The notes under the pieces are model-generated. The model was given only the letters and a program-made list of their open reading frames with translations. It made no database searches and was not told where the DNA came from. Source: Cetorhinus maximus (Eukaryota). From it: a stretch of 64,000 nt of DNA. Position 1 is the stretch's first letter. Each line of letters begins with the position of its first letter. The DNA is taken from positions 60,760,001 to 60,824,000 of the forward strand of contig NC_135898.1 of the NCBI RefSeq assembly GCF_964194155.1, read 5' to 3'. Below are positions 1 through 64,000 of the stretch, piece after piece. The translations under genes and the position numbers were made by a program.

Positions 1-637
1 GCCCTGTGCCCCTTGTGCCTACGCCTGTCCTCCCAAAGGTGGCTCCCCTGGTGGCTGAATGTCCACTCCTGGCCTCCTCCCCCTTCTAGCCCTCCCTTCC
101 TCCTCAGAGGAGGTGCCTGCAATGGAGAGTTCAGCTCCCATTCCCAGGCTATGGGACGGCTTCCTGAAACCTGCAAGATTCCTCACTGCAGATTGCTGAC
201 CTGAAGGTTAAGAGTCCAGACAAAGCAGCTGGTATGTGTTTTGAAGTATTGCAGATCACATAGGCAAGTTTCAATAACTTTGACAAATCAATATTTGACA
301 GAGCACACTTGCGACCCCAGTGAACCCTCTTATCCCGCCCGTGGATGAGGTTTATACAAGTGCGTCCTATCCGCCTGTCCGTTGCACCCGTGCACCGACC
401 CGAAGATTGCACGGGCACCACAAAATCAGCGTCGATTGGTGAGTCATGGGCCTTGAGTGGCTGGTTAATTAATGACGGGCGCGCAGCGGATATCATCCAA
501 CGAAATATTGCGATGGCACGTAGTGATGTCGGGACGCTCGCCCCATGTCACCGTGCATCATTTTACATGTGGACATGTGGGGCCCGCCACCGCCCCCCAC
601 CCCCCCTCCCCCGCATGCCAACAGGAAAATTCTGCCC
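1..637 (-). mobile_element. PIF/Harbinger transposon (family A-like), right end with transposase N-terminus; continues outside the window
   Basis: Colinear with 23520-24112. Ends in TIR GAAAATTCTGCCC (to 637) followed by TAA. Minus-strand ATG at 141 gives MGAELSIAGTSSEEEGRARRG, paralleling MGIVVSAGSASSEDEERARRG at 23663. Confidence 0.85.
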
Positions 638-1082
638 TAAGGAGCTGGTGACTTTAAAGTGGGATTTGCAGATTGTGTAAAAATGGACAATCAAATTTGT
701 AGAGATATAACCAGACTCCAACTCACCAGACACTTTCAGTGTAAGGAAAACATTACAGAATTGGCACTTGCAGGTCACAAGCCTCAGTTAGATACAGCAA
801 TTACTATTTCCACATTTTTCTCAGGCCATTTCATCTTTGTGGCCACACAGAAAAAAATAAGAAAAGTAGAATAATAAGTAGTTCTAAAAAAAGACTTGCA
901 AACTTCAAACTTTGCACCCTCTTCCAATCTAAAGGTTACCCTGATAGGTACTTCATAAAATGGATCCAGTTGCATTAACTAGCCCTTTACCCAAGTCTAT
1001 CTTTTTAACGTTCATACTGAGATGTGGTCGTTTCCTGTTGATCGAAGTGGGACATCACGTGTTAGACAAAAATGGACACCAT

Positions 1083-1941
1083 GGCCTAAATTTTCACCAA
1101 GTCGGGATACCTTGGGGCCCTTTAAAAATGGTGGGTGTGTCCTGAATCCAGGATTCCCAACCCCATTCCCAGGCTGTCTGATTTTTGGAAATGTCTTTAA
1201 AGGGTATGGGCTGGTTACTGTCAAAAGCCCACATCTGGCACTCCCGACCTGGCTGGCTTTATTGTAGAAATTGGCACGTCCTCTGCAATTTTCATGGAGT
1301 TGGGCCTGGTTTTCAAACAGCCGTGGTGCATAGCCTCTCAGAGTAGTTGTGAACCCTAGTCTGCATGAGGGGCCCTTTTAAAAGGTAAGTTCAAAAGGTC
1401 CTCCTGATGCGCCCCCCCCCCCACCCACCCCAAGGCCCCTCATGCCCCCTATGCCAAGTTCTGCCCACACACCCACCCCTATAGCCCCTCATACCCCCTA
1501 TCCGAAGCTCTGCCCTTCAACCCACCTGCATGGCCCCTCATGCCCCCTATGCCAAGCAATGGCATGCCATGTCCATTGACCCATAATGAACCAATGAACC
1601 CTGTAAACAGTGGGATATGTAAAGAAAAAGGCTTTCAAAAAAGTAATTCATTCTTAACTTTCACCTGTGTTGAAAAAACTCCCTACATTTCCCTACAAGC
1701 TATTAAAAGTGTCAATCATCCACACCGACAGCACCCGACAGCCCCAGTGGCTGGCTCCAAACTTCATCCCACGTCAGCTGACCTGACTCCAGTCCACTCC
1801 TGCCCTTGCAACCCCCACCCCTCCCGGCAATGAAGATTCCGCCTTTGCGGACACTTTCTCCCGATGTGGGTTGGGGGGAGGGGTGGCAAGCCGGTAATTT
1901 TTCCAACTCTTGCTACCCACCTCGAGGATGAAAATCCAGCC
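1083..1941. mobile_element. Non-autonomous Harbinger-type element (MITE), internally deleted relative of 17305-18616
   Basis: Imperfect TIRs GGCCTAAATTTTCA / TGAAAATCCAGCC, with CAT on both sides (1080-1082, 1942-1944). Body colinear with the left arm and the right end of 17305-18616. Confidence 0.8.
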
Positions 1942-1944
1942 CAT

Positions 1945-2610
1945 GGTCAGAATTTTACGTCCCATGGGTGGGCGAGTGCCCAATCTGAACGGATGTGAAA
2001 TAGCGTGAGATGACATTGGTACAGCGTCCCGACGTCATCGTGATATTTCACTCGGCGGGTGTGTGTGCGGCAGTTGGAAGCGTGCCCACCAACAATTAAG
2101 TGGGCAATTAAGCCCATTAATGATGCAATCAATAGTAATTTTTCGTGGCCCATCCACATTTACAGTTGGCGGACGGGCCATTCTCCCAGGAGGCATTCAC
2201 ATTTTTGCTCAAACCTCGATCTGGGGCGGGATGAAACCTCCGTGGGGAAATCAAATAAAAAGAGATATCTGGGTACTGTTTTTTTATGAGGTATGTTTTC
2301 AGGTGCTTGATTGTGCTGCATGGACACATTTTGCAGCATTTTTGTTGTGTCCTTTAGTGTGTGGAGGTCTGCAGCTCCGTGGGGCAGCTGTCTGCCTTCA
2401 GGGAGCTCTCTCAAAGCACTCACCCGCACCCTCGGTTACGTTGGCACCCGCCCTCTTCCGGCCCTCACCCGGCAGCCCTGAGCATTTCAGCACACGTTTC
2501 ATGCTGGCTGGCCGGTGATTGGCCAGCCGGTGTGAAATTGAGGTCGGGGGCCGATCTTGGCTGGCGGCCTATTTCCTGTCTGCTCCCGGGCCTGCCAAAA
2601 AATTCAGGGC
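1945..2610. mobile_element. Non-autonomous Harbinger MITE related to family A ends (reverse orientation relative to 44384-44994)
   Basis: TIRs GGTCAGAATTTT / AAAATTCAGGGC; flanks CAT and CCT. Reverse-complement similarity to 44384-44994 and 59525-60142, including the AAACCTC..GGATGA hairpin core near 2210-2240. Confidence 0.8.
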
Positions 2611-2903
2611 CCTGTCTTTATCTCAGTCTGCTGGGGGCCAGGGTAAAAATTGTTTGCAATGTCTTCAAAGTCAAATCATCACAATTCCTCTTAACATTCT
2701 TCTAGTTGCTATTTTGACAATAATGGATGACTGGGAGTAATTAGAAGACATTAATCTGATCAAAAGGTTCAAATGGTGCATATAAAGAATAAGATTTACC
2801 AATGGGTTGTTACAATGTAGTAATTAGATCGAGAGGTTCAAATTACATCAGAAACCACAATTGCCTAGTTTGAGCAGTCATTCCTGAACATGAAACAGTC
2901 TTG

Positions 2904-2938
2904 ACACACACAAACACACACACACATACACACACACA
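2904..2938. repeat. (CA)n microsatellite
   Basis: acacacacaaacacacacacacatacacacacaca. Confidence 0.9.
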
Positions 2939-4066
2939 AGCGCCATTCATTGGGTGTTTTAATAGTTTTGGACCTGTTATGTTCATGCAGGTGCCTTGTT
3001 AAAGGCTGACTGCGATCTGCTTTATCAATGCATAATAATGCCTCACTGTAAGGTGATCAATTGTGATGTTATCATTGCAGATTTACTGAGTAGTGTTCAA
3101 CAGATGATTGCTGGGAAGTAGTGTGGTCAGTATACAGTAAAGTTTCTTAAGCCTGTCCAATATCATAATTTTGCATACTCTCTATATTGGGACTGTGATG
3201 TTTGCAGTCATCATGAAGGTTCCTCATTATAAACCCCTTAAAATTAAATGAGAATAATAAATATGCAAAAAATCTCAAACTTAATCATAAATTTGTCTCC
3301 AACTGCTTGCATCCTGCAAACAAATAATATGGCCCACCTTGGTCCTCTGGGCATCCTGGGCTCTGAGTATGCCCACCTCCCTAAAGTTTGCAACCCTTTC
3401 CCACCAGCTGACTCCCCACATTCAAAAGTCTCCTAACTTCCTGGTTTACCTCGTGCCATGTTCCTATGTGCATCTTCATATGAGAACACAATTTCCAAGA
3501 GCTGCTGCTATTATGGTTAGTTAAAGACTTGTCCTTGGAGAAGAGGGAGCTACTGTTATATTGCTGATCAGAGTGGCAGCACATCCTATAGACAACAACA
3601 CCAGTAGCAACAGCTTCAGACCTTGCCTGCTTCGAACTAGGTAAATCTCTGTGAAAACTGGGCTCACCATCCAGTCTAAACCCATGTCCCTGAACTTGCT
3701 TCCCTCAGAGAGGCAGAGCTAGAGCACTGACCAACTGTTGGAGGGTGACTGCTGACATCGCTACAGAGACAACACCAATGACAGGAATGACTGAAAACTG
3801 CAGAGCACTTTTGTATTCTCCTTCTCATTTTTCAGGAGTCTAAGTTTAAACACCTGATGCATGAAGCAATTCAAGCATTAGGCAGTTATCTGTCTTGTTT
3901 TGCTTCCACTTCTCCTTAGGCTTGTGTTGAAGATTGCAAACACACAGTTAATCAAATCATGTCAGGACCTATGTTTCATTATAATATATGCAAGTAAAAA
4001 AATTATCTTAATTGTTAAGCCAATAAATTAAACAGTAAATTCACAAATCAATTATTATTGTTATTA

Positions 4067-4341
4067 TTTTTATTCATTCACAGGATGTGAGCTTCGCTGG
4101 CTGGGCCAGCATTTATTGCCCATCCCTAATTGCCCTTGAGAAGGTGGTGGTGAGCTGCCTTCTTGAATCGCTGCAGTCCATGTGGTGTAGGTATACACAG
4201 AGTGCTGTTAGGAAGGGAGTTCCAGGATTTTGACCCAGTGGCAGTAAAGGAATGGTGATATATTTCCAAGTCAGGATGGTGAGTGACTTGGAGGGGAACT
4301 TCCAGGTGGTGGTGTTCCCATCAATCTGCTGCCCTTGTCCT
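4067..4341 (-). mobile_element. 3' fragment of the CR1-group APE+RT LINE
   Basis: Reverse complement of the LINE 3' end at 29410-29680 and 47885-48155 (…GGGCAATTAGGGATGGGCAATAAATGCTGG…TGAATGAATAAAAA). Confidence 0.9.
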
Positions 4342-7300
4342 AATCACAATGGCCTATCAGCCAGTTTCTGTAGAACAAAACCTGAATATCCAAATAATAA
4401 TCTCAAAGACCAGTTCAATCACAAGACAATTAGTTAATTTTGTTTTCTGCTGATAAGAATTCTAAGAAGAGAGCAGAAAAGATTTTTTTCAAAAGCAAAG
4501 CCCACTAACATCTCTGATGGGTATGTTGCATTGGATTGTCAACAGCCCTGAGATCCAGTTGTGCTTTGAGTCCACAAGTGGGAGAGAGGATAGGAACGAG
4601 CTCTCACTCGGATTTTATTTATTGGGTTATTGTTGCAGTGCTGTGGATCTACAAATGGGAAGGGGGTAGTGAAACACACAAAAGAACAAGGGACTGACAC
4701 TGCTGGGGAGAAAGAAGGAGAGAAAAATTTCTTGGAGGCATTAAAAGAGATGTGAGAAGACCTTTTAGTGTGATGGAGGGAGAGAAAGTAGAAAGTGAGA
4801 AGAGAGACCCAGAAGTATCTTGTAATGTGGATAACAGACAGAACCGACTGAGAGGAAAAGACCTTGTGAAAGGAGGTATTGTACTGAGGGTGGTGGGGGG
4901 AGGGGGGAATCCTTATTAAATATAGGCTGTACAGATAAAGAGGAAAAGAAACTGTACAGAAGGATGGGTACATCCTTGCTCTGCTGGGAGTCAGTTTGTT
5001 ATTGGGACTTAATGAGCCCATATTATTAAACAAGGCATCCTTCAGCTCACTGTGCAAAATGCCACAGACAAACCATTATAATAAAAAATATATATAATCA
5101 GCATATATTATAAATAATTCTGTCTGCGGATGTCCATAACCCATATATGATGATTGTACAAATAATATTGTAATATTTTAAGATCTGTATTGAGTTGTTA
5201 CATGTTGCAGTAACTATAAGCTTCTGATAATTTGATGTTCATGACAGCGCTTCAACAATGACCTAGTTTACTATACTGAAGTAATTTTCAAAACTGAATA
5301 CATTAAAAAATATATCATTTTAGTTTCACAAGACATAAATTGTGAGGCTACTTTCCCAGAGAAGCCATGAGCATCGATCAAGAATCAGGGCTACAATGTT
5401 GTAGTGTCCTCATCTCAAGCTCTGCATTAATGGCTCACTTATAGTGCAGGCAGAAACAAAACAAGAGTAGCAGATCTCAAGGTCATTCAAATTCTCTAAA
5501 TAACCACATGCCTTAATTATCTCTATGTCCCTTATTTTAACATAGTACCTTTGCATTCAATGTGTCCACAGTAAGGATAATTGTGAAAACTGGAAATTAA
5601 AAAAAGTAAAAGATTGCCTTGTATATGCACTTACTTGAGGTCATAGATGAGATTTATATTGTTAACTGTGCTTTCATTTATGCTTTCATTTACATCTAGT
5701 AAAGCTCTACACAAGGGTTTGAAGAGATTTGGAGAACTCTGCTCCCTGAGTTACTAACTTTTAATGTTAGGAGCAGGTGGCCGGTAGTCTGTTCTCCCCT
5801 AACATTAAAAACTTCTAATATATAAAATTTTAAGCTAATAAAATGTGGCTTTACATTATGTTGGAGTTGCACTGTTGCTTTGTTAACTCAGATCAATGTA
5901 TTGATTAGTGCACACTGTTTGGCTTTAGCCCCTTTCATATTTATGTTTACCATACTGGAAACAATTGAACAATTGAAATATAGAAACCTGGAATTAAAAG
6001 TCTGATGATGACTCATGAAACCATTAAAAAACAAAAATTGAAATAGAAGTCCTGTTTTAGTTCCAACTCCAGAGGCTCAGCAGCATAAGGCAGCTCCTGC
6101 ATTTTCACTGATTAATCTGAGTGCCTTATTCCAGCAGCATAAATCCATGGAAAACTGGGAGTCATCTACTGAATTAAAAGGATCTGGAATTAACACCAGG
6201 AACTGATTTACAAACGTTAATCCCCCAGAATCTGAACTAAAAACGCACCAGTATAAAAGCAGCTTTAGATTAGAATTTAACAGCCAAATTATATGAATGC
6301 TTTCACGTCAACTTGCGCCTGAAATCACATCAACTGAATCAATGCAGAAGTGGCTGTGTACCTGCAAACAAAAACAGGGTTGGTAGGAAGTTCCCTTAAC
6401 AGGGCAGGAGAGGCCTCCAAGGAAATCTTTCTATCTCATCTGCTGCAGAGCACCCTACTCTTGAGTTTAACTGAAATGCATTCAAACCTGTCCATGGGTA
6501 ACAGCTTAGTTAAAATATCAATTAAAGATGAGAGTCAAAGGTTAGTTTAAAATGCGCTAGAGCGACTAACCCGTATAGGCAGCGAAGCCATGTAAAATTA
6601 TGATGTGAGCAATTTATCATTAACTGTTAATTCAAAACCAATATATTTATAATAAATTTAAACAACAGCATGTTCTAAATTCTAACACAACAGCATTATG
6701 ATAGCTTCAGCTTGTAAGTTTTGTGTTTACTTGCAGATAACACTTGTCTATGGTAATGAGCACCTTCCTCTGAGTGTGTATTAGGCCAATGGTAATGTGC
6801 CTTGCAATGTCCAGTGAAATTAATAAGTAGGTTAGCATGTTAACTCTGTTACTCTGTATACTGCCAAACTCTGGTTTATCTCCATTTTGTGTGAAGCTAC
6901 AGTATTCCACCTGCTCTATTCAAACTCTAGTACTTAAAGCCATTCCCTAAAACAATATGGCTAAGGTTTCACATGATTATCATTTCCTTCCTATTCAGGG
7001 AGCATCTGCCATCTCAGTGTCTCAAACGTTAACAGGTTTCAAGAGGCCACAGGCTGCCCAGCACACTGAGCCAGATCATCCAAATAGTGACAAAACCCCA
7101 CAAATAATACAAGTTGGACATGTTTCAAAGGTGACTTTGGGATGTATTTACCTTTAAAAGGCTGAAGTACTTTTGAGGTTCTTGTGTAAATGTAATTGCT
7201 TTTCAGATGTTTTGTGTGAAGCTAGAGAATAATAATGACTTGCTATATCAAAAAGCTCTGCAGCCCTGCTAATTGAAAAACCTGATTTCATGAACAGGTC

Positions 7301-8561
7301 TTCCTGGTAATTTAGTCCATTGTGTTTCATTATATCCTTAATCAAAAGGTACATTAAACTGTGGAGTTGAATAATGTCAAGACTTATTATGATAACAGTT
7401 TGATTCCTGAAATTGGCTGACTAAAGAATAAATAAGTCAAATTATCATAATGTACAAAAAGGTTTATTTCCAGTACCATTTAATTTTACAGATAGAATCT
7501 GCTACTTTCCAATTCAGGTACAAATGGTCAAACCAATCTCAGGAAGAAGAACTTCCCTGGGGATAATGGGGGCCACCAAGAGAAGAATTGTGTGCCACAT
7601 GGGATGTGAGAAAGTCCAAGGTCTACAATGTTTAAAAGCCCTTTTTTCCCCTAATGCAGACATTATTCGAATATCACATTACATTATTAACTGATTCACT
7701 CTGCATTTAATCATGTTTACAGCTCAGTAATTACTTCACTGACAGTTCGTAAAACAAATTCTACTGGAGCATCATGGTTTTGCTGTCATTAATCTCGCAT
7801 CAAAAACCTCAGACGGTTGTAATGTCATTTACATTATGGAAAAAAAACACCCTTTTAATTCACAAGTCTTGCTTTCACTAACTGACATCTGTTGATCCAC
7901 TGTGCTGTTATCAAAACACTGATCAATGGAAAGTAGAGGTGAAGTAGGATGATAATTAGCCACAGTACCTGCTTAATCCCATAACTCATTAATCGCTGGA
8001 ATGGCATTATTTTAAAAAGTAATCATTGATTAAAAAGTAGTATTTCAAGAATTAATGAGGTAGCCAAAAATGTATTTGTTAAAGGCCCTGTGTTATTATA
8101 GTTTTGTTTCATAAAACAGAAATTTCTATGTAAACAAAGTGGCCAAACAGATGGGCAAAATATGATGGGTGATAGCAGAATCATGTTGTTTTTATGAGAC
8201 CGATCGAGTTGTATAACTGCAACATTTATATTGTAGTTTTAAAAGCAGTCTATTGCATTATTTCATGAGGTTGGTTAGAAATGCCTTATATCTCATGGCT
8301 TTCTGCAAGTACTAAGAGACAATTGAAAATTGTATATTTGGATGGTGCACCAGAAATGGTAAGCTCCAGTCGATTCTGTGCACTCATAGGGCTGGTATTT
8401 GCATAGCCTGGTTAGGTGAGGAGGTCTGTTAGAGATCATGCAGGTACAGTAAAGATTTGCATATTATTGACAAAAGGTATATTATTGTACACTGTGTATG
8501 GAAGAACGTACCTGAAAAACACATACATCATATGTTAGAAATATGCCTGCATTATAGAAGA

Positions 8562-8642
8562 TTTTTTTTCTTTATTCATTCATGGGATGTTTGTGTTGTT
8601 GGCAAAGCCAGCATTTGTTGTCCATCCCTAATTGCCCTTGAA
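8562..8642 (-). mobile_element. Short 3' tail of the same LINE/SINE family
   Basis: ttttttttctttattcattcatgggatg…ccatccctaattgcccttga is the reverse complement of the LINE tail. Confidence 0.8.
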
Positions 8643-9735
8643 CTGAGTGCCTACATTTCAAGAACTGATACCAATCCTGCCCTGAACATGAAGGAATGGT
8701 TATCAGATGTTCCTGTGAGGTCATCAAAGCCCTGTTGGCATGGTTAGTTGATATTTTCATCCAGTTTTATTTTTAATGATGTTGAATATCAATACAACAG
8801 GCTGTGAAAATAATATTAATGCCCATATACTACACATGGTCATGAAAAAAAATCTATATGTCCACAAAAGAGGTTGACTGGAACCTTATAGGGATTTTTA
8901 TTGTCTTTGAGATGTCATCAGGTTTATGACTGTAAATATTCATAATTCATAGTTGATCATGAAATAATTTCTTTACATTGGGGCTAATTTTTTGAGTATG
9001 TACAGATGGGGTGGTGGGGAAGACAGCACAGACTGAAGGAAGCACAGAAGCACATGCTGGGGTGGGGGAAGGTGGGGGAGGGGATGGTGATGGAAGTGGC
9101 TAGGCGCTTGGATAAGCTTGTCAAAAGTGAGCATTCTTTCGCAGCTGAGACGTTTGGCTGCAGCTCCATTGGCAAGTTTAAAGTTGGGCCTCTGAAACAT
9201 TTCTGCCCAATTAAGCAACGCAAAGGCATGAATGTATGAAGGTGCCACTAAATGCTCCAGAACTTTTCACCCCTCAGGTGCAGACTGCAAATTAATGTGT
9301 GTTTTAGGGAGCAGGAGAACAATTGGATGACTGGGCAAGTTGTAGAATCCCTTGCGAAAGGTGGCCATGGTGCAGTCACTGGTGGAGGTGCTCACAGCCC
9401 TGTACAATGTCTTTATTATTAAGGTTTGGACCAGTATCCCTCATGGTTCAAGCTAACAGCGCAGCCTTACAGTGTGGATTAGGAGAATGCCTACGCCTGA
9501 GCTGAGAGCACAGCATGCAGTCCAATGGGCAAAGCTGCTGCCAATCAGTCAAGTGGAGTGGGATGGAGGTGGGTGGGCTTTCGGTCAGCCAATGAGCACA
9601 CTACACATTGGCCATCCAAGTGGTGGCCAGCACTCTCCGAGGGGTCTACAGGCTTAAACAAGAGAGGGCCTTAGCACACATATGCTAAACCAAGTGTCTC
9701 TCTCCTTGACCCTGCAGGAAGAGATCATCAGGATC

Positions 9736-10979
9736 ATGGACCCTTGTGATCTGGTGGTCTGCTTCATGCCTTACAGGGAGGAGAGAAGGAGAAAAGTGCA
9801 CCAGAAGCACCTGGCTCGTCAATGGGAGGAGCGCCTCCCTCAAGAGGAAGGTGCAGCTGGGCTTCCTGTGCACACAGCGGAAGATCCACAGTGAACCGTT
9901 ACTCGTAGGTTCCTCGCTAGACCTAGGGTCTATAGATGGTGCTTGTCATTCCTGCAGATGACTGAGAACCAGTGTCATTGAAGATTGTGCATGTCTAGGG
10001 AACTGGTTGGTCACGAATGCCACCTGCTACAGGGTTTGGTGCCGGGGGACATGGAGGGCATCCACTGCCAGTGGCTGTGAAAGTAACTGCGGCACTCAAT
10101 TTTTACGCCAGTGGCTTCTTCCAGACTCCACAGGTAACCTGTGCGGGATCTCACAAGCCTCCACTCATAATTGCATCCAGGAGGTCATAGACGCCATCTT
10201 CGCGATGACACGCAACTTTGTGCATTTTGACTGGGATCAGACGAGCCTGGATGCAAAAGCGCTGGGATTTGCACTGATCTCTGGTCTTCCCCAGGTGCAG
10301 GGGGCCATTGACTATAGTCAGGTGGCATTTAGATCTCCGTGGCAACAAGCAGTCAACCGCATCAACCACAAGGGCTTCCACATGTTGAATGTTCAGCTGG
10401 TCTGCGACCACCACAAATGCATCCTACACATCTGCGCATGATTCCCTGGGAGCATCCATGACTCCTCCATCCTTAGCAGGTCTCAGATCGATGACATCTT
10501 CCAGGGTCCACAGAGGGAGCAGGGATGGCTCCTCGGAGATGAGGACTGTCCACAGAAGGCTTGGCTGATGACACCCGTACAGTGACCTCATACTGCAGCA
10601 GAGTGACGGTTCAACGAGACTCATGTTGCAACCTCGACTTGGGTGGAGCAAACAATAGGCATATTGAAAATGAGGTTCCGATGCTTCGATAGGTCCGGCA
10701 GAGCACTATAATACAGTCCTCAGAGTGTGTCGTGCATCATCGTAGCTTGCTGTGCGCTACATAACCTGGATCAGCAACAGTGGGAGGACATGGCTGAGGA
10801 GGAGATGGAAGAGCTGTACATCTCCTCCGATAAGGAGGACATCAAAGTGGATGAGGGTGATGAGGTCCTCGGAGGCGGGGATGCTGGTGATGAGGCCATC
10901 GCACTGGCCAGAGATGGCAGGCACGCTCATGAGGCCCTCAGCTGCAAGATTCATGGAGGATGATGACAAGATACAGTGA
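9736..10979 (+). pseudogene. Harbinger (HARBI1-like, DDE_Tnp_4) transposase pseudogene
   Basis: Motifs across frames: KVTAALNFYASG, GNLCGISQAS, QGAIDYSQV, HKGFHMLNVQLVCD, PGSIHDSSIL, WLLGDED, VEQTIGILKMRF, CCALHN, acidic C-terminus. Frameshifts and stops present. Confidence 0.9.
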
Positions 10980-11689
10980 GGACAGTCTTGACATTCTTAC
11001 CTTGCATCTGTAAACGTTTGACTCCTCTGTAGCTGATGGCAGTGCACTCAATGCTCAGACTCGTGTCATGGAGATGCAGCAGAGGCCTTAATAGTCACAA
11101 TATTCCAGGAGGATGATGATGACATGCAGTGAGTACACTCCATATACCTTTAGATAGCCTCTGTGAATGTCTGACTCCTGTCTGGCTGAGGGCAGCTCAC
11201 ATGTGCTCTGTGATCAGGGTCATATCATGGAGACGCAGCCGTGAAACTTTAGATGCACCTGATCCTTTAGCAACCTTCAGCACCTGACCCCTTCAGGAGA
11301 ACCGTGTCACTAGTCACAGATGCTGAAGAGATGGGGGCCAGCCCCACCTTAAAGGTGCAGAGAGCACACAGAGAGAATGACGGAACTCTGTGATGTCTGC
11401 CCACAACATTCTGGCAGCAATAGCAAGCACCATCGAGGTGCAGGCATCACTAATGTGTCCAGTGAGTGTTAAGCTGGACCATCACTTTGCTCTGAAGGTT
11501 ACACACTGCACAAGTAAGAGGTCCTGGACTGAGACAATTGCAGGGGCCAAGGTTTCACATCTGACTGACACGAACACTGCTCATCATATCAAGGAGCCAT
11601 AGGCAGGGAGACATTCTTTGGAGTTTATTTACAATAGTGAACATTATCTACAAATGATTAATACCTGTGCCCACACAGTGCACCTACAT

Positions 11690-12262
11690 CTTCTTAACCT
11701 TCCTAACCCTGCTGCTGTGTCTTGGTGTTCCCCTGACTTCCACAGCTGAGGTGGAGGCAGCCTGCTGACTGCTACGCCCTGTTGTCAGTGATGACTTTGG
11801 CGGGTGTCCACTGGTGGGCTGAGACCTGGAGGGCCCCAGCCTGCTTCAGGTATCCTGGGGTGGACCAGATATTTCCTTCTCAGCCTGTGGAGCTGGAGCT
11901 GGAGCTGAGGGGGTCACAGCAAGAGAGTATTTGGATCAGCTGGATATTCCCGGAGATACGTGGGTGGATTGTCCTGGGGTGTCAAGCTGCTGATCTTTCT
12001 CCCTATGGGTGCCCGATGGCCCCTGGCTGACTCCTTGAGGATAATGGGAAGACGGAGTGAGATTGAGCAACCCCTCTCAAGTTGACACTGTTGGAGGCCA
12101 ACTATGGTGTCAGCGATGGATTTCAGCCCATGTAGCAGTGCAGTTTTGATGTCCGGGACCAAGGTCTCCATGGTGGACGCACCATGCTGCCAGTGTTGAC
12201 ATCGGTAAGTCAGCCTGCCGGCGCTATCACCTCAGACTGAAGGCAAGTGGACTCCTCCACCA
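11690..12262 (-). pseudogene. Last-exon remnant of the family B Myb/SANT-like gene
   Basis: METLVPDIKTALLHGLKSIADTIVGLQQC is paralogous to …LLSGLNSIADIIVCLQKC at 30206-30466; the 3' part matches 38770-38990. Confidence 0.7.
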
Positions 12263-13165
12263 TCAGAGACACAGTATAAAAGAGCGCGAGGAGAGCGAAG
12301 ACACAGGATAAAGGAGCACGAGGAGAGCGGCAAAGACACAGGTTAAAAAGAGCGTGAAAAGAGCGGCGGAGACAGGATAAAAGGGGGCGAGGAGAGTGGA
12401 GGCACAGGATAAAAGAGCACGAGGAGAGCAGAGATGCAGGATAAAAGAGTGCAAAGAGAGCGGCGGAGACACAGGATAAAAGAACGTGAGGAGAGCAGCA
12501 GAGACACGGGATAAAAGAGTGTGAGGAGAGCGGAGGCACTGGATAGAAGAGTGTGAGGAGAGCAGCGGAGACACAGGATAAAAGAGCGTGAGGAGAGCGG
12601 AGGCACTGGATAAAAGAGCGTGAGGAGAGCAGCGGAGACACAGGATAAAAGAGCATGAGGAGAGCGGAGGCACTGGATAAAAGAGTGTGAGGAGAGCAGC
12701 AGAGACACAGGATAAAAGGGCGCGAGGAGAGTGGAGGCACAGGATAAAAGAGCGCGAGGAGAAGGGAGAGACAGGATAAAGGAGCACGAGGAGAGTGGTG
12801 GAGACACAGGATAAAAGAGCACGAGGAGAGCGATGGAGACGCAGGATAAAAGAGTGTGAAGAGAGCAGAGACACAGGATAAAAGAGCTCAAGGAGAGCGG
12901 CGGAGACACAGGATAAAAGAGCGTGAAGAGAGCGGAAACACAGGATAAAATAGCGCATGGAGAGCAACGGAGACGCAGGATAAAAGCGTGAAGAGAGCAG
13001 AGACACAGGATAAAAGAGTGTGAGGGAAGCAGTGGAGACACAGGATAAAAGAGCGCAAGGAGAATGGCAGAGACACAGCATAAAGGAACATGAGGAGAGT
13101 GGAGACAAAGGATAAAAGAACACGAGGAGAGTGGAGAGACAGGATAAAAGGGCGTGGGGAGAGTG
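12263..13165 (+). repeat. Minisatellite of about 32-35-bp units (GAGACACAGGATAAAAGAGCGTGAGGAGAGCRGCG), roughly 27 copies
   Basis: Direct tandem repeats. A 32+35-bp higher-order dimer is visible near 12470-12735. Explains the L/S/C-rich minus-strand ORFs. Confidence 0.95.
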
Positions 13166-13484
13166 GACCTGCCTGTAAAGAGCAGTGGTGGTGGGAGATA
13201 TAAACCAGCAGTACAGAGGGTGGCCCAGCACACGGAGAGCGGACTTGTGTGAGAAACGCAGCGGCGGCGGGAGATAAAAACCGGCACTAGAGACTTCAAC
13301 CTGTTTCTACTTGTTAGAGCCAAAGTGTGCCATCACAGGTGATAGGTGATTGGTGGGTATCTCTTCCGTGCCTCTTTTGACTGGCCAAGTGGTTTACTTC
13401 AGGAGACATTATTACTGAAGCTGAAGAGTAGAATTAAGAAATTCGCTTTTAAAATATTTAACACCCAAATGGCCTGTTGCATTT

Positions 13485-13592
13485 TCTGGCACAACAGTAG
13501 TGTCTACTCTTCAAAAGTAATTCATTCTGAAGTTTCTTAGGACATATTGAGGACATGAGAGATGCTATAGAAATACAAGCTTTTTCTTCTTT
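13485..13592 (+). mobile_element. Degenerate Deu-type SINE 3' tail
   Basis: acaacagtagtgtctactcttcaaaagtaattcatt…gatgctatagaaatacaag resembles the reverse complement of 62770-62865. Confidence 0.55.
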
Positions 13593-13788
13593 CTAATGGA
13601 AATAATTAAAATCAAGAGCCCCCATCCTGAGAATGTCATTAGCAAAGAGGAACATAACAGTTAGGAAGTATGGAGCTGGATAAATGTAGGGTTTAGAATC
13701 TGTTCTGAGCTGTAAAGCAGAGAGTCACTACTAGATGATTTCTGTCACCTCCTGGAGGCCAGCTATAGAGAGTATTATTGACAGCTGA

Positions 13789-14919
13789 GTGCTGGATTTT
13801 GATTACCAAGGCGAGCAGCTCGAGTCAGGAAATTTCCTGACTCACTGGATCCACTTCGGTAAAAAGTACCCCGAAACACACGATTTTCTCTCTGGGGCGT
13901 AGGTGGCAGATACAGGATAGAGTCAGGCCCACCTACCCCAGAAGCAGAGCACAGGGGTGGGTGAGTGCAGAGCAGGCTGCTTAGAAGGCCCACCTTGGTT
14001 CTCTGGAGCTTTGCCCCGGTTGTTTTAGAAGTTATTAGGCCCTCCAGCCCTCATCCTTCACACCCCCTCAACCCCCCACCCACCCCCCCATGGTCCCTCA
14101 TACCCTCCATGCTACCTCCATAACCACTGAACCAGTATTCACCATGAGCAGATCTCAGGAGCCATGTGGGGACGAAAACATTTTTTTTCCAACAATCTAA
14201 TACAGCTCTCACTTCTACACACTTGATTGTGAAAAAACTCCCATTCATAAAACCCATTCAAAGCTTGTAAACCTGCTCAAATGGTTAATCACTTCTAAAA
14301 ACAACCAAACCTCTATTCAGACCCCACATTAAAGACAGCTAACCTTTTAATAGATGCTTTAAACTGTCAATCAAGCGATGAACTCAGAATGCCCTGCTGA
14401 GATAATTGTAGCTTTTGAAACACAGCCAATCATTCATAATGACATAATTATGGCCATTTGGGGAAATGTCAACAAAGAGCTCTATTGAAACTGCACCACC
14501 CAATACTAATTTTTTTCTAATCTACGCCTGCCAATCAAAGCAGTCCAGCAGAGGGTTTCTTTGAACTCTCACTAACAGCTGCAACCTATTTTTTTAAACT
14601 TTAAAGTGTAGGGCATTTAAAAACTATAGATCATGACAATCATACAGATCTTATCGGCCCTGCAAGAGCATTTATGTCTACTCCATTAATTTGTGATGCT
14701 CACACTGCGGGCAACAGCCAAAATGGGGTATGATTGAACTCAGCACTGAGTTCAAATGGCCATGTTGAGTTGGGATTTCCCTCCTGTCTGAGTCACGACC
14801 CGCTCGTTCCCCGACCTGCAAAAATTGGATGTCAGAAATGGGGCGAGAGTTCCACATCCTGGTCCCACCTGCAATTCTTAAAGGTCCACTGAGTCGGGAA
14901 GACTCTGAATATCTGACCT
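13789..14919. mobile_element. Old non-autonomous Harbinger-type element
   Basis: Decayed TIRs GTGCTGGATTTT / AATATCTGACCT with matching TGA TSD (13786-13788, 14920-14922). C-rich CCCCATGGTCCCTCATA tract shared with 17305-18616 and 53249-54833. Confidence 0.7.
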
Positions 14920-15317
14920 TGAGAGTAGAATGAGAGCCATACCTCTTATGTTTCAGACATTAGACCAGATGCATGAAAATTGGAAAAAGAATCAGGTATG
15001 GTGTAAACAGGGCTGTTGACTCATTATCAGCCTATTTGACATTATTGGAAATTTCACCTTCCCCATTTTGATTCTGAAAATGACATTTTAATTTATTCTC
15101 ATAGAGCTGCAGTAATTTTAAAATTTCTAGCCCGTTTTGTTTAAAGTCAAAGTATTATAACAAAATAAATTTAATAAAGCCCTATTAACAATAGTTTCAG
15201 TTCCATTTTCAACAGGGGAGGCTGCCATAAAAAATGATTGATACTCATCCAGCATAACCAAAAAAGCCATGATAGTAAACATTTTTATATGATGATGATG
15301 GGGCTGGATTTTATAGT

Positions 15318-15678
15318 AAGATAAAAGCAAAAAAACTGCGGATACTGGAAATCCAAAACAAAAATAAAAATACCTGGAAAAACTCAGCAGGTCTGACAGC
15401 ATCTGCGGAGAGGAATACAGTTAACGTTTCGAGTCCGTATGACTCTTCAACAGAACTAAGGAAAAATAGAAAAGAGGTGAAATATAAGCTGGTTTAAGGG
15501 GGGAGGGGGGGTGGGACAGGTAGAGTCCTGGTACCTGTCCCACCCCGCCTTAAACCAGCTTATATTTCACCTCTTTTCTATTTTTACTTAGTTCTGTTGA
15601 AGAGTCATACGGACTCTAAACGTTAACTGTGTTCCTCTCCGCAGATGCTGAGTTTTTCCAGGTACTTTTCTTTTTGTT
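15318..15678. mobile_element. Penelope-like element end in inverted (palindromic pLTR) configuration
   Basis: Arms about 15360-15522 and 15532-15678 are reverse complements around a 9-nt spacer. A 14-bp direct repeat CTGGATTTTATAGT flanks it (15304-15317, 15679-15692). Each arm carries a hammerhead-like motif. Confidence 0.75.
15419..15457 (-). ncRNA. Minimal type-I hammerhead-ribozyme-like motif (variant core CUGUUGA)
   Basis: Minus strand: AGUU-CUGUUGA-A-GAGUC-AUACG-GACUC-GAAA-CG-UU-AACU (helix I AGUU/AACU, helix II GAGUC/GACUC). A second copy at 15590-15628 (+) has GAAA changed to TAAA. Confidence 0.6.
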
Positions 15679-17304
15679 CTGGATTTTATAGTCCCCTGCT
15701 GAGCATGTTTTCAGTGGAGGGCACATAAAATATGTCAGGTGCTCAGCCCATCTCCTTCCTGCACACCTTGACCGGTTCTCCATAATATGGGAGGGATGGG
15801 TAAAGCCGCCCACTTTTAGGCCTATTGAAGCCTTTAACTGCCCAATTAAGTGGCAATTAAGGGCCTCAATCTGCCTCATTGCCATAAAACGCTGGGCAGT
15901 GGCAGGCGGGCGTGAGTGAGAAGGCCAATTTTGAAAGAGTTCTTTGAAAATATGGAAAGGAAAGGGGGGGTGGGGGGCTCATCCATGGGGATTGCCCTGT
16001 GCACATTGAGGACCCCCCCCCTCAAAGATGTCACACCCCCCACAACTTTGTTTCACCCCGCCTGGCCTCGGAAACCTGGCCCTCCACCCACCCTCTACCC
16101 CCTCCTTACACTCTCCGGTCCCTCCCTGCCCTAAAAGTCTGGGATTTACTTGTCTCTGGTTACCATGATCTTCATCCCCAGGGCCTCCCTGCAGTCCCAG
16201 TAGCGCCCACTACTGAGTTCTGGCACTGCTGGACCGCAGATTAGCCAGCAGCTCTCGAGGGCTTGGTTTGCTCCCACTGAGGGGCGGAAGTCTGACCCTT
16301 AAACTGATTAGCCCACCCGCAGCGTGTTATTGCTACAGGGCAGGCTTTTTAAAACTCAGTCTGCTTGGGACTGACTTTTCTTCTGTAGGGGCGAACAGTC
16401 CCACTCTCCCCCACCCCCTGTAAAATCCAGTCCATTGAATTAGATACTGAAGCCCTGGACAAATAACATAACGTAAAAAGTGATAATGTGAATCATTGCA
16501 CCAAATGATGAAGATGGTATGGAATTTATCATTATTCATAAGGGGTCTATGTATTATGTTTATTTATGCTTTTATAAAAATAATATAAAACTGTTAAACT
16601 CATGGAAAATGAACCTGTCAGGTCAATGAGAACTGCCGGGACAGAGAGATTAACAGGAAACTGCTCCTTAGCCGCCACAATTGATGACCTAGTTGTGGAA
16701 ATCAGGAACATATTTTCATGGTCCACTAATCACATTTGTGTGCAAACAATTTGATTGTTTTGTATTGAGAATGGTCAAAATCTGCAGAAAGTACCTTGGC
16801 TCACAGACATTGGTAAGTGATGTTAATGGAAAACAATGTTTTTTTTAATTCTTGAAGATATCTCAGTCTTGTGTACAAGTTTCACTCTCACTTGGACAAA
16901 TCACAGCACCATTCCTACTCAGTCAGCTCTCCATTCATATGAATTAGAATTTATATATATTTTGCTGTATGACATTTTTAAATTCCTATCAAACATGTAC
17001 AGAAAGCAGTCTTTTGAACCTGATAGACATTTTTCATATTTTATTTTAACTTTAATTTTACATATGGGCTTTCGGGCAAAGGTTAAAGGAATAAACAGGA
17101 CCACTAGTTTATAATGACTAAATGCTTGAAATTCTGTTTTTATTGCATGGGATTCTAAGACTTTAATCAGGTTTTTGTGGACACATTCTTTGGTTCTACC
17201 CATTCTTTCTGTGAAAATCACTAACCAATTGCCATGCTGAAGAACTGAGTGAAATTGATGGAAGTCATACAACTATATAATTGTATAATATTTTAGGATA
17301 TATT

Positions 17305-18616
17305 GGCCTGGATTTTTGCCAAGGCGGGAGTCCTTTAAAAATGGTGGGCGGTCCTATTTCCAGGATTTCTGACCCCATTCCCAGGCTGTACGATTTTCAG
17401 CAGTGCCTTATAAGGGTGTGAGCTAGTTCAGGTCACAAGGCTGCACCCGGCACTCTCGACCTGGCCGGATCAATTGTGGGGATAGGCATATCCTACTCCT
17501 CCTCAATTTTCATGGAGTCAGGCCAGGTTTTTCAAGAGTTGTAGTTCAGAGGAGTCGTGAACTCTAGTCTGTATGAGGGACCTTTTAAAAGGTAAGTTCA
17601 AAAGGTCTTCCTCATGGCCCCACCCACACCAATGGCCCCTCATGCCCCCTATGCCAGTCTCTGCCCTTCCACCCACCCCCTCATGGTCCCTCATGCCAAA
17701 TTATGTCCCTCAACCCACCCCCAGGGCACCTCATGCACCCTATGCCAAGCTATGACAGTTCCATGCTCTTTGGCCCACTATATAAGGTATAGAATCAATG
17801 AACCCTATTGCGATAATAGGATGTGTGAAAAAAACCTTTAAAAAGCAATCATTCATTCATTGCTTTCTACCATGTTAAAAAAAGTCCTTTCACTACATCC
17901 CAACTAAAGTGTGAATCACTCAGCCCCTAAAGTATCAATAACAGAAACTGCAAACACTTGAGACCTTGTGTAAATAAACATTGTGCAATTGACAGCAGAG
18001 ACCAGAGTGCCAGAGCTGTTAATCAATGTTTTCTCTGAGGCTCAACAGAGTAATGGGTGTCTGGATTTTCAGCCAAGAATGACTTTTTTAAAGCAAATTT
18101 TATACATCCTATTTGTCACTACAGGTTTCATTGGTTCTATACACTGTATAGTGGACCAACGGGCATATAAGTGCCAATTCTTGGCATGGGGGCTCGAGGG
18201 ACCATGAGGGGTAGGTTGGGAGCTATAGTTTTGCATAGGGGGCATGAGGGGCCATGGGTGGGGGGGGTGGGTGGGGGGCATGGCCTGATATGGGAGGCAT
18301 GAGGTGGCATTGATGGGGATAGGGAATATGTGAGGGGTGAAGGGGTGTGAGGGGTGAGGGCAGGGGAGCCTTTCTACTTTTAACTGGGATGATGTTCCAC
18401 AGTACCAAGGCGGGCCTTTTAAACAGCCCATCTCAGCACCCGGCAGCCCCTATGGCTGCCTCCAACCATTTCCCGGGTCGGCTGGCCCAACTGCAGCTGC
18501 ACCCAAACCCAACAACGAAGGTCCTGCCTTAGCAGGCAGTTTCTCCTGAGGTGGGAGGGCCGAATCGGGAATTTTCCCGACTCCCACTACCGCCTTGGTG
18601 ATGAAAATCCCAGGCC
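17305..18616. mobile_element. Non-autonomous Harbinger-type element with long internal inverted arms
   Basis: TIRs GGCCTGGATTTT / AAAATCCCAGGCC with an exact ATT TSD. 17570-17860 is an imperfect reverse complement of 18075-18425. Confidence 0.85.
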
Positions 18617-20040
18617 ATTCTAACTACTTGATGATGGCTGGTTGCTTGTTTATTAGTTCAGATATGGAAGGCTTCTAATGTTTATTAAACTATGGGATTA
18701 TTCCATGATCACTTAGAAAAGGATACAAAAGAGTTTGAAAATACTCTGTATGTTTTGAGAATGGCCTAACAAGAGCAGTGTATATTTTACAGTGGTCTGT
18801 GTGCAGTCTTTTGTGTTGACAACTGCACATTTGACAGTCGGCAGTTACGATGAACTGTTTTGTGCTACTTAATTTCTGCATGACCCCAGGGCTATGGGTG
18901 CAGTTAGCTCTTCCTGCAATTAGTATTCATGGTTACCTAAGCAGAACTAATGCAGCAAATCTCTTTCACTTTGAGTTTTGCATTTCAAGATTTGATGCCT
19001 TTAGGACAATTTGACTTTGCAGACAGGATCTTGGCATTTTCACTTTGCTTCTTCACAGGTTATAAATATTTACTTTGAAGATTAAAGCCTTAAATTAATG
19101 TTTGTGTTTAATATGGAAATCATTGTAACTTTAGAAAAGCTACAGTAGCCTATTAACAATTTAGGATTATACACACTATTTTATACCTCTTAGTAACTGA
19201 TGCTATTCCAATGGAATGTCAATATACTTCACTTTTGTCATGTACATAATAGCTTCACAAGAAAAGATTCATTTTTAATTCAAGATTTGGGATCTGAACA
19301 GCACAAATAACAGTTTAATATTTTAAAATTTTATTTATCATTTTCGGATGCCTGTTGCATGTGCAAGGAGGTAAGATTAGAATTCAGATAGTAAGCTGTT
19401 CCTCAATGGTTTAGCAAGTTTTTTCAGTGAATAACTGAAGCATTATGACCAGACTGAGATTACCTGATTTCAGCCAGTTGATTAGACAGTTGGATTGCAT
19501 TTAAGAGTCCAAAAAACACCCTAAGTAAACAAACAGACTTTGGAGCTACTATCTCAACAGATGTCTTGACTGAAAACATAAAAGCAATGGGAAAAGATTA
19601 AACATTTACACATTATTATCATACTAGGCTACTCTTTCAATAGTGTGAAATGTACCCCACCTTTTTATCCATTACCTGAACTTTTTTTTAACTCAGCTGA
19701 AGACTTTTCCATACTTACGATGATGTTTTACTTGACGGCTTGCCAGTTGGCAGAAGTAACAATCTAGCAAACACATTGGGCAGGTTTTTTCATATACCGG
19801 ACGGGCTCGGTGGGAGCGGGCGTGGAGCCGATCTCTGCCCGCGATTGGCTGCGCACCGCCATTTTATGTAGCCGGGGCAATTAAGGCCAGCCCAGCATAA
19901 ATCGCGGCTCCTGAGATCAGTGGGAAGGGGCAGGCGGTGGCGGGAGGCCAATGTCTGCCGTGTCCAGTGGTGACCCAGGGGCCTATTCAAAAATGGCGCA
20001 GGCAGCCTCCCTAAGGCTGTTACTGATTTCGGTCGGGAGC

Positions 20041-22224
20041 ATGATGGAGGGTGTCCTCGGAGAGCAGGCCAGGCGTGAAGGCAGGTTAGCAGGGCAGTCG
20101 GCACCGAGGTTCTCCGATGAGTGCCTCGCTGCCCTCCTCCAGCAGGTGGCAGCATGCCGCGAGATCCTGGTACCAAGGGATGGGAGGAGGAGGCCCCCCA
20201 CCTAACAAAATGTCCCTGGGAGGAGGTGGTAGTACAGGTCAACTCCCACGATGTGGTGAGATGCACCTGGGGGCAGCACTGCAAGCAGTTTAATGACCTC
20301 CTTTGATCGGGAAGGGTGAGTATCGTGTTGGCATGGGTCACTTAGCATAGCAGTTAGGTTGACCCCACCCGGCCACCACCACCAACTGCCACCACCCCAC
20401 TCCTCCTCCCACAACCTCAGAATTTTGTTCTTGTATTCATTCATTCGTGGAATGTGGGCTTCGCTGGCTGGGCCAACATTTATTGCCCATCCTTTGTTGT
20501 CCGTGAGAAGGTGGTGGTGAGCTGCCTTCTTGAACTGCTACAGTCCATGTGGTGTAGGTACACCCACAGTGCTGTTAGGGGGCGAGTTCCAGGATTTGGA
20601 CCCAGCGACAGTGAAGGGACGGCGAAACATTTCCAAGTCAGGGTGCTGAGTGACTTGGAAGGGACCTTTCAGTTGGTGGTGTTCCCATCTAACTGCTGCC
20701 CTTTTAGGTGGTAGTGTTCGTGGGTTTGGAAGTTCTTAGAGTGTGAGTGGAAAATGTCATGGAGGCAACATCTGGGCAAGGGGGTCAGCCCTGACTGCTT
20801 GGAATGAGTGTATGGCAGCTCCAGTGTCATGAATCGGATGAGCCCTGCAAGGTGTTCCTCAGGTGGGGTTGGCCAGGCTGCAATGGCACTGCAGGTACAG
20901 GGCGGGCTAATCAATGCTCCTCTCTCCTTTCAGGAGAAGACAGCCCACAATAACGCTGAGCGGTTGCGGACTGGCGGAGGGCAGCCCCACCTTCTCACCA
21001 TCACCAGATATGAGCAGGAGGCAGTGGAGCTGGGGAGGCGCCATGCACCCAGGTCAACTGGCTGCCATGATGTTGGGGCGCCACAGGGAGGTAAGAGTGC
21101 CGTGCAGTGGGATCACAATGTCTGTCAGTGCAAACATTCCACTATTGGCTGTGTATTGATTTCAGCATCCAACATGGGATCCCCATTGATAATCTGATCC
21201 AGGTGCCAGGCATGCACACTAACAGCGTAGCAACTCCAACTAATCAAATGTCCTTGTTCTTCCTTTCAGCCTCACCAGAGCATGCCCGGACTCGGGGGCT
21301 GAGGGACCGCTGCTGACCCCTGAGGGTACATTGACGCACCAGCGTCACACCATCTCAGCCAGGCAGGCACCAGCACAGATACCAGCACCTCGGTGGGAAT
21401 AAGATCATCGGCTAGAATCCTGGTGCACAGCAGTGAGGGCACTTCACACTCGCTTGAGGTGCAGACAGAGGCAGAGAATGCCCTGGGCGCCGGCAGTCAG
21501 AGGACTGCTGGGGACTAGGAACATGCTCAGTCAGTGGCTGATGATGTGTCTCTGGAGTTGTCCCTGAGGCAGCAGATGCTGCAAGTCCAGCAGGGTGTGT
21601 GGGAGGATCTGCCGGAGATACATGAGAGAATGCGTGCCATGGTCTCTGTGATGGAGGAGTCCATGCGGAACATTAGCAATGCAATGACCCTCATGGCCGA
21701 GCGCAATGCCTCCTCAATGGAGAGTGTGGCGACTCTCATGGAGAGGCTGCTCCAGGAGAACAATCAGGGCTTCCTAGGAATGCGCTCGGACCTGCAAGCC
21801 CTCACAGCGGCAATGACCTCAGGTGGTCACTGTCAGTGTGGGAGATGGATTGGGCATCCCAGCTAGGTGCCCATCCATCAATGGTGAGCAGGGAGATCCA
21901 AAGCGACATCACATTGGCACACGAGCTGCCTGTTGTCTCTGTGGGCTCCTCTCAGGCCACTCCAGATGGCAGCAGCAGCTCCTCCACCCCTCTGCCAGTG
22001 ACCGTGGCATCTGATGAGGCTGCAGCGACTGGGGAGATACCAGCCGTGCCACTGGCCGCTCCTTCCCAGGTGGGGCCAGCACAGGCTCCACGGGCCAGAG
22101 GATGCCCGCCAAAGTCATCAAGGCCAACAGGTCAGCAGAGTGAGCAGGCTGTCTCCAATGCCGGTGCCAGCGAGGGGGGAGCACCTAGACATAGCACCGC
22201 AAGCGTAAACGTAAAGCACCTTAG
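20041..22224 (+). pseudogene. Harbinger Myb/SANT-like DNA-binding gene, 3 exons (20041-20315, 20934-21090, 21270-22224)
   Basis: Myb/SANT-like segment APRFSDECLAALLQQV…WEEVVVQVNSHDVVRCTWGQHCKQFNDLL. Exon 2 EKTAHNNAERLRTGGGQP. Canonical GT-AG sites (GTGAGT 20316, TTTCAG 20933, GTAAGA 21091, TTTCAG 21269). Basic RKRKRKAP* end. Frameshifts present. Confidence 0.85.
20430..20732 (-). mobile_element. LINE 3' fragment inserted in intron 1 of the Myb gene
   Basis: Reverse complement of the LINE 3' end; same family as 4067-4341. Confidence 0.88.
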
Positions 22225-22547
22225 GCACAACATGGGCTTATTACTGGTGGTTTTCTTTTGCCCCATTTTTAAGTTATATTTAAGTAGGTGTGCTGTTCAA
22301 CACGTTTTAATGTACTTTGATTTCTGTATGCCAAGTTGCAAATCATTAAATGTTTTGGTTCTCAACAAGCCCCTGGGTGCTTCATTAGTTCTGCAGGTGA
22401 AGGGGAACCCATGATATTGTGAGTGACTTGTTTGTCATTGAGCTTTATTGTCAAGGCACATAGTTGCTAACCAAGCAAATGTTGCTCTCAGATATTGAGT
22501 ATTGTGCCTGCAGCCCTGGCATGTGTTGCTGGTTCACCTTTGGTAGG

Positions 22548-23663
22548 CTAGCTGAAGGAGCATTGGACCAAAGCCTCGCGGGTGTCCCTGCCTCCCAGGA
22601 GGTTGCCCAGGTCAGCGTCTATCCCCTCAGCATTCTCCAGAGCGTGCTCGCCCTTGGACTCACTATTGGACTCAGCGTGTGCTGCCAGTGCAGCTGCGTC
22701 TACATCTTCTTCCTTCACTGCATCCCCTCTTTCCAGCGCCAGATTGTGGAGAGTGCAGCATGTAACCACATGGCTCCTATTATACCACTGCTTGGCCTCT
22801 GTTCTTGGATGGCGGAGGGACGTCATGAGCCTTTTGAGGGGATAGCCCTTGTCACCCAGCAGCCATCCATCCAGCCAGGCTGGAGCACTGAAGATCCTTG
22901 GCATCTGGAAGCGTCTGAGGATGTATGCGTCATGGGAGCTGCCTGGGTACCTTGCACAGACTTCCAGAATCTGCGTCCTATTGTCACACACTATCTGCAT
23001 GTTCATGGAATGGAAGCCCTTTCTGTTGACGAAGGCACCGGGCTCACCTGCTGGCACCTTTATGGCCATGTGTGCAGTCTATGGCACTCTGGACGTGGGG
23101 GAAGCCAGCAATCGCTGCAAAACCCCTGACTCGCTCTGCCTGGCTGGCCTCATCCAAGCAGCAGTGAATGAAAGTCAATGCATGCCTGAACAGAACTTCT
23201 GTCACCAGCTTGACACAACTGTGGACAGCTGATTGGGAGACTCCACAAAGATCACCAACTGACCCCTGGAAAGAGCCGGAGGCATAGAAGTTGAGGGCCA
23301 CCATGACCTTCAGCACCACTGGAATGGGCTGTCCACCCACACAGTTGGAGCTGATCTCAGGGCTGATCATCTGACAGATGGAGGTCACTGTCTAATTTGA
23401 GAGGTGGAGCCTCCTTCAGCACTACACCTCAGACATATTGAAGTAGCTGCATTGCCGCCTGTAAACCCTGGCAGCAGAATAGTGTGTCTTCTGTGGCCCC
23501 TTCTGCCTTGGACTTCCTGTTGGCCCTGTGCCCTTTGTGCCTGCATCTGTCCTCCCACAGGTCACTCCCCCGGAGGCTGAATATGGACTCCTGGCCTCCT
23601 CCCCCTTCTGGCCCTCTCTTCATCCTCAGAGGAGGCGCTTCCAGCAGAGACCACAATCCCCAT
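22548..23663 (-). pseudogene. Harbinger DDE transposase pseudogene (family A)
   Basis: ALNFYASGSFQ, GDLCGVSQSAV, QSAIDCTH, NRKGFHSMNMQIVCD, YPGSSHDAYIL, LLGDKGYPL, CTLHNL. The segment with the catalytic Glu (between YNRSHV and VTCCTLHN) is deleted; frameshifted. Confidence 0.92.
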
Positions 23664-24977
23664 TCCCAGGGTAAGGGAAGACTGTCTGATACCGGAAAGG
23701 CCCCAAGTTTTATGATTCCTCCAGAGTCCTGAACTGAAGCCTGTTATTTCTGTCAAAGCAGCTCTGAAATGAAATGAAGTTGTCCTGATCACACAAGCAA
23801 GTAGCAGTAAGTAATAAACTAAAGTTCTAACAATTCGCATTAGCAAGCCCACTCACCCCTCTTATCCCGGCCCTGGATGAGGTTTTTAAAAATGTGGCCT
23901 ACCCGCCTGCCCCTTGTGCCCGTGCGACACCCTGAAAATCCCACGGGCTGTGAAAAATTATATTCAATTGCTGCCTCAAGGGCCTTAACAGGCCCGTTAA
24001 TTAGTGGCGGGGGCGCCTTGGAACTCATAGCACCCGCCTTCCGAAATATCGCGTTATTTTACCCATCGGCGTGTCAGACCCGCCCCCGCACGCCAACTGA
24101 AAAATTCTGCCCATTTTTTTCAAGTAGTTAAATCTTCCAATCACAGCACTGCCATGACTCACCATAATCAACACAGATACAACTCATGCTACAGTATTTC
24201 ATGATAAACTGTAAAGGAGGCAAAACCATTTTAGTTACCTTTTAAACTCTTCCTGCCTCTAATCCAATTAACCCCATATCTACAGGTTAAGGAGGGGACA
24301 ATAGGACAGGGTTCCTCCTTATTATAAACCAGTGACTGCTACTGTAGATGTGCATATGTGTGTGGACAATGGGTGAGAACAGTATTGGATTTGTTTGTGA
24401 TTTTTTGCCCCACTGCACCAAAGTCAAATGGCCTGTTGACTTTCACTGTCAGGGCTCAAACATGGAAGATCACTTGGGCTAGATTCAGGACAGCAGCAAG
24501 GGACTCATTTTATCCCAGCAAAGTGTAAATGTGTTCAGAAAAGGTGAGGAGGGTTGAAAAATTGATGAGGAAAATAAAACTATTTAGACAAAAGAGTAAT
24601 GTGTCACTGAAATCTTTCCAGTTCAAAATGCATAATCATAAAGAAACTTTCAGGAAAAGAAACTGTTCTCTAGATAACATCAGGAATGGAAATCCTGGCT
24701 GATTTTCCTCCTACCCATTTCAGTTAAAAGTTAATTGTACCAACAGCAATGAGATTGAGAAATTCATGTCAGGGATTGCACTTTGTCCCTTCCTGGGTTA
24801 GATGACTTAGTATTCATCATGTCTTTCATTTGCACAAACTTATCATTGCTGGCATCCTCAATGACTGAGATAGGGGTCAAGATTTTTAAGTGGGAGGTGG
24901 AAATCAAGAGAAAGGACTAATCACATGTCCCATTCCCACCTTCTTCTCCATTGGGGGAATGGGATTTTCCAGGAGTG

Positions 24978-27900
24978 CCAAGTTCGAATCTCACCACAGT
25001 AGATGGTGGAGTTTGAATTCAATAAAAATCTGGAATTAAAAGTCTAATGATGACCATGAAACCACTGTCGATTGCTGGAAATTCCCATCTGTTTCACTAA
25101 TGTCCTTTAGGAAAGGAAATCTGCCATCCTTACCTGCTCTGGCCTACATGTGACTTTAGACCCACAGCAATGTGGTTGACTCTTAAATGCCCTCTGAAAT
25201 GGCCTAGGAAACCATTCAGTTGTATCAAACTGTTAAAGAAAAGTCAAAAAGGGATGAAACCGGATGGACCACCCAGCATCAACCTAGGCACTGGAAATGA
25301 CAATGGCAAACTCAGTCCTATCAACCCTGCAAAGTTCTCCTTACTAACATCTGGGGGCTTGTGCCAAAATTGGGAGAGCTGTCTCACAAACTAGTCAAGC
25401 AACAGCTGGACATAGTCATACTCACAGAATCGTACCTTACGGACAATGTCCTAGACACCACCATCACCTTCCCTGGGTATGCCCTGTCTCACTGACAGGA
25501 CAGACCCAGCAGAGGTGGCAGCACAGTGGTATACAGTGGGGAGGGAGTTGCCCTGGAAGTCCTCAACTTTTACTCTGGACCCTAAGAAGTCTCATGGCAT
25601 CAGGTCAAACACGGGAAAGGAAACCTCCTGCTTATTACCATGTACCATCCCCCCTCAGCTGATGAATCAGTGCTCCTCCATATTGAACACTACTTGGAGG
25701 AAGCACTTAGGGTGGCAAAGGCGCAGAATGTACTCTGGATGGGGGATTTCAATGTCCATCACCAAGAGTGGCTCAGTAGCACCACCACAGACTGAGCTGG
25801 CCGAGTCCTAAAGGACATATTTGCTAGACTGGGTCTGCAGCAGGTGGTGAGGGAACCAACAAGAGGGCAGAACATACTTGACCTCATCCATACCAATCTG
25901 CCTGCTGCAGATGCATCTGTCATGACAGTATTGGTAGGAGTGACCACCACCCAGTCGCTGGGGAGACGAAGACCTGCCTTCACATTGAGGATACCCTCCA
26001 TCATGTTGTGTGGCCCTACCACCATACTAAATGGGATAGATTTTGAACAGATCTAGCAACTCAAGACTGAGCATCTATGAGGCACCGTGGGCCACCAGCA
26101 GCGGCTGAATTGCACTCAACCACAATCTGTAGCCTCATGGCCTGGCATATCCCCCACTCTACCATTACCACCAAGCCAAGGGTTCAACCCTGGTTCACTG
26201 AAGAGTTCAGGAGGCATGCCAGGAGCAGCACTCGACTTACCTAAAAATTAGGTGTCAACCTGTTGAAGATATAACACAGGACTACTTGCATGCCAGACAG
26301 CATAAGCAGCAAGTAACAGACAGAGCTTAGTGATTCCACAACCAACGGATCAGATCTAAGCTCTGCAGTCCTGCCACATTCAGTCGTGAATGGTGGTGGA
26401 CAATTAAACAACTCAATGGAGGAGGAGGCTCCACAAATATCCCCATCCTCAATGATGGGGGAGCCCAGCACATCAGTGCAAAAGATAAGGCTGAAGCATT
26501 TGCAACAATCTTCAGCCAGAACTGCCAAGTGGATGATCCATCTCAGCCTCCTCCGGAGGTCTCTAGCATCACAGATGCCAGTCTTCAGTCAATTCGATTC
26601 ATTCATCCATCCATTTTCACACCGCTTCTCCTGGTGAGGGTCACAGTGGCAGTAGGCTGAGCATGGCTGACCAGAATTCCCTTTCCTCAGCCACAGATTC
26701 CAGCTCCTCCTGGGGGATTTCCAGGTGTTCCAAGGCCAGCTGAGAGATGTAATTCCTCCAGCGTGTCCTGGGTTGGCCTGAAGCAGGTGGTGGTCATCCT
26801 TATCAGATGCCCGAACCACCTCAACTGGCTCCTCTCGATCGGAGGAGCAATGACCCTACACTGAGGCTTTCCCAAATTGCTGAACTCCTCACCCTGTCCC
26901 GGCGAGTATGCCCAGCAACCCTGCGGAGAAACCTCATTTCCGCCGTTTGTACCCGCAATCTTCTCCTTTCGGTCATTGCCCACAGTTCATGACCATAGGT
27001 GAGGATGGGGACCTAGATCGACCGGAGAACCGACAGCTTCATCCTAAAACTCAGCTCCCACTTCACCACCACGGACTGGTAGAGCACTCACAGAACTACA
27101 GCTGCCGTACTGATCTGCTGGTCAATCTCACCCTCCCACTGCCATCACTCACAAACAAGATCCTGAGATACTTAAACTCCTCTATTAAGGGAAGCTGCTC
27201 CCCCTCACCTGGAGAGAGCAACCCACTCTTTTCTAGGAGAGAACCAAGACCTCAGATGTGGAGGTGCTGATCCACATCCCAGCCGTGTCACACTCAGCAG
27301 TGAAATTTTCAAGTGCGCGCTGGAGATCACAGTTGGAGGAGACAAGAAGCGCAACATCATCTGCAATTAGCAGAGATGCCACCCTCAAGCCCCCAAACTG
27401 GATACTCTCCATACCTCGGCTGTGCCTTGACATCCTGTCCATGAAAATCATGAACAGGAGGCAAGACGCACCCTTGGCAGAGTCCAACGCCCACCTTGAA
27501 CGAATGTGACTTAATGCGAAAATGCAGACACAACTCTCGCTCCGCAACTAGAGGGGCCTGATAGCACGCACAAGCGGCACCAGCACCTTATATTCCTGCA
27601 GCACCTCCCACAAAATATCCTGAGGAACACGGCTGTATGCCTTCTCCAGGTCTACAAAACAGAGGTAGACCGGATTAGCAAATTCCCACGAACCCTCAAA
27701 TAGCCATGAGAAGGCAAAGAGCTGGTCGACTGTTCCACAGACAGGGCAGATTCCGCATTGTTCCTCCTGAATCTGAGGTTCGACGAACAGACATAACTCC
27801 AGCACTCTGACATAGGCTTTCCCGGGGAGGCTGAAGGGTGTGATTCCTCTATAATTGGAACACACCCTCTGGTCCCCTTTCTTAAAGATGGGGAACCGCC

Positions 27901-29682
27901 ACCCCAGTTTGCCAATCCAGTGGTACTATCCCCACCTTTCACGAAACATTGAAGAGGCGTGTTAACCATGACACTCCAACATTGTCCAGCGCCTTCAACA
28001 TCTCTGGACGAATCTTGTCCACCCCTGCTGCCTTATCGCTACAGAGGCCCTTGACCAGCGACCACAGCAAAAGTAATAGATCCGATCTCACTGGAGGGTT
28101 CTGGTTCACTCCACATGATATCAAGAAATAGCTGAAGGCACTGGATACTGCAAAGGCTATAGGCCCTGACAATATTCCAGCAATAGTACTAAAGGCTTGT
28201 GCTCCATAACTTGCCGCACCCTAGCCAAACTGTTCCAGTACAGCTACAACACTGGCATCTACCCGACAATGTGGAAAATTTCCCAGGTATGTCCCGTACA
28301 CATAAAGCAGGACAAATCTGGTGATTACCGCCCCATCAGTCTACTCTTGATCAGTGATGGAAGGGGTCATCAACAGTGCTATCAAGCGGCATTTGCTTAG
28401 CAATAACCTGTTCATTGACACTCAGTTTGGGTTCTGCCAGGGCCACTCAACTCCTGACCTCATTACAGCCTTGGTTCAAACATGGACAAAAGAGCTGAAC
28501 TCAAAAAGTGAGGTGAGACTGACTGCCCTTGACATCAAGGCAGCATCTAACCACGTGTGACATCAAGGAGCCCTAGCAAAACTGGAGTCAATGGAAATCA
28601 GGGGGAAAACTCTCCGCTGGTTGGAGTCATACCTAACACAAAGGAAGATGTTTGTCATTGTTGGAGGTCAATCATCTCAATTCCAGGACATCGGTGCAGG
28701 AGTTCTTCAGGGTAGTGTGCTCAGTCCAACCATCTTCAGCTGCTTCATGAATGGCCTTCCTTCCATAAGGTCAGAAGTGGGGATGTTTGCTGATGATTGC
28801 ACAATGTTCAGCACCATTTGCGACTCCTCAGATACTGAAGCAGTCCATGTCCAAAGGCAGCAAGACCTGGACAATATCCAAGCTTGGGCTGACAAGTAGC
28901 AAGCAACATTTGCACCACACAAGTGCCAGGCAATGATCATCTCCAAGAAGAGAGAAGCTAACCATTGCCGCTTGACATTGAATGGCATTACCATCAATGA
29001 ATTCTCCACTATCAACATCCTGGGGATTACCATTGACCAGAAATTGAACTGGACTAGCCATATAAATACTGTGGCTACAAGAGTAGGTCAGGGGCTAGGA
29101 ATCCTATAGCAAGCAACTCACCTCCTGACTCCCCAAAGTCCGACCGTCATCTACAAGGCACAAGTCAGGAGTGCGATGGAATACACTCCACTTGCCTGGA
29201 TGAGTGCAGCTCCAACAACACTCAAGAATCTTGACACCATCCAGCACAAGTCAGCATGCTTGATTGGCACCCCAGCCACAAATATTCATTCCTTCTACCA
29301 CAGACAAACAGTGGCAGCAGTGTGTGCCATCTACACGATGCACTGCAGGAACTCACCAAGGCTCCTTAGACTGCACCTTCCAAACCCACAGCCACCACCA
29401 TCTAGAAGGACAAGGGCAACAGACACATGTGAACACCATCACCTGGAAGTACCCCTCCGAGCCACTTTCTTGGAAATATATCGCTGTTCCTTCACTGTCA
29501 CTGGGTCAAAATCCAGGAACTCCCTGCCTAACAGCACTGTGGGTGTACCTACACCACATGGACTGCAGCGGTTCAAGAAAGTAGCTCACCACCACCATCT
29601 TCTCAAGGGCAATTAGGGATGGGCAATAAATGCTTGCCTAGCTAGCGATGTCCACATCCCGTAAATGAATAACAAAAAAAAG
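24978..29682 (+). mobile_element. Near-full-length single-ORF CR1-group LINE (APE endonuclease + RT), decayed
   Basis: APE motifs NIWGL, DIVILTES, GDFN, LDLI, SDH. RT motifs YRPISLL, QFGF, DIKAA, QGSVLSP, FADD. Ends AATAAA…poly(A). Starts at a B-box (GTTCGAATC). Split by an RTE at 26602-28104. Confidence 0.92.
26602..28104 (-). mobile_element. 5'-truncated RTE-clade LINE, Rex3/Expander-like, nested in the CR1-group LINE
   Basis: KAAGVDKIRPEMLKALD, CSNYRGIT..SLPGKAY, IQEEQCG, WEFANPVYLCFVDLEKAY, LLIADD, IERSQLRWFGHL. 3' tail (GATG)n-like (ttcatccatccat on +). TTCA on both sides. Confidence 0.88.
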
Positions 29683-30230
29683 AAAGCAGCCTGTAGAAGG
29701 GCTTGTTGCTGGAGGTGGGCTCAGTCCAGATTGGGCAAGTTAAAAGGCCCGTCTCCACTTCCAAAAAACTTCAACCTCGTGCTTCTGATCAGCTGGTCAT
29801 CTATATAGAGTTAAACCTTCTAACCACTTTGAACCACAATTCACTCTAACCACTCACCCCTTCACCCCCAACCCCTCTCCTCACCCTCTCACCCACACCC
29901 CCTCAATGCCTCACAGTCCTAAGCCATTATCCACTTTATGAACAGAATTCACAAGCCATATTATAATAGTTGGGAGCCACTGAATAGCCCAGAAAACTGC
30001 CTGAGGAAACAAACAGACTTTTCAAACCAGTTCTATAAATAGAGTCAAGTACTTGTAAAATGATTAGGCAATTTGATTGTAGTCAAGAGCCCATAAAGCT
30101 GTCCAAGTAAACAAACAGACTTCAGAACTGCTACCTCAACAGATGTCTAGGCTGAGTGCATAAAAGCAATGGGGAAAGATTAAACATTCACTTAATATTA
30201 TCACACTAGTCTATTCTTTCAATAGTGTGA

Positions 30231-31896
30231 GAAGGGGAAGCTGGAGTGAGATCAAGTTGCCCCGCACCCCTCTCGCGTACACACTTTTGGAGGCAAACTA
30301 TGATGTCAGCGATGGAGTTCAGTCCACTCAGCAGTGCAGGACCGGTGTCCTTGAACAAGGTCCCAATGGTGGCCGCCATCCTACCAGTGTTGATCTCAGT
30401 GTGTTGGCATGCCGGCACTATCATTTCAGACTGAAGGCAGTTGGACACCTCCGTTGTGCCTTGCAATCTGAGGAGTGCAGCAGGTATCCCTTCCTGATGT
30501 TTCTAAGCTTGCCTTTGCAGCTCCAGCAATTGAGGTATGACCAAGTCCAGAGGCTCCCCATCTGACCCAGACTCAGCAGTTTTCTGGCCTCCAGCAGTCC
30601 TCCAAATGCCGGAAACCTGGGAAGTCCCCACCATCACCTGCTGTGGATCAGACAGTGCAATGTGCTCACCAGATTGTGACCCCAAGGCTACTCTAAATCT
30701 AGGTCCCACTGAGGTATGTGCCTCTGCACTGGTGGATGGTGTGGGTTAGTGCTGTGACAGATTTTCAAAGAGGGTCTAATCAGATTCTTCTTCTGAGGTT
30801 TCTTCAGAGCTTGAGTTGAGGACGTGGATGATGGACCTCCTCAGCTGTTTCCCAGATGTGCCTGCGAATGCAAGGAGAGATAACTAATGCATGGCAGGGG
30901 ATTGTGGAACAGTGGAAGTGACTCAAAGCATGGCTGTCTGATGGATGTTGTACTGCTGTATCCTCACTTCATAGAGTACCACTGACCTCACTTTCTGCAC
31001 AGGAATGGTCCAGATTATTGCTGGACAGCTGGATGACTCTATTTTCAAAGTCCATGAGGACCATGAGTTCAGGCATCCCTCCACCAGTCTGTGACTGCTC
31101 CCTTTTGCCAGCTTATCCTGCATGAATACTGATGGAGAGGATGCAGGATGCCTGTAGGGCCAGGTGATAAGGATGCCTGGCATGTGTGGGTGGTGAGTGG
31201 TGCCATGGACAGGATGAGGACATGATCCAAAGGGAAAATGAAGGTGTGTGTGAGAGTGAATGGTGATGTCCCTTAAACTGGCAGTGAATGAGATTCCTGT
31301 GGATGTGTAATGGGTTTGTGATTGTGTGGGTTGAGAGGTATGGGAAGCTGGAGTTGCAGTTATGAGAAGAGTGACTTACCCTGGCGGAATGGAGGAGATC
31401 ATTCACCCTCTTTTGGTGCTGGGTGGCTGTCCTCTTTTGCAGGGCGTTGGTGCTGACCACTGCTGCCACTGCCTTGCATGCAGGATTGGTGACCTTTCTT
31501 GCTGGCCTTCGCACAGAGCGGGGGTAGAGATTATTGCGCCAGGCCTCCACTGTGTCTAAGTAGGTGCTAAAGAGAGGCATCGCTAAATCTGGGGGCAGCA
31601 TGTTTCCTCTCTTTGGTAGCCATCAGTTCCCAGCAGCTCCCTATTCCTTGAAGAATGCTAGCTCTTTGCAGTGGTGGCCTTTAAATCTGGTGCCCAGTTT
31701 ACTGAATGCCTGAGGAGATGGCGGGGTGGGCGAATCAGAGGATGTCCCGCCAGGCTGGTGTATTTCTCAGGAATGCATAATGAATGAGGTGGGAATGGGA
31801 TGATACGGCGTGAAAACCCGCCATTGCAGCCAGCGGGTAAAATGCCCTTTTTCCCGCCGCTACCGCATTTCGTGCAAATTTGGGGTGATTCTGCCC
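30231..31896 (-). mobile_element. Harbinger family B, Myb-side half (left part deleted) with Myb/SANT-like pseudogene on the minus strand
   Basis: Colinear with 39010-40332. LYPRSVRRPARKVTNPACKAVAAVVSTNALQKRTATQHQKRVNDLL and QDKLAKGS. Ends …GATTCTGCCC followed by ATT. Confidence 0.87.
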
Positions 31897-31971
31897 ATTG
31901 TTTAAGGGGTAATTATGTCTTCCAATCACAGCATTGCCAGAATTCACCAAAACAAACACAGATACAACTCA

Positions 31972-32068
31972 AAAAATAAAAAAATACCTGGAAAAACTCA
32001 GCAGGTCTGGCAGCATCGGCGGAGAAGAGTACAGTTGACGTTTCGAGTCCTCATGACCCTTCAACAGA
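31972..32068 (-). mobile_element. ~100-bp Penelope-like end carrying a hammerhead-like motif
   Basis: Similar to 15360-15456. 8-bp TSD ACAACTCA (31964-31971, 32069-32076); the empty site is seen in the paralog near 24178. Motif GUU-CUGUUGA-A-GGGUC-AUGAG-GACUC-GAAA-CG-UC-AAC. Confidence 0.75.
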
Positions 32069-33456
32069 ACAACTCATGCCAAAGTATTTCATTATCAACT
32101 TTAAAGGCGGCAAAATCATTTTAATTACCCGTTAAAGTGTTCCCACCTCCAATCCATGGTTCATGCCTCCGAGCAGCTGGTGTAAAAACCTGACAGCTGC
32201 TAAAATCCAGCTGCATGAAAATAAAAAAAAACTTACCAGAGATGGACTCTCAATGAGCCTAGAATGCTGTTCTCCTTCATAAGAGCAGATGGGTTCCAGG
32301 TCCCATTCCCTCCTCTGCCCTCGTGAAAATGGCTGAGGGCGAAAACAGGCTGGACCTTTGGGTGCGCTGCCCAGTGGCCATTTTTTCTGGCCCTGCCTTT
32401 GTTTGGTCCTGATTGGGATCATGAAAATCTGGTCCTGGGAGCTTGATGAAATCATCTGTATCCAGTTCACAGCAATGCCTGAGTGGGAACAAAGAAACTA
32501 ACCAGAATTATTCTCATTATTTCGGACAGTTCTGAATATCAGCAGCAGTTATTTCTTGTACCAAATTATTTTTGCACATAAGGGTAAGGGTATATAAATA
32601 TTTAATGTTTATTAAATATCTATTTACTTAAATACTTAGGTATTTAAATAAATAAAATTTATTTATTTGAAGTAATGACAGCAGCCATATAAAATCTGGG
32701 GAGATCCTCAGAGATGAAAGTGTGACAGTAAAAGATATCAAAGATCTAATGGAGAAATAGTAACAGTATAAAATAAAGCAGGGGGGCAATGTACAGAACA
32801 GAGCAAGCAGTAGGTGTGGTAAAATGTGCAGTTTGACTACATGCATGGATTTAACTTAATCCATTTAAGATCAGCTCTTTTTCTAGTTTATTTGTTTTCA
32901 AGCCTTTAAATTTCAAACATAAATGAATTACAGTCACTGTAGAAAAAGTTCAATTTTTTATATGGGTGAGGGTACATGTGTAAGGCACAGTTCAGGTGGT
33001 TGAAAGGCAGATTTTATTTAGCGTTCATTTACAATGCAGATGATGCCAGCTCCTGGGCATCCTATCCAATTGCATTTATCACATTAATGAACCTACAATA
33101 TATGCATAATAAATAATGCACACAATGTTATGTAGAATTTTCTTTCAGAGAACTACATAAACCATGCTGGACTTAAATTCAGAACTGGTACATCCAGAAA
33201 AAGACAGTTTTACCAAACAGGAATGAAAATCATAGTGGCAAAAATTAAAAGAGCAGGGAGGCTATATTTGGGACTGGAATTAGACCCCTCCACTTACTCA
33301 TGTCCTCTAAAATATGGAAGGACATTACAGAACACTTGATACCATTTCATACACGAAACAGATTGGGAATGACACCCAGAAGTGGTAGAATTACCTTAAG
33401 TGGAGAATCAATTGGCTTGTGTTAAGTGTAGGTTGGCACGAACTGGAGGCACTTAC

Positions 33457-33503
33457 ATTCACCCGCCAATGATACGCCAGAAGAGGAGGTTCTGTTCTTC
33501 TCC
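33457..33503 (-). other. Candidate 47-nt exon of an unidentified transcript
   Basis: Minus strand: TTCTAATTTCTCTAG acceptor and AT|GTAAGT donor; CpGs retained; no recognisable peptide. Confidence 0.2.
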
Positions 33504-33964
33504 CTAGAGAAATTAGAAGATATTGCTTGTCCAGTACTCCCAGGGTAACACACGTAACTTCAATCAGTGTTTGCCTTGCCACACCCACATCCCATGAATG
33601 AAAATTTAAAAAAAACACTGAGCACAAAGACTTCTCCCCTTGTGCCAACACAATTTATCAAACCAAAATTGGCCACAAAAGACTGTGATCCTCCCTCTAC
33701 TGATGACACAGGCTTCAAATTACGTTTTACATGCATGCTAATTATTTCCAATAGTCCATTTTACACTATTGTGTCCACCATAATTTTTCTTTAGCTATAA
33801 AATCAATAGTGTAATATTCATGTTTATCTATCTAGGGCTTTCTATGCTACAACCTTGTTTCTAGTTGAGGACCAAAGCTGTCTGTTCTCTTTTAAAGCCA
33901 GTTTGGCATGAAAATGCAGTCTGTCTTTAATTGTTATTGGCTAATTGATCCTTTTCTCCTTCAG

Positions 33965-33985
33965 GTAACCACCTTAACAGTGGAG
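33965..33985 (+). other. Candidate 21-nt microexon or recursive splice site
   Basis: Branch-like CTAAT (33941), TCCTTTTCTCCTTCAG acceptor, GAG|GTAAGA donor. Frame-preserving (VTTLTVE or xNHLNSG). Confidence 0.3.
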
Positions 33986-36876
33986 GTAAGACAACCTTGC
34001 CTTTCACAGTAAAGAAAATGTTAAAAAAAACATGTAATATACAAACATGATCTGCTTATCAGCTGGTGAATTGCTTGAACAACAGTTATTAATATACTGC
34101 TGCCTATCAGCCACTCTTCCTTATTTTTTCTCTGAAAGTACCCTTTTGGAAGCTAGGCAGCTTTACTAATACCATCAGAAATAAACTCAATAAAACTGCA
34201 ACAGTAGCAACCAATAGAATCTGAAAGGAGCCTGAGCTCTGTCATTTAAACTGATGAGAGTTTTAACAAAAGCGGGCTAAATTTTAGAGACAATTTAAAA
34301 TATTTGATAAAATTTGTAGATTAATATTCACATGATGCTTCAGCAATGACTATTCAGCAAACAGGTCTTAGAACAACCACTTTCTCTGTGGGGTAAGTAA
34401 CTCCATACAGCAAAATAGGTGAATAATTCAGTGTGTGGCGAGATGACGGGCACCAAATTCTTCCATGCAACAATGCTCCAAGTGGCATTAACCAGTACCA
34501 ATTTCAAAGATTTTAAAGCTTAGAAACTGCTCCATTTCTTTCTGCTATAGCGATAAAGCCCCCGTTGTACTGATTTTTGCAACTTCCCCCCATGCCCGAT
34601 GTGTTATTGGCAAAGCGTACTGATACTACAACTGGCTAACAAAAATATCCTCATTTAGAGTCTCCCACTTAAACTATCATAAAGTCTCCTGCAACTGCTG
34701 GAGGGCCATCATCCTTTTGAGATATGCTATTTTTGTAAAGAAGGAAAATAATTGATGGCTGACCTTTTAGGGATGTTCGTCTGAAATCTAAATGTCTTTT
34801 TATTCAAAGTGTGAACAATTGCTATAATTTCTTTTCTTAGCCACCTTATTCCAGCAGCAACAAAGATGGCAGTGGCAAGAAATCTTAAATATTTTTTAAT
34901 AGAAACATAGTGTTGCAGGTAATGATGAATCTAGGGCATACATTAAAAAGAAATGACCTGGTTATTGGCTTGTAATAGTGTTTAATGCCAGCTGAATTGG
35001 TTTCAGTCAGTCAGACTTTACTCAGCTGCTGAAAATCATTTCAACTTAGAAATGAGTGCTTTCAGTAATGCATACAAATGTGGGAGCGAAAATGTCAACC
35101 TTGGGCAATAGGTTTTGCAGTAGTAGCTGTTTCTGTAGTTAACATACAGAACCACCAAAATGTAGATATGAGCACAAAAATATTGTTATAACTATTGGCT
35201 TTGCAAAAATTATTTGGAATTTGTTGTATGAGTTGAGATATCATTAAGAGTTGCTTCAGTCTCTTCATATAGTGATGGTGAATTGTTTCCAATGAAGTAC
35301 TTGAAGATCAACTTTACCATAATAACTCAGAGAGGCTTTGAGGTCCCTTTCTATTATAATAGATTTTTGTGTCCATTTGAGCAAAGCTGCAGGGGTCAGA
35401 AGTGTTATCTAAGTTTTTTAGAGACTAGAGCAAAGCTACTCTATTTTCCTTCCATTTGTTAAAAAAAATATTTATTTGCATATCTTACTTATTCCCTGTT
35501 ACAAGATTAACTAACCAAAACCTGCAATGTCTTGGAATCTTTCAATTTGATCACTTCTTTTTACGTGTAAGTAAAGTAGATGCATTTAGCAATACACAAG
35601 AATAAAGGCCATTTGGAATGAGAAAGGGCCCCTTGGTCCATTGAGCCCATACTTACCACACTGGGCGAAATTTTCCATGCCGGCTGGCGTCAGGCGTGTT
35701 CGGTGGCGTAAGCAGACAATATGGCACAATCAGTTTCATGGCGTGAAACCAGTTTGCGATTGTCTGCTCAGCCCACCGATGGCGGGCCGTGTTTCCCACC
35801 ATTGGATGGTCGGGAACCTCACTGTAAAACATCAGTATATCTTTATTAGGCCTGTCCACTGGAATCTTCCCCTCCCCCACCCCAGCTGGATCATCCGTCC
35901 ACGTCGGCGGGAAAACACCCTGGCGTGTTTCACAACTGCACATAAAAGGTGTGTACTTGGCGGCCTGCACTTTGAGGGGAACTTGGAGGTGAGTACATAG
36001 TAACATTGTACAGCACTTGCCAGGGTCGCATGTTGGACTTCAAGCTTGAGGGGCATTGGGGGGTTGTGGTTAAGGGCAGCCCTGCCATTGGAGGTGACTT
36101 GTGGTGGTGGTGGTGGTGGTGTTGGTGGGGGGGGGGGGGTCAGGGCAAGGGCAGCCCTGTTGTTGAATATAGCGCACAAGCATTCAGGGTGGGGGGGTTG
36201 GGTGGGCGAGGGATGTGGCCCTGCATTAGGGGATACTGTAAAAAGTGACCATTCCTCTGCAGCTCAGACAGTTCAGACACAGCCACATTGATATAATTAA
36301 TGTTGGACTTCTAGCTTATCTGCCCACTCAAGCAACGCAGAAGCATCAGAGTGGCACCAAGCGCTCCAAAGCTTTTCACTGCCCCCTTACCTGCTCCCCC
36401 ACCCCCGCTCCTTGTCCCCAGCACAGACTGCAAAGGCATGAGCATTTTAGTGGACTGCAGAACAGTTGGATGACTGCACATGTTGTACAGTCTCCTTGCT
36501 AAAGCTGGCCATGGAGCAGTCACTGCTGGAGGTGCTCATAGCATCTTGTAATGTCAGCATCCCGGTTTGGACCAGTCTCTCCCATGGTTCAAGCTAACAG
36601 GGCAGCCTTGCAGCATGGGTTAGGAGAAAGCCTGCACCTGAGCTGAGAGCACAGCATGCAGTCCAGTGGGCAAATCTGCCACCAATCAGTCAGGTGGAGT
36701 GGGGCAGAGGTGGTGGGTTTTCAGGCAGCGCACTAATCTCTGGCCATCCAAGTGGTGGCCAGCACTCTCCAGGAATCGTTAAGGAGCCTTCACACTTAAC
36801 CAGGACAGGTTCTTAGTACACCCATGCTAACCACACGTGTCTCACTTCCATCCTGCAGGAGGATATCATCAGGATC

Positions 36877-38060
36877 ATGGAGCTTGGTGAACTAGCTGTA
36901 TGCCCGATGGCCCACAGAGAGCGAAGACGATGGGGGAGAAAGTGATTGAGGCTCCTGGCTGTGCAGAGGCAGCAGCAGTAACCTCAAGAAGAGCAGCTGG
37001 GGCTCCTACATACGCCGCCAAAGAGCCACAGTGACCCGTCACTGGTCAGCGCTTAGCAACACCCATTCCTGCAGATGACTGAGAACCAGTATCACCGAAG
37101 ACTGTGCATGTCTAGGGAACTGGTCGTTCAATCTGCCAGCTACTGGAGAATTTGGCACATGGGGACATGGAGGGTATCCACTGCCAGTGGCCCTGAAAGT
37201 GACCGCAGCACTCAATTTCTATGCCAGTGGCTCCGTTCGGGGCTCCACAGGTGACCTCTGTGGGATCTCACAAGCCTCCACCCACAAATGCATCCATGAG
37301 GTCACGGATGCCATCTTCACGAGGGCACACTACTTTGTCCATTTCACCTGGGACCAGGACAGCCAGGATGCAAGAGCGATTGGATTTGCCCAGATCTTGG
37401 GTTTCCCACAGGTGCAGGGTGCTATCGACTGTACTCACATGGTGCTCAGATCTCTGTCGCAACACATGATGAACTACATCAACTGCAAAGGTTTCCATTC
37501 ACTGAATGTGCAGCTGGTGTGCGACCACCACAAACGCATCCTGCAGGTCTGCACATGGTTTCCAGGGAGCGTGCACGATGCTTACATCCTCAGTCAGTCA
37601 CAGATCCCTGAAGTCTTCCAGGGTCTACAGAAGCTGCAGGGATGGATCCTTGGGGACAAGGGCTACCCACTGATGACACCCGTGCGGCGGCCTCAGACTG
37701 CAGCAGAGTGATGGTATAATGAGGCTCATGCTGCAGCTTGCAACTCGTTGGAGCAGACCATCGGGATGTTGAAGGTGAAGTTCTGGTGCCTGGACCGGTC
37801 AGATGGAGCCCTGAAATATAGTCCACAGAGGGTGTCATGCATCGTCGTCATCTGCTAAGCCTTTTACAACCTGGCACTGCAACGGGTAGGCGAGCTGGCT
37901 GAGGAGATGTAGGAACTGGAGGTCTCCTCTGATGAGAAAGACGCTGATGGGGATGAGGGTGAGGAGTCCTTGGAGGCAACGATGACGGGGATGAGGCCCT
38001 CGCACTGGCTAGATGAGGCAGGCTGCTAGACTCATGGAGGATGATGATGACATGCAGTGA
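36877..38060 (+). pseudogene. Harbinger DDE transposase pseudogene (family B) with a probable 5'-UTR intron (35989-36858)
   Basis: ALNFYASGS, QGAIDCTH, CKGFHSLNVQLVCD, FPGSVHDAYIL, ILGDKGYP, LEQTIGMLK. TATA-like CATAAAAG at 35941, donor GAG|GTGAGT, acceptor CCTGCAG. Stops and frameshifts present. Confidence 0.9.
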
Positions 38061-38769
38061 GGTGACCCCATAGATCCTCACATTGCATCTGTGAATGTTT
38101 GACTCCAGTCTGGCTTATGGCAGGGCGCATACCCTCTGTGATAATGCTCCTGTCATGCAGATGCAGTGGAGGCCCTAATAGTCACTCGATTGCAGGTGGT
38201 TGACATGCAGTGAGGACACTCCATAGATCTTCACATAGCCTCTGAAAATGTCTGACTCCTGTTTGGCTGACGGCAGCTCGCTTGCGCTCTGTGATCAGGG
38301 TGATATCATAGAGACGCAGCCATGAAACCTTAGAAGCATCTGATCCTTTGTCTGCCTTCAGCACCTGAGTCCTTCAGGAGCACAGCATCACTGGTCACAG
38401 ATACTGAATAGATTGGGACCAGCTCCACCTTAAAGGTGCTGAGAGCACACAGAGAGAATAAGAGAACTCTGTGGTGCCTGCCCACTACATTCTGGCAGCA
38501 ATGACAAGCACCGCCGAGGTGCAGGCATCAGTAATGTGTCCAGGAAGTGTGAGGCTGGACCATCATTTTTGTCTGAAGGCTGCACAAAGCACAGGGAAGA
38601 TGCCCTGGACTGAGACAGCTGCCTTTATCTTGTGCAAAAAGGTTTCACATCTGAGTGACAAGAACACTGCTCATCAGAACAAGGAGCCTTGGGCAGGGAG
38701 ACATACTTGGGAGTATATTGACATTAGTGAACAGTATGTACAAGTGATTAACACCCATGCTCAGGCTAT

Positions 38770-40066
38770 GCAACTACATTTTCTGAACTTTCCTAACCCT
38801 GCCGTAACATCTTGATGCTCCCTGGACATCCACAGTGGAGGTGGAGGCAGCCTACTGGCTGCCACGCCCTGTCTGTGATGATCTTGACGGGCGTCCTCTG
38901 GAGGGCTGAGACTTGGAGGGCCCTGGCCTGCTTTCGGGGTCCTGCTGTGTGGCAGTGGCACCCTCCTTGATCTGTGGAGCTGGAGCTGAAATGGCCACAG
39001 CAACTGTGACATGACCGAGTCCAGAGGCTCGTCATCTGACTCGGACACAGTAAATCTCTGGCCTCCAGTAGTCCCCTGAGTGGCAGAAACCTAGGAAGTC
39101 CCTGCCGCCGCCTGCTGTGGATCAGAAAGTGTGGTGTGCTCACCACATTGTGATCCCCAGGCTATTCTAAAGGTAAGTCCCACCGAGGTGTGTGCCTCTG
39201 CGCTGTGGAGGGTGTGGGTGAGCGCTGTGATGGGACTTCAAGGAGGGTGCCTCCAGATTCCTCTTCCGACGTGTCTTCAGAGCTTGACTGGAGGCCCTGG
39301 GTCATGGACTCTCTTGGCAGTTTCCCAGATGTGCCTGCGGAAGCAAGGGGAGATAATTAGTGCGTGGCAGTATCCTGTGAAACAGAGCACATCAGTCTCA
39401 GCATGGTCATCTGATGGATGTTGCACTGCTGGATCCTTACTTGGTAGAGCAGCACCGACCTTACCGTCAGCGCATTACCAGTCCAGAGCATGGCCGGCCA
39501 GCTGGATGGCTCTGTTTTCAACATCAGTGAGGACCTTGATCTCAGGCATTCGGCCACCGGTCTGTGACCTCTCCCTCTTGTTGTGTGCCAGCTTGTCCTG
39601 CACGAATAGAGATGGACAGAGTGTAAGCAGGATGCCTGCCAGGCCAGATGATAAGTACACCTGGCCTGTGTGGGTGGTGAGTGGTCCTATGGACGGGATG
39701 AGGACAATGGCAGTGTGAGTGAGGGAGTGCATGGTGATGTCCCTTGAGCTGGCAGTGAGCAAGGGCCCTGTGGATGTGTGGTGGGTTTGTGAGTGTGTGA
39801 GTTGATGGTGATGATAAAAGTGACTTGGCGGAACGAAAGAGATCATTCATCCTCTCGTGGCACTGGGTGGCTGTCCTCTTTTAAAGGGCGTTGGCATTGA
39901 CCACCACTGTCACCATCTCCCAAGCCGGATTAATGTGGTTGCTGCCCATCCTGCAGCCAGAATGGGGGTGTAGGACATGCTGGTGGGACTCCACTGCGTC
40001 AAAAAGGTGTTCCAGAGATCTGTCGCTGAAGCGGGGGGCTGCAGTCTTTTTGCCTTTCAGGACCAT
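38770..40066 (-). pseudogene. Myb/SANT-like gene of family B, spliced, with an internal deletion in the last exon
   Basis: MVLKGKKTAAPRFSDRSLEHLFDAV…PAWEMVTVVVNANAL*KRTATQCHERMNDL. Exon 2 QDKLAHNKRERSQTGGRMPEIKVLTDVENRAIQLAG. Confidence 0.85.
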
Positions 40067-42821
40067 CCTGTCTTCCTTGGAGCAGTCGTGGTCTGGAAGC
40101 ACTGAGATATGTGCTTTAAATATGATGCCCGGTGTGATGAAGCGGCAAGGTGATGGCGGGCAGGCAAATGAGAGCCCGCTCACCATCGAAACGGCGCATT
40201 TCCCGGGAGTGCATAAATAATGTGGCAGGTTTGGGTCAATACAGCGTAAAAACCAGCTTTTGCAGCTGGTGGGTAAAATGTCAATTTACCCGCTCGCTAC
40301 CACACTTGTGCAAATCTGGGACGATTCCACCCAGGGAATCTCTAGAGGGAAAATCACTGCAAGAGACTCAAATACATTTAGTAGGAAACTGAGAAGCAAA
40401 AGAAATTACTAAAATACGAGGCCAATTTTAAGAGAATCTGCTAAGATAATCACGCCCGTTAAAGAAAAGCAAAATGGAAAGATGGCAATTGTCTTCTATC
40501 AGCCACAGGCACAAACCTTTGACACAAACAACTTTATGTAGTTGAATGCAGACAAGATTTTACATTCTTAAATGTATTCCCCTGCATTCCTCCACATTAT
40601 CTTAATTCCAGGCATGTGGAAATCTTGAAAGAAGCATCTCAAAACTCTTCATTATTGCTTTCTTCTCTTGTGTTGCCACTGGAAACCATTTTCCTTACAA
40701 TCTGTTGGAATGTTTCCGTTTCCCTTCCCTACCCATTGTGGGGCAAGAAAAATACATTTCCAGTGAAAACTCAGCCTTAGACCAATAAAATGCATATTTG
40801 AAGACATTTTACTTTGGAGGTTTTTAGTATTTGGCATAAATCACTACAGAAAACTTGCATCAACACAAAATGTTTATAATATCCATAGCCTTTTATTTCA
40901 ATCGTAATGTTATATAAACTGATATAAGTAGAATAATTGATTCTGGATCACAGGCTATGCCATCATAGAAGTATGTTGTTAGTGAAGAGCCACCAACCCA
41001 ACATATTCATCATGCTTAATTTGTCGGCTTCTAATACTTTGGTAACTGTAGTTTTCAGTAATGCAAATAAATATGGCAAGCTCTGGCAATAGTTCTTTAT
41101 AGTAATGGTTGTGTCTGCAGCTTACATACAGTATTATGAATATTACACAATACACAGGCAAATATAATAGATATAGTATATTGTTGATTGTAAATTTCCA
41201 TTGTTTATGAAATGAGTGTTATTTGTTGTCATTTCACTGTGAAAATTATAAATGAAGGGAATTGCAATGCAGTTTATCACTTACATTTATACTGTATGAA
41301 GAACAGTAACCTGGGAAGACATCATTCCTGTTTTGAATTAATTGGAATTTCTGTAAAAGCAATAATAAAATAAATATGTTTTTTCAACAACTGCCTTTTA
41401 TTCCATTTATATTTGTAGGACCTTTTTGAATGATACTGTGCTCTGACCTAGGGGGTGTGTGATAACTGAAAGCGTTTGCTAAGTGTCACATAGGATGTAA
41501 ATCAGTATTAGTAAAACAGACAGTTGACAGTTTCACAACAAAACCAGCTGCACATAAGAGGCTTTGAATTGAATAGGCACCAAAAACCTCCTTAAATGCA
41601 ATGTGCTATGGTTTGGGGTTTTTATTTTATGTGGTTTTCCAGCAGGTACTGGTATATGGTGCAGTTCAAACTTCAGGACATGCTAATATGTTCAACATTA
41701 GTAGCAGGGGATGAAAATGCAGTTCAGCCAAGGGAAAATAATTACAGCAATAATAAGTGTAATTCATAGTAATGGCTCAGTTGAATTTCACACCATAGCT
41801 CAAAGCACTTAGATTTAATTAATGTAGTTTTCGCTGGTCTACTAAAAAGGTTTTTAGCAGAAAATTGATAATGTAACTACAGCGTTTCTTATTGTGAATG
41901 CAATTATTTCTGTAAAAGCAGTAATAAAACAAGAATATTACGGGGCTGCGTGTGCATATATCTGCGAGAGGCTGTTTGTGATGCTCTGTGGGTCTGCAGA
42001 ATGTTTATGCATGTGTGTTTCCCAGACGGTTTAATTAGGCCTGAACTTGACTGAATTTTGTAAAATATACAAATGATTCAACATCAATTAGAATAAACCT
42101 CCTAGCTCCTAAGCAGGATAATAATTCATTTACATCTGCAGGCTCCCATTAGATGACATCATGCATATGCAAAAGAGGTCAAAATGGAGCAAAACAGGTA
42201 ATAAAATGAAGGACTGATTATTTTATCAATTTAAAAATCAATTATGATACACAGCCCTATTCATCTCATTAGTGCATAGTTGTTGTGCCTGTAGATTTTG
42301 GTGTCTTGTCCAGGTCTCCAGTGAGGATCATTTCCTTTTCTCGATGTGTGTTGCAACATTCAAAGCAATTGTGGCAAGATTTCCTTGAGGTGGTTTCTAT
42401 GGAGAAATGTTAAACATTTAAAAACAACATGTTTACAATTTGGCTAATTATACTGAGCAGATTTATTTTTCTGTATTTGTTTACAAATTTACTTGGATAA
42501 TTCCATGACAGGTGCCCAATTGCACGTTGGGCATCCGTTGTTTTTTTATTATAGGCTGCAGAGGCCTAAGATCAGCTTACTCTTGTGTGGGCAATGAACA
42601 CTGTTGGTCCTGGTGAGTTCAGCGCAGGGACCACATTATCTGTCTGAGGTGAGAAGAGAAAATGATTTCCACAGTTTTAATGTAATGTTGTGAGAATGCT
42701 GCATTTTATTTTTCAGTCTCGGTCATTTTGTGAATACAGGTGGAATCTGTCATTTTTGTTTGGAGTCATGCTCAACAAATTTCTCCAGCAATACTTTCCT
42801 CTCCTAATTTTGCTGAAAGGA

Positions 42822-43848
42822 TTATTGGCTACCCCTGCTGGCGAGGATGATTGTCTTCCATGAGTCCAGAGATGGCTGATGAGGCTGATTCAGGATCTGC
42901 AGACTTTATGGCACATAGGACATTTGTTGTCATAGGGGATTGTCTGATCATGTATTTTTAGTTCGGGTCGTGGCATGTTCTTTTCGCCGCTCTCGTTTTT
43001 CCCCTTCATTTTGTCGCCGTTGGGTCTCAAAATGCCGGGATCCCTCCCACAGACTCTGCCGCCATCTGGTTCGGTCCAGGGTGATGTCAATGTTGCATTT
43101 CTTTCATGTTGGCTTTCAGCACCTCCTTGAAGTGCTTTTTCTGTCCTCCTCTGGTGCGCCTGCCCTGATTGAATTGGGAGAAGAAGACTTACTTTGGGAA
43201 CTGATATCTGAGATCTGAACCATATGACCAACCCAACGAAGCTGATGGCGGATGATCATAGCCTCAATGCTTGTGGTACCTGCTTGTGAGGGGACACTGA
43301 TGCTGATGCGTCTGTCCTCCCACTTAATATGTAAGATTTTCCACAGGCAGTCCACTGGATGACTCCAGTGCTTTGAGGTGCCTCCTATATGTTGTCCATG
43401 TTTCAGCTCTGTACAGTAAGGTAGGGATCACAACCGCATAGTGGACCATGAGCTAAGTTTCAGTTTTGATGTCACAATCTTTAGACACTCGCTTCCTCAG
43501 GTGGCCAAAGGCTACATCAGCAGATTTCAAGCGATGCTGAATTTCTTTGTCAATGTCAGCCTTCTGTGAATGATAACTTCAAAGGTTCTGGAAGTGTTCC
43601 ACATTTCCTAGGCACACGTCATGAATTCTAATCAGTGGGGCTGGGGAGTTTTCATTTGGAGCTTGCTGATGGAGGACTTTGGTCTTCTGAATGTTGAGTG
43701 TAATTCCCATCTTCTCGTATGCTTCAGTAAATACATTGACGAATCTATGGCGATCCGTTTCCGACACAGCACTTACTGCAGCATCATCAGCGTGTTGGAG
43801 TTCAATGACTGAGGTCGGGATCGTCTTGGTTTTTGATTGGAGGATACA
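42822..43848 (-). mobile_element. 5'-truncated RTE-clade LINE (different family from 26602-28104)
   Basis: ELQHADD, GITLNIQKTKVLHQ, AFGHLRKRV, TLLYRAETWT, ILHIKWEDR, HQLRWVGH, and C-terminal CPMCHKVCRS zinc finger. Confidence 0.88.
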
Positions 43849-44266
43849 AAAAACTGAAAGGATGTAAGTGCATAAAAGGAGAGTTAGTTCCTGTTCTTCA
43901 TCTATAAATCCTCCTGTGACCTTGTCTTGCTCTATCTTTGCAACTTTCTGCAGCTGTATCCTCCTGAACCCTTTAGTCCTCTAACTCCAGTTTTCCATGT
44001 AGTCTTCTTGTTGTTGCTGTTGCTCCATCTATAGCAAAACTATCTGCTGCCTTGGTGTTTTGCCTTTCTGCATCTTTAAAAGCTTCTTCAGCAGACATGT
44101 CTTTGACCTTGCTTCTCCTCCTTTTCCTGGTTTAGTGATTTTTTATATAAGGTATATTTGCATAGCACCTTGGGCAAGGTAATGTACTGTTGATGAAGCT
44201 CAATTTTGTCTGTTTTGAGGGTACAGCCATATTTACTGTTCCTCCTGAAAGAGAAAAAAACATAAG

Positions 44267-47200
44267 GGAGGTGGTGATGTATTGTCACTGGTCTAGTAAT
44301 CCAGCGACTCTGGATAATGCTCTGGGGGCCGAGTTTGAATCCCACCATGGCAGATGGTGGAAATTGAATTCAATAAAAATCTGGGCCTAAATTTTACCTT
44401 TGGTGGGGGTACCTGATCGACAGGCCCAGGAGCAGTCGGGAAACGGACCGCGATCGCTCAAATGCTCAGTGCTGCCGGGGTGGGGGCAGGAAGAGGGCAG
44501 ATGACAATGTCACTGCGGGCTTGGGTGAGTGCTGTGAGAAAGCTCCCTGAAGGCAGGCAGCTGCGTCAGGGAGCTGCAGACCTGAAAATCATCAAATAAA
44601 GGCTTAAAAAGCTGAAAAAAATGTCCATGCATCACAATCACCTGAAAATATCACTGATAAAAAAGCTGCCCCCAGATATTTATTTTAATTTTATTACAAA
44701 ATGGAAATTTCATCCCGCCCTTGGATGAGATTTGATGAAAAATGCAAAGTCCACCTGGCCAATTTGCCTATCGTTGGACAGACCACGGAAAATTGGAGAC
44801 AATTGCGCCGTTAATTGGCTTCATTGCCCTCTTAATTGTTGGTGGGCACGCTTCCGCCCTTTGCGCACACCCACCGAGCAAAATCTTGCGCGAGTGTGCG
44901 ATGACGTTGGGACGCTCGCCCAATGTCTTCTCGTGTGATTTTACGATGGATCGGGTCAGGTGCGCGCCTACCCGCAGGACATAAAATTCAGCCCCTGGAA
45001 TGAAAGTCGAATGATGACCATGAAACCACTGTCGATTGTAGTAAAAACCCATCTGGTTTGCTAATGTCCTTCAGAGAAGGAAATCTGCTGTCCTTACCTG
45101 GTCTGGCCTACATGTTACTCCAGACCCACAGCAATGTAGCTGATTCTTAAATGCCCTCTGAAATGGCCCAGCAAGCCACTCAGTTGTACCAAACTGCGAC
45201 AAAACCGCAAAAAAGGAATGAAACCGGATGGACCACCCGGCATCGACCTAGGCATGGAAACGACAATGCCAAACTCAGCCTTATCGACCCTGCAAAGCTC
45301 ACCTTACTAACATCTGGGGGATAGTGCCAAAATTGAGACAGCTGTCTCACAGACTAATAAAGCAACAGCCTGCCATAGTCATCCTCACGGAATCATATCT
45401 TACAGATAATGCCCCAGACGCCACCATCACCATCCCTGGGTATGTCCTGTCCCACCAGCAGGACAGACACAGCAGAGGTGGCGGCACAGTGGTATACAGC
45501 CGGGAGGGAGTTGCCCTGGGAATCCTCAGCATCGACTCCGGACCCCATGAAGTCCCATGGTATCAGGTCAAACATGGGCAAGGAAACCTCCTGCGATTGC
45601 CATGTACTGCCCTCCCTCAGCTGATGAATCAGTGCTCCTCCATGTTAAACACAACTTGGAGGAAGCACTGAGGGTGGCAAAGGCGCAGAATGTACTCTGG
45701 GTGGAGGACTTCAATGTCCATCATCAAGAGTGACTCGGTAGCACCACTACTGACTGAGCTGGCCGAGACCTAAAGGACATGGCTGCTAGACTGGGTCTGT
45801 GGCAGGTGGTGAAGAAACCAACAAGGGAGAGAAATATGCTTGACCTCATCCTCACCTACCTGCCCGTCGCAGATGCTTCTGTCCATGATAGTATTGGTAG
45901 GAGTGACCACCGCACAGTTGTTGTGGAGACGAAGTCCCACCTTCACATTGAGGATACCCTCCATCGTATTGTGTGGCACTACCACCATGCTAAATGGGAT
46001 AGATTTTGAATAGATCCTGCAACTCAAGACTGGGCATCCATGAGGCGCTGTGGGCCATCAGCAGCAGCAGAATTGTACTCAAACACAATCTGTAACCTCA
46101 TGGCCCAGCATATCCCCCACTCCACCATTACCATCAAGCCAGGGGATCAACCCTGGTTCAATGAAGAGTGCAGGAGGGCATGCCAGGAGCCATTTTTAGG
46201 TAGGCCTACCTAAAAATGAGGTGTCAACCTGGTGAAGCTACAACACGGGGCTACTTGCGTGACAAACAGCAAAAGCAGCAAGTGATAGACAGAGCTAAGC
46301 AATCCCATAGCCAACGGATCAGATCTAAGCTCTGCAGTCCAGCCACATCCAGTCGTGAATGGTGGTGGACAATTAAACAACTCACTGGAGAAGGAGGCTC
46401 CACAAATATCCCCATCTTCAATGATGGGGGAGCCCAGCACATTAGTGCAAAAGATAAGGCTGAAGCATTTGATACATTCTTCAGCCAGAAGTGCCGAGTG
46501 GATGATATCTTGGCCTCCTCTGGAGGTCCCCAGCATTACAGATGCCAGTCTTCAGCCAATTTAATTCACTCCACGTGATATCAAGAAACAGCTGAAGGCA
46601 TTGGATAGTGCAAAGGCTATGGGCCCTGCCAATATTCCAGCAATAGTGCTGAAGACTTGTGCTCCAGAACTTGCTGTGCCCCTAACAAAGCTGTCCCAGT
46701 ACAGCTACAACACTGGCATCTACCCGGCAGTGTGGAAAATTGCCCAGATATGTCCTGTACACAAAGAGCAGGAAAAATCCAACCCGGTAAATTACCGCCC
46801 CATCAGTCAACTCTCCATCATCAGTAAAGAAATGGAAGGGGTCATCAACAGTGCTATCAAGTGGCACTTGCTTAGCAATAACCTGCTCAGTGAAGCCCAG
46901 TTTGGGTTCTGCCAGGGCCACTCAGCTCCTGAACTCATTACAGCATTGGTTCAAACATGGGCAAGAGAGCTGAACTCCCAAGGTGAGTTGAGAGTGACTG
47001 TCCTTGACATCAAGGCATCATTTGACCGAGTTTGACATCAAGGAACCCCAGCAAAACTGGAGTCAATGGCAATCAGGGGAAAACTCTCCACTGATTGGAG
47101 TTATACCGAGCAGAAAGGAAAGATGATTGTGGTTGTTGGAGGTCAGTCATCTCAGCTCCAGGACATCACAGCAGGAGTTCCTCAGGGTGGTGTACTCGGC

Positions 47201-48155
47201 CCAACCATCTTCAGCTGCTTCATCGATGACCTTCCTTTCATCATAAGGTCAGAAGTGGGGATGTTTGCTGATGGTTGCAGAATGTTCAGCGTTATTCATG
47301 ACTCCTCAGGTACTGAAGCACTCCATGTCCAAATGCAGCAAGATCTGAACACTATCCAGTCTTGGGCTGACAAGTGGCAAGTAACATTGGCACCACACAA
47401 GTGCCAGGCAATGACCATCTCCAACCAGAGAAGATCTAACCATCGCCCCTTGACATTCAATGGCATTATCATCACTGAGTCCCCAAATATCAACACCTGG
47501 GGGATACCATTGACCAGAAACTGAGATGGACTAGCCATATAAATACTGTGGCTACAAGAACAGGTCAGAGGCTAGGAATCTTGCGATGAGTAACTTATCT
47601 CCTGACTCCCCAAAGCCTGTCTACCATCTACAAGGCACAAGTCAGGAGTGTGATAGAATACTCCCCACTTGCCTGGATGAGTGCACCTCCCACAACACTC
47701 AAGAAGCTTGACACCGTCCAGGACGAAGCAGCCCGCTTGATTGGCACCACATCCACAAACATTCTCTCCCTCCACCACCGAAGCACAGTAGCAGCAGTGT
47801 GTGCCATTTACAAAGTGCACTGCAGGAATTCACCAAGGCTCCTTCAACAGCACCTTCCAAACCTACACCACTACCATCTAGAAGGACAAGGACAGCAGAT
47901 AGATGGGAACACCTCCACCTGGAAGTTCCCCTCCACATCACTCACCATCCTGACTTGGAAATATAGCACTATTCCTTCACTGTTGCTGGATCAAAATCCT
48001 GGAACTCCCTTCCTAACTAAACTGTGGGTATACCTACACCACATGGACTGCAGCGGTTTAAGAAAGCAGCTCACCAGTACCTTCTCAAGGGGAACTAGGG
48101 ATGGGCAATAAATGCTGGCCCAGCCAGTGACACCCACATCTTGTGAATGAACAAA
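44267..48155 (+). mobile_element. Full-length single-ORF CR1-group LINE with a tRNA-like 5' head, decayed
   Basis: tRNA-like head at 44267-44347. Probable ORF start at 45163 (MAQQATQ…). APE and RT motifs (NIWG, IVILTES, GDFN, SDH, NYRPIS, GVPQGGVLGP, FADG). Possible TSD ATAAG (44262-44266, 48156-48160). Confidence 0.92.
44384..44994. mobile_element. Harbinger MITE inserted in the LINE 5' UTR
   Basis: TIRs GGCCTAAATTTTA / TAAAATTCAGCCC with an exact CTG TSD. The empty site AATAAAAATCTGGAATTAAAAG is seen at 25021-25042. Confidence 0.9.
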
Positions 48156-48321
48156 ATAAGTAGGTCGTAGCTGTCACACATCATACACTCTCAGCAGGAC
48201 AAGCACCATGGAAGGAAACGTTAACAGCTCCAATACAGAACTATTACTGACCTAAAGTGAATGCAGATTCTTTGAAATGTAGACTTGTTTGCTGAAGAGC
48301 CATATTAATATAGAAGGTAGT

Positions 48322-48610
48322 GGGGTATAGCTGTGGCTCAGTTGGTAGCACACTTACTTCTAAATCACAAGGTTCTGGGTTGAAGTCTCACTCCAGTCCT
48401 GAACACATAAAATCAAGGCTGATGGTCCAGTGCAGTACTGAGGGAGTGCAACACTGTCAGAGGTGCTGTCTTTCAGATGAGACATTAAACCGAGGTGCCA
48501 TCTGTAAAAGATCCCATGGTATTATATCAAAGAAGAGCAGGGGAGGATTGTTCTGGCCAATATCTATCTATCAGTCAACATCACAAAAAACAGACTATCT
48601 GGTCATTATT
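48322..48610 (+). mobile_element. tRNA-derived Deu-domain SINE (SacSINE1-like)
   Basis: A box TGGCTCAGTTGG, B box GGTTGAAGTC, and Deu-like core GTCTTTCAGATGAGACATTAAACCGAGG…TAAAAGATCCCATGG…GAAGAGCAGGG. Confidence 0.8.
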
Positions 48611-49249
48611 AGATTTTCACCACATTTATAAATGTTGGTGGAATATGGATGTTAGTCTGTGATACTGGCACAACCAAGATAAGGAGGCAGAATATAAAGA
48701 TCAGGCAGAGTGTGGCTGTTCATGCAGGAAAATTTGCATGTAACTAAAAGCAAAATTAAATGGTAACATTATGCAATGTATAGTAGTCACAGATAATTTT
48801 TAACATATTATAAAGGCTATAAAGCAGTAGAACTCTGATCTCTCTAAACATTGGAATCGCTGCTTCAGCAGACCAATTGTACGTTTGCAAGAATTTGGAA
48901 GGAAGCTTGAGCATTGCTATATTTGCATTCCAGTTCTGATTGGGAGTTTCTCAAAGGTTTAATATGTCAATGCCTTGGTAGGTATTGTTGATCCCCTAGC
49001 AGCCAACATTCCAGTCTGCCTGTTCCTTTATATAATGTAACACAGTGAACAGCCAGAAAATGAAGGGATCATGGGTGTTGCCAGGGTTTCTTACTTTTAC
49101 TCTGTTCTTGTGGAATGAATATTGTTCCTATCCATTTGTTCCACAGAATGTTACTGAGGATCCTGATGGCTCCATGTTCATTACCAGTGAGGTCCTCCTC
49201 TTGGGGAAAGAGTTGGGTCCACTCATGCTACCTCCTCTTTTACAAGAGG

Positions 49250-49804
49250 CAAACAATGAAAGTTCTCCAGCAAACAAAACATCTGTTATTTGTTTCATGC
49301 ATTGATTCACTAAAGGCTGAGTAATGTAGCAAATGTCACCAGTCATGGCTTGAATAAAATCTGGCTGCATACAACTCTAATGCTGTGGGCACCTGTGGAG
49401 GATTGGGTCTCAGGCTCAAACAGATGACAAAACTTGTAAGGAGGGGGCTATTCCATTTTTAGACTCACTGTGCACCCTCTGCCCAGTATAAGCTGAGTGC
49501 CCAGCCAAAGATGAACCCAGCAGGTAAGTGCTCTTCCCCACCCGTTAAAAATAACCTGGGCCATTGACCCATTGGGTTCCTTCCATGGAAAAGGGACACT
49601 TCCATCCCGAATCTACCTTCATGTCACGATAGGCTTGAAGGATGGTGGGCCACCCAATATTGGGATGGCGTGGAGATGCCCGGTGCTCGTTTTCCATGTA
49701 TAGTCCACTGGCTATGTGGTATTACAGGTTCACTTTGACCAGCCTAGCGTGAACTACTGGTCAGTCACCTGATAGCTTAAATCTATTACATAAAATGCTT
49801 CCCC
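49250..49804 (-). pseudogene. Very old Harbinger transposase remnant
   Basis: FIQAMTGDICYITQPLVNQCMKQITDVLFA resembles the SFQ..GD.CGISQ…VTDAIFA helix-turn-helix region; TALELYAA precedes it in another frame; weak TIR-like end at 49804. Confidence 0.55.
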
Positions 49805-49816
49805 TTAAAATACAAC

Positions 49817-50536
49817 AGGTGAAATTTAATGCCCCCCATCTCACTGGGGGTGAGTTTGGAAGCAGGATTGATCAGGCAGGAGGGTGCAGAATGGGGACCG
49901 GGCCATCTTTTCACCTCCGCTTGTTCAAGCTCAGGGCTGGTAGGGTGGAGGGCACGGAGGCCAATTGAAGCCCTTAAGTAGCCTCATCCTGCTGGCCCTG
50001 GTATTCAAACAGTGGCAGGTGGGGAATTTGCCATGCAGGAAGATAACACAGCAAACCTGCGGCCTAGTAGGGGGAGGCCCTCGCTCACAGGCATTCAGTG
50101 CCCAATCAAGACCCGGCATCAGGAAGGGTGTGGTCTGCTGAAAGTCACCCCTTGCCCTTGCTTCTGACCGCCACCTTGCCAGTGTTCTGCTCCCTGTTAC
50201 CCTCATACTGTCCACGCTTATCTCTATCTGGGGATACAGCAGTGATCCTCAAGGTAGACCCTGCAATACCATCAGTGGCCATTGTTCCAGGTGGTGCTGC
50301 CAGCACTGAAGAGCTGCCAGCCTCTGATTGGTGGTAGCTCTTGGTGGTGGGATTTCTGCCCCACCGCGTGCTTGATTGCTGGGAGGCCTGACGCAGCCCA
50401 GGTAAGTGCCTGATTACCTATTGTGTCAGGCCTGCCAGAGAGAAGCAACACAAGGTTCCCACTGGTTCTCCAAAGTGCAATAGTTTCCTCATCACCATGG
50501 AAGGAGCAGTGAGGGGAGGAGACTGTTAAACGTCTC
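49817..50536. mobile_element. Old Harbinger-type MITE related to 15693-16433
   Basis: Shared GGCCAATTGAAGCCCTTAA and GCCAGCCTCTGATTGG blocks; AAC on both sides; TIRs decayed. Confidence 0.5.
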
Positions 50537-50939
50537 AACAGCCTTTTGCAAATGACTGCAACATATAAAATCCTCTATCTCAAGTCACCAATGGTAAGAT
50601 GGCCAGAAAATAGACCTTCCACTTACAATTTATTGAAGATCAATATTGTATCGCATGCTGTCAGTTGGTGTCCTGATGGAAGGAGAACGTGAGGATGTGA
50701 AGAAGATACAGTACCAGAAAGTGAAGAAAATCCTTCTGCACAGCATGTATAGGGTAGTTCAGAGAGGTGGCTGAGGTGATTAGGTAGAAGTTCCTGAGGC
50801 TGATGGTAGGTCCTCACACTAATAAATAAGATGGTGGAAACAAGTGAATTGACCCAATCTGCCAATCCCTCTTAGTAATGTTCACAGAAGTGGATTTTAA
50901 TTGCTTTATTTCAGGTTGGCTGCATGGAATGCAGTGAGG

Positions 50940-51990
50940 GCAACAACAACTTGCATTTATGTACAACCTTTAACATGGGAAAACATCCCAAGGTGTTTCA
51001 CAGGAGCATTATCAGACATAGAAGAGCTAACTAAAAGCTTGGTCAAATTGACATGTTTTATGAAGTTTCTTAAAGCGGGTAAAGAGAGGTGGAGAGGTAA
51101 GGAGGTTTAGAAAGGAAATTCCAAATTTTAGCGCACAGACAGCTGAAGGCACAGCCATCGGTTGTTCAGTGAAGTGATTTGCAGAATTGGAGGGTTGTAG
51201 GCCATGGAGAAAATTGCAGAGATCAGCCATGGAGGAATCTGGACATGAGGACAAGAGTTTTAAAATCAAGGTGTTGGTAGACTGGGAGCTAATGTAACTC
51301 AGTAAGCACTGGTGACAGGTGAATAAGGCTTCTTGTAGGTTAGGATGCAAGTCACTGAAAGATAAACTTTATGGATTGTGGAAGATGGAAGATTGACTAG
51401 AGCACTGAAATAGTTGAATCTGGAGATAACAAAAGCACAGATGAGGGTTTCCGAAGCAGGTGGACTGAGGCTGGGAGGAGATGGATGATCTTATGGAGAT
51501 GGAAGTAGCTCTTCATGGAGATCAAAAGCTAAGCTCAGGGTCAAATAGAATGGCAAGGTGGTAAATAACCTGGTTCAACCTTATACAGTTGCCAGAGACA
51601 AGGATGGAATCGATGGCAAGGGAACAGAGTTTGTGGCAGGGACTGAAGATAATAGACTACTACTCACTATTTAATCAGAGGAAATTGTGCCTATCAAACA
51701 CAATCAAGTATGTCTATCAAGCAGACTGACAACACAGAGGTAATGAAAGGGTTGAGAGTGATTGTAGTTAGGTAGAGCCAGGAGTTATCAGCATTCATGT
51801 GGAATCTGATGTTGTGTCTTTGAATGATATTGTCGAGAAATAGTATGCAGATGAGGAATAGGACAGTCCAAGGATAGATCCTTGGGGAATTTCAGAGGTT
51901 CTGTTCTGGTGGCTGGAAGAGAAGCCATTCTCCAGCTACAACTCTAAAAGTAAGATCAGTCCCACCTAGCTGGACAACAAAGGAAAGGCA
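50940..51990 (-). mobile_element. Degenerate L2-like LINE 3' region
   Basis: Tail caacaacaacttgcatttat…catcccaagg; purine-rich plus strand; PQGSILG-like (aggatagatccttgggg) and ADNS-like RT relics near 51790-51890. Confidence 0.55.
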
Positions 51991-52002
51991 TTGGAGACAT
52001 AG

Positions 52003-52580
52003 CTGATCTGATTGTGGCCTCAACTCCATTTTGCCATCTGCCTCATAACCCTTGACTCTCTTGTCTATTAAAAACATGTCTAATTCAGCCTTGAATAAAT
52101 TCAATGTCCCAGCCTCCACTGCTTTCTGGGGAACAGAATTCCACGTACTAACAACCCTTTGAGAGAAAAAAATTCTCCTCATCTCTGTCTTATTCTTAAA
52201 CTGTGTCTCCTGGTTCTAGTCTCTCCCACAAGTGAAAACATCCTGCTGGTATCCGCCCTGTCACGTCCGCTCAGGATCTTAGGAGTTTTAATAAGATCAC
52301 CTCTCATTCTTCTAAACTCCAATGGTTATAGGCCCAACCTGTTCAACCTTTCTTCATAAGATAAGCTCCTCATCCCAGGAATGAGTCAACTGAACCTTCT
52401 CTGAACTACTTCTAACACAGTTATAGCTTTTTTTCAAATAAGAAGACCAAAACTATACACAGTATTCCAATGCGGTCGCACCAATGCCCTCTACAGCTGC
52501 GGTAAAACTTCTCTACTTCTATATTTCATTCCCCTTGCAATAAATGCCAACATTCCATTTGCCTTCCTAATCACTTGCTG
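52003..52580 (-). mobile_element. Classical vertebrate CR1 LINE 3' fragment
   Basis: QQVIRKANGMLAFIARGMKYRSREVL and FFSQRVVSTWNSVPQKAVEAGTLNLFKAELD. Confidence 0.9.
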
Positions 52581-52861
52581 GATTGGAGAGTAGCACAGCC
52601 CACATTCTTTCCAAGTGAAATCCTCAGCGAATTTCCAGAATAACTGTTGATAGTGTGTTGAAGTCTTGACAAACTGTGCCAGAAAGTTTTCTAACATGTT
52701 TTAAGTTCCTCTTCATCCCCTCTGCAGCAAGTAAGCAGTAAAAAGTGATATACCCAGCACTTGAAATTCTCAGCAATAATTTGTTTACTCCTATTCATCT
52801 GGTTGCTGTTAACAGAGGTTGTTATCCACCAAAGTAGCTTGCAGTCTCTTTTATGATACAG

Positions 52862-55828
52862 AAGGACTAAGAGCCCTGACAACATCCAGACGGTGGTGCT
52901 TAAGATTGGTGCTCCAGAATTAGCTGCCCTTCTAGCCAAGCTGTTCCAATACAGCTACAATACTGGCATCTATCCGACAATGTCAAAATTGCCCAGATAT
53001 GTTCTGTCCACAAATTGGACATATCTAATCTGGCCAATTATCGCTCCATTAGTCCACTCTCAATCATCAGCAAAGTGATGTTGACAGTGCAATCAAGCGG
53101 CACTTGCTTTCCAATTATCTGCTCACCGATGCTCGGTTTAGATTCCATCAGGACCACTCAGTTCCAGACATCATTACATCCTGGGTCCAATCATGGACAT
53201 AAAGTTGAATTGCAGGGGTGAGGTGAGCGTGTCTGCCCTTGACACTGAGGCCTGGATTTTCATCTACGAGTCGTGTGCACAGAGTCGGGAGAATCCCTGG
53301 CTCCATGAACTTGACCTTTAAATGTGGCTGCCTGAATTCCTAATTTTCGGTCCAGGGGAGTCAGGGTGGAGCAGGCTAGATTAGAAGTTGGGGTGGTGAC
53401 CCCAGAAGTAGTGAGGAGGATGCCGGTTGCGGAGGTGGGCTGGGTGGAAGGCCTGCCTTGGGGCTCCAGCACTATTTCCAAAAATTTGAACAAAATCATA
53501 AAATACCCTTCCGGCCCTCACCTCTCACACTCCCTCACCTTCCACACATTCCCCACGTCCCATTTATGCCAACCCATGCCACTTCAATCCCTGTGCCAGC
53601 CCCCATAATTTCTCATACCCTCCATGCCAACCTATGCCCCATACCCACCCCCATGGTCCCTCATAGGTTGGCATGGAGGGTATGTCCTTGAACTCACTCC
53701 CCGTGACCCTTTATAGCCACTATGCCAACTTAGTGCCAACTCATGGCAATGCATCCTCCCCATCCACTTCCCTTTGTCCTTACACCTACCATGCCAGCTC
53801 ACCCAGTATCTACCATGGGCAGACATCAGGGCTCATGCAGAGGTGAGATAAAATAAAGTTCCATAAAATAAAGTTCTAAGTGTCTTTTGCAGGCTTCACT
53901 ATATTTTAAAAAACACAAATTCATAAAACCCATTTACTGCATTTACAGTCCTTCAACTAAATAAGGCCTTAAAACAAACATTTCACTCAAGTGCATGATC
54001 CCTTATAATAATGAGCATTAGAATTCATAGCCCCACTTCAAAGAATCTACAACCACTTGTAGCTTTCAATCAATGGCAGGCATCCTCCTGTGATAATGGA
54101 TGGTTGTGAAATCAATCATGCAGTTGTATTCCAGTAAGGGAAGCCCTCAGGCATATGTCAACAGACAGAGTGAAATATCAAGCAATTAAGCACTCCAGCC
54201 ATTATTTTTCAAAGATTTAAAGGGCAGGACTTTTCAAAGCCTTGACAGCTCCCTCTGACAGGTGTGTTTGGTAGTTCCTCTTGACAGTGTTTACAGATCC
54301 TCCTGACAGGTCCTCTTGACACTTTTTACAGGTCCTCTTGAGAGGTCCTTTTGACAGTTCCCCTTGATACTTTTGACAGGTCCTCTTGACAGGTGCTTTT
54401 GTCAATTTTGACAATTGATTTTTCCAGGTCTGTTGGCAGTTTTAATATCCATGACAGTTAATGAGTTTATGCACCTCTTTACACACATTCATGCCTCCTT
54501 TTAACAATTCCAAAGGCACATGACCTCTTGCAAAGGTGCCCTGGGACCAGATCCAAAGGAGTACCTACCTTTCAAAATGGGTACCCGGGCTATCCAAACA
54601 AATCCACAAAGTTCAGACCTGCTCTTACCAGGTCTACCCTGCACACTTGGGTTTCACACGCCTGGGTTACCAAAATCTGACTTCAGTAGAGGCAGCTAAT
54701 GATTTAAATGGCCAGCTGCCTCCATAAACCACACATGCGTGAAATGTGAACTGCCCCCATGAAAATGTGAACTGCCATATTTGGGGGCAGAGTTTACAAT
54801 TTTGGGCTCTCCGTCATATTGAAAATTCGGGCCTAGGACAGCATTTGACTGAGTGTGGCATCAAGGAGCCCTAGAAAAATTGAGGTCAATGGGAATCAAA
54901 GGGAAAACTCTCCACTGGTTGGAGCTATATCTAACACAAAAGAAGATAGTTATGGTTATTGGAGGTCAATCACTTCAGCCTCGGAACACCACTGCAAGAG
55001 TTCTTTAGAGGAGTGTCCTAAGCCCAAACAAATTCAGTTGCTTCATGAATGAACTTTCCTCCACCATAAGGTCAGAAGTGGGCATGCTCTCTGATGACTG
55101 ATGTCCAGTTCCAATCACAACACATCCTCTTATGAAATAGTTGTTCCCAGAGAAGAGAGAATCTAATCATATAACCTTTGACATTCAATGGCATCATCAT
55201 CATTGACTTCCTTCACCATTAACATTCTGGGAGTCATCATTGGCCTGAAACTTAACTGAACCAGCCCCATGAATGCTGTTGCTACAAGGGCATTTCAGAG
55301 GTTGGATATTCTGTAGCAAGTAATTCATACCCCTGACTCCCCACAGTCTTTCCACCAACTACAAGGCACAAATCAGGAGTGTGATGGAATATTCATTACT
55401 TGAACAAACGCAGTTTTAACAACATTAATAAGCTCAACACGCCCAAGACAAGATTGGCATTCTATTAAGCCATTTAAACATTCACTCCCTCTATCACTAG
55501 TGCAACGTGGCTACCATGCATACCATGTGCACTGCAGTAACTTGCCAAGGCTTCTTCAACAGCACCTTCCTAACCTCTGATCTCTACTGCCTAGAAGAGC
55601 AAGAGCAGAAGGCACATGGGAACAGCATGACATGCAAGTTCCCTTCCAAGTTACACACCATCCTGGTCTGAAAAATATCACTGTTTGTTCATTGTCGTGG
55701 GGTCAAAATCCTGAAACTCCCTACCCAACAGCAATGTGGGTGTATCTACATCACAAAGACTGCAGCAATTCACCACCACCTTCTCAAGGGCATTTGGGGA
55801 GGAAAATAAATTCTGGCCTTACTAGCAG
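52862..55828 (+). mobile_element. Old 5'-truncated copy of the CR1-group APE+RT LINE, split by a MITE
   Basis: APELAALLAKLFQYSYNTGIYPT and NYRSISPLS. Homology resumes at 54834 (gcatttgactgagtgtggcatcaagg) and runs to the 3' tail. Confidence 0.85.
53249..54833. mobile_element. Non-autonomous Harbinger-type element with an internal TGACAG tandem array
   Basis: TIRs GGCCTGGATTTTCA / TGAAAATTCGGGCC; flanks TGA and TAG; interrupts a LINE at a defined point. Confidence 0.82.
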
Positions 55829-57697
55829 GCAATTTAATTGTCAATCAGCCCCTTGCTAGTATTGGCTTCAACTCCATTACTGAGATGGTGTTTTGCATTA
55901 AACATGGGCTAAACTGCCATTGTAGCTTAAGACCTCATCTTGGTCATCTCTCTACCTCTTTAGCGCCTACACTATTCAACCAGAATCTCTGCCTAAGTGT
56001 TTAAGTATATGTGAATGTTAGTTTTTGCATTGACCAAATATAGGTTAAATTGTAAGAGCTCCTTCATCTTCAGCAGGGCCTTACATGTAGCCAGTGCTTA
56101 TAAAAAATGCATGCTGTTTGCAAGGCCCTACAGGTAACACAATTAATTTATCTTGTTATGTCACATTCTACATGCTTAAAATCTCTTTAGATTACTAGTG
56201 ATATTCAATTACAATAAGAACCTTATTCTGAAAAAATTCTTGGCCTCCATATTTTTATTGAAAAGCAGAACATGCTAAAAAGCCTTTGCTAGTTTGCTTT
56301 GCAGATTCCAAATTTAAAAAAAAATACATGGCCTTTAAATGGTGTCTTGGGATATTAAACAGCTTAACACCACATTAAAATAGCAGAGGAAGGAATTTCA
56401 GCCAAATGTCTTAAGCTCGTGTCTCGTGGTATAATCTCAAAGCTCAATTGCTGTGCTTCCTCTTGAAATGATGCAAAGCCACGTCTTGTCAGTTTTGGTA
56501 TGTGTTCAACAGCAACACCAAAGGTACACTTGGGCAGTTGGGAATTGCTACTTGCATTGTGAAAACAACTATATTAGTTGCTGACAGTTTCAATTTAGCA
56601 AAATACTAACTACTCCTAACAACGGGTTGAGCTCCAAATTACATGGCTGGAACATATGGGAAAAAAGAAATACAATCATTTCCAGGCTGGGATTAAAGCT
56701 TTGTGTTTGAGTAATCATTATAACTGACCCTGGAACACCTACCTTTTCCAAATTGAAACAACAAACAATCTGTTCACCAACATTAACAATTCTCTTCATA
56801 ATTAACACACCATAAAAATCCATGCCCAGATGGTTCAAATAATGAGTGAATTTTGTATTTCTTTATATTCTCTATTGAAACCTTGTGACAGAGTTTAATA
56901 CTAGTACATTATCTTCAGTTGGGTACAGTGTGGTCTGTCACTCTGTAATAATAACTAGCTCTTTTGCAGCCATTGATTACCCATAATTAGGCTTTTTCCC
57001 CAGCTATTATTCCAACTGGCCATACAGAATGGTGTGTGAAGAACAAGACTGCTTTTATGGTCAGATTGCTACTACACTCAATATAGCTCAATTTTCGGGC
57101 TATCAGCCCTAGCCTTTTGAAGTCTGAGTTAGTGCAACTCTTTTTAAAAGATCTGCTGTGCTTAAAGGCTTGAAATTGATCACGAGGTCCAAAGAGACCT
57201 TTTAAACAAGTAGTGTAGTGCTCTCCCTTGAGAAATAAATAGTATCAGTAAAGGATATAAGAGAGGCTAGAGGTTGCATTAGGTGTTACTTTAACTCAGA
57301 CTGTAAAATATCTCCATTTAATTAATAAACACAGGAGATGTGATATCCAAAATTGGAACATCATGATTTTATGGTTATGAATTTCATTTACCTAAATTAT
57401 AAAACATTATGGAATAACTAAATTATTTGTTTAAAAATGTAATACTGTCATTTAACTTCCCCAATACACAAACATTTATAGATGTACCATACCTCATGAT
57501 TTCATCTTATTTATAAAATCAGACAACCTGTTATCAATTTGCATTTTAACTGCAACAATTGCAGTATGCCAATGTCTTTACAGTTGATAACATAAAATGT
57601 GTGAAATTACAGTATATTTCTGTATTGGACAGTTATCACAGGTAAACAATTTATAGTTTGATGCCTAGCAGCTCTTAAAATCATTGATAATGTATTA

Positions 57698-59057
57698 CAA
57701 GCTGTTCCAGTATAGCTACAACACTGGCATCTATCCAACAATGTGGAAAATTGCCCAGGTATGTCCAGTCCACAAAAAGCAGGACAAACCCAATCTGGCC
57801 AATTACTACCCCACCAGGTTGCTCTTAATCATCAGCAAAGTGATGGAAGGTGTTGTTGACAGTGTTATCAAGCAGCACTCACACAGCAATCACCTGCTTG
57901 CTGATGCTCAGTTTGGGTTCCGTCAGGACCACTCAGCTCCTGAGCTCATTACAGCCTTGGTCCAAACATGGACAAAAGATCTGCAGTAAAGAGGTGAGGT
58001 GAACGAATTTTTAAAAAGTTACATGAAAATCTCCAGTGGATGAAGTCATACCTAGCACAAAGGAAGATAATTGTGGCTGTTGGAGGCCAATCATCTCAGT
58101 CCCAAGACATTGCTGCAGGAGTTTCTCATTCATCAACTACTTTATCAATTACCACCCCTCCATATTAAGACCGGAAGTGAGTATGTTGGCTGATGATTGC
58201 ACAGTGTTGCAACTCCTGAGATACTGAAGCAGTCCATACCCATTTGCAGCAAGACCTGAACAACATTCAGGCTTGGGCTGATAAATGGCAAGTAACATTT
58301 GCACTACAAAAGTGCCAGATAAAATGAGCATTTCCAACAAGAGAGAATCCAACCATCCCCCCTCGATATCCAATGGCATTACCATCACTGAATCCCCACC
58401 ATCAACATCCTGGGCGTTACCATTGACCAGAAACTGAACTGGACTATGCTTATAAACACCAAAGAGCAGGTCAGAGACTGGGAATTTTGTGGGGAGTAAT
58501 TCACCTCCTGACTCCCAAAGCCTGCCCACCATCTATAAGGGCCAAGTCAGAGTGTCATGGAATACTTTCCACTTGTGCAGACGAGTGCAGTTCAACAATA
58601 CTTAAGAAGCTTGACACCTTGCAGGGCAAAGCCACGGCTAGATTGGCACCCCATCTACCACCTTAAACATTCATTTCCTCCACCACTGATGCACAGTGGT
58701 ACCATCTACAAGATGCACTGCAGCAATTCACCAAGGCTCTTTAGACAGCACCTTCCAAACCTGCAACCTGGACCACCAGGAAGGACAAGGGCAGCAGACT
58801 CATGAGAACACCACCACATATGAGCTCCACTCCAAGTCACACACCTTCCTGACTTAGAACTATGTCACTGTTCCTTCACTGTTGATGGGTCAAAATCCTG
58901 GAAATCTCTTCCTTACAGCACTGTAGATGTGCCTACACCAGACTGACTGCAGCAGTTCAAGAAGGCGGCTCACCATCACCTTCTGCAGGGCAATTAGGGA
59001 TGAACAACAAATGTTGGCCATGCCAGCGATGCTCACAACCCATGAAAGAATAAAAAA
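57698..59057 (+). mobile_element. 5'-truncated copy of the CR1-group LINE (RT to 3' tail)
   Basis: KLFQYSYNTGIYPTMWKIAQVCPVHKKQDK…QFGFR…LADDC; ends GAATAAAAAA. Confidence 0.9.
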
Positions 59058-59524
59058 GCCATGTTTGATTTTATATTCATTTATTAAGATAATGTGCGGA
59101 TGGTACTCTATTAAAGGATAACATCACATCACATAGTAATAGAAAATGATTAATATTTTTTTAATGAAAAGTACTTTTAAAGTAGGAGCCTCAATATGAA
59201 AAACAAAATAATTGATAAAGAGGAAGATATTCTAATGTATTTAATATTTTAATAGTTAATATTTCAATCATTTTCCTACAGCACTGGTGGGTCTACTCAT
59301 CTGAATAATGAAAGTGTATATCATGGACTAAAAGACTGAACTAAATGATCACAGGGGCTAAATTTAATTGGGGAAATTTTGTTTTGCACGTTTGCTTGAT
59401 GATACTGTAGGGACTATGTGCAACTTCCAGCAGGTAAAATGGAACCAGCTTCAAGTACAGTTGAACCAAAAGCAGCTCACTTTTATTAATACTGTCCAGG
59501 TAATAACTTTTTCGATGAGCTTAT

Positions 59525-60142
59525 GGGCAGGATTTTTCCTATGGCAAGCGGGCTGGGCGGGAGCGGGTGGGGAGTGCGCGGAGCTGATCACCGCCTGCGA
59601 TTGGCTCCGTGCCGCCATTTTACGTGGGTGGGCCAATTAAGGCCCGCCCAGCGTAATACGCGACAGGTAGCGCTCAGCACTACCTGTGCGGGCAGGGGGA
59701 GCAGGGAGAGAAATGAGCATTAAAGAAATGATTTAAAAATTTATTTAAGCATGTCCCCTCATGTGACTGTGTCACATGAGTGGGGACATGTTTTTATATT
59801 TATGAAAATTTATTTATTTATTTAATAAAAGCTTCAGGAAACCTCATCCCGCTCATGGATGAGGTTTCCTGAAAAACGCAAAGACCACTTGGGCTTTTCG
59901 CCTGCCCGCCAACCTTAAGGTTGGACGTGCAGTGTTCACAAGTGGTTCAATTAATTTCTTAATGGCCTTAATAGGCCGTTTACATTTTGGCGGGTGCGCA
60001 GCCGACTCTGGCGCGCGCCCGGCGAACGAAATATCACGATGGTGTGCGATGACGTTGGGACACACGCTCAACATCATTGCACTTCATTTTACACGTCGGC
60101 GCATCAGGCCTGCCCCCGCACGCCAACTGGAAAATTCTGCCC
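59525..60142. mobile_element. MITE carrying both ends of a family A-like Harbinger
   Basis: Left ~130 bp matches 19778-19900 and right ~300 bp matches 23860-24112. TIRs GGGCAGGATTTT / AAAATTCTGCCC; flanks TAT and CAT; two internal hairpins. Confidence 0.9.
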
Positions 60143-62757
60143 CATGTGTAAGGAAGGCAAAAATATTTAATTATTCAACACGCAGATATTGCACCAAGAT
60201 ATAGTACTGTTGTTTGTATTTGATCCAACTGTGTGCACATACTTGGCTGGATTTAGTCCCACCATCGCTGTACCCACTGGCGGATCCAGAAGTTGTGAGG
60301 AATCTGGCGCAGGTCTGTGGTGGTTGGCTGAACTCGATTATGGCCAGACATTTAGTGCGGGTGCCCTGTGTTAGAGTTGGAAATTGTCTTGCAGGCTTTT
60401 TAAGAAAGCTCTGCAGTTTAAATCTCCAGCATCTGACTTTCTGTTGCTCCAGCACAAAAAGACATTCCAAAGTCCAGGGGGAAAATTCTTCCACTGCCAC
60501 ACAAGATCATTCGGTGTCATCAGCGGGTTCAACTGAGCTCTGAGAAATCACAGTCCATTCAGCACATTGTCCTTCAGTTTGGTGTAGGTTTGCTCCCTGG
60601 CTTCTTGTCCTTTTGCTGCCTCCCGTTGCTGCTGCTGGATGGCATGCATAGGTTGGTGCGCAACATGGTGCTCATCAGCAAAACTCACCTCCTCCAGCAC
60701 TCGAGGATGAAGAAGGACAGGGTGGATGGTTCCCATACAGCCACTATCTCTCCCTTTCCTTGCAGGCAGCCTCCTAAGTCTCCTCCCCTTAGGGCTCAAA
60801 ACTGTGATGCCACTTTAAGGGATGGACACTCTGCTTCTCAGTTGTGTGCTGTCTCTTTAAATTTTGGACCCAGTACCTCTGGGTTCAGAATTTTCTGTCT
60901 GAGACTCCACCCCTCAGAGTGTCAGCTCAGCAAGTTGTTACACAGAGAAAATATCTCCAAGGTTAATCCACTACCCTGTGACTCAATCTCCTTGAGGTCA
61001 AAAGGACTCTCACAGTGATTCAAGGAAGCCACATATAGGTCGCCAGCTTTCACTGGGCAGAGCACTGAAGAGATGAGAGACATGTGTGAGCTTCATTAAA
61101 TCGGGTAGGATTAAATTGCGTCGAATTGCATTTAAATTATATGCAATTGGGCAATTAAGCACATCAATGAGCTTCCTGAGTTTGCTGTTTTGTTACCTTC
61201 CTATCACTGACTTAATCGCTTATGGTTTTCCTGCCCCGAGAGTCTGACACGTGGCCTGCCGTGCCAACTGGGGCTGGACGTATTCTGGGATACGTCGGTG
61301 GAAGTGACACCATGGAAAGCCAGCGGTGTGATATGAGCGGGTTCTAAGGGAGCATGAGAGAGGAAAACAAAACAACTTTCATTAGGCAAATGGGATGAAT
61401 TTGCAGCGAGGGTGAATAACGCTTAAAGTATAGAAGGGAAAAAAGCTTTACTCACTCTTAAGGGGCTCAATGTAGGATCCAACGCCTTGGCTTCAAACAG
61501 GGATTTGATAGCTTCTAAAGCAGGAGAATATAATTGTTTTTCTCTCCCCAATGAGGCTGGAATTAATCTGGCTAGGTGTCATCTAGCAGTTTGGGCGATT
61601 GGTGCGACACCCATGCTTTTTGATTAAGATCCCTTTGGGTCCTCACTGCATCAAAGAACCCCAATTTGCATAACATTATTGAGGTTCCCACCTGCCAGTA
61701 ATGGGAGCCTTGAACAACTGTGAAATGCATGCAATTAAAATGGCAGTGGGCACTGGGAAGAAAGTATGCGTCAATGGGCCGTTAAGCATACTAGTCTGAT
61801 TTTAACCCCTCAAGCAGCCTGCTCGCATCAGACAGGAGGGTATTAAAATTCCCCTGAGTGAGAGGGAGTGGAAGCATCACAGTTAAATCTGATCCTGACC
61901 TCACCAAATGTCCACACGTCTACATGATTACTGATTGTGTGAATACTGGTTGAACCTCCCGCTAGCCTAGGAGCACTAAAACCATTAATACTGTCTCTTC
62001 TGCTACCCAAGACGAAATCAGCTTACTTGCCACAGGATCTTAGATCTAGCCTTTCCTGTTGACCTCATTTGTACACTGAGAAATTCTTAAGTCAGCTGAA
62101 TTATCAGGGCAGCTTCCTAGATAGCTTTTAAAGTTGAACTGCATAAGAATCTCTGGCCAGCCAACCACCTAAACAAAGATACTGAGGTAGTTCTGATGTA
62201 TTATCTGTACCAAATTTTGATTTCTCACTAAATTAACGCAATCTCTATCACTGTTTTTAATTAAATGAAATCATTAAACCCTTGCTCGTGCCAATCGCGC
62301 TCAGACTAATGCTTGCTGTTTGCGCCCGATCCCTCAATGAAATTCAAACCAATCCTGTCGCAGCCTGTCAAAATCCCAGCCAATCAGAGTGCTCCTGGTT
62401 TTTCTTTTCACTTTACTGTTTGAATTTGATTGGGCGGCGCTGTGCTGGCTATGATGTCACCATGTAGCAATGCCTCATGATGGAAGTTGCAATTTCATCC
62501 CTTCTTGGGGGTTGTTGATAACGATTTATGGGACTGATTTGTTCAAAATATTGTTTAAAATCTTCCAGATTGCTTTCTTTGGCTACTGGGGGATAGATGC
62601 TGATTTCGGTAGACCCCCGGCCATTTCAGGAGGGTTGGCAACCCTATTCTCCCTGCCCGCCCATCATCTTACCTGCTCCAGCGGACTCCACAAGTCCAGC
62701 CCATGTATGGAAAACAGGATGACATGAACAGTATTTCATCATTCTAGCACAGACAGT

Positions 62758-63062
62758 AAAGAAAAAAGGATTTGCATTGTACTGCGCCTTTCATGACCTC
62801 AGGATGTCCCAAAGCACTTTACAGCCTAAGAAGTACTTTCGAAGCATAGTCACTATTGTAATGTAGGAAACGCAGCAGCCAATTTGTTCACAACAAAGTC
62901 CTGCAAACAGTAATTAAATATATGACCAGATCATCTCTTATAGGTGTTGGCTGAAGGATAAATGTTGGGAGACCTCCCTTGCTATTCATTGAATAGTGAC
63001 ATGGACTCTTATGGTCACCTGAGAGGATGGACTGAGCCTCGGTTTAACATCTCATCCAAAAG
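62758..63062 (-). mobile_element. Deu-domain SINE fragment (core plus tail)
   Basis: Reverse complement contains TTTGGATGAGATGTTAAACCGAGG and the tail AAAGTGCTTTGGGACATCCTGAGGTCATGAAAGGCGC. Confidence 0.8.
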
Positions 63063-63609
63063 CAATAAAAATTATTCCAGTGTTCAGTGTTATTTCCATC
63101 AGCACCTTACCATGGATTAGAGGTCATAGTTAAGAAAAAAAACTTGATAAGCTGAAGCTTTTTTCACTGGAGCTATGAATGTTCATAAGTGGCCTGATAG
63201 TGGTCTTCACAATTTTGAAGGGTTATGGGACCAATGTTTCTTCCTCCCCTTTGCACATGCTTTGGACAGATGCCATGCACACAAGAATGCTGAGCCTGTC
63301 CAAGCATCAGCTTGTTCAAATTTGGTGAGCAGCAGCCAAAGATCTATAGGCCCAAAGATCATTGGGGAAGACAAAGACAGCCATTCCCCTTTCTGATCTT
63401 CCTTATCTTGCTGACAGCATCCCTCGTACCTGGCCATTTGATGAGCTCCCAGGTATAAAGCTTTCCATTGAGCACCCTTCAAATAAGTGCTTTTCTGTCT
63501 CATGGTACAGGAGAGATATAATATCCCAATCCACATTTTGCCCATGGTTTCTTTGGCCTTGCACCTATTGTGAGTATTTCCAAGGCGTATTAGGAATATT
63601 GGACTGATA

Positions 63610-63905
63610 ATTAAAAATAGAGCACATCCATTGGTGAACCAGGGGTTAATAGAGGGTGTGAATTTGAGATAATCACAAAAGAAAGAGAGATTAGAAAAAA
63701 AACTTTACATAAAGGTAATCCTCTGTAATCCTCTGCCACAAACTGTTGTTGAAACACTTTAAAATTAATTTTGAGTGATTAAATAGTTGCTTCAAATACA
63801 TGAATATTAAAGGTCATGGGAATTGACCAGGAATTAAAGGTAGATCATGTGGAAAGAAATGACTTGTGCAGACTAGTCTGTTTCTGTGCTGTGACGTTCT
63901 ATGAA
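63610..63905 (+). mobile_element. Highly degenerate CR1 3' end
   Basis: Residual similarity to the reverse complement of 52003-52330 (ctctgccacaaactgttgttgaa…tattaaaggtcatggg…tgtttctgtgctgtgacgttctatga). Confidence 0.5.
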
Positions 63906-64000
63906 CTCATGATAATTTTTGTATACTGTGCTACTTTATAGTGATGGGAATTTTTTTATGGTGTAGTTGCCATCAAATTTGATACATGAGAAAGAAACCA

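Follow-up and report, generated by a model that had tools for sequence, protein, structure and literature searches.

Three hammerhead-like motifs in a 64,000-nt stretch of the Cetorhinus maximus genome (contig NC_135898.1, positions 60,760,001 to 60,824,000, here called the window) raise the question of what becomes of a self-cleaving RNA when the A at core position 6 is replaced by U, and the original prediction left it at a functional variant ribozyme or a dead structure kept for another role. Re-reading of the sequence confirmed the coordinates, strands and U6 core of all three motifs (Table 1), and, as had been claimed, the window copies likewise have an additional A behind A9, a helix II of 5 bp and GUU or GUC triplets. 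The layout said to be common to the three is indeed found at 15419 and 32033, but not at 15590, where G12 is changed and the GAAA box lost, and this motif is predicted to be dead. The three motifs furthermore represent two insertions only, those at 15419 and 15590 being the arms of a single head-to-head insertion with 95% complementarity over 112 nt. The predicted cut of the left-arm hammerhead lies between 15423 and 15422 on the minus strand, and the stub insertion begins where short copies most often have their 5' start. An Rfam scan of the window returned no hammerhead match at E<=5. An alternative register, with the core read as U3, was rejected since in the second subfamily it disrupts both helix II and A9.

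Table 1. Positions of the two insertions and their hammerhead motifs, numbered from the first nucleotide of the window.
Feature	Position	Strand	Details	Basis
Head-to-head insertion, left copy of target-site duplication	15304..15317	.	12-14 bp	sequence
Left arm	15318..15525	-	5'-truncated pLTR and tail of Penelope-like element; subfamily U6a	
Minimal type I hammerhead, left arm	15419..15457	-	U6 = 15450; rest of core intact	
Right arm, same insertion	15532..15678	+	12-nt deletion 3' of hammerhead	
Hammerhead, right arm	15590..15628	+	U6 = 15597; private G12>U = 15617	
Head-to-head insertion, right copy of target-site duplication	15679..15692	.		
Stub insertion	31970..32070	-	100 nt; subfamily U6b; starts 3 nt before C3	
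Minimal hammerhead of stub	32033..32070	-	U6 = 32064; C17 = 32037; G-U pair within helix II	

The motifs are the pLTR minimal hammerheads of an autonomous Penelope-like retrotransposon, and the predicted link to such an element is borne out by the end of an RT-linker-GIY-YIG ORF lying upstream of many motif copies. A protein search with a U6 copy, in which 138 of 65,393 candidates were scored and the 20 regions with the longest frames examined, yielded gap-free ORFs of 920-925 aa that are followed by a C6 motif in 14 of 14 cases, most of them with an upstream motif too, and a 5'-truncated frame of 897 aa (n=1) that is followed by U6. The ORF of 925 aa matches RVT_1 in Pfam at E=1.9e-7 and GIY-YIG at E=4.5e-4, the latter below the Pfam cut-off, and two partial ORFs gave no Pfam match. 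RT and, at the C terminus, GIY-YIG are accordingly combined in a single ORF, which defines the EN+ Penelope-like elements, and the structure of these is likewise found in the tandem or partially tandem pLTRs, the inverted 5'-truncated copies and the tail. Between RT and EN there is a Cys-rich, Zn-finger-like linker (CxxxxCxxC at about residues 791-799), a feature shared by Nematis (PMC8557442), and this points to a Neptune-like element, or Nematis. Non-LTR retrozymes consist of non-coding tandem monomers with a hammerhead in each, and the present copies are instead the ends of a coding element. Both pLTRs of one element (L124) carry G8>A, which may mean that copying took place with a broken core.

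In the genome of 4.0 Gb there are about 96,000 copies of the end repeat (96,419 exact matches to a 30-nt anchor downstream of the motif). The U6 pattern has 28,995 exact matches genome-wide and none in the backwards control, hence the motif is not a product of chance, and with the rest of the pattern held fixed A6 is matched 11,620 times and C6 or G6 11,018 times, again against zero in the backwards controls. An additional C6 group with a changed helix II (8,718 + 530 matches) is missed by these patterns, and exact patterns generally under-count old copies. With a small G6 group also present, all four bases at position 6 are found in amplified groups. In a sample drawn blind to the core (the first 100 of 44,840 rows, read by eye) position 6 is U in 71, A in 16, C in 11 and G in 2; in the same rows C3, U4, G5, G8, A9, A13, A14 and A15.1 deviate in 0-2 rows each, and G12, which is part of a CpG, in 11. 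The family thus has the consensus hammerhead core C3 U4 G5 G8 A9 G12 A13 A14 A15.1 U16.1 H17 with the exception of A6, which is U or C in every post-A6 subfamily, and it has all the features of minimal hammerheads of Penelope-like elements, namely helix I, a helix II with G10.1-C11.1, an extra nucleotide after A9 and a palindromic minimal helix III. None of the findings that had been named as refuting the prediction, namely a CUGANGA consensus, missing covariation or the want of a linked Penelope ORF, was made.

The order of the changes is A6 to U6 to C6, and the lineage kept amplifying after A6 was lost. This was read from a tree of ORF ends and pLTRs from which the motif itself was excluded; 104 of 233 motif copies reach the ORF end, the 73 with at least 310 alignable ORF bases were used and 160 left out, and a single A6A7 copy served as root. 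The 73 copies form one ladder, leading from A6U7 by way of U6 with A-U at 10.2 and U6 with G-U and C17 to C6, and mean divergence from the group consensus falls along it from 4.2% (A6U7) to about 1.5% (C6; 62 of the 73 copies, eight groups). Two U6 copies are placed among A6U7 copies, which may reflect polymorphism or recombination at the switch, and later some U6 and C6 copies interleave. U6 therefore marks a long intermediate stage, preceded by older A6 and followed by the youngest C6 subfamilies, and the notion that U6 had been fixed holds at the level of the family but not as an end state. The U6 form is also spanned by contigs from the runs of three other organisms, making it likely that U6 is older than this species; no other letter at position 6 was listed there, in a set biased by its likeness filter.

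The remainder of the motif has changed little since. When seven post-A6 consensuses are compared, 0 of 14 other sites in or next to the core differ (C3, U4, G5, G8, A9, G12, A13, A14, both helix III pairs and G10.1-C11.1 are invariant), and the 14 changes that did occur are all found at N6, N7, loop II, H17 (U/C only) or pair-keeping stem sites, the chance of 14 changes missing the 14 unchanged ones of 39 sites being 0.002. Compared with the rate of the pLTR the absence of core changes has P=0.009, and compared with four-fold ORF sites (8/52 changed) P=0.12, which is not significant. The 30-nt block downstream of the motif is as frozen as the core (1/30 changed), showing that a non-catalytic constraint exists nearby. 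Pairing is kept in all four stem changes, and helix II has undergone one compensatory replacement of U-A by C-G via a U-G intermediate, in agreement with the claim that its pairing is kept while its loop differs. Formal covariation is weak, with 23/500 shuffles reaching the level of pairing and 191/500 the two-sided count in a control of 20 hand-picked and related rows. Helix III is a self-complementary 4-6-mer common to all subfamilies. That the A6 change served pairing of a downstream helix with the core strand was considered and rejected, since the base opposite position 6 in C6C7 copies is mostly A, not G.

The 5' ends of the insertions bear on which RNA is copied. In a core-blind set defined by the downstream anchor, 24 of 105 copies start within -8..+1 of C3 and one near the cut site, and the youngest group starts mostly at -3/-4 (first 100 of 530 rows, by eye); by a rough estimate starts at the cut site make up about 1% of copies and those at the 5' edge of the motif about 15-23%. 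Most insertions thus appear to copy uncut RNA. The RNA 5' end at this edge is more probably made by transcription starting there than by splicing, because no common upstream exon is seen: splicing at the AG before the motif was rejected, a shared upstream exon being absent in 105 copies, the joint absent in four contig sets and the branch-like sequence not being conserved in the youngest group. Around the cut site, starts counted by eye at the nine positions from 15.1 to 1.4 number 5, 8, 8, 20, 10, 18, 3, 6 and 13 in C6 (100 of 165 rows, the first 30 script-checked, the other 9 at +1 or deletions), 7, 3, 6, 6, 5, 17, 1, 13 and 15 in C17 (100 of 333 rows, the other 27 further downstream or excluded) and 2, 6, 10, 12, 9, 10, 6, 7 and 7 in U6a (88/88 rows, 19 others). 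Three positions hold 48/91 of the C6 starts and 31/69 of the U6a starts; in the C17 subfamilies there are 17 starts at 1.1, yet 13 and 15 at 1.3 and 1.4, and in the A6A7 control, where indels and CpG decay make the data noisy, no clear peak is seen. The excess at the cut site is a broad and modest hump, part of which could stem from microhomology, from added T's and from RT pausing. Head-to-head junctions symmetric about U17 were discarded as a sign of cleavage, since junctions of this form are also seen at +1 and -4.

More telling are four independent insertions in which 18S or 28S rRNA is joined to the element no more than 1 nt from the predicted cut site. In one (L249), 273 nt of sense 28S (452-725) are joined to 1.1 with a microhomology limited to one shared U, and the whole unit lies inside the target duplication. 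In the three others, on C21, C24 and C7, the 18S part ends at 1380 and is followed by 1.1; the fusion is present in both arms on C21 and on C7, and on C24 in three copies that share their flanks and count as one event. No rRNA fusion was seen at other positions of the element, either at the junctions examined or in an 18S-anchored search blind to element position, which gave 5/5 rows at 1.1 for spacings of 0-30 and 0 rows for 31-61. The 18S site had been picked from copies preselected for 1.1, and therefore independence can be claimed only for the third 18S event and for the search over 31-61 that came up empty. At non-arm junctions, the cut site has rRNA in 3 of 38 events and other positions in 0 of 79 (Fisher p=0.03; C7 left out, with 50 of 60 rows of one search and 30 of 213 of a second search examined). 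Rows of the C6 junctions that resembled 28S by eye proved to be inverted arms. The fused copies lack position 6 and were assigned to subfamilies by their downstream types, which go with C6 in 82/82 intact copies and, for C7, with U6 in 5/5; one of the four insertions thus belongs to a U6-type subfamily, and its downstream type is that of the window copy at 32033..32070. Both rRNA ends follow a pyrimidine, which would be expected of cyclic-phosphate ends. The fusions suggest that the motif is likely still cut in cells, albeit slowly. The same end could come from a host nuclease, since pyrimidine-A steps, of which the predicted cut step is one, are also favoured by such enzymes, or from an A6 partner in a dimer.

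Slow cutting is also to be expected by analogy for the U6 and C6 versions, because position 6 and CUGA-turn mutants are poorly active elsewhere. The A6C hammerhead of phage Bcep176 has a kobs below 0.1 per min (PMC3088659) and prefers Mn2+, and in one ribozyme A6C was over 10,000-fold slower in 0.3 mM Mg2+ than in Mn2+ (PMC7151607); in a full double-mutant scan of a type III hammerhead every single mutant of the CUGA turn was of low activity, with no rescue apart from the C3-G8 swap (PMC9901934). Such poor cutting would agree with a motif that has been dead since the loss of A6, its fold or sequence being retained because a protein binds it, because it contains an internal promoter or because it positions the RT, and the ends at 1.1 being made by RT pausing at the junction or by a host nuclease. 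So would the tens of thousands of amplifications after the change, the equally frozen adjacent 30-nt block and the fact that Naiad elements proliferate without hammerheads (PMC8557442). We nonetheless find it less likely than a weakened ribozyme, since G8 and G12 have been retained together with C3-G8 pairing and an H17 other than G, and since rRNA is found only at 1.1 despite other pyrimidine-A steps and the commoner starts at the 5' edge.

Neither do we give much credence to the motif being fully active in its own setting, with A6 made dispensable by Mn2+, by the element's protein or by the additional A behind A9. All four bases at position 6 occur in amplified groups, the Anolis motif is protein-assisted (PMC11167929) and Mn2+ rescues A6C (PMC7151607), yet second-site rescue is not known from the scan cited above and cut-site starts are rare in comparison with those at the 5' edge. 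That U6 and C6 RNAs are substrates only, cut in trans within a double hammerhead by transcripts of older A6 copies, would suit the at least 11,620 intact-looking A6 copies that remain, the helix III palindrome shared by all subfamilies and the notion that minimal hammerheads work as dimers (PMC4209133); this too is improbable, since two rare RNAs would have to meet and the retained C3-A9 and G12-A14 strands of the U6/C6 master would go unexplained. The evidence therefore leans to a ribozyme that is weakened but cut rather than a dead structure, and from these sequence patterns we favour, with a probability of roughly 0.55, a weakened hammerhead that is still selected, assisted by dimerization or protein, and cuts a small share of the element RNA, an occasional cut not needed for each jump being the best reading.

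A weakened hammerhead would act as follows. The element RNA would have its 5' end 3-4 nt before C3, where helix I starts, and reverse transcription would set in at the tail, which lies some 70-110 nt downstream of the motif, an arrangement that the 5'-edge starts fit and that is also found in the Anolis element. Most templates would stay uncut, and occasional cleavage would leave a 5'-OH end on the element RNA, which a host ligase could join to broken rRNA before retrotransposition; the ligase may be RtcB-like, as RtcB joins cyclic-phosphate ends to 5'-OH L1 RNA (PMC6789731). A weaker suggestion is that fast cutting would separate the tail from the RNA with the ORF, so that a slow core might be tolerated or favoured. 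It is tentatively conceivable that the hammerhead without A6 is a tuned-down version gated by protein or Mn2+, selected since fast cutting parts the RT start from the ORF, and that the rRNA chimeras are a germ-line fossil record of cleavage and ligation.

The pairing of Penelope elements with hammerheads is already known, and what is new is the core variant. In the accessible literature we came across no description of an A6U or A6C change in Penelope hammerheads, although such variants may be listed by Lunse et al. (2017) or in the supplements to PMC4209133 or bioRxiv 10.64898/2026.07.22.740005, none of shark Penelope hammerheads (the bioRxiv study includes one chondrichthyan) and none of rRNA fusions at a hammerhead cut site. 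Why Penelope elements keep hammerheads is a puzzle, since activity in vitro is low, mutants insert and cut ends were not found in vivo for the one reconstituted element; if the tuned-down, gated reading is true, the chimeras would record Penelope hammerhead cleavage and RNA ligation in vivo, a first in the literature examined. The lineage provides a dated natural series of A6, U6 and C6 in one background, together with junctions at the predicted cut site, and the question can therefore be tested with RNAs of 40-100 nt. In genomes of this sort, a search fixed on the canonical core would overlook the majority of copies.

The metazoan Penelope minimal hammerheads of Cervera and de la Pena (2014, PMC4209133) are alike in lying in both pLTRs, in the extra nucleotide between 9 and 10.1, in G10.1-C11.1, in a palindromic 15.2-16.2 without loop III, in the short helix I and in occurring mostly as truncated single copies or inverted pairs. 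Their descriptor and text however keep A6, with only a U3-A8 swap described and no shark named in the accessible portion, whereas here A6 has become U and then C throughout a lineage. The Bcep176 hammerhead shares the natural change at position 6 and has low but detectable activity, yet it is a full hammerhead in one phage copy, whereas the motif here is minimal, numbers over 40,000 copies and includes a U6 phase, for which we found no natural precedent in the literature. The Anolis Poseidon element PAc (PMC11167929) likewise starts RT internally at the tail, primes on both strands, uses uncut RNA as its main template and has a hammerhead near the ORF start, and its motif cuts only with protein, catalytic mutants inserting normally in vitro; PAc has however a canonical core, belongs to the Poseidon clade and gave its authors no reads ending at the cut site, whereas here genomic fusions mark that site. 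The chimeras of U6 snRNA and LINE-1 made by RtcB (PMC6789731) also have a fragment of host RNA 5' of retroelement RNA and are inserted as a unit. In the present genome 6 of 48 U6 snRNA loci were viewed and are ordinary genes. The junctions of L1 chimeras are variable, whereas the rRNA is here joined to one fixed position, which is the predicted end of the ribozyme product.

Genome-wide, some 15-23% of the element copies (a rough estimate) have their 5' start 3-4 nt before the core position C3, and the sequence at this common start is initiator-like and doubles as the 5' strand of helix I. This position is likely to be the 5' end of the element RNA. Further downstream, 80 nt after C3, a strong site resembling a 5' splice donor is present in the U6 and C6 subfamilies and absent from A6A7, and in region L116 an in-frame acceptor may follow about 230 nt beyond it; splice joints from the donor-like site to the acceptor were not seen in four contig sets.

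Coordinates of features in the window and elsewhere in the genome (G000)
Feature	Coordinates	Region or copy	
5' start just before C3 (stub insertion)	window 32070		
Donor-like site and possible acceptor	L116:1495-1730	L116	
Tandem and inverted array, at least three near-identical full-length elements, youngest group	G000:C24:58.89-58.91 Mb	L118, L119	
66-nt unit, three in tandem	G000:C7:68.49 Mb	L323	
Interrupted rDNA unit	G000:C1023:60500-70400	L505	
Purine-rich minisatellite, alternating 32- and 35-nt units	window 12261-13162		
Kilobase-long dispersed repeats, 75-90% identity	window 10119-11419, 25292-29685, 37236-39504, 45255-48156, 53072-59057		

Each tandem unit of L323 begins at position 1.1, at the predicted cut site, and extends to the tail, a pattern that resembles repeated restarts of the reverse transcriptase on a cut fragment. 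In L284, L287, L290, L444 and similar copies the bases immediately 3' of the cut site are present as a short duplication ahead of position 1.1, which may be a mark of template-end slippage. The dispersed repeats of the window are probably other retroelements, and in L505 the 28S gene of one rDNA unit is broken after model position 1888, while the neighbouring unit differs.

G6 is found repeatedly, in a small group of several copies (L212-L219 and further pattern matches), and all four bases thus occur at core position 6. Furthermore, the full-length copy L124 carries G8>A in both of its pLTRs, which suggests copying from a donor whose core was already broken.

What the first reader, a model, noticed from the sequence alone, without database searches (positions are those of the whole stretch)
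19775..31899. Two different Harbinger families inserted at the homologous nucleotide of two copies of one host repeat
Seen: family A (ends 24112) and family B (ends 31896) are both followed by ATT, and then 20 vs 21 nt after the TIR by TCTTCCAATCACAGCA…ACACAGATACAACTCA. Upstream host sequence also matches (19480-19650 vs 30062-30230). The transposons have different subterminal sequences and opposite gene order at that end (transposase side vs Myb side), so one duplication cannot explain it. Inference: independent targeting of the same site (AAACAC-ATT-KTTT), a sequence-specific landing pad inside a multicopy repeat.
Basis: partly seen in the sequence, partly recalled or inferred. Interest (0 to 1): 0.72.

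Follow-up and report, generated by a model that had tools for sequence, protein, structure and literature searches.

The report
Harbinger hotspot inside an older Harbinger
Several cut-and-paste jumping genes landed independently on the same three bases of an older jumping-gene relic in about one copy in eleven, likely because that spot is the relic's best match to the short landing motif these elements prefer everywhere in the genome, so this is a real but ordinary hotspot and not a dedicated landing pad.

Summary
Harbinger A (19778-24112, ATT on both sides) and the right part of Harbinger B (30229-31896, then ATT) sit at the same nucleotide of two copies of one repeat. That repeat (H) is itself an old non-autonomous Harbinger of about 1.3 kb. 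The site is a true hotspot: 13 of 141 other H copies carry a Harbinger there, from several families and in both orientations; the next-best position has 4.

It is not a dedicated landing pad. A and B ends are spread genome-wide (325 and 8,847 pattern matches), and 0 of 80 such loci fetched contain H. A motif learned from 102 of their flanks (ARASAC-NWN-GTSTYT) ranks this site first of 1,322 H positions and predicts 32-49% of core insertions there; 43-52% were observed. The half-sites match the published zebrafish Harbinger3_DR target. A second, LTR-like repeat with the same motif is also hit, mostly in the variant with both half-sites. The scan reached the same reading once before in another genome (e1-9058401). 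Verdict: a new instance of known target preference.

The parts
19479..19777 (+). Old non-autonomous Harbinger H, copy 1, left piece (H positions -299..0), ending in the target half-site AAACAC and the left ATT duplication
   Evidence: 89.8% to the H consensus; junction read
19778..24112 (.). Harbinger family A, full length (4.3 kb), degenerate, TIRs GGGCAG.., ATT/ATT duplication
   Evidence: a 4.2-kb relative (71-75%) sits at the same H site in L266
20041..20202 (+). Start of A's likely Myb/SANT-like gene (PRFSD stretch), broken
   Evidence: translation; tblastx to the B counterpart; no Pfam hit
20425..20732 (.). LINE 3' end fragment inserted in A
   Evidence: 77-85% to other LINE ends in the window
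22548..23337 (-). A transposase, broken
   Evidence: Pfam DDE_Tnp_4 E=1.3e-14 for 22548-23078; tblastx extends to 23337
24113..24266 (+). H copy 1, right piece (right ATT duplication, then H to +151); truncated
   Evidence: 91.6% to the H consensus over +10..+151
24873..24976 (+). H copy 2, left end with TIR remnant
   Evidence: 73% to H -902..-803
24977..29680 (+). LINE (endonuclease and reverse transcriptase type) inserted in H copy 2, itself interrupted at about 26604-28105; ends approximate
   Evidence: 84-86% to the copy at 44995-48154, which has RVT_1 hits and a sub-cutoff Exo_endo_phos hit
29710..30230 (+). H copy 2, positions -755..-130; ends at the deletion junction
   Evidence: 77-83% to the H consensus
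30229..31896 (.). Harbinger family B, right 1.67 kb only (Myb side; likely Myb-like gene starts near 31623 on -); left part deleted
   Evidence: 71% to the full B relative at 35663-40333; 78% to the 4.2-kb B relative L267; junction
31897..32435 (+). H copy 2, right piece from the ATT duplication to the right TIR, interrupted at 31972-32063 by a 92-bp short repeat
   Evidence: 84% and 80% to the H consensus; the insert matches 15360-15456 at 90%

Best explanation
Two different Harbinger DNA transposons sit at the same ATT of two copies of an older non-autonomous Harbinger (H), 13 of 141 further H copies carry Harbingers there, and this likely happens because the 15 bases AAACAC-ATT-GTTTAA are H's best match to the palindromic target motif that these Harbingers prefer across the genome. 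Shown: the hotspot, the independence of the insertions, the genome-wide motif ARASAC-NWN-GTSTYT, and that the motif alone ranks the site first. Inferred: the transposase complex (transposase with its Myb-like partner) reads about six bases on each side of the 3-base cut, so any repeat that carries a near-optimal 15-mer presents the same good target hundreds of times and becomes a hotspot. H was dead and dispersed first; younger families then hit it over a long period. Later decay (a LINE, a short repeat and a deletion in copy 2; truncation of copy 1) gave the present layout.
For: Hotspot: 13 of 141 non-window copies are occupied, 121 empty, 7 broken or otherwise interrupted; 3 of 43 in the one set chosen without regard to the site. 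Inserts fall into an A group (6 with window A counted, both orientations), a B group (2 with window B counted, both orientations), a pair sharing one end, and singletons. A matrix from 102 A/B flanks outside H ranks the site 1st of 1,322 positions in 10 of 12 settings (2nd and 3rd in the other two) and in 199 of 200 bootstraps. The 2nd-ranked position (-164) has 2 insertions; ten other used positions score above background (p=3e-6). Predicted share of core insertions 32-49%; observed 13 of 25 as computed (52%, CI 31-72%), 43-48% with 14-17 other junctions. H's own flanks show the same motif (131 half-sites). In a second repeat, 12 of 15 resolved occupied copies have G after ATT against 19 of 96 empty ones. 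The zebrafish Harbinger3_DR target is AAACACCWGGTCTTT (PMC3016246, passage).
Against: The matrix comes from two family groups, while several inserts belong to other families whose motifs were not measured. Some used positions score poorly: +39 ranks 630, -818 ranks 214, and +19 ranks 848 (left out of the test together with +99 and three doubtful junctions, because the local sequence departs from the consensus). Position -256 has 4 insertions but ranks only 24-28. Most H copies were picked by similarity around the site, which inflates its share. In the second repeat the preferred variant is also the older one (75% against 81% pairwise identity), so age confounds that test. No biochemical test was possible.
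Confidence: 0.85

Rival explanations
1. A dedicated safe-haven system: A, B and related families are steered to H by something beyond the 15-mer, such as Myb-like protein binding to H's subterminal DNA or a small-RNA or chromatin mark on H.
For: Site occupancy of about 9% is very high for one nucleotide; the observed share is at the upper end of the prediction; -256 is used more than its rank suggests; four long, gene-bearing elements sit at the site (window A, window B, L266, L267).
Against: 0 of 80 fetched A/B loci contain H. Of the first 100 of 150 AAACACATT-plus-TIR junctions, three H-like candidates were fetched and one was H, while about 27 (by eye) lie in an unrelated repeat. The plain motif accounts for the peak within error.
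Confidence: 0.08
2. One ancestral insertion at this site was spread by duplication or by transposition of a composite H-plus-insert element, with later replacement of the insert.
For: The two window copies lie only about 600 bp apart in the same orientation; copy 1 is the first or second best match for copy 2's segments.
Against: The two copies share 6 differences from consensus in 310 positions, against a median of 3 and a maximum of 7 with other copies; copy 1 is simply close to consensus (92%). Inserts differ in family, length (about 0.15-9 kb) and orientation. 121 of 141 copies are empty.
Confidence: 0.04
3. Chance coincidence in a genome dense with Harbingers.
For: The window holds many Harbinger-type ends, and one B end pattern has 8,847 matches.
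Against: 13 of 25 core junctions at one of 835 positions, p=5e-32 under uniform insertion.
Confidence: 0.01

Closest known systems
Harbinger3_DR of zebrafish (PMC3016246, passage read; the primary paper is not held)
   Same: Long, nearly palindromic target; its half-sites AAACAC and AAAGAC (reverse complement of GTCTTT) fit the motif ARASAC measured here; 3-bp duplication.
   Different: The duplication here is a loose NWN (ATT at this site), not CWG. The preference measured on old flanks is weak (at most 0.7 bit per position), is shared by several divergent families, and produces hotspots inside other repeats.
Tourist-like MITE multimers and nests in rice and maize (PMC5172404, passages); mPing 9-bp insertion preference (PMC2836001, passages)
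   Same: PIF/Harbinger-family elements inserting independently into other MITEs, with some MITE families targeted by many others.
   Different: Vertebrate genome; full-length gene-bearing elements also use the site; the hotspot is mapped to one nucleotide and explained by a measured motif.
Target-specific transposons such as Dada, Pokey, R2 and Tx1-clade LINEs in other repeats (recalled; no call)
   Same: Repeated insertion at one nucleotide of a multicopy sequence.
   Different: Those elements are found mostly at their target; A and B are found almost entirely elsewhere.

Membership tests
PIF/Harbinger transposons (elements A and B) | DDE transposase of the Harbinger type | tested here: met
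   DDE_Tnp_4 above cutoff for A and for the full B relative at 37079-37711; the window B fragment has lost it; L267 has it
PIF/Harbinger transposons (elements A and B) | Second gene with a Myb/SANT-like domain | tested here: inconclusive
   Myb_DNA-bind_5 E=0.013, below cutoff, for 1 of 3 broken frames tried (the full B relative); none for A or the B fragment; A and B frames align by tblastx
PIF/Harbinger transposons (elements A and B) | Short terminal inverted repeats | tested here: met
   GGGCAG.. ends
PIF/Harbinger transposons (elements A and B) | 3-bp target-site duplication | tested here: met
   ATT/ATT for A; 19 of 23 two-ended relatives exact, among pairs that had to match at 2 of 3 bases; 26 of 49 exact in pairs picked without regard to the duplication
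Non-autonomous Harbinger / Tourist-like MITE (host H) | Harbinger-type TIRs with conserved ends | tested here: met
   16-bp inverted ends in 57 left and 74 right ends
Non-autonomous Harbinger / Tourist-like MITE (host H) | 3-bp duplication and Harbinger flank motif | tested here: met
   12 of 36 exact, 25 of 36 with at most one mismatch; flanks read ARASAC
Non-autonomous Harbinger / Tourist-like MITE (host H) | No transposase of its own | tested here: met
   No tblastn hit of two transposase fragments to the H consensus; other coding capacity was not tested
Non-autonomous Harbinger / Tourist-like MITE (host H) | A cognate autonomous element | not tested
   Not searched for
Target-specific transposons (Dada, Pokey, R2, Tx1 type; features recalled) | Most copies lie at one target sequence | tested here: not met
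   0 of 80 fetched A/B loci contain H; no H context among the first 100 of 325 and first 100 of 8,847 ends, read by eye
Harbinger3_DR-type long target consensus | Half-sites AAACAC / GTCTTT | tested here: met
   Modal bases A, A/G, A, G/C, A, C at -9..-4 in 102 flanks; published motif from PMC3016246
Harbinger3_DR-type long target consensus | CWG duplication | tested here: not met
   Duplication is loose: A/T/C, then A/T, then T/A/G
Harbinger3_DR-type long target consensus | Preference shown in a transposition assay | not testable with these tools
   All copies seen are old and broken

The most novel reading that the evidence does not exclude
The Harbinger target-reading code (half-site ARASAC) is conserved across divergent families of this genome and zebrafish Harbinger3_DR, and on top of it the old element H draws in younger Harbingers by a second cue, making dead family members an evolved safe haven for a DNA transposon superfamily.
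Probability: 0.08. Interest if true: 0.65.

Novelty: new member of a known kind. Interest (0 to 1): 0.3.

Why it matters
As it stands it is a clean, quantified example that a modest Harbinger target motif gives about 9% occupancy at one nucleotide of a multicopy repeat. It shows that shared Harbinger insertion sites are poor evidence of common descent, and that several divergent vertebrate Harbinger families use the motif published for zebrafish Harbinger3_DR. That bears on which protein part reads the target, a useful point for anyone building site-biased DNA transposon tools. It would matter much more if a cue beyond sequence were shown.

Tried and rejected
Composite element or duplication: rejected. 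Host-specific targeting by A or B: rejected. A first junction scan with a loose TIR pattern gave many false hits in H's simple-repeat zone and was replaced by a stricter one. One search (exact left junction) gave only 3 matches, of which 2 were H and 1 (L041) was not; too tight to count with. Copy number: at least 442-474 candidates; recapture (8 of 43) suggests a few hundred, but the estimate is biased low and was not pursued. Pfam did not confirm the Myb domain above cutoff. [quoted passage not shown] Literature: seven searches found no paper on this hotspot or on Harbinger target motifs in cartilaginous fish; the library lacks most subscription journals and Repbase reports, so absence is weak. 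Papers seen as passages only: PMC2836001, PMC3016246, PMC4561436, PMC9179366, PMC5172404, PMC3014272; no supplements were opened. No structure, complex or read-mapping job was run, as none bears on the question.
Full report
Observation. The junctions are as described: element A spans 19778-24112 between AAACAC-ATT and ATT; element B ends at 31896 before ATT; the shared downstream motifs start 20 and 21 nt after the TIRs; and the upstream pieces 19479-19648 and 30061-30230 are 81.8% identical. A has a Harbinger-type transposase on the minus strand at its right end (DDE_Tnp_4, E=1.3e-14) and a likely Myb-like gene on the plus strand at its left; the Myb domain did not reach Pfam's cutoff in any of three frames tried. 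A and a full-length B relative in the window (35663-40333) share only short DNA patches of 69-70% and transposase stretches of 48-59% identity, so they are distinct families. Both have convergent genes, so the 'opposite gene order' is opposite orientation. B in the window is only the right 1.67 kb: a deletion with a 2-base overlap took out its left part, the left ATT and about 130 bp of the host.

What the host repeat is. Searches of the own genome (4.0 Gb) with each flank gave 442 and 474 candidates on many contigs. The copies extend to about 1.2-1.35 kb with sharp ends, 16-bp inverted repeats of Harbinger type, a 3-bp duplication (12 of 36 exact, 25 of 36 within one mismatch) and Harbinger-like flanks. 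No transposase match was found in the consensus. Copies are a median 86% identical to consensus in the core. It is thus an old non-autonomous Harbinger, here called H. Window copy 1 is partial (19479-24266); copy 2 is full length (24873-32435) with a LINE, the deletion, B and a 92-bp repeat inside it. The two copies share 6 differences from consensus in 310 positions, against a median of 3 and a maximum of 7 for other pairs, so they are not a recent duplication. Why they lie 600 bp apart is unexplained; an old local hop is possible.

The hotspot. One search examined 149 candidate loci: 121 empty, 12 with a TIR at the site, 10 not covered, 6 without H. I removed the 6, removed L270 (fetched because it was occupied), merged L017 with L067 (two ends of one insertion), and moved L015 and L110 to occupied after longer fetches showed both junctions. 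This gives 13 of 141 occupied (9%, CI 5-15%), 121 empty and 7 broken or otherwise interrupted. In the one set chosen by a motif 20-40 nt downstream, without regard to the site, 3 of the 43 non-window copies are occupied. The other sets were chosen by similarity around the site or an intact left half-site (host-like rows picked by eye from the first 100 of 126). Other Harbinger junctions in the H core number 14, or 17 with three doubtful ones: four at -256, two at -164, the rest single. Inserts at the site range from about 0.15 to 9 kb and fall into an A group, a B group, a pair sharing one end and singletons; both the A and B groups occur in both orientations. This confirms independent, repeated insertion.

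Not a dedicated target. One A end pattern has 325 matches and one B-group end pattern 8,847. None of the first 100 rows of each shows H context by eye, and none of 80 fetched loci (the first rows, contigs C1-C2) contains H. The junction AAACACATT plus TIR occurs 150 times; of the first 100 rows, three H-like candidates were fetched and one was H, while about 27 by eye share another repeat's context.

Mechanism. From 79 of the 80 loci (one gave no match in range) plus 23 second ends, 102 half-sites give the motif A, A/G, A, G/C, A, C followed by a loose A/T-rich triplet, at most 0.7 bit per position. Applied as a palindrome to the H consensus, it ranks the site first of 1,322 positions (7.5-9.1 bits with both families pooled); first in 10 of 12 settings including A-only and B-only matrices, and in 199 of 200 bootstraps. 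Position -164 ranks second and has two insertions. Ten other used positions score above background (p=3e-6), though +39 and -818 score poorly; +19, +99 and three doubtful junctions were left out, and +19 ranked 848. The matrix predicts 32% of core insertions at the site, or 49% after a rough correction for flank decay; the observed share is 52% as computed with 12 others (CI 31-72%), or 43-48% with 14-17 others. No extra cue is needed. That the transposase complex reads these bases directly is inference.

A second test. The other repeat seen is about 0.9 kb with TG..CA ends and, in one copy read, a 4-bp duplication, so it is probably a solo LTR (observed only). Its 17-mer ending in AAACACATT has 784 matches; 3 of the first 100 are occupied, 19 continue with G, 77 with another base (mostly CCTT) and 1 is unrelated (counted by eye). 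Of 21 occupied copies examined, 15 had a resolvable far end: 12 continue with G, 2 with A and 1 with C. The G variants score 5.1-10.8 bits against 2.7 for the CCTT variant. This fits the motif model, but the G variant is also older (75% against 81% pairwise identity).

Comparison with what is known. A review states that zebrafish Harbinger3_DR integrates into AAACACCWGGTCTTT (PMC3016246, passage); its half-sites AAACAC and AAAGAC fit the motif measured here, while the CWG core does not. mPing has a 9-bp preference (PMC2836001, passage). MITEs inserting independently into other MITEs, some families being targeted by many others, is described for rice and maize (PMC5172404, passage). Harbingers were not detected in elephant shark in one survey, which asked for other cartilaginous fish to be checked (PMC9179366, passage); other notes of this scan call this genome shark-like, which I did not test. 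Seven literature searches found no account of this hotspot. Truly target-specific elements (Dada, Pokey, R2, Tx1; recalled) sit mostly at their target, which A and B do not.

Verdict. A real single-nucleotide hotspot, explained by the known long target preference of Harbingers acting on a multicopy repeat. New member of a known kind; interest 0.3.

Noticed in passing
L214-L263 (G000, many contigs): A second repeat of about 0.9 kb with TG..CA ends, probably a solo LTR, carries the same AAACAC-ATT motif and is a Harbinger hotspot too, mostly in its variant with G after ATT.
   Followed up: partly
49 two-ended Harbinger MITEs in loci and window: Single mismatches between the two target duplications fall at the middle base in 11 of 18 cases (6 expected), but in old H copies only 2 of 13 do; inconclusive. 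Lead taken from e1-9981490; staggered cutting within the duplication is proposed for mPing (PMC4561436, passages).
   Followed up: partly
window 24266-24873: Two copies of a family with only some hundreds of copies in 4 Gb lie about 600 bp apart in the same orientation without sign of recent duplication; perhaps an old local hop.
   Followed up: partly
H positions -256 and -164 (L026, L075, L119, L126; L049, L077): Secondary hotspots in H; -256 is used more often than its motif rank (24-28) suggests.
   Followed up: partly
L087-L133 (rows with AACCTGGC context): A second, more diverged H subfamily shares the site (ATT-ATTTAA) and is also hit (L132, L270).
   Followed up: partly
window 1880-1990: Two Harbinger-type ends abut back to back at 1942/1945, separated by only 2-3 bases.
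   Followed up: no
window 12261-13167: A tandem array of short A/G-rich units lies inside or beside the B-like element at about 9100-13400.
   Followed up: no
window 15349-15686: A 340-bp imperfect palindrome made of the same short repeat that is inserted at 31972-32063.
   Followed up: no
window 44328-48154: A LINE copy is interrupted near its 5' end by a 610-bp Harbinger MITE (44384-44994).
   Followed up: no
L265 (G000:C1:156016200-156026000): A 9-kb nest at the H site holding at least three A-like MITEs and an inverted piece of another H copy.
   Followed up: no
L225-L228 (G000:C1:41.71-41.75 Mb) and C4:90.2-90.6 Mb rows: Near-identical repeat contexts recur at 8-10 kb and about 130 kb spacing, pointing to tandem or segmental duplications.
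   Followed up: no
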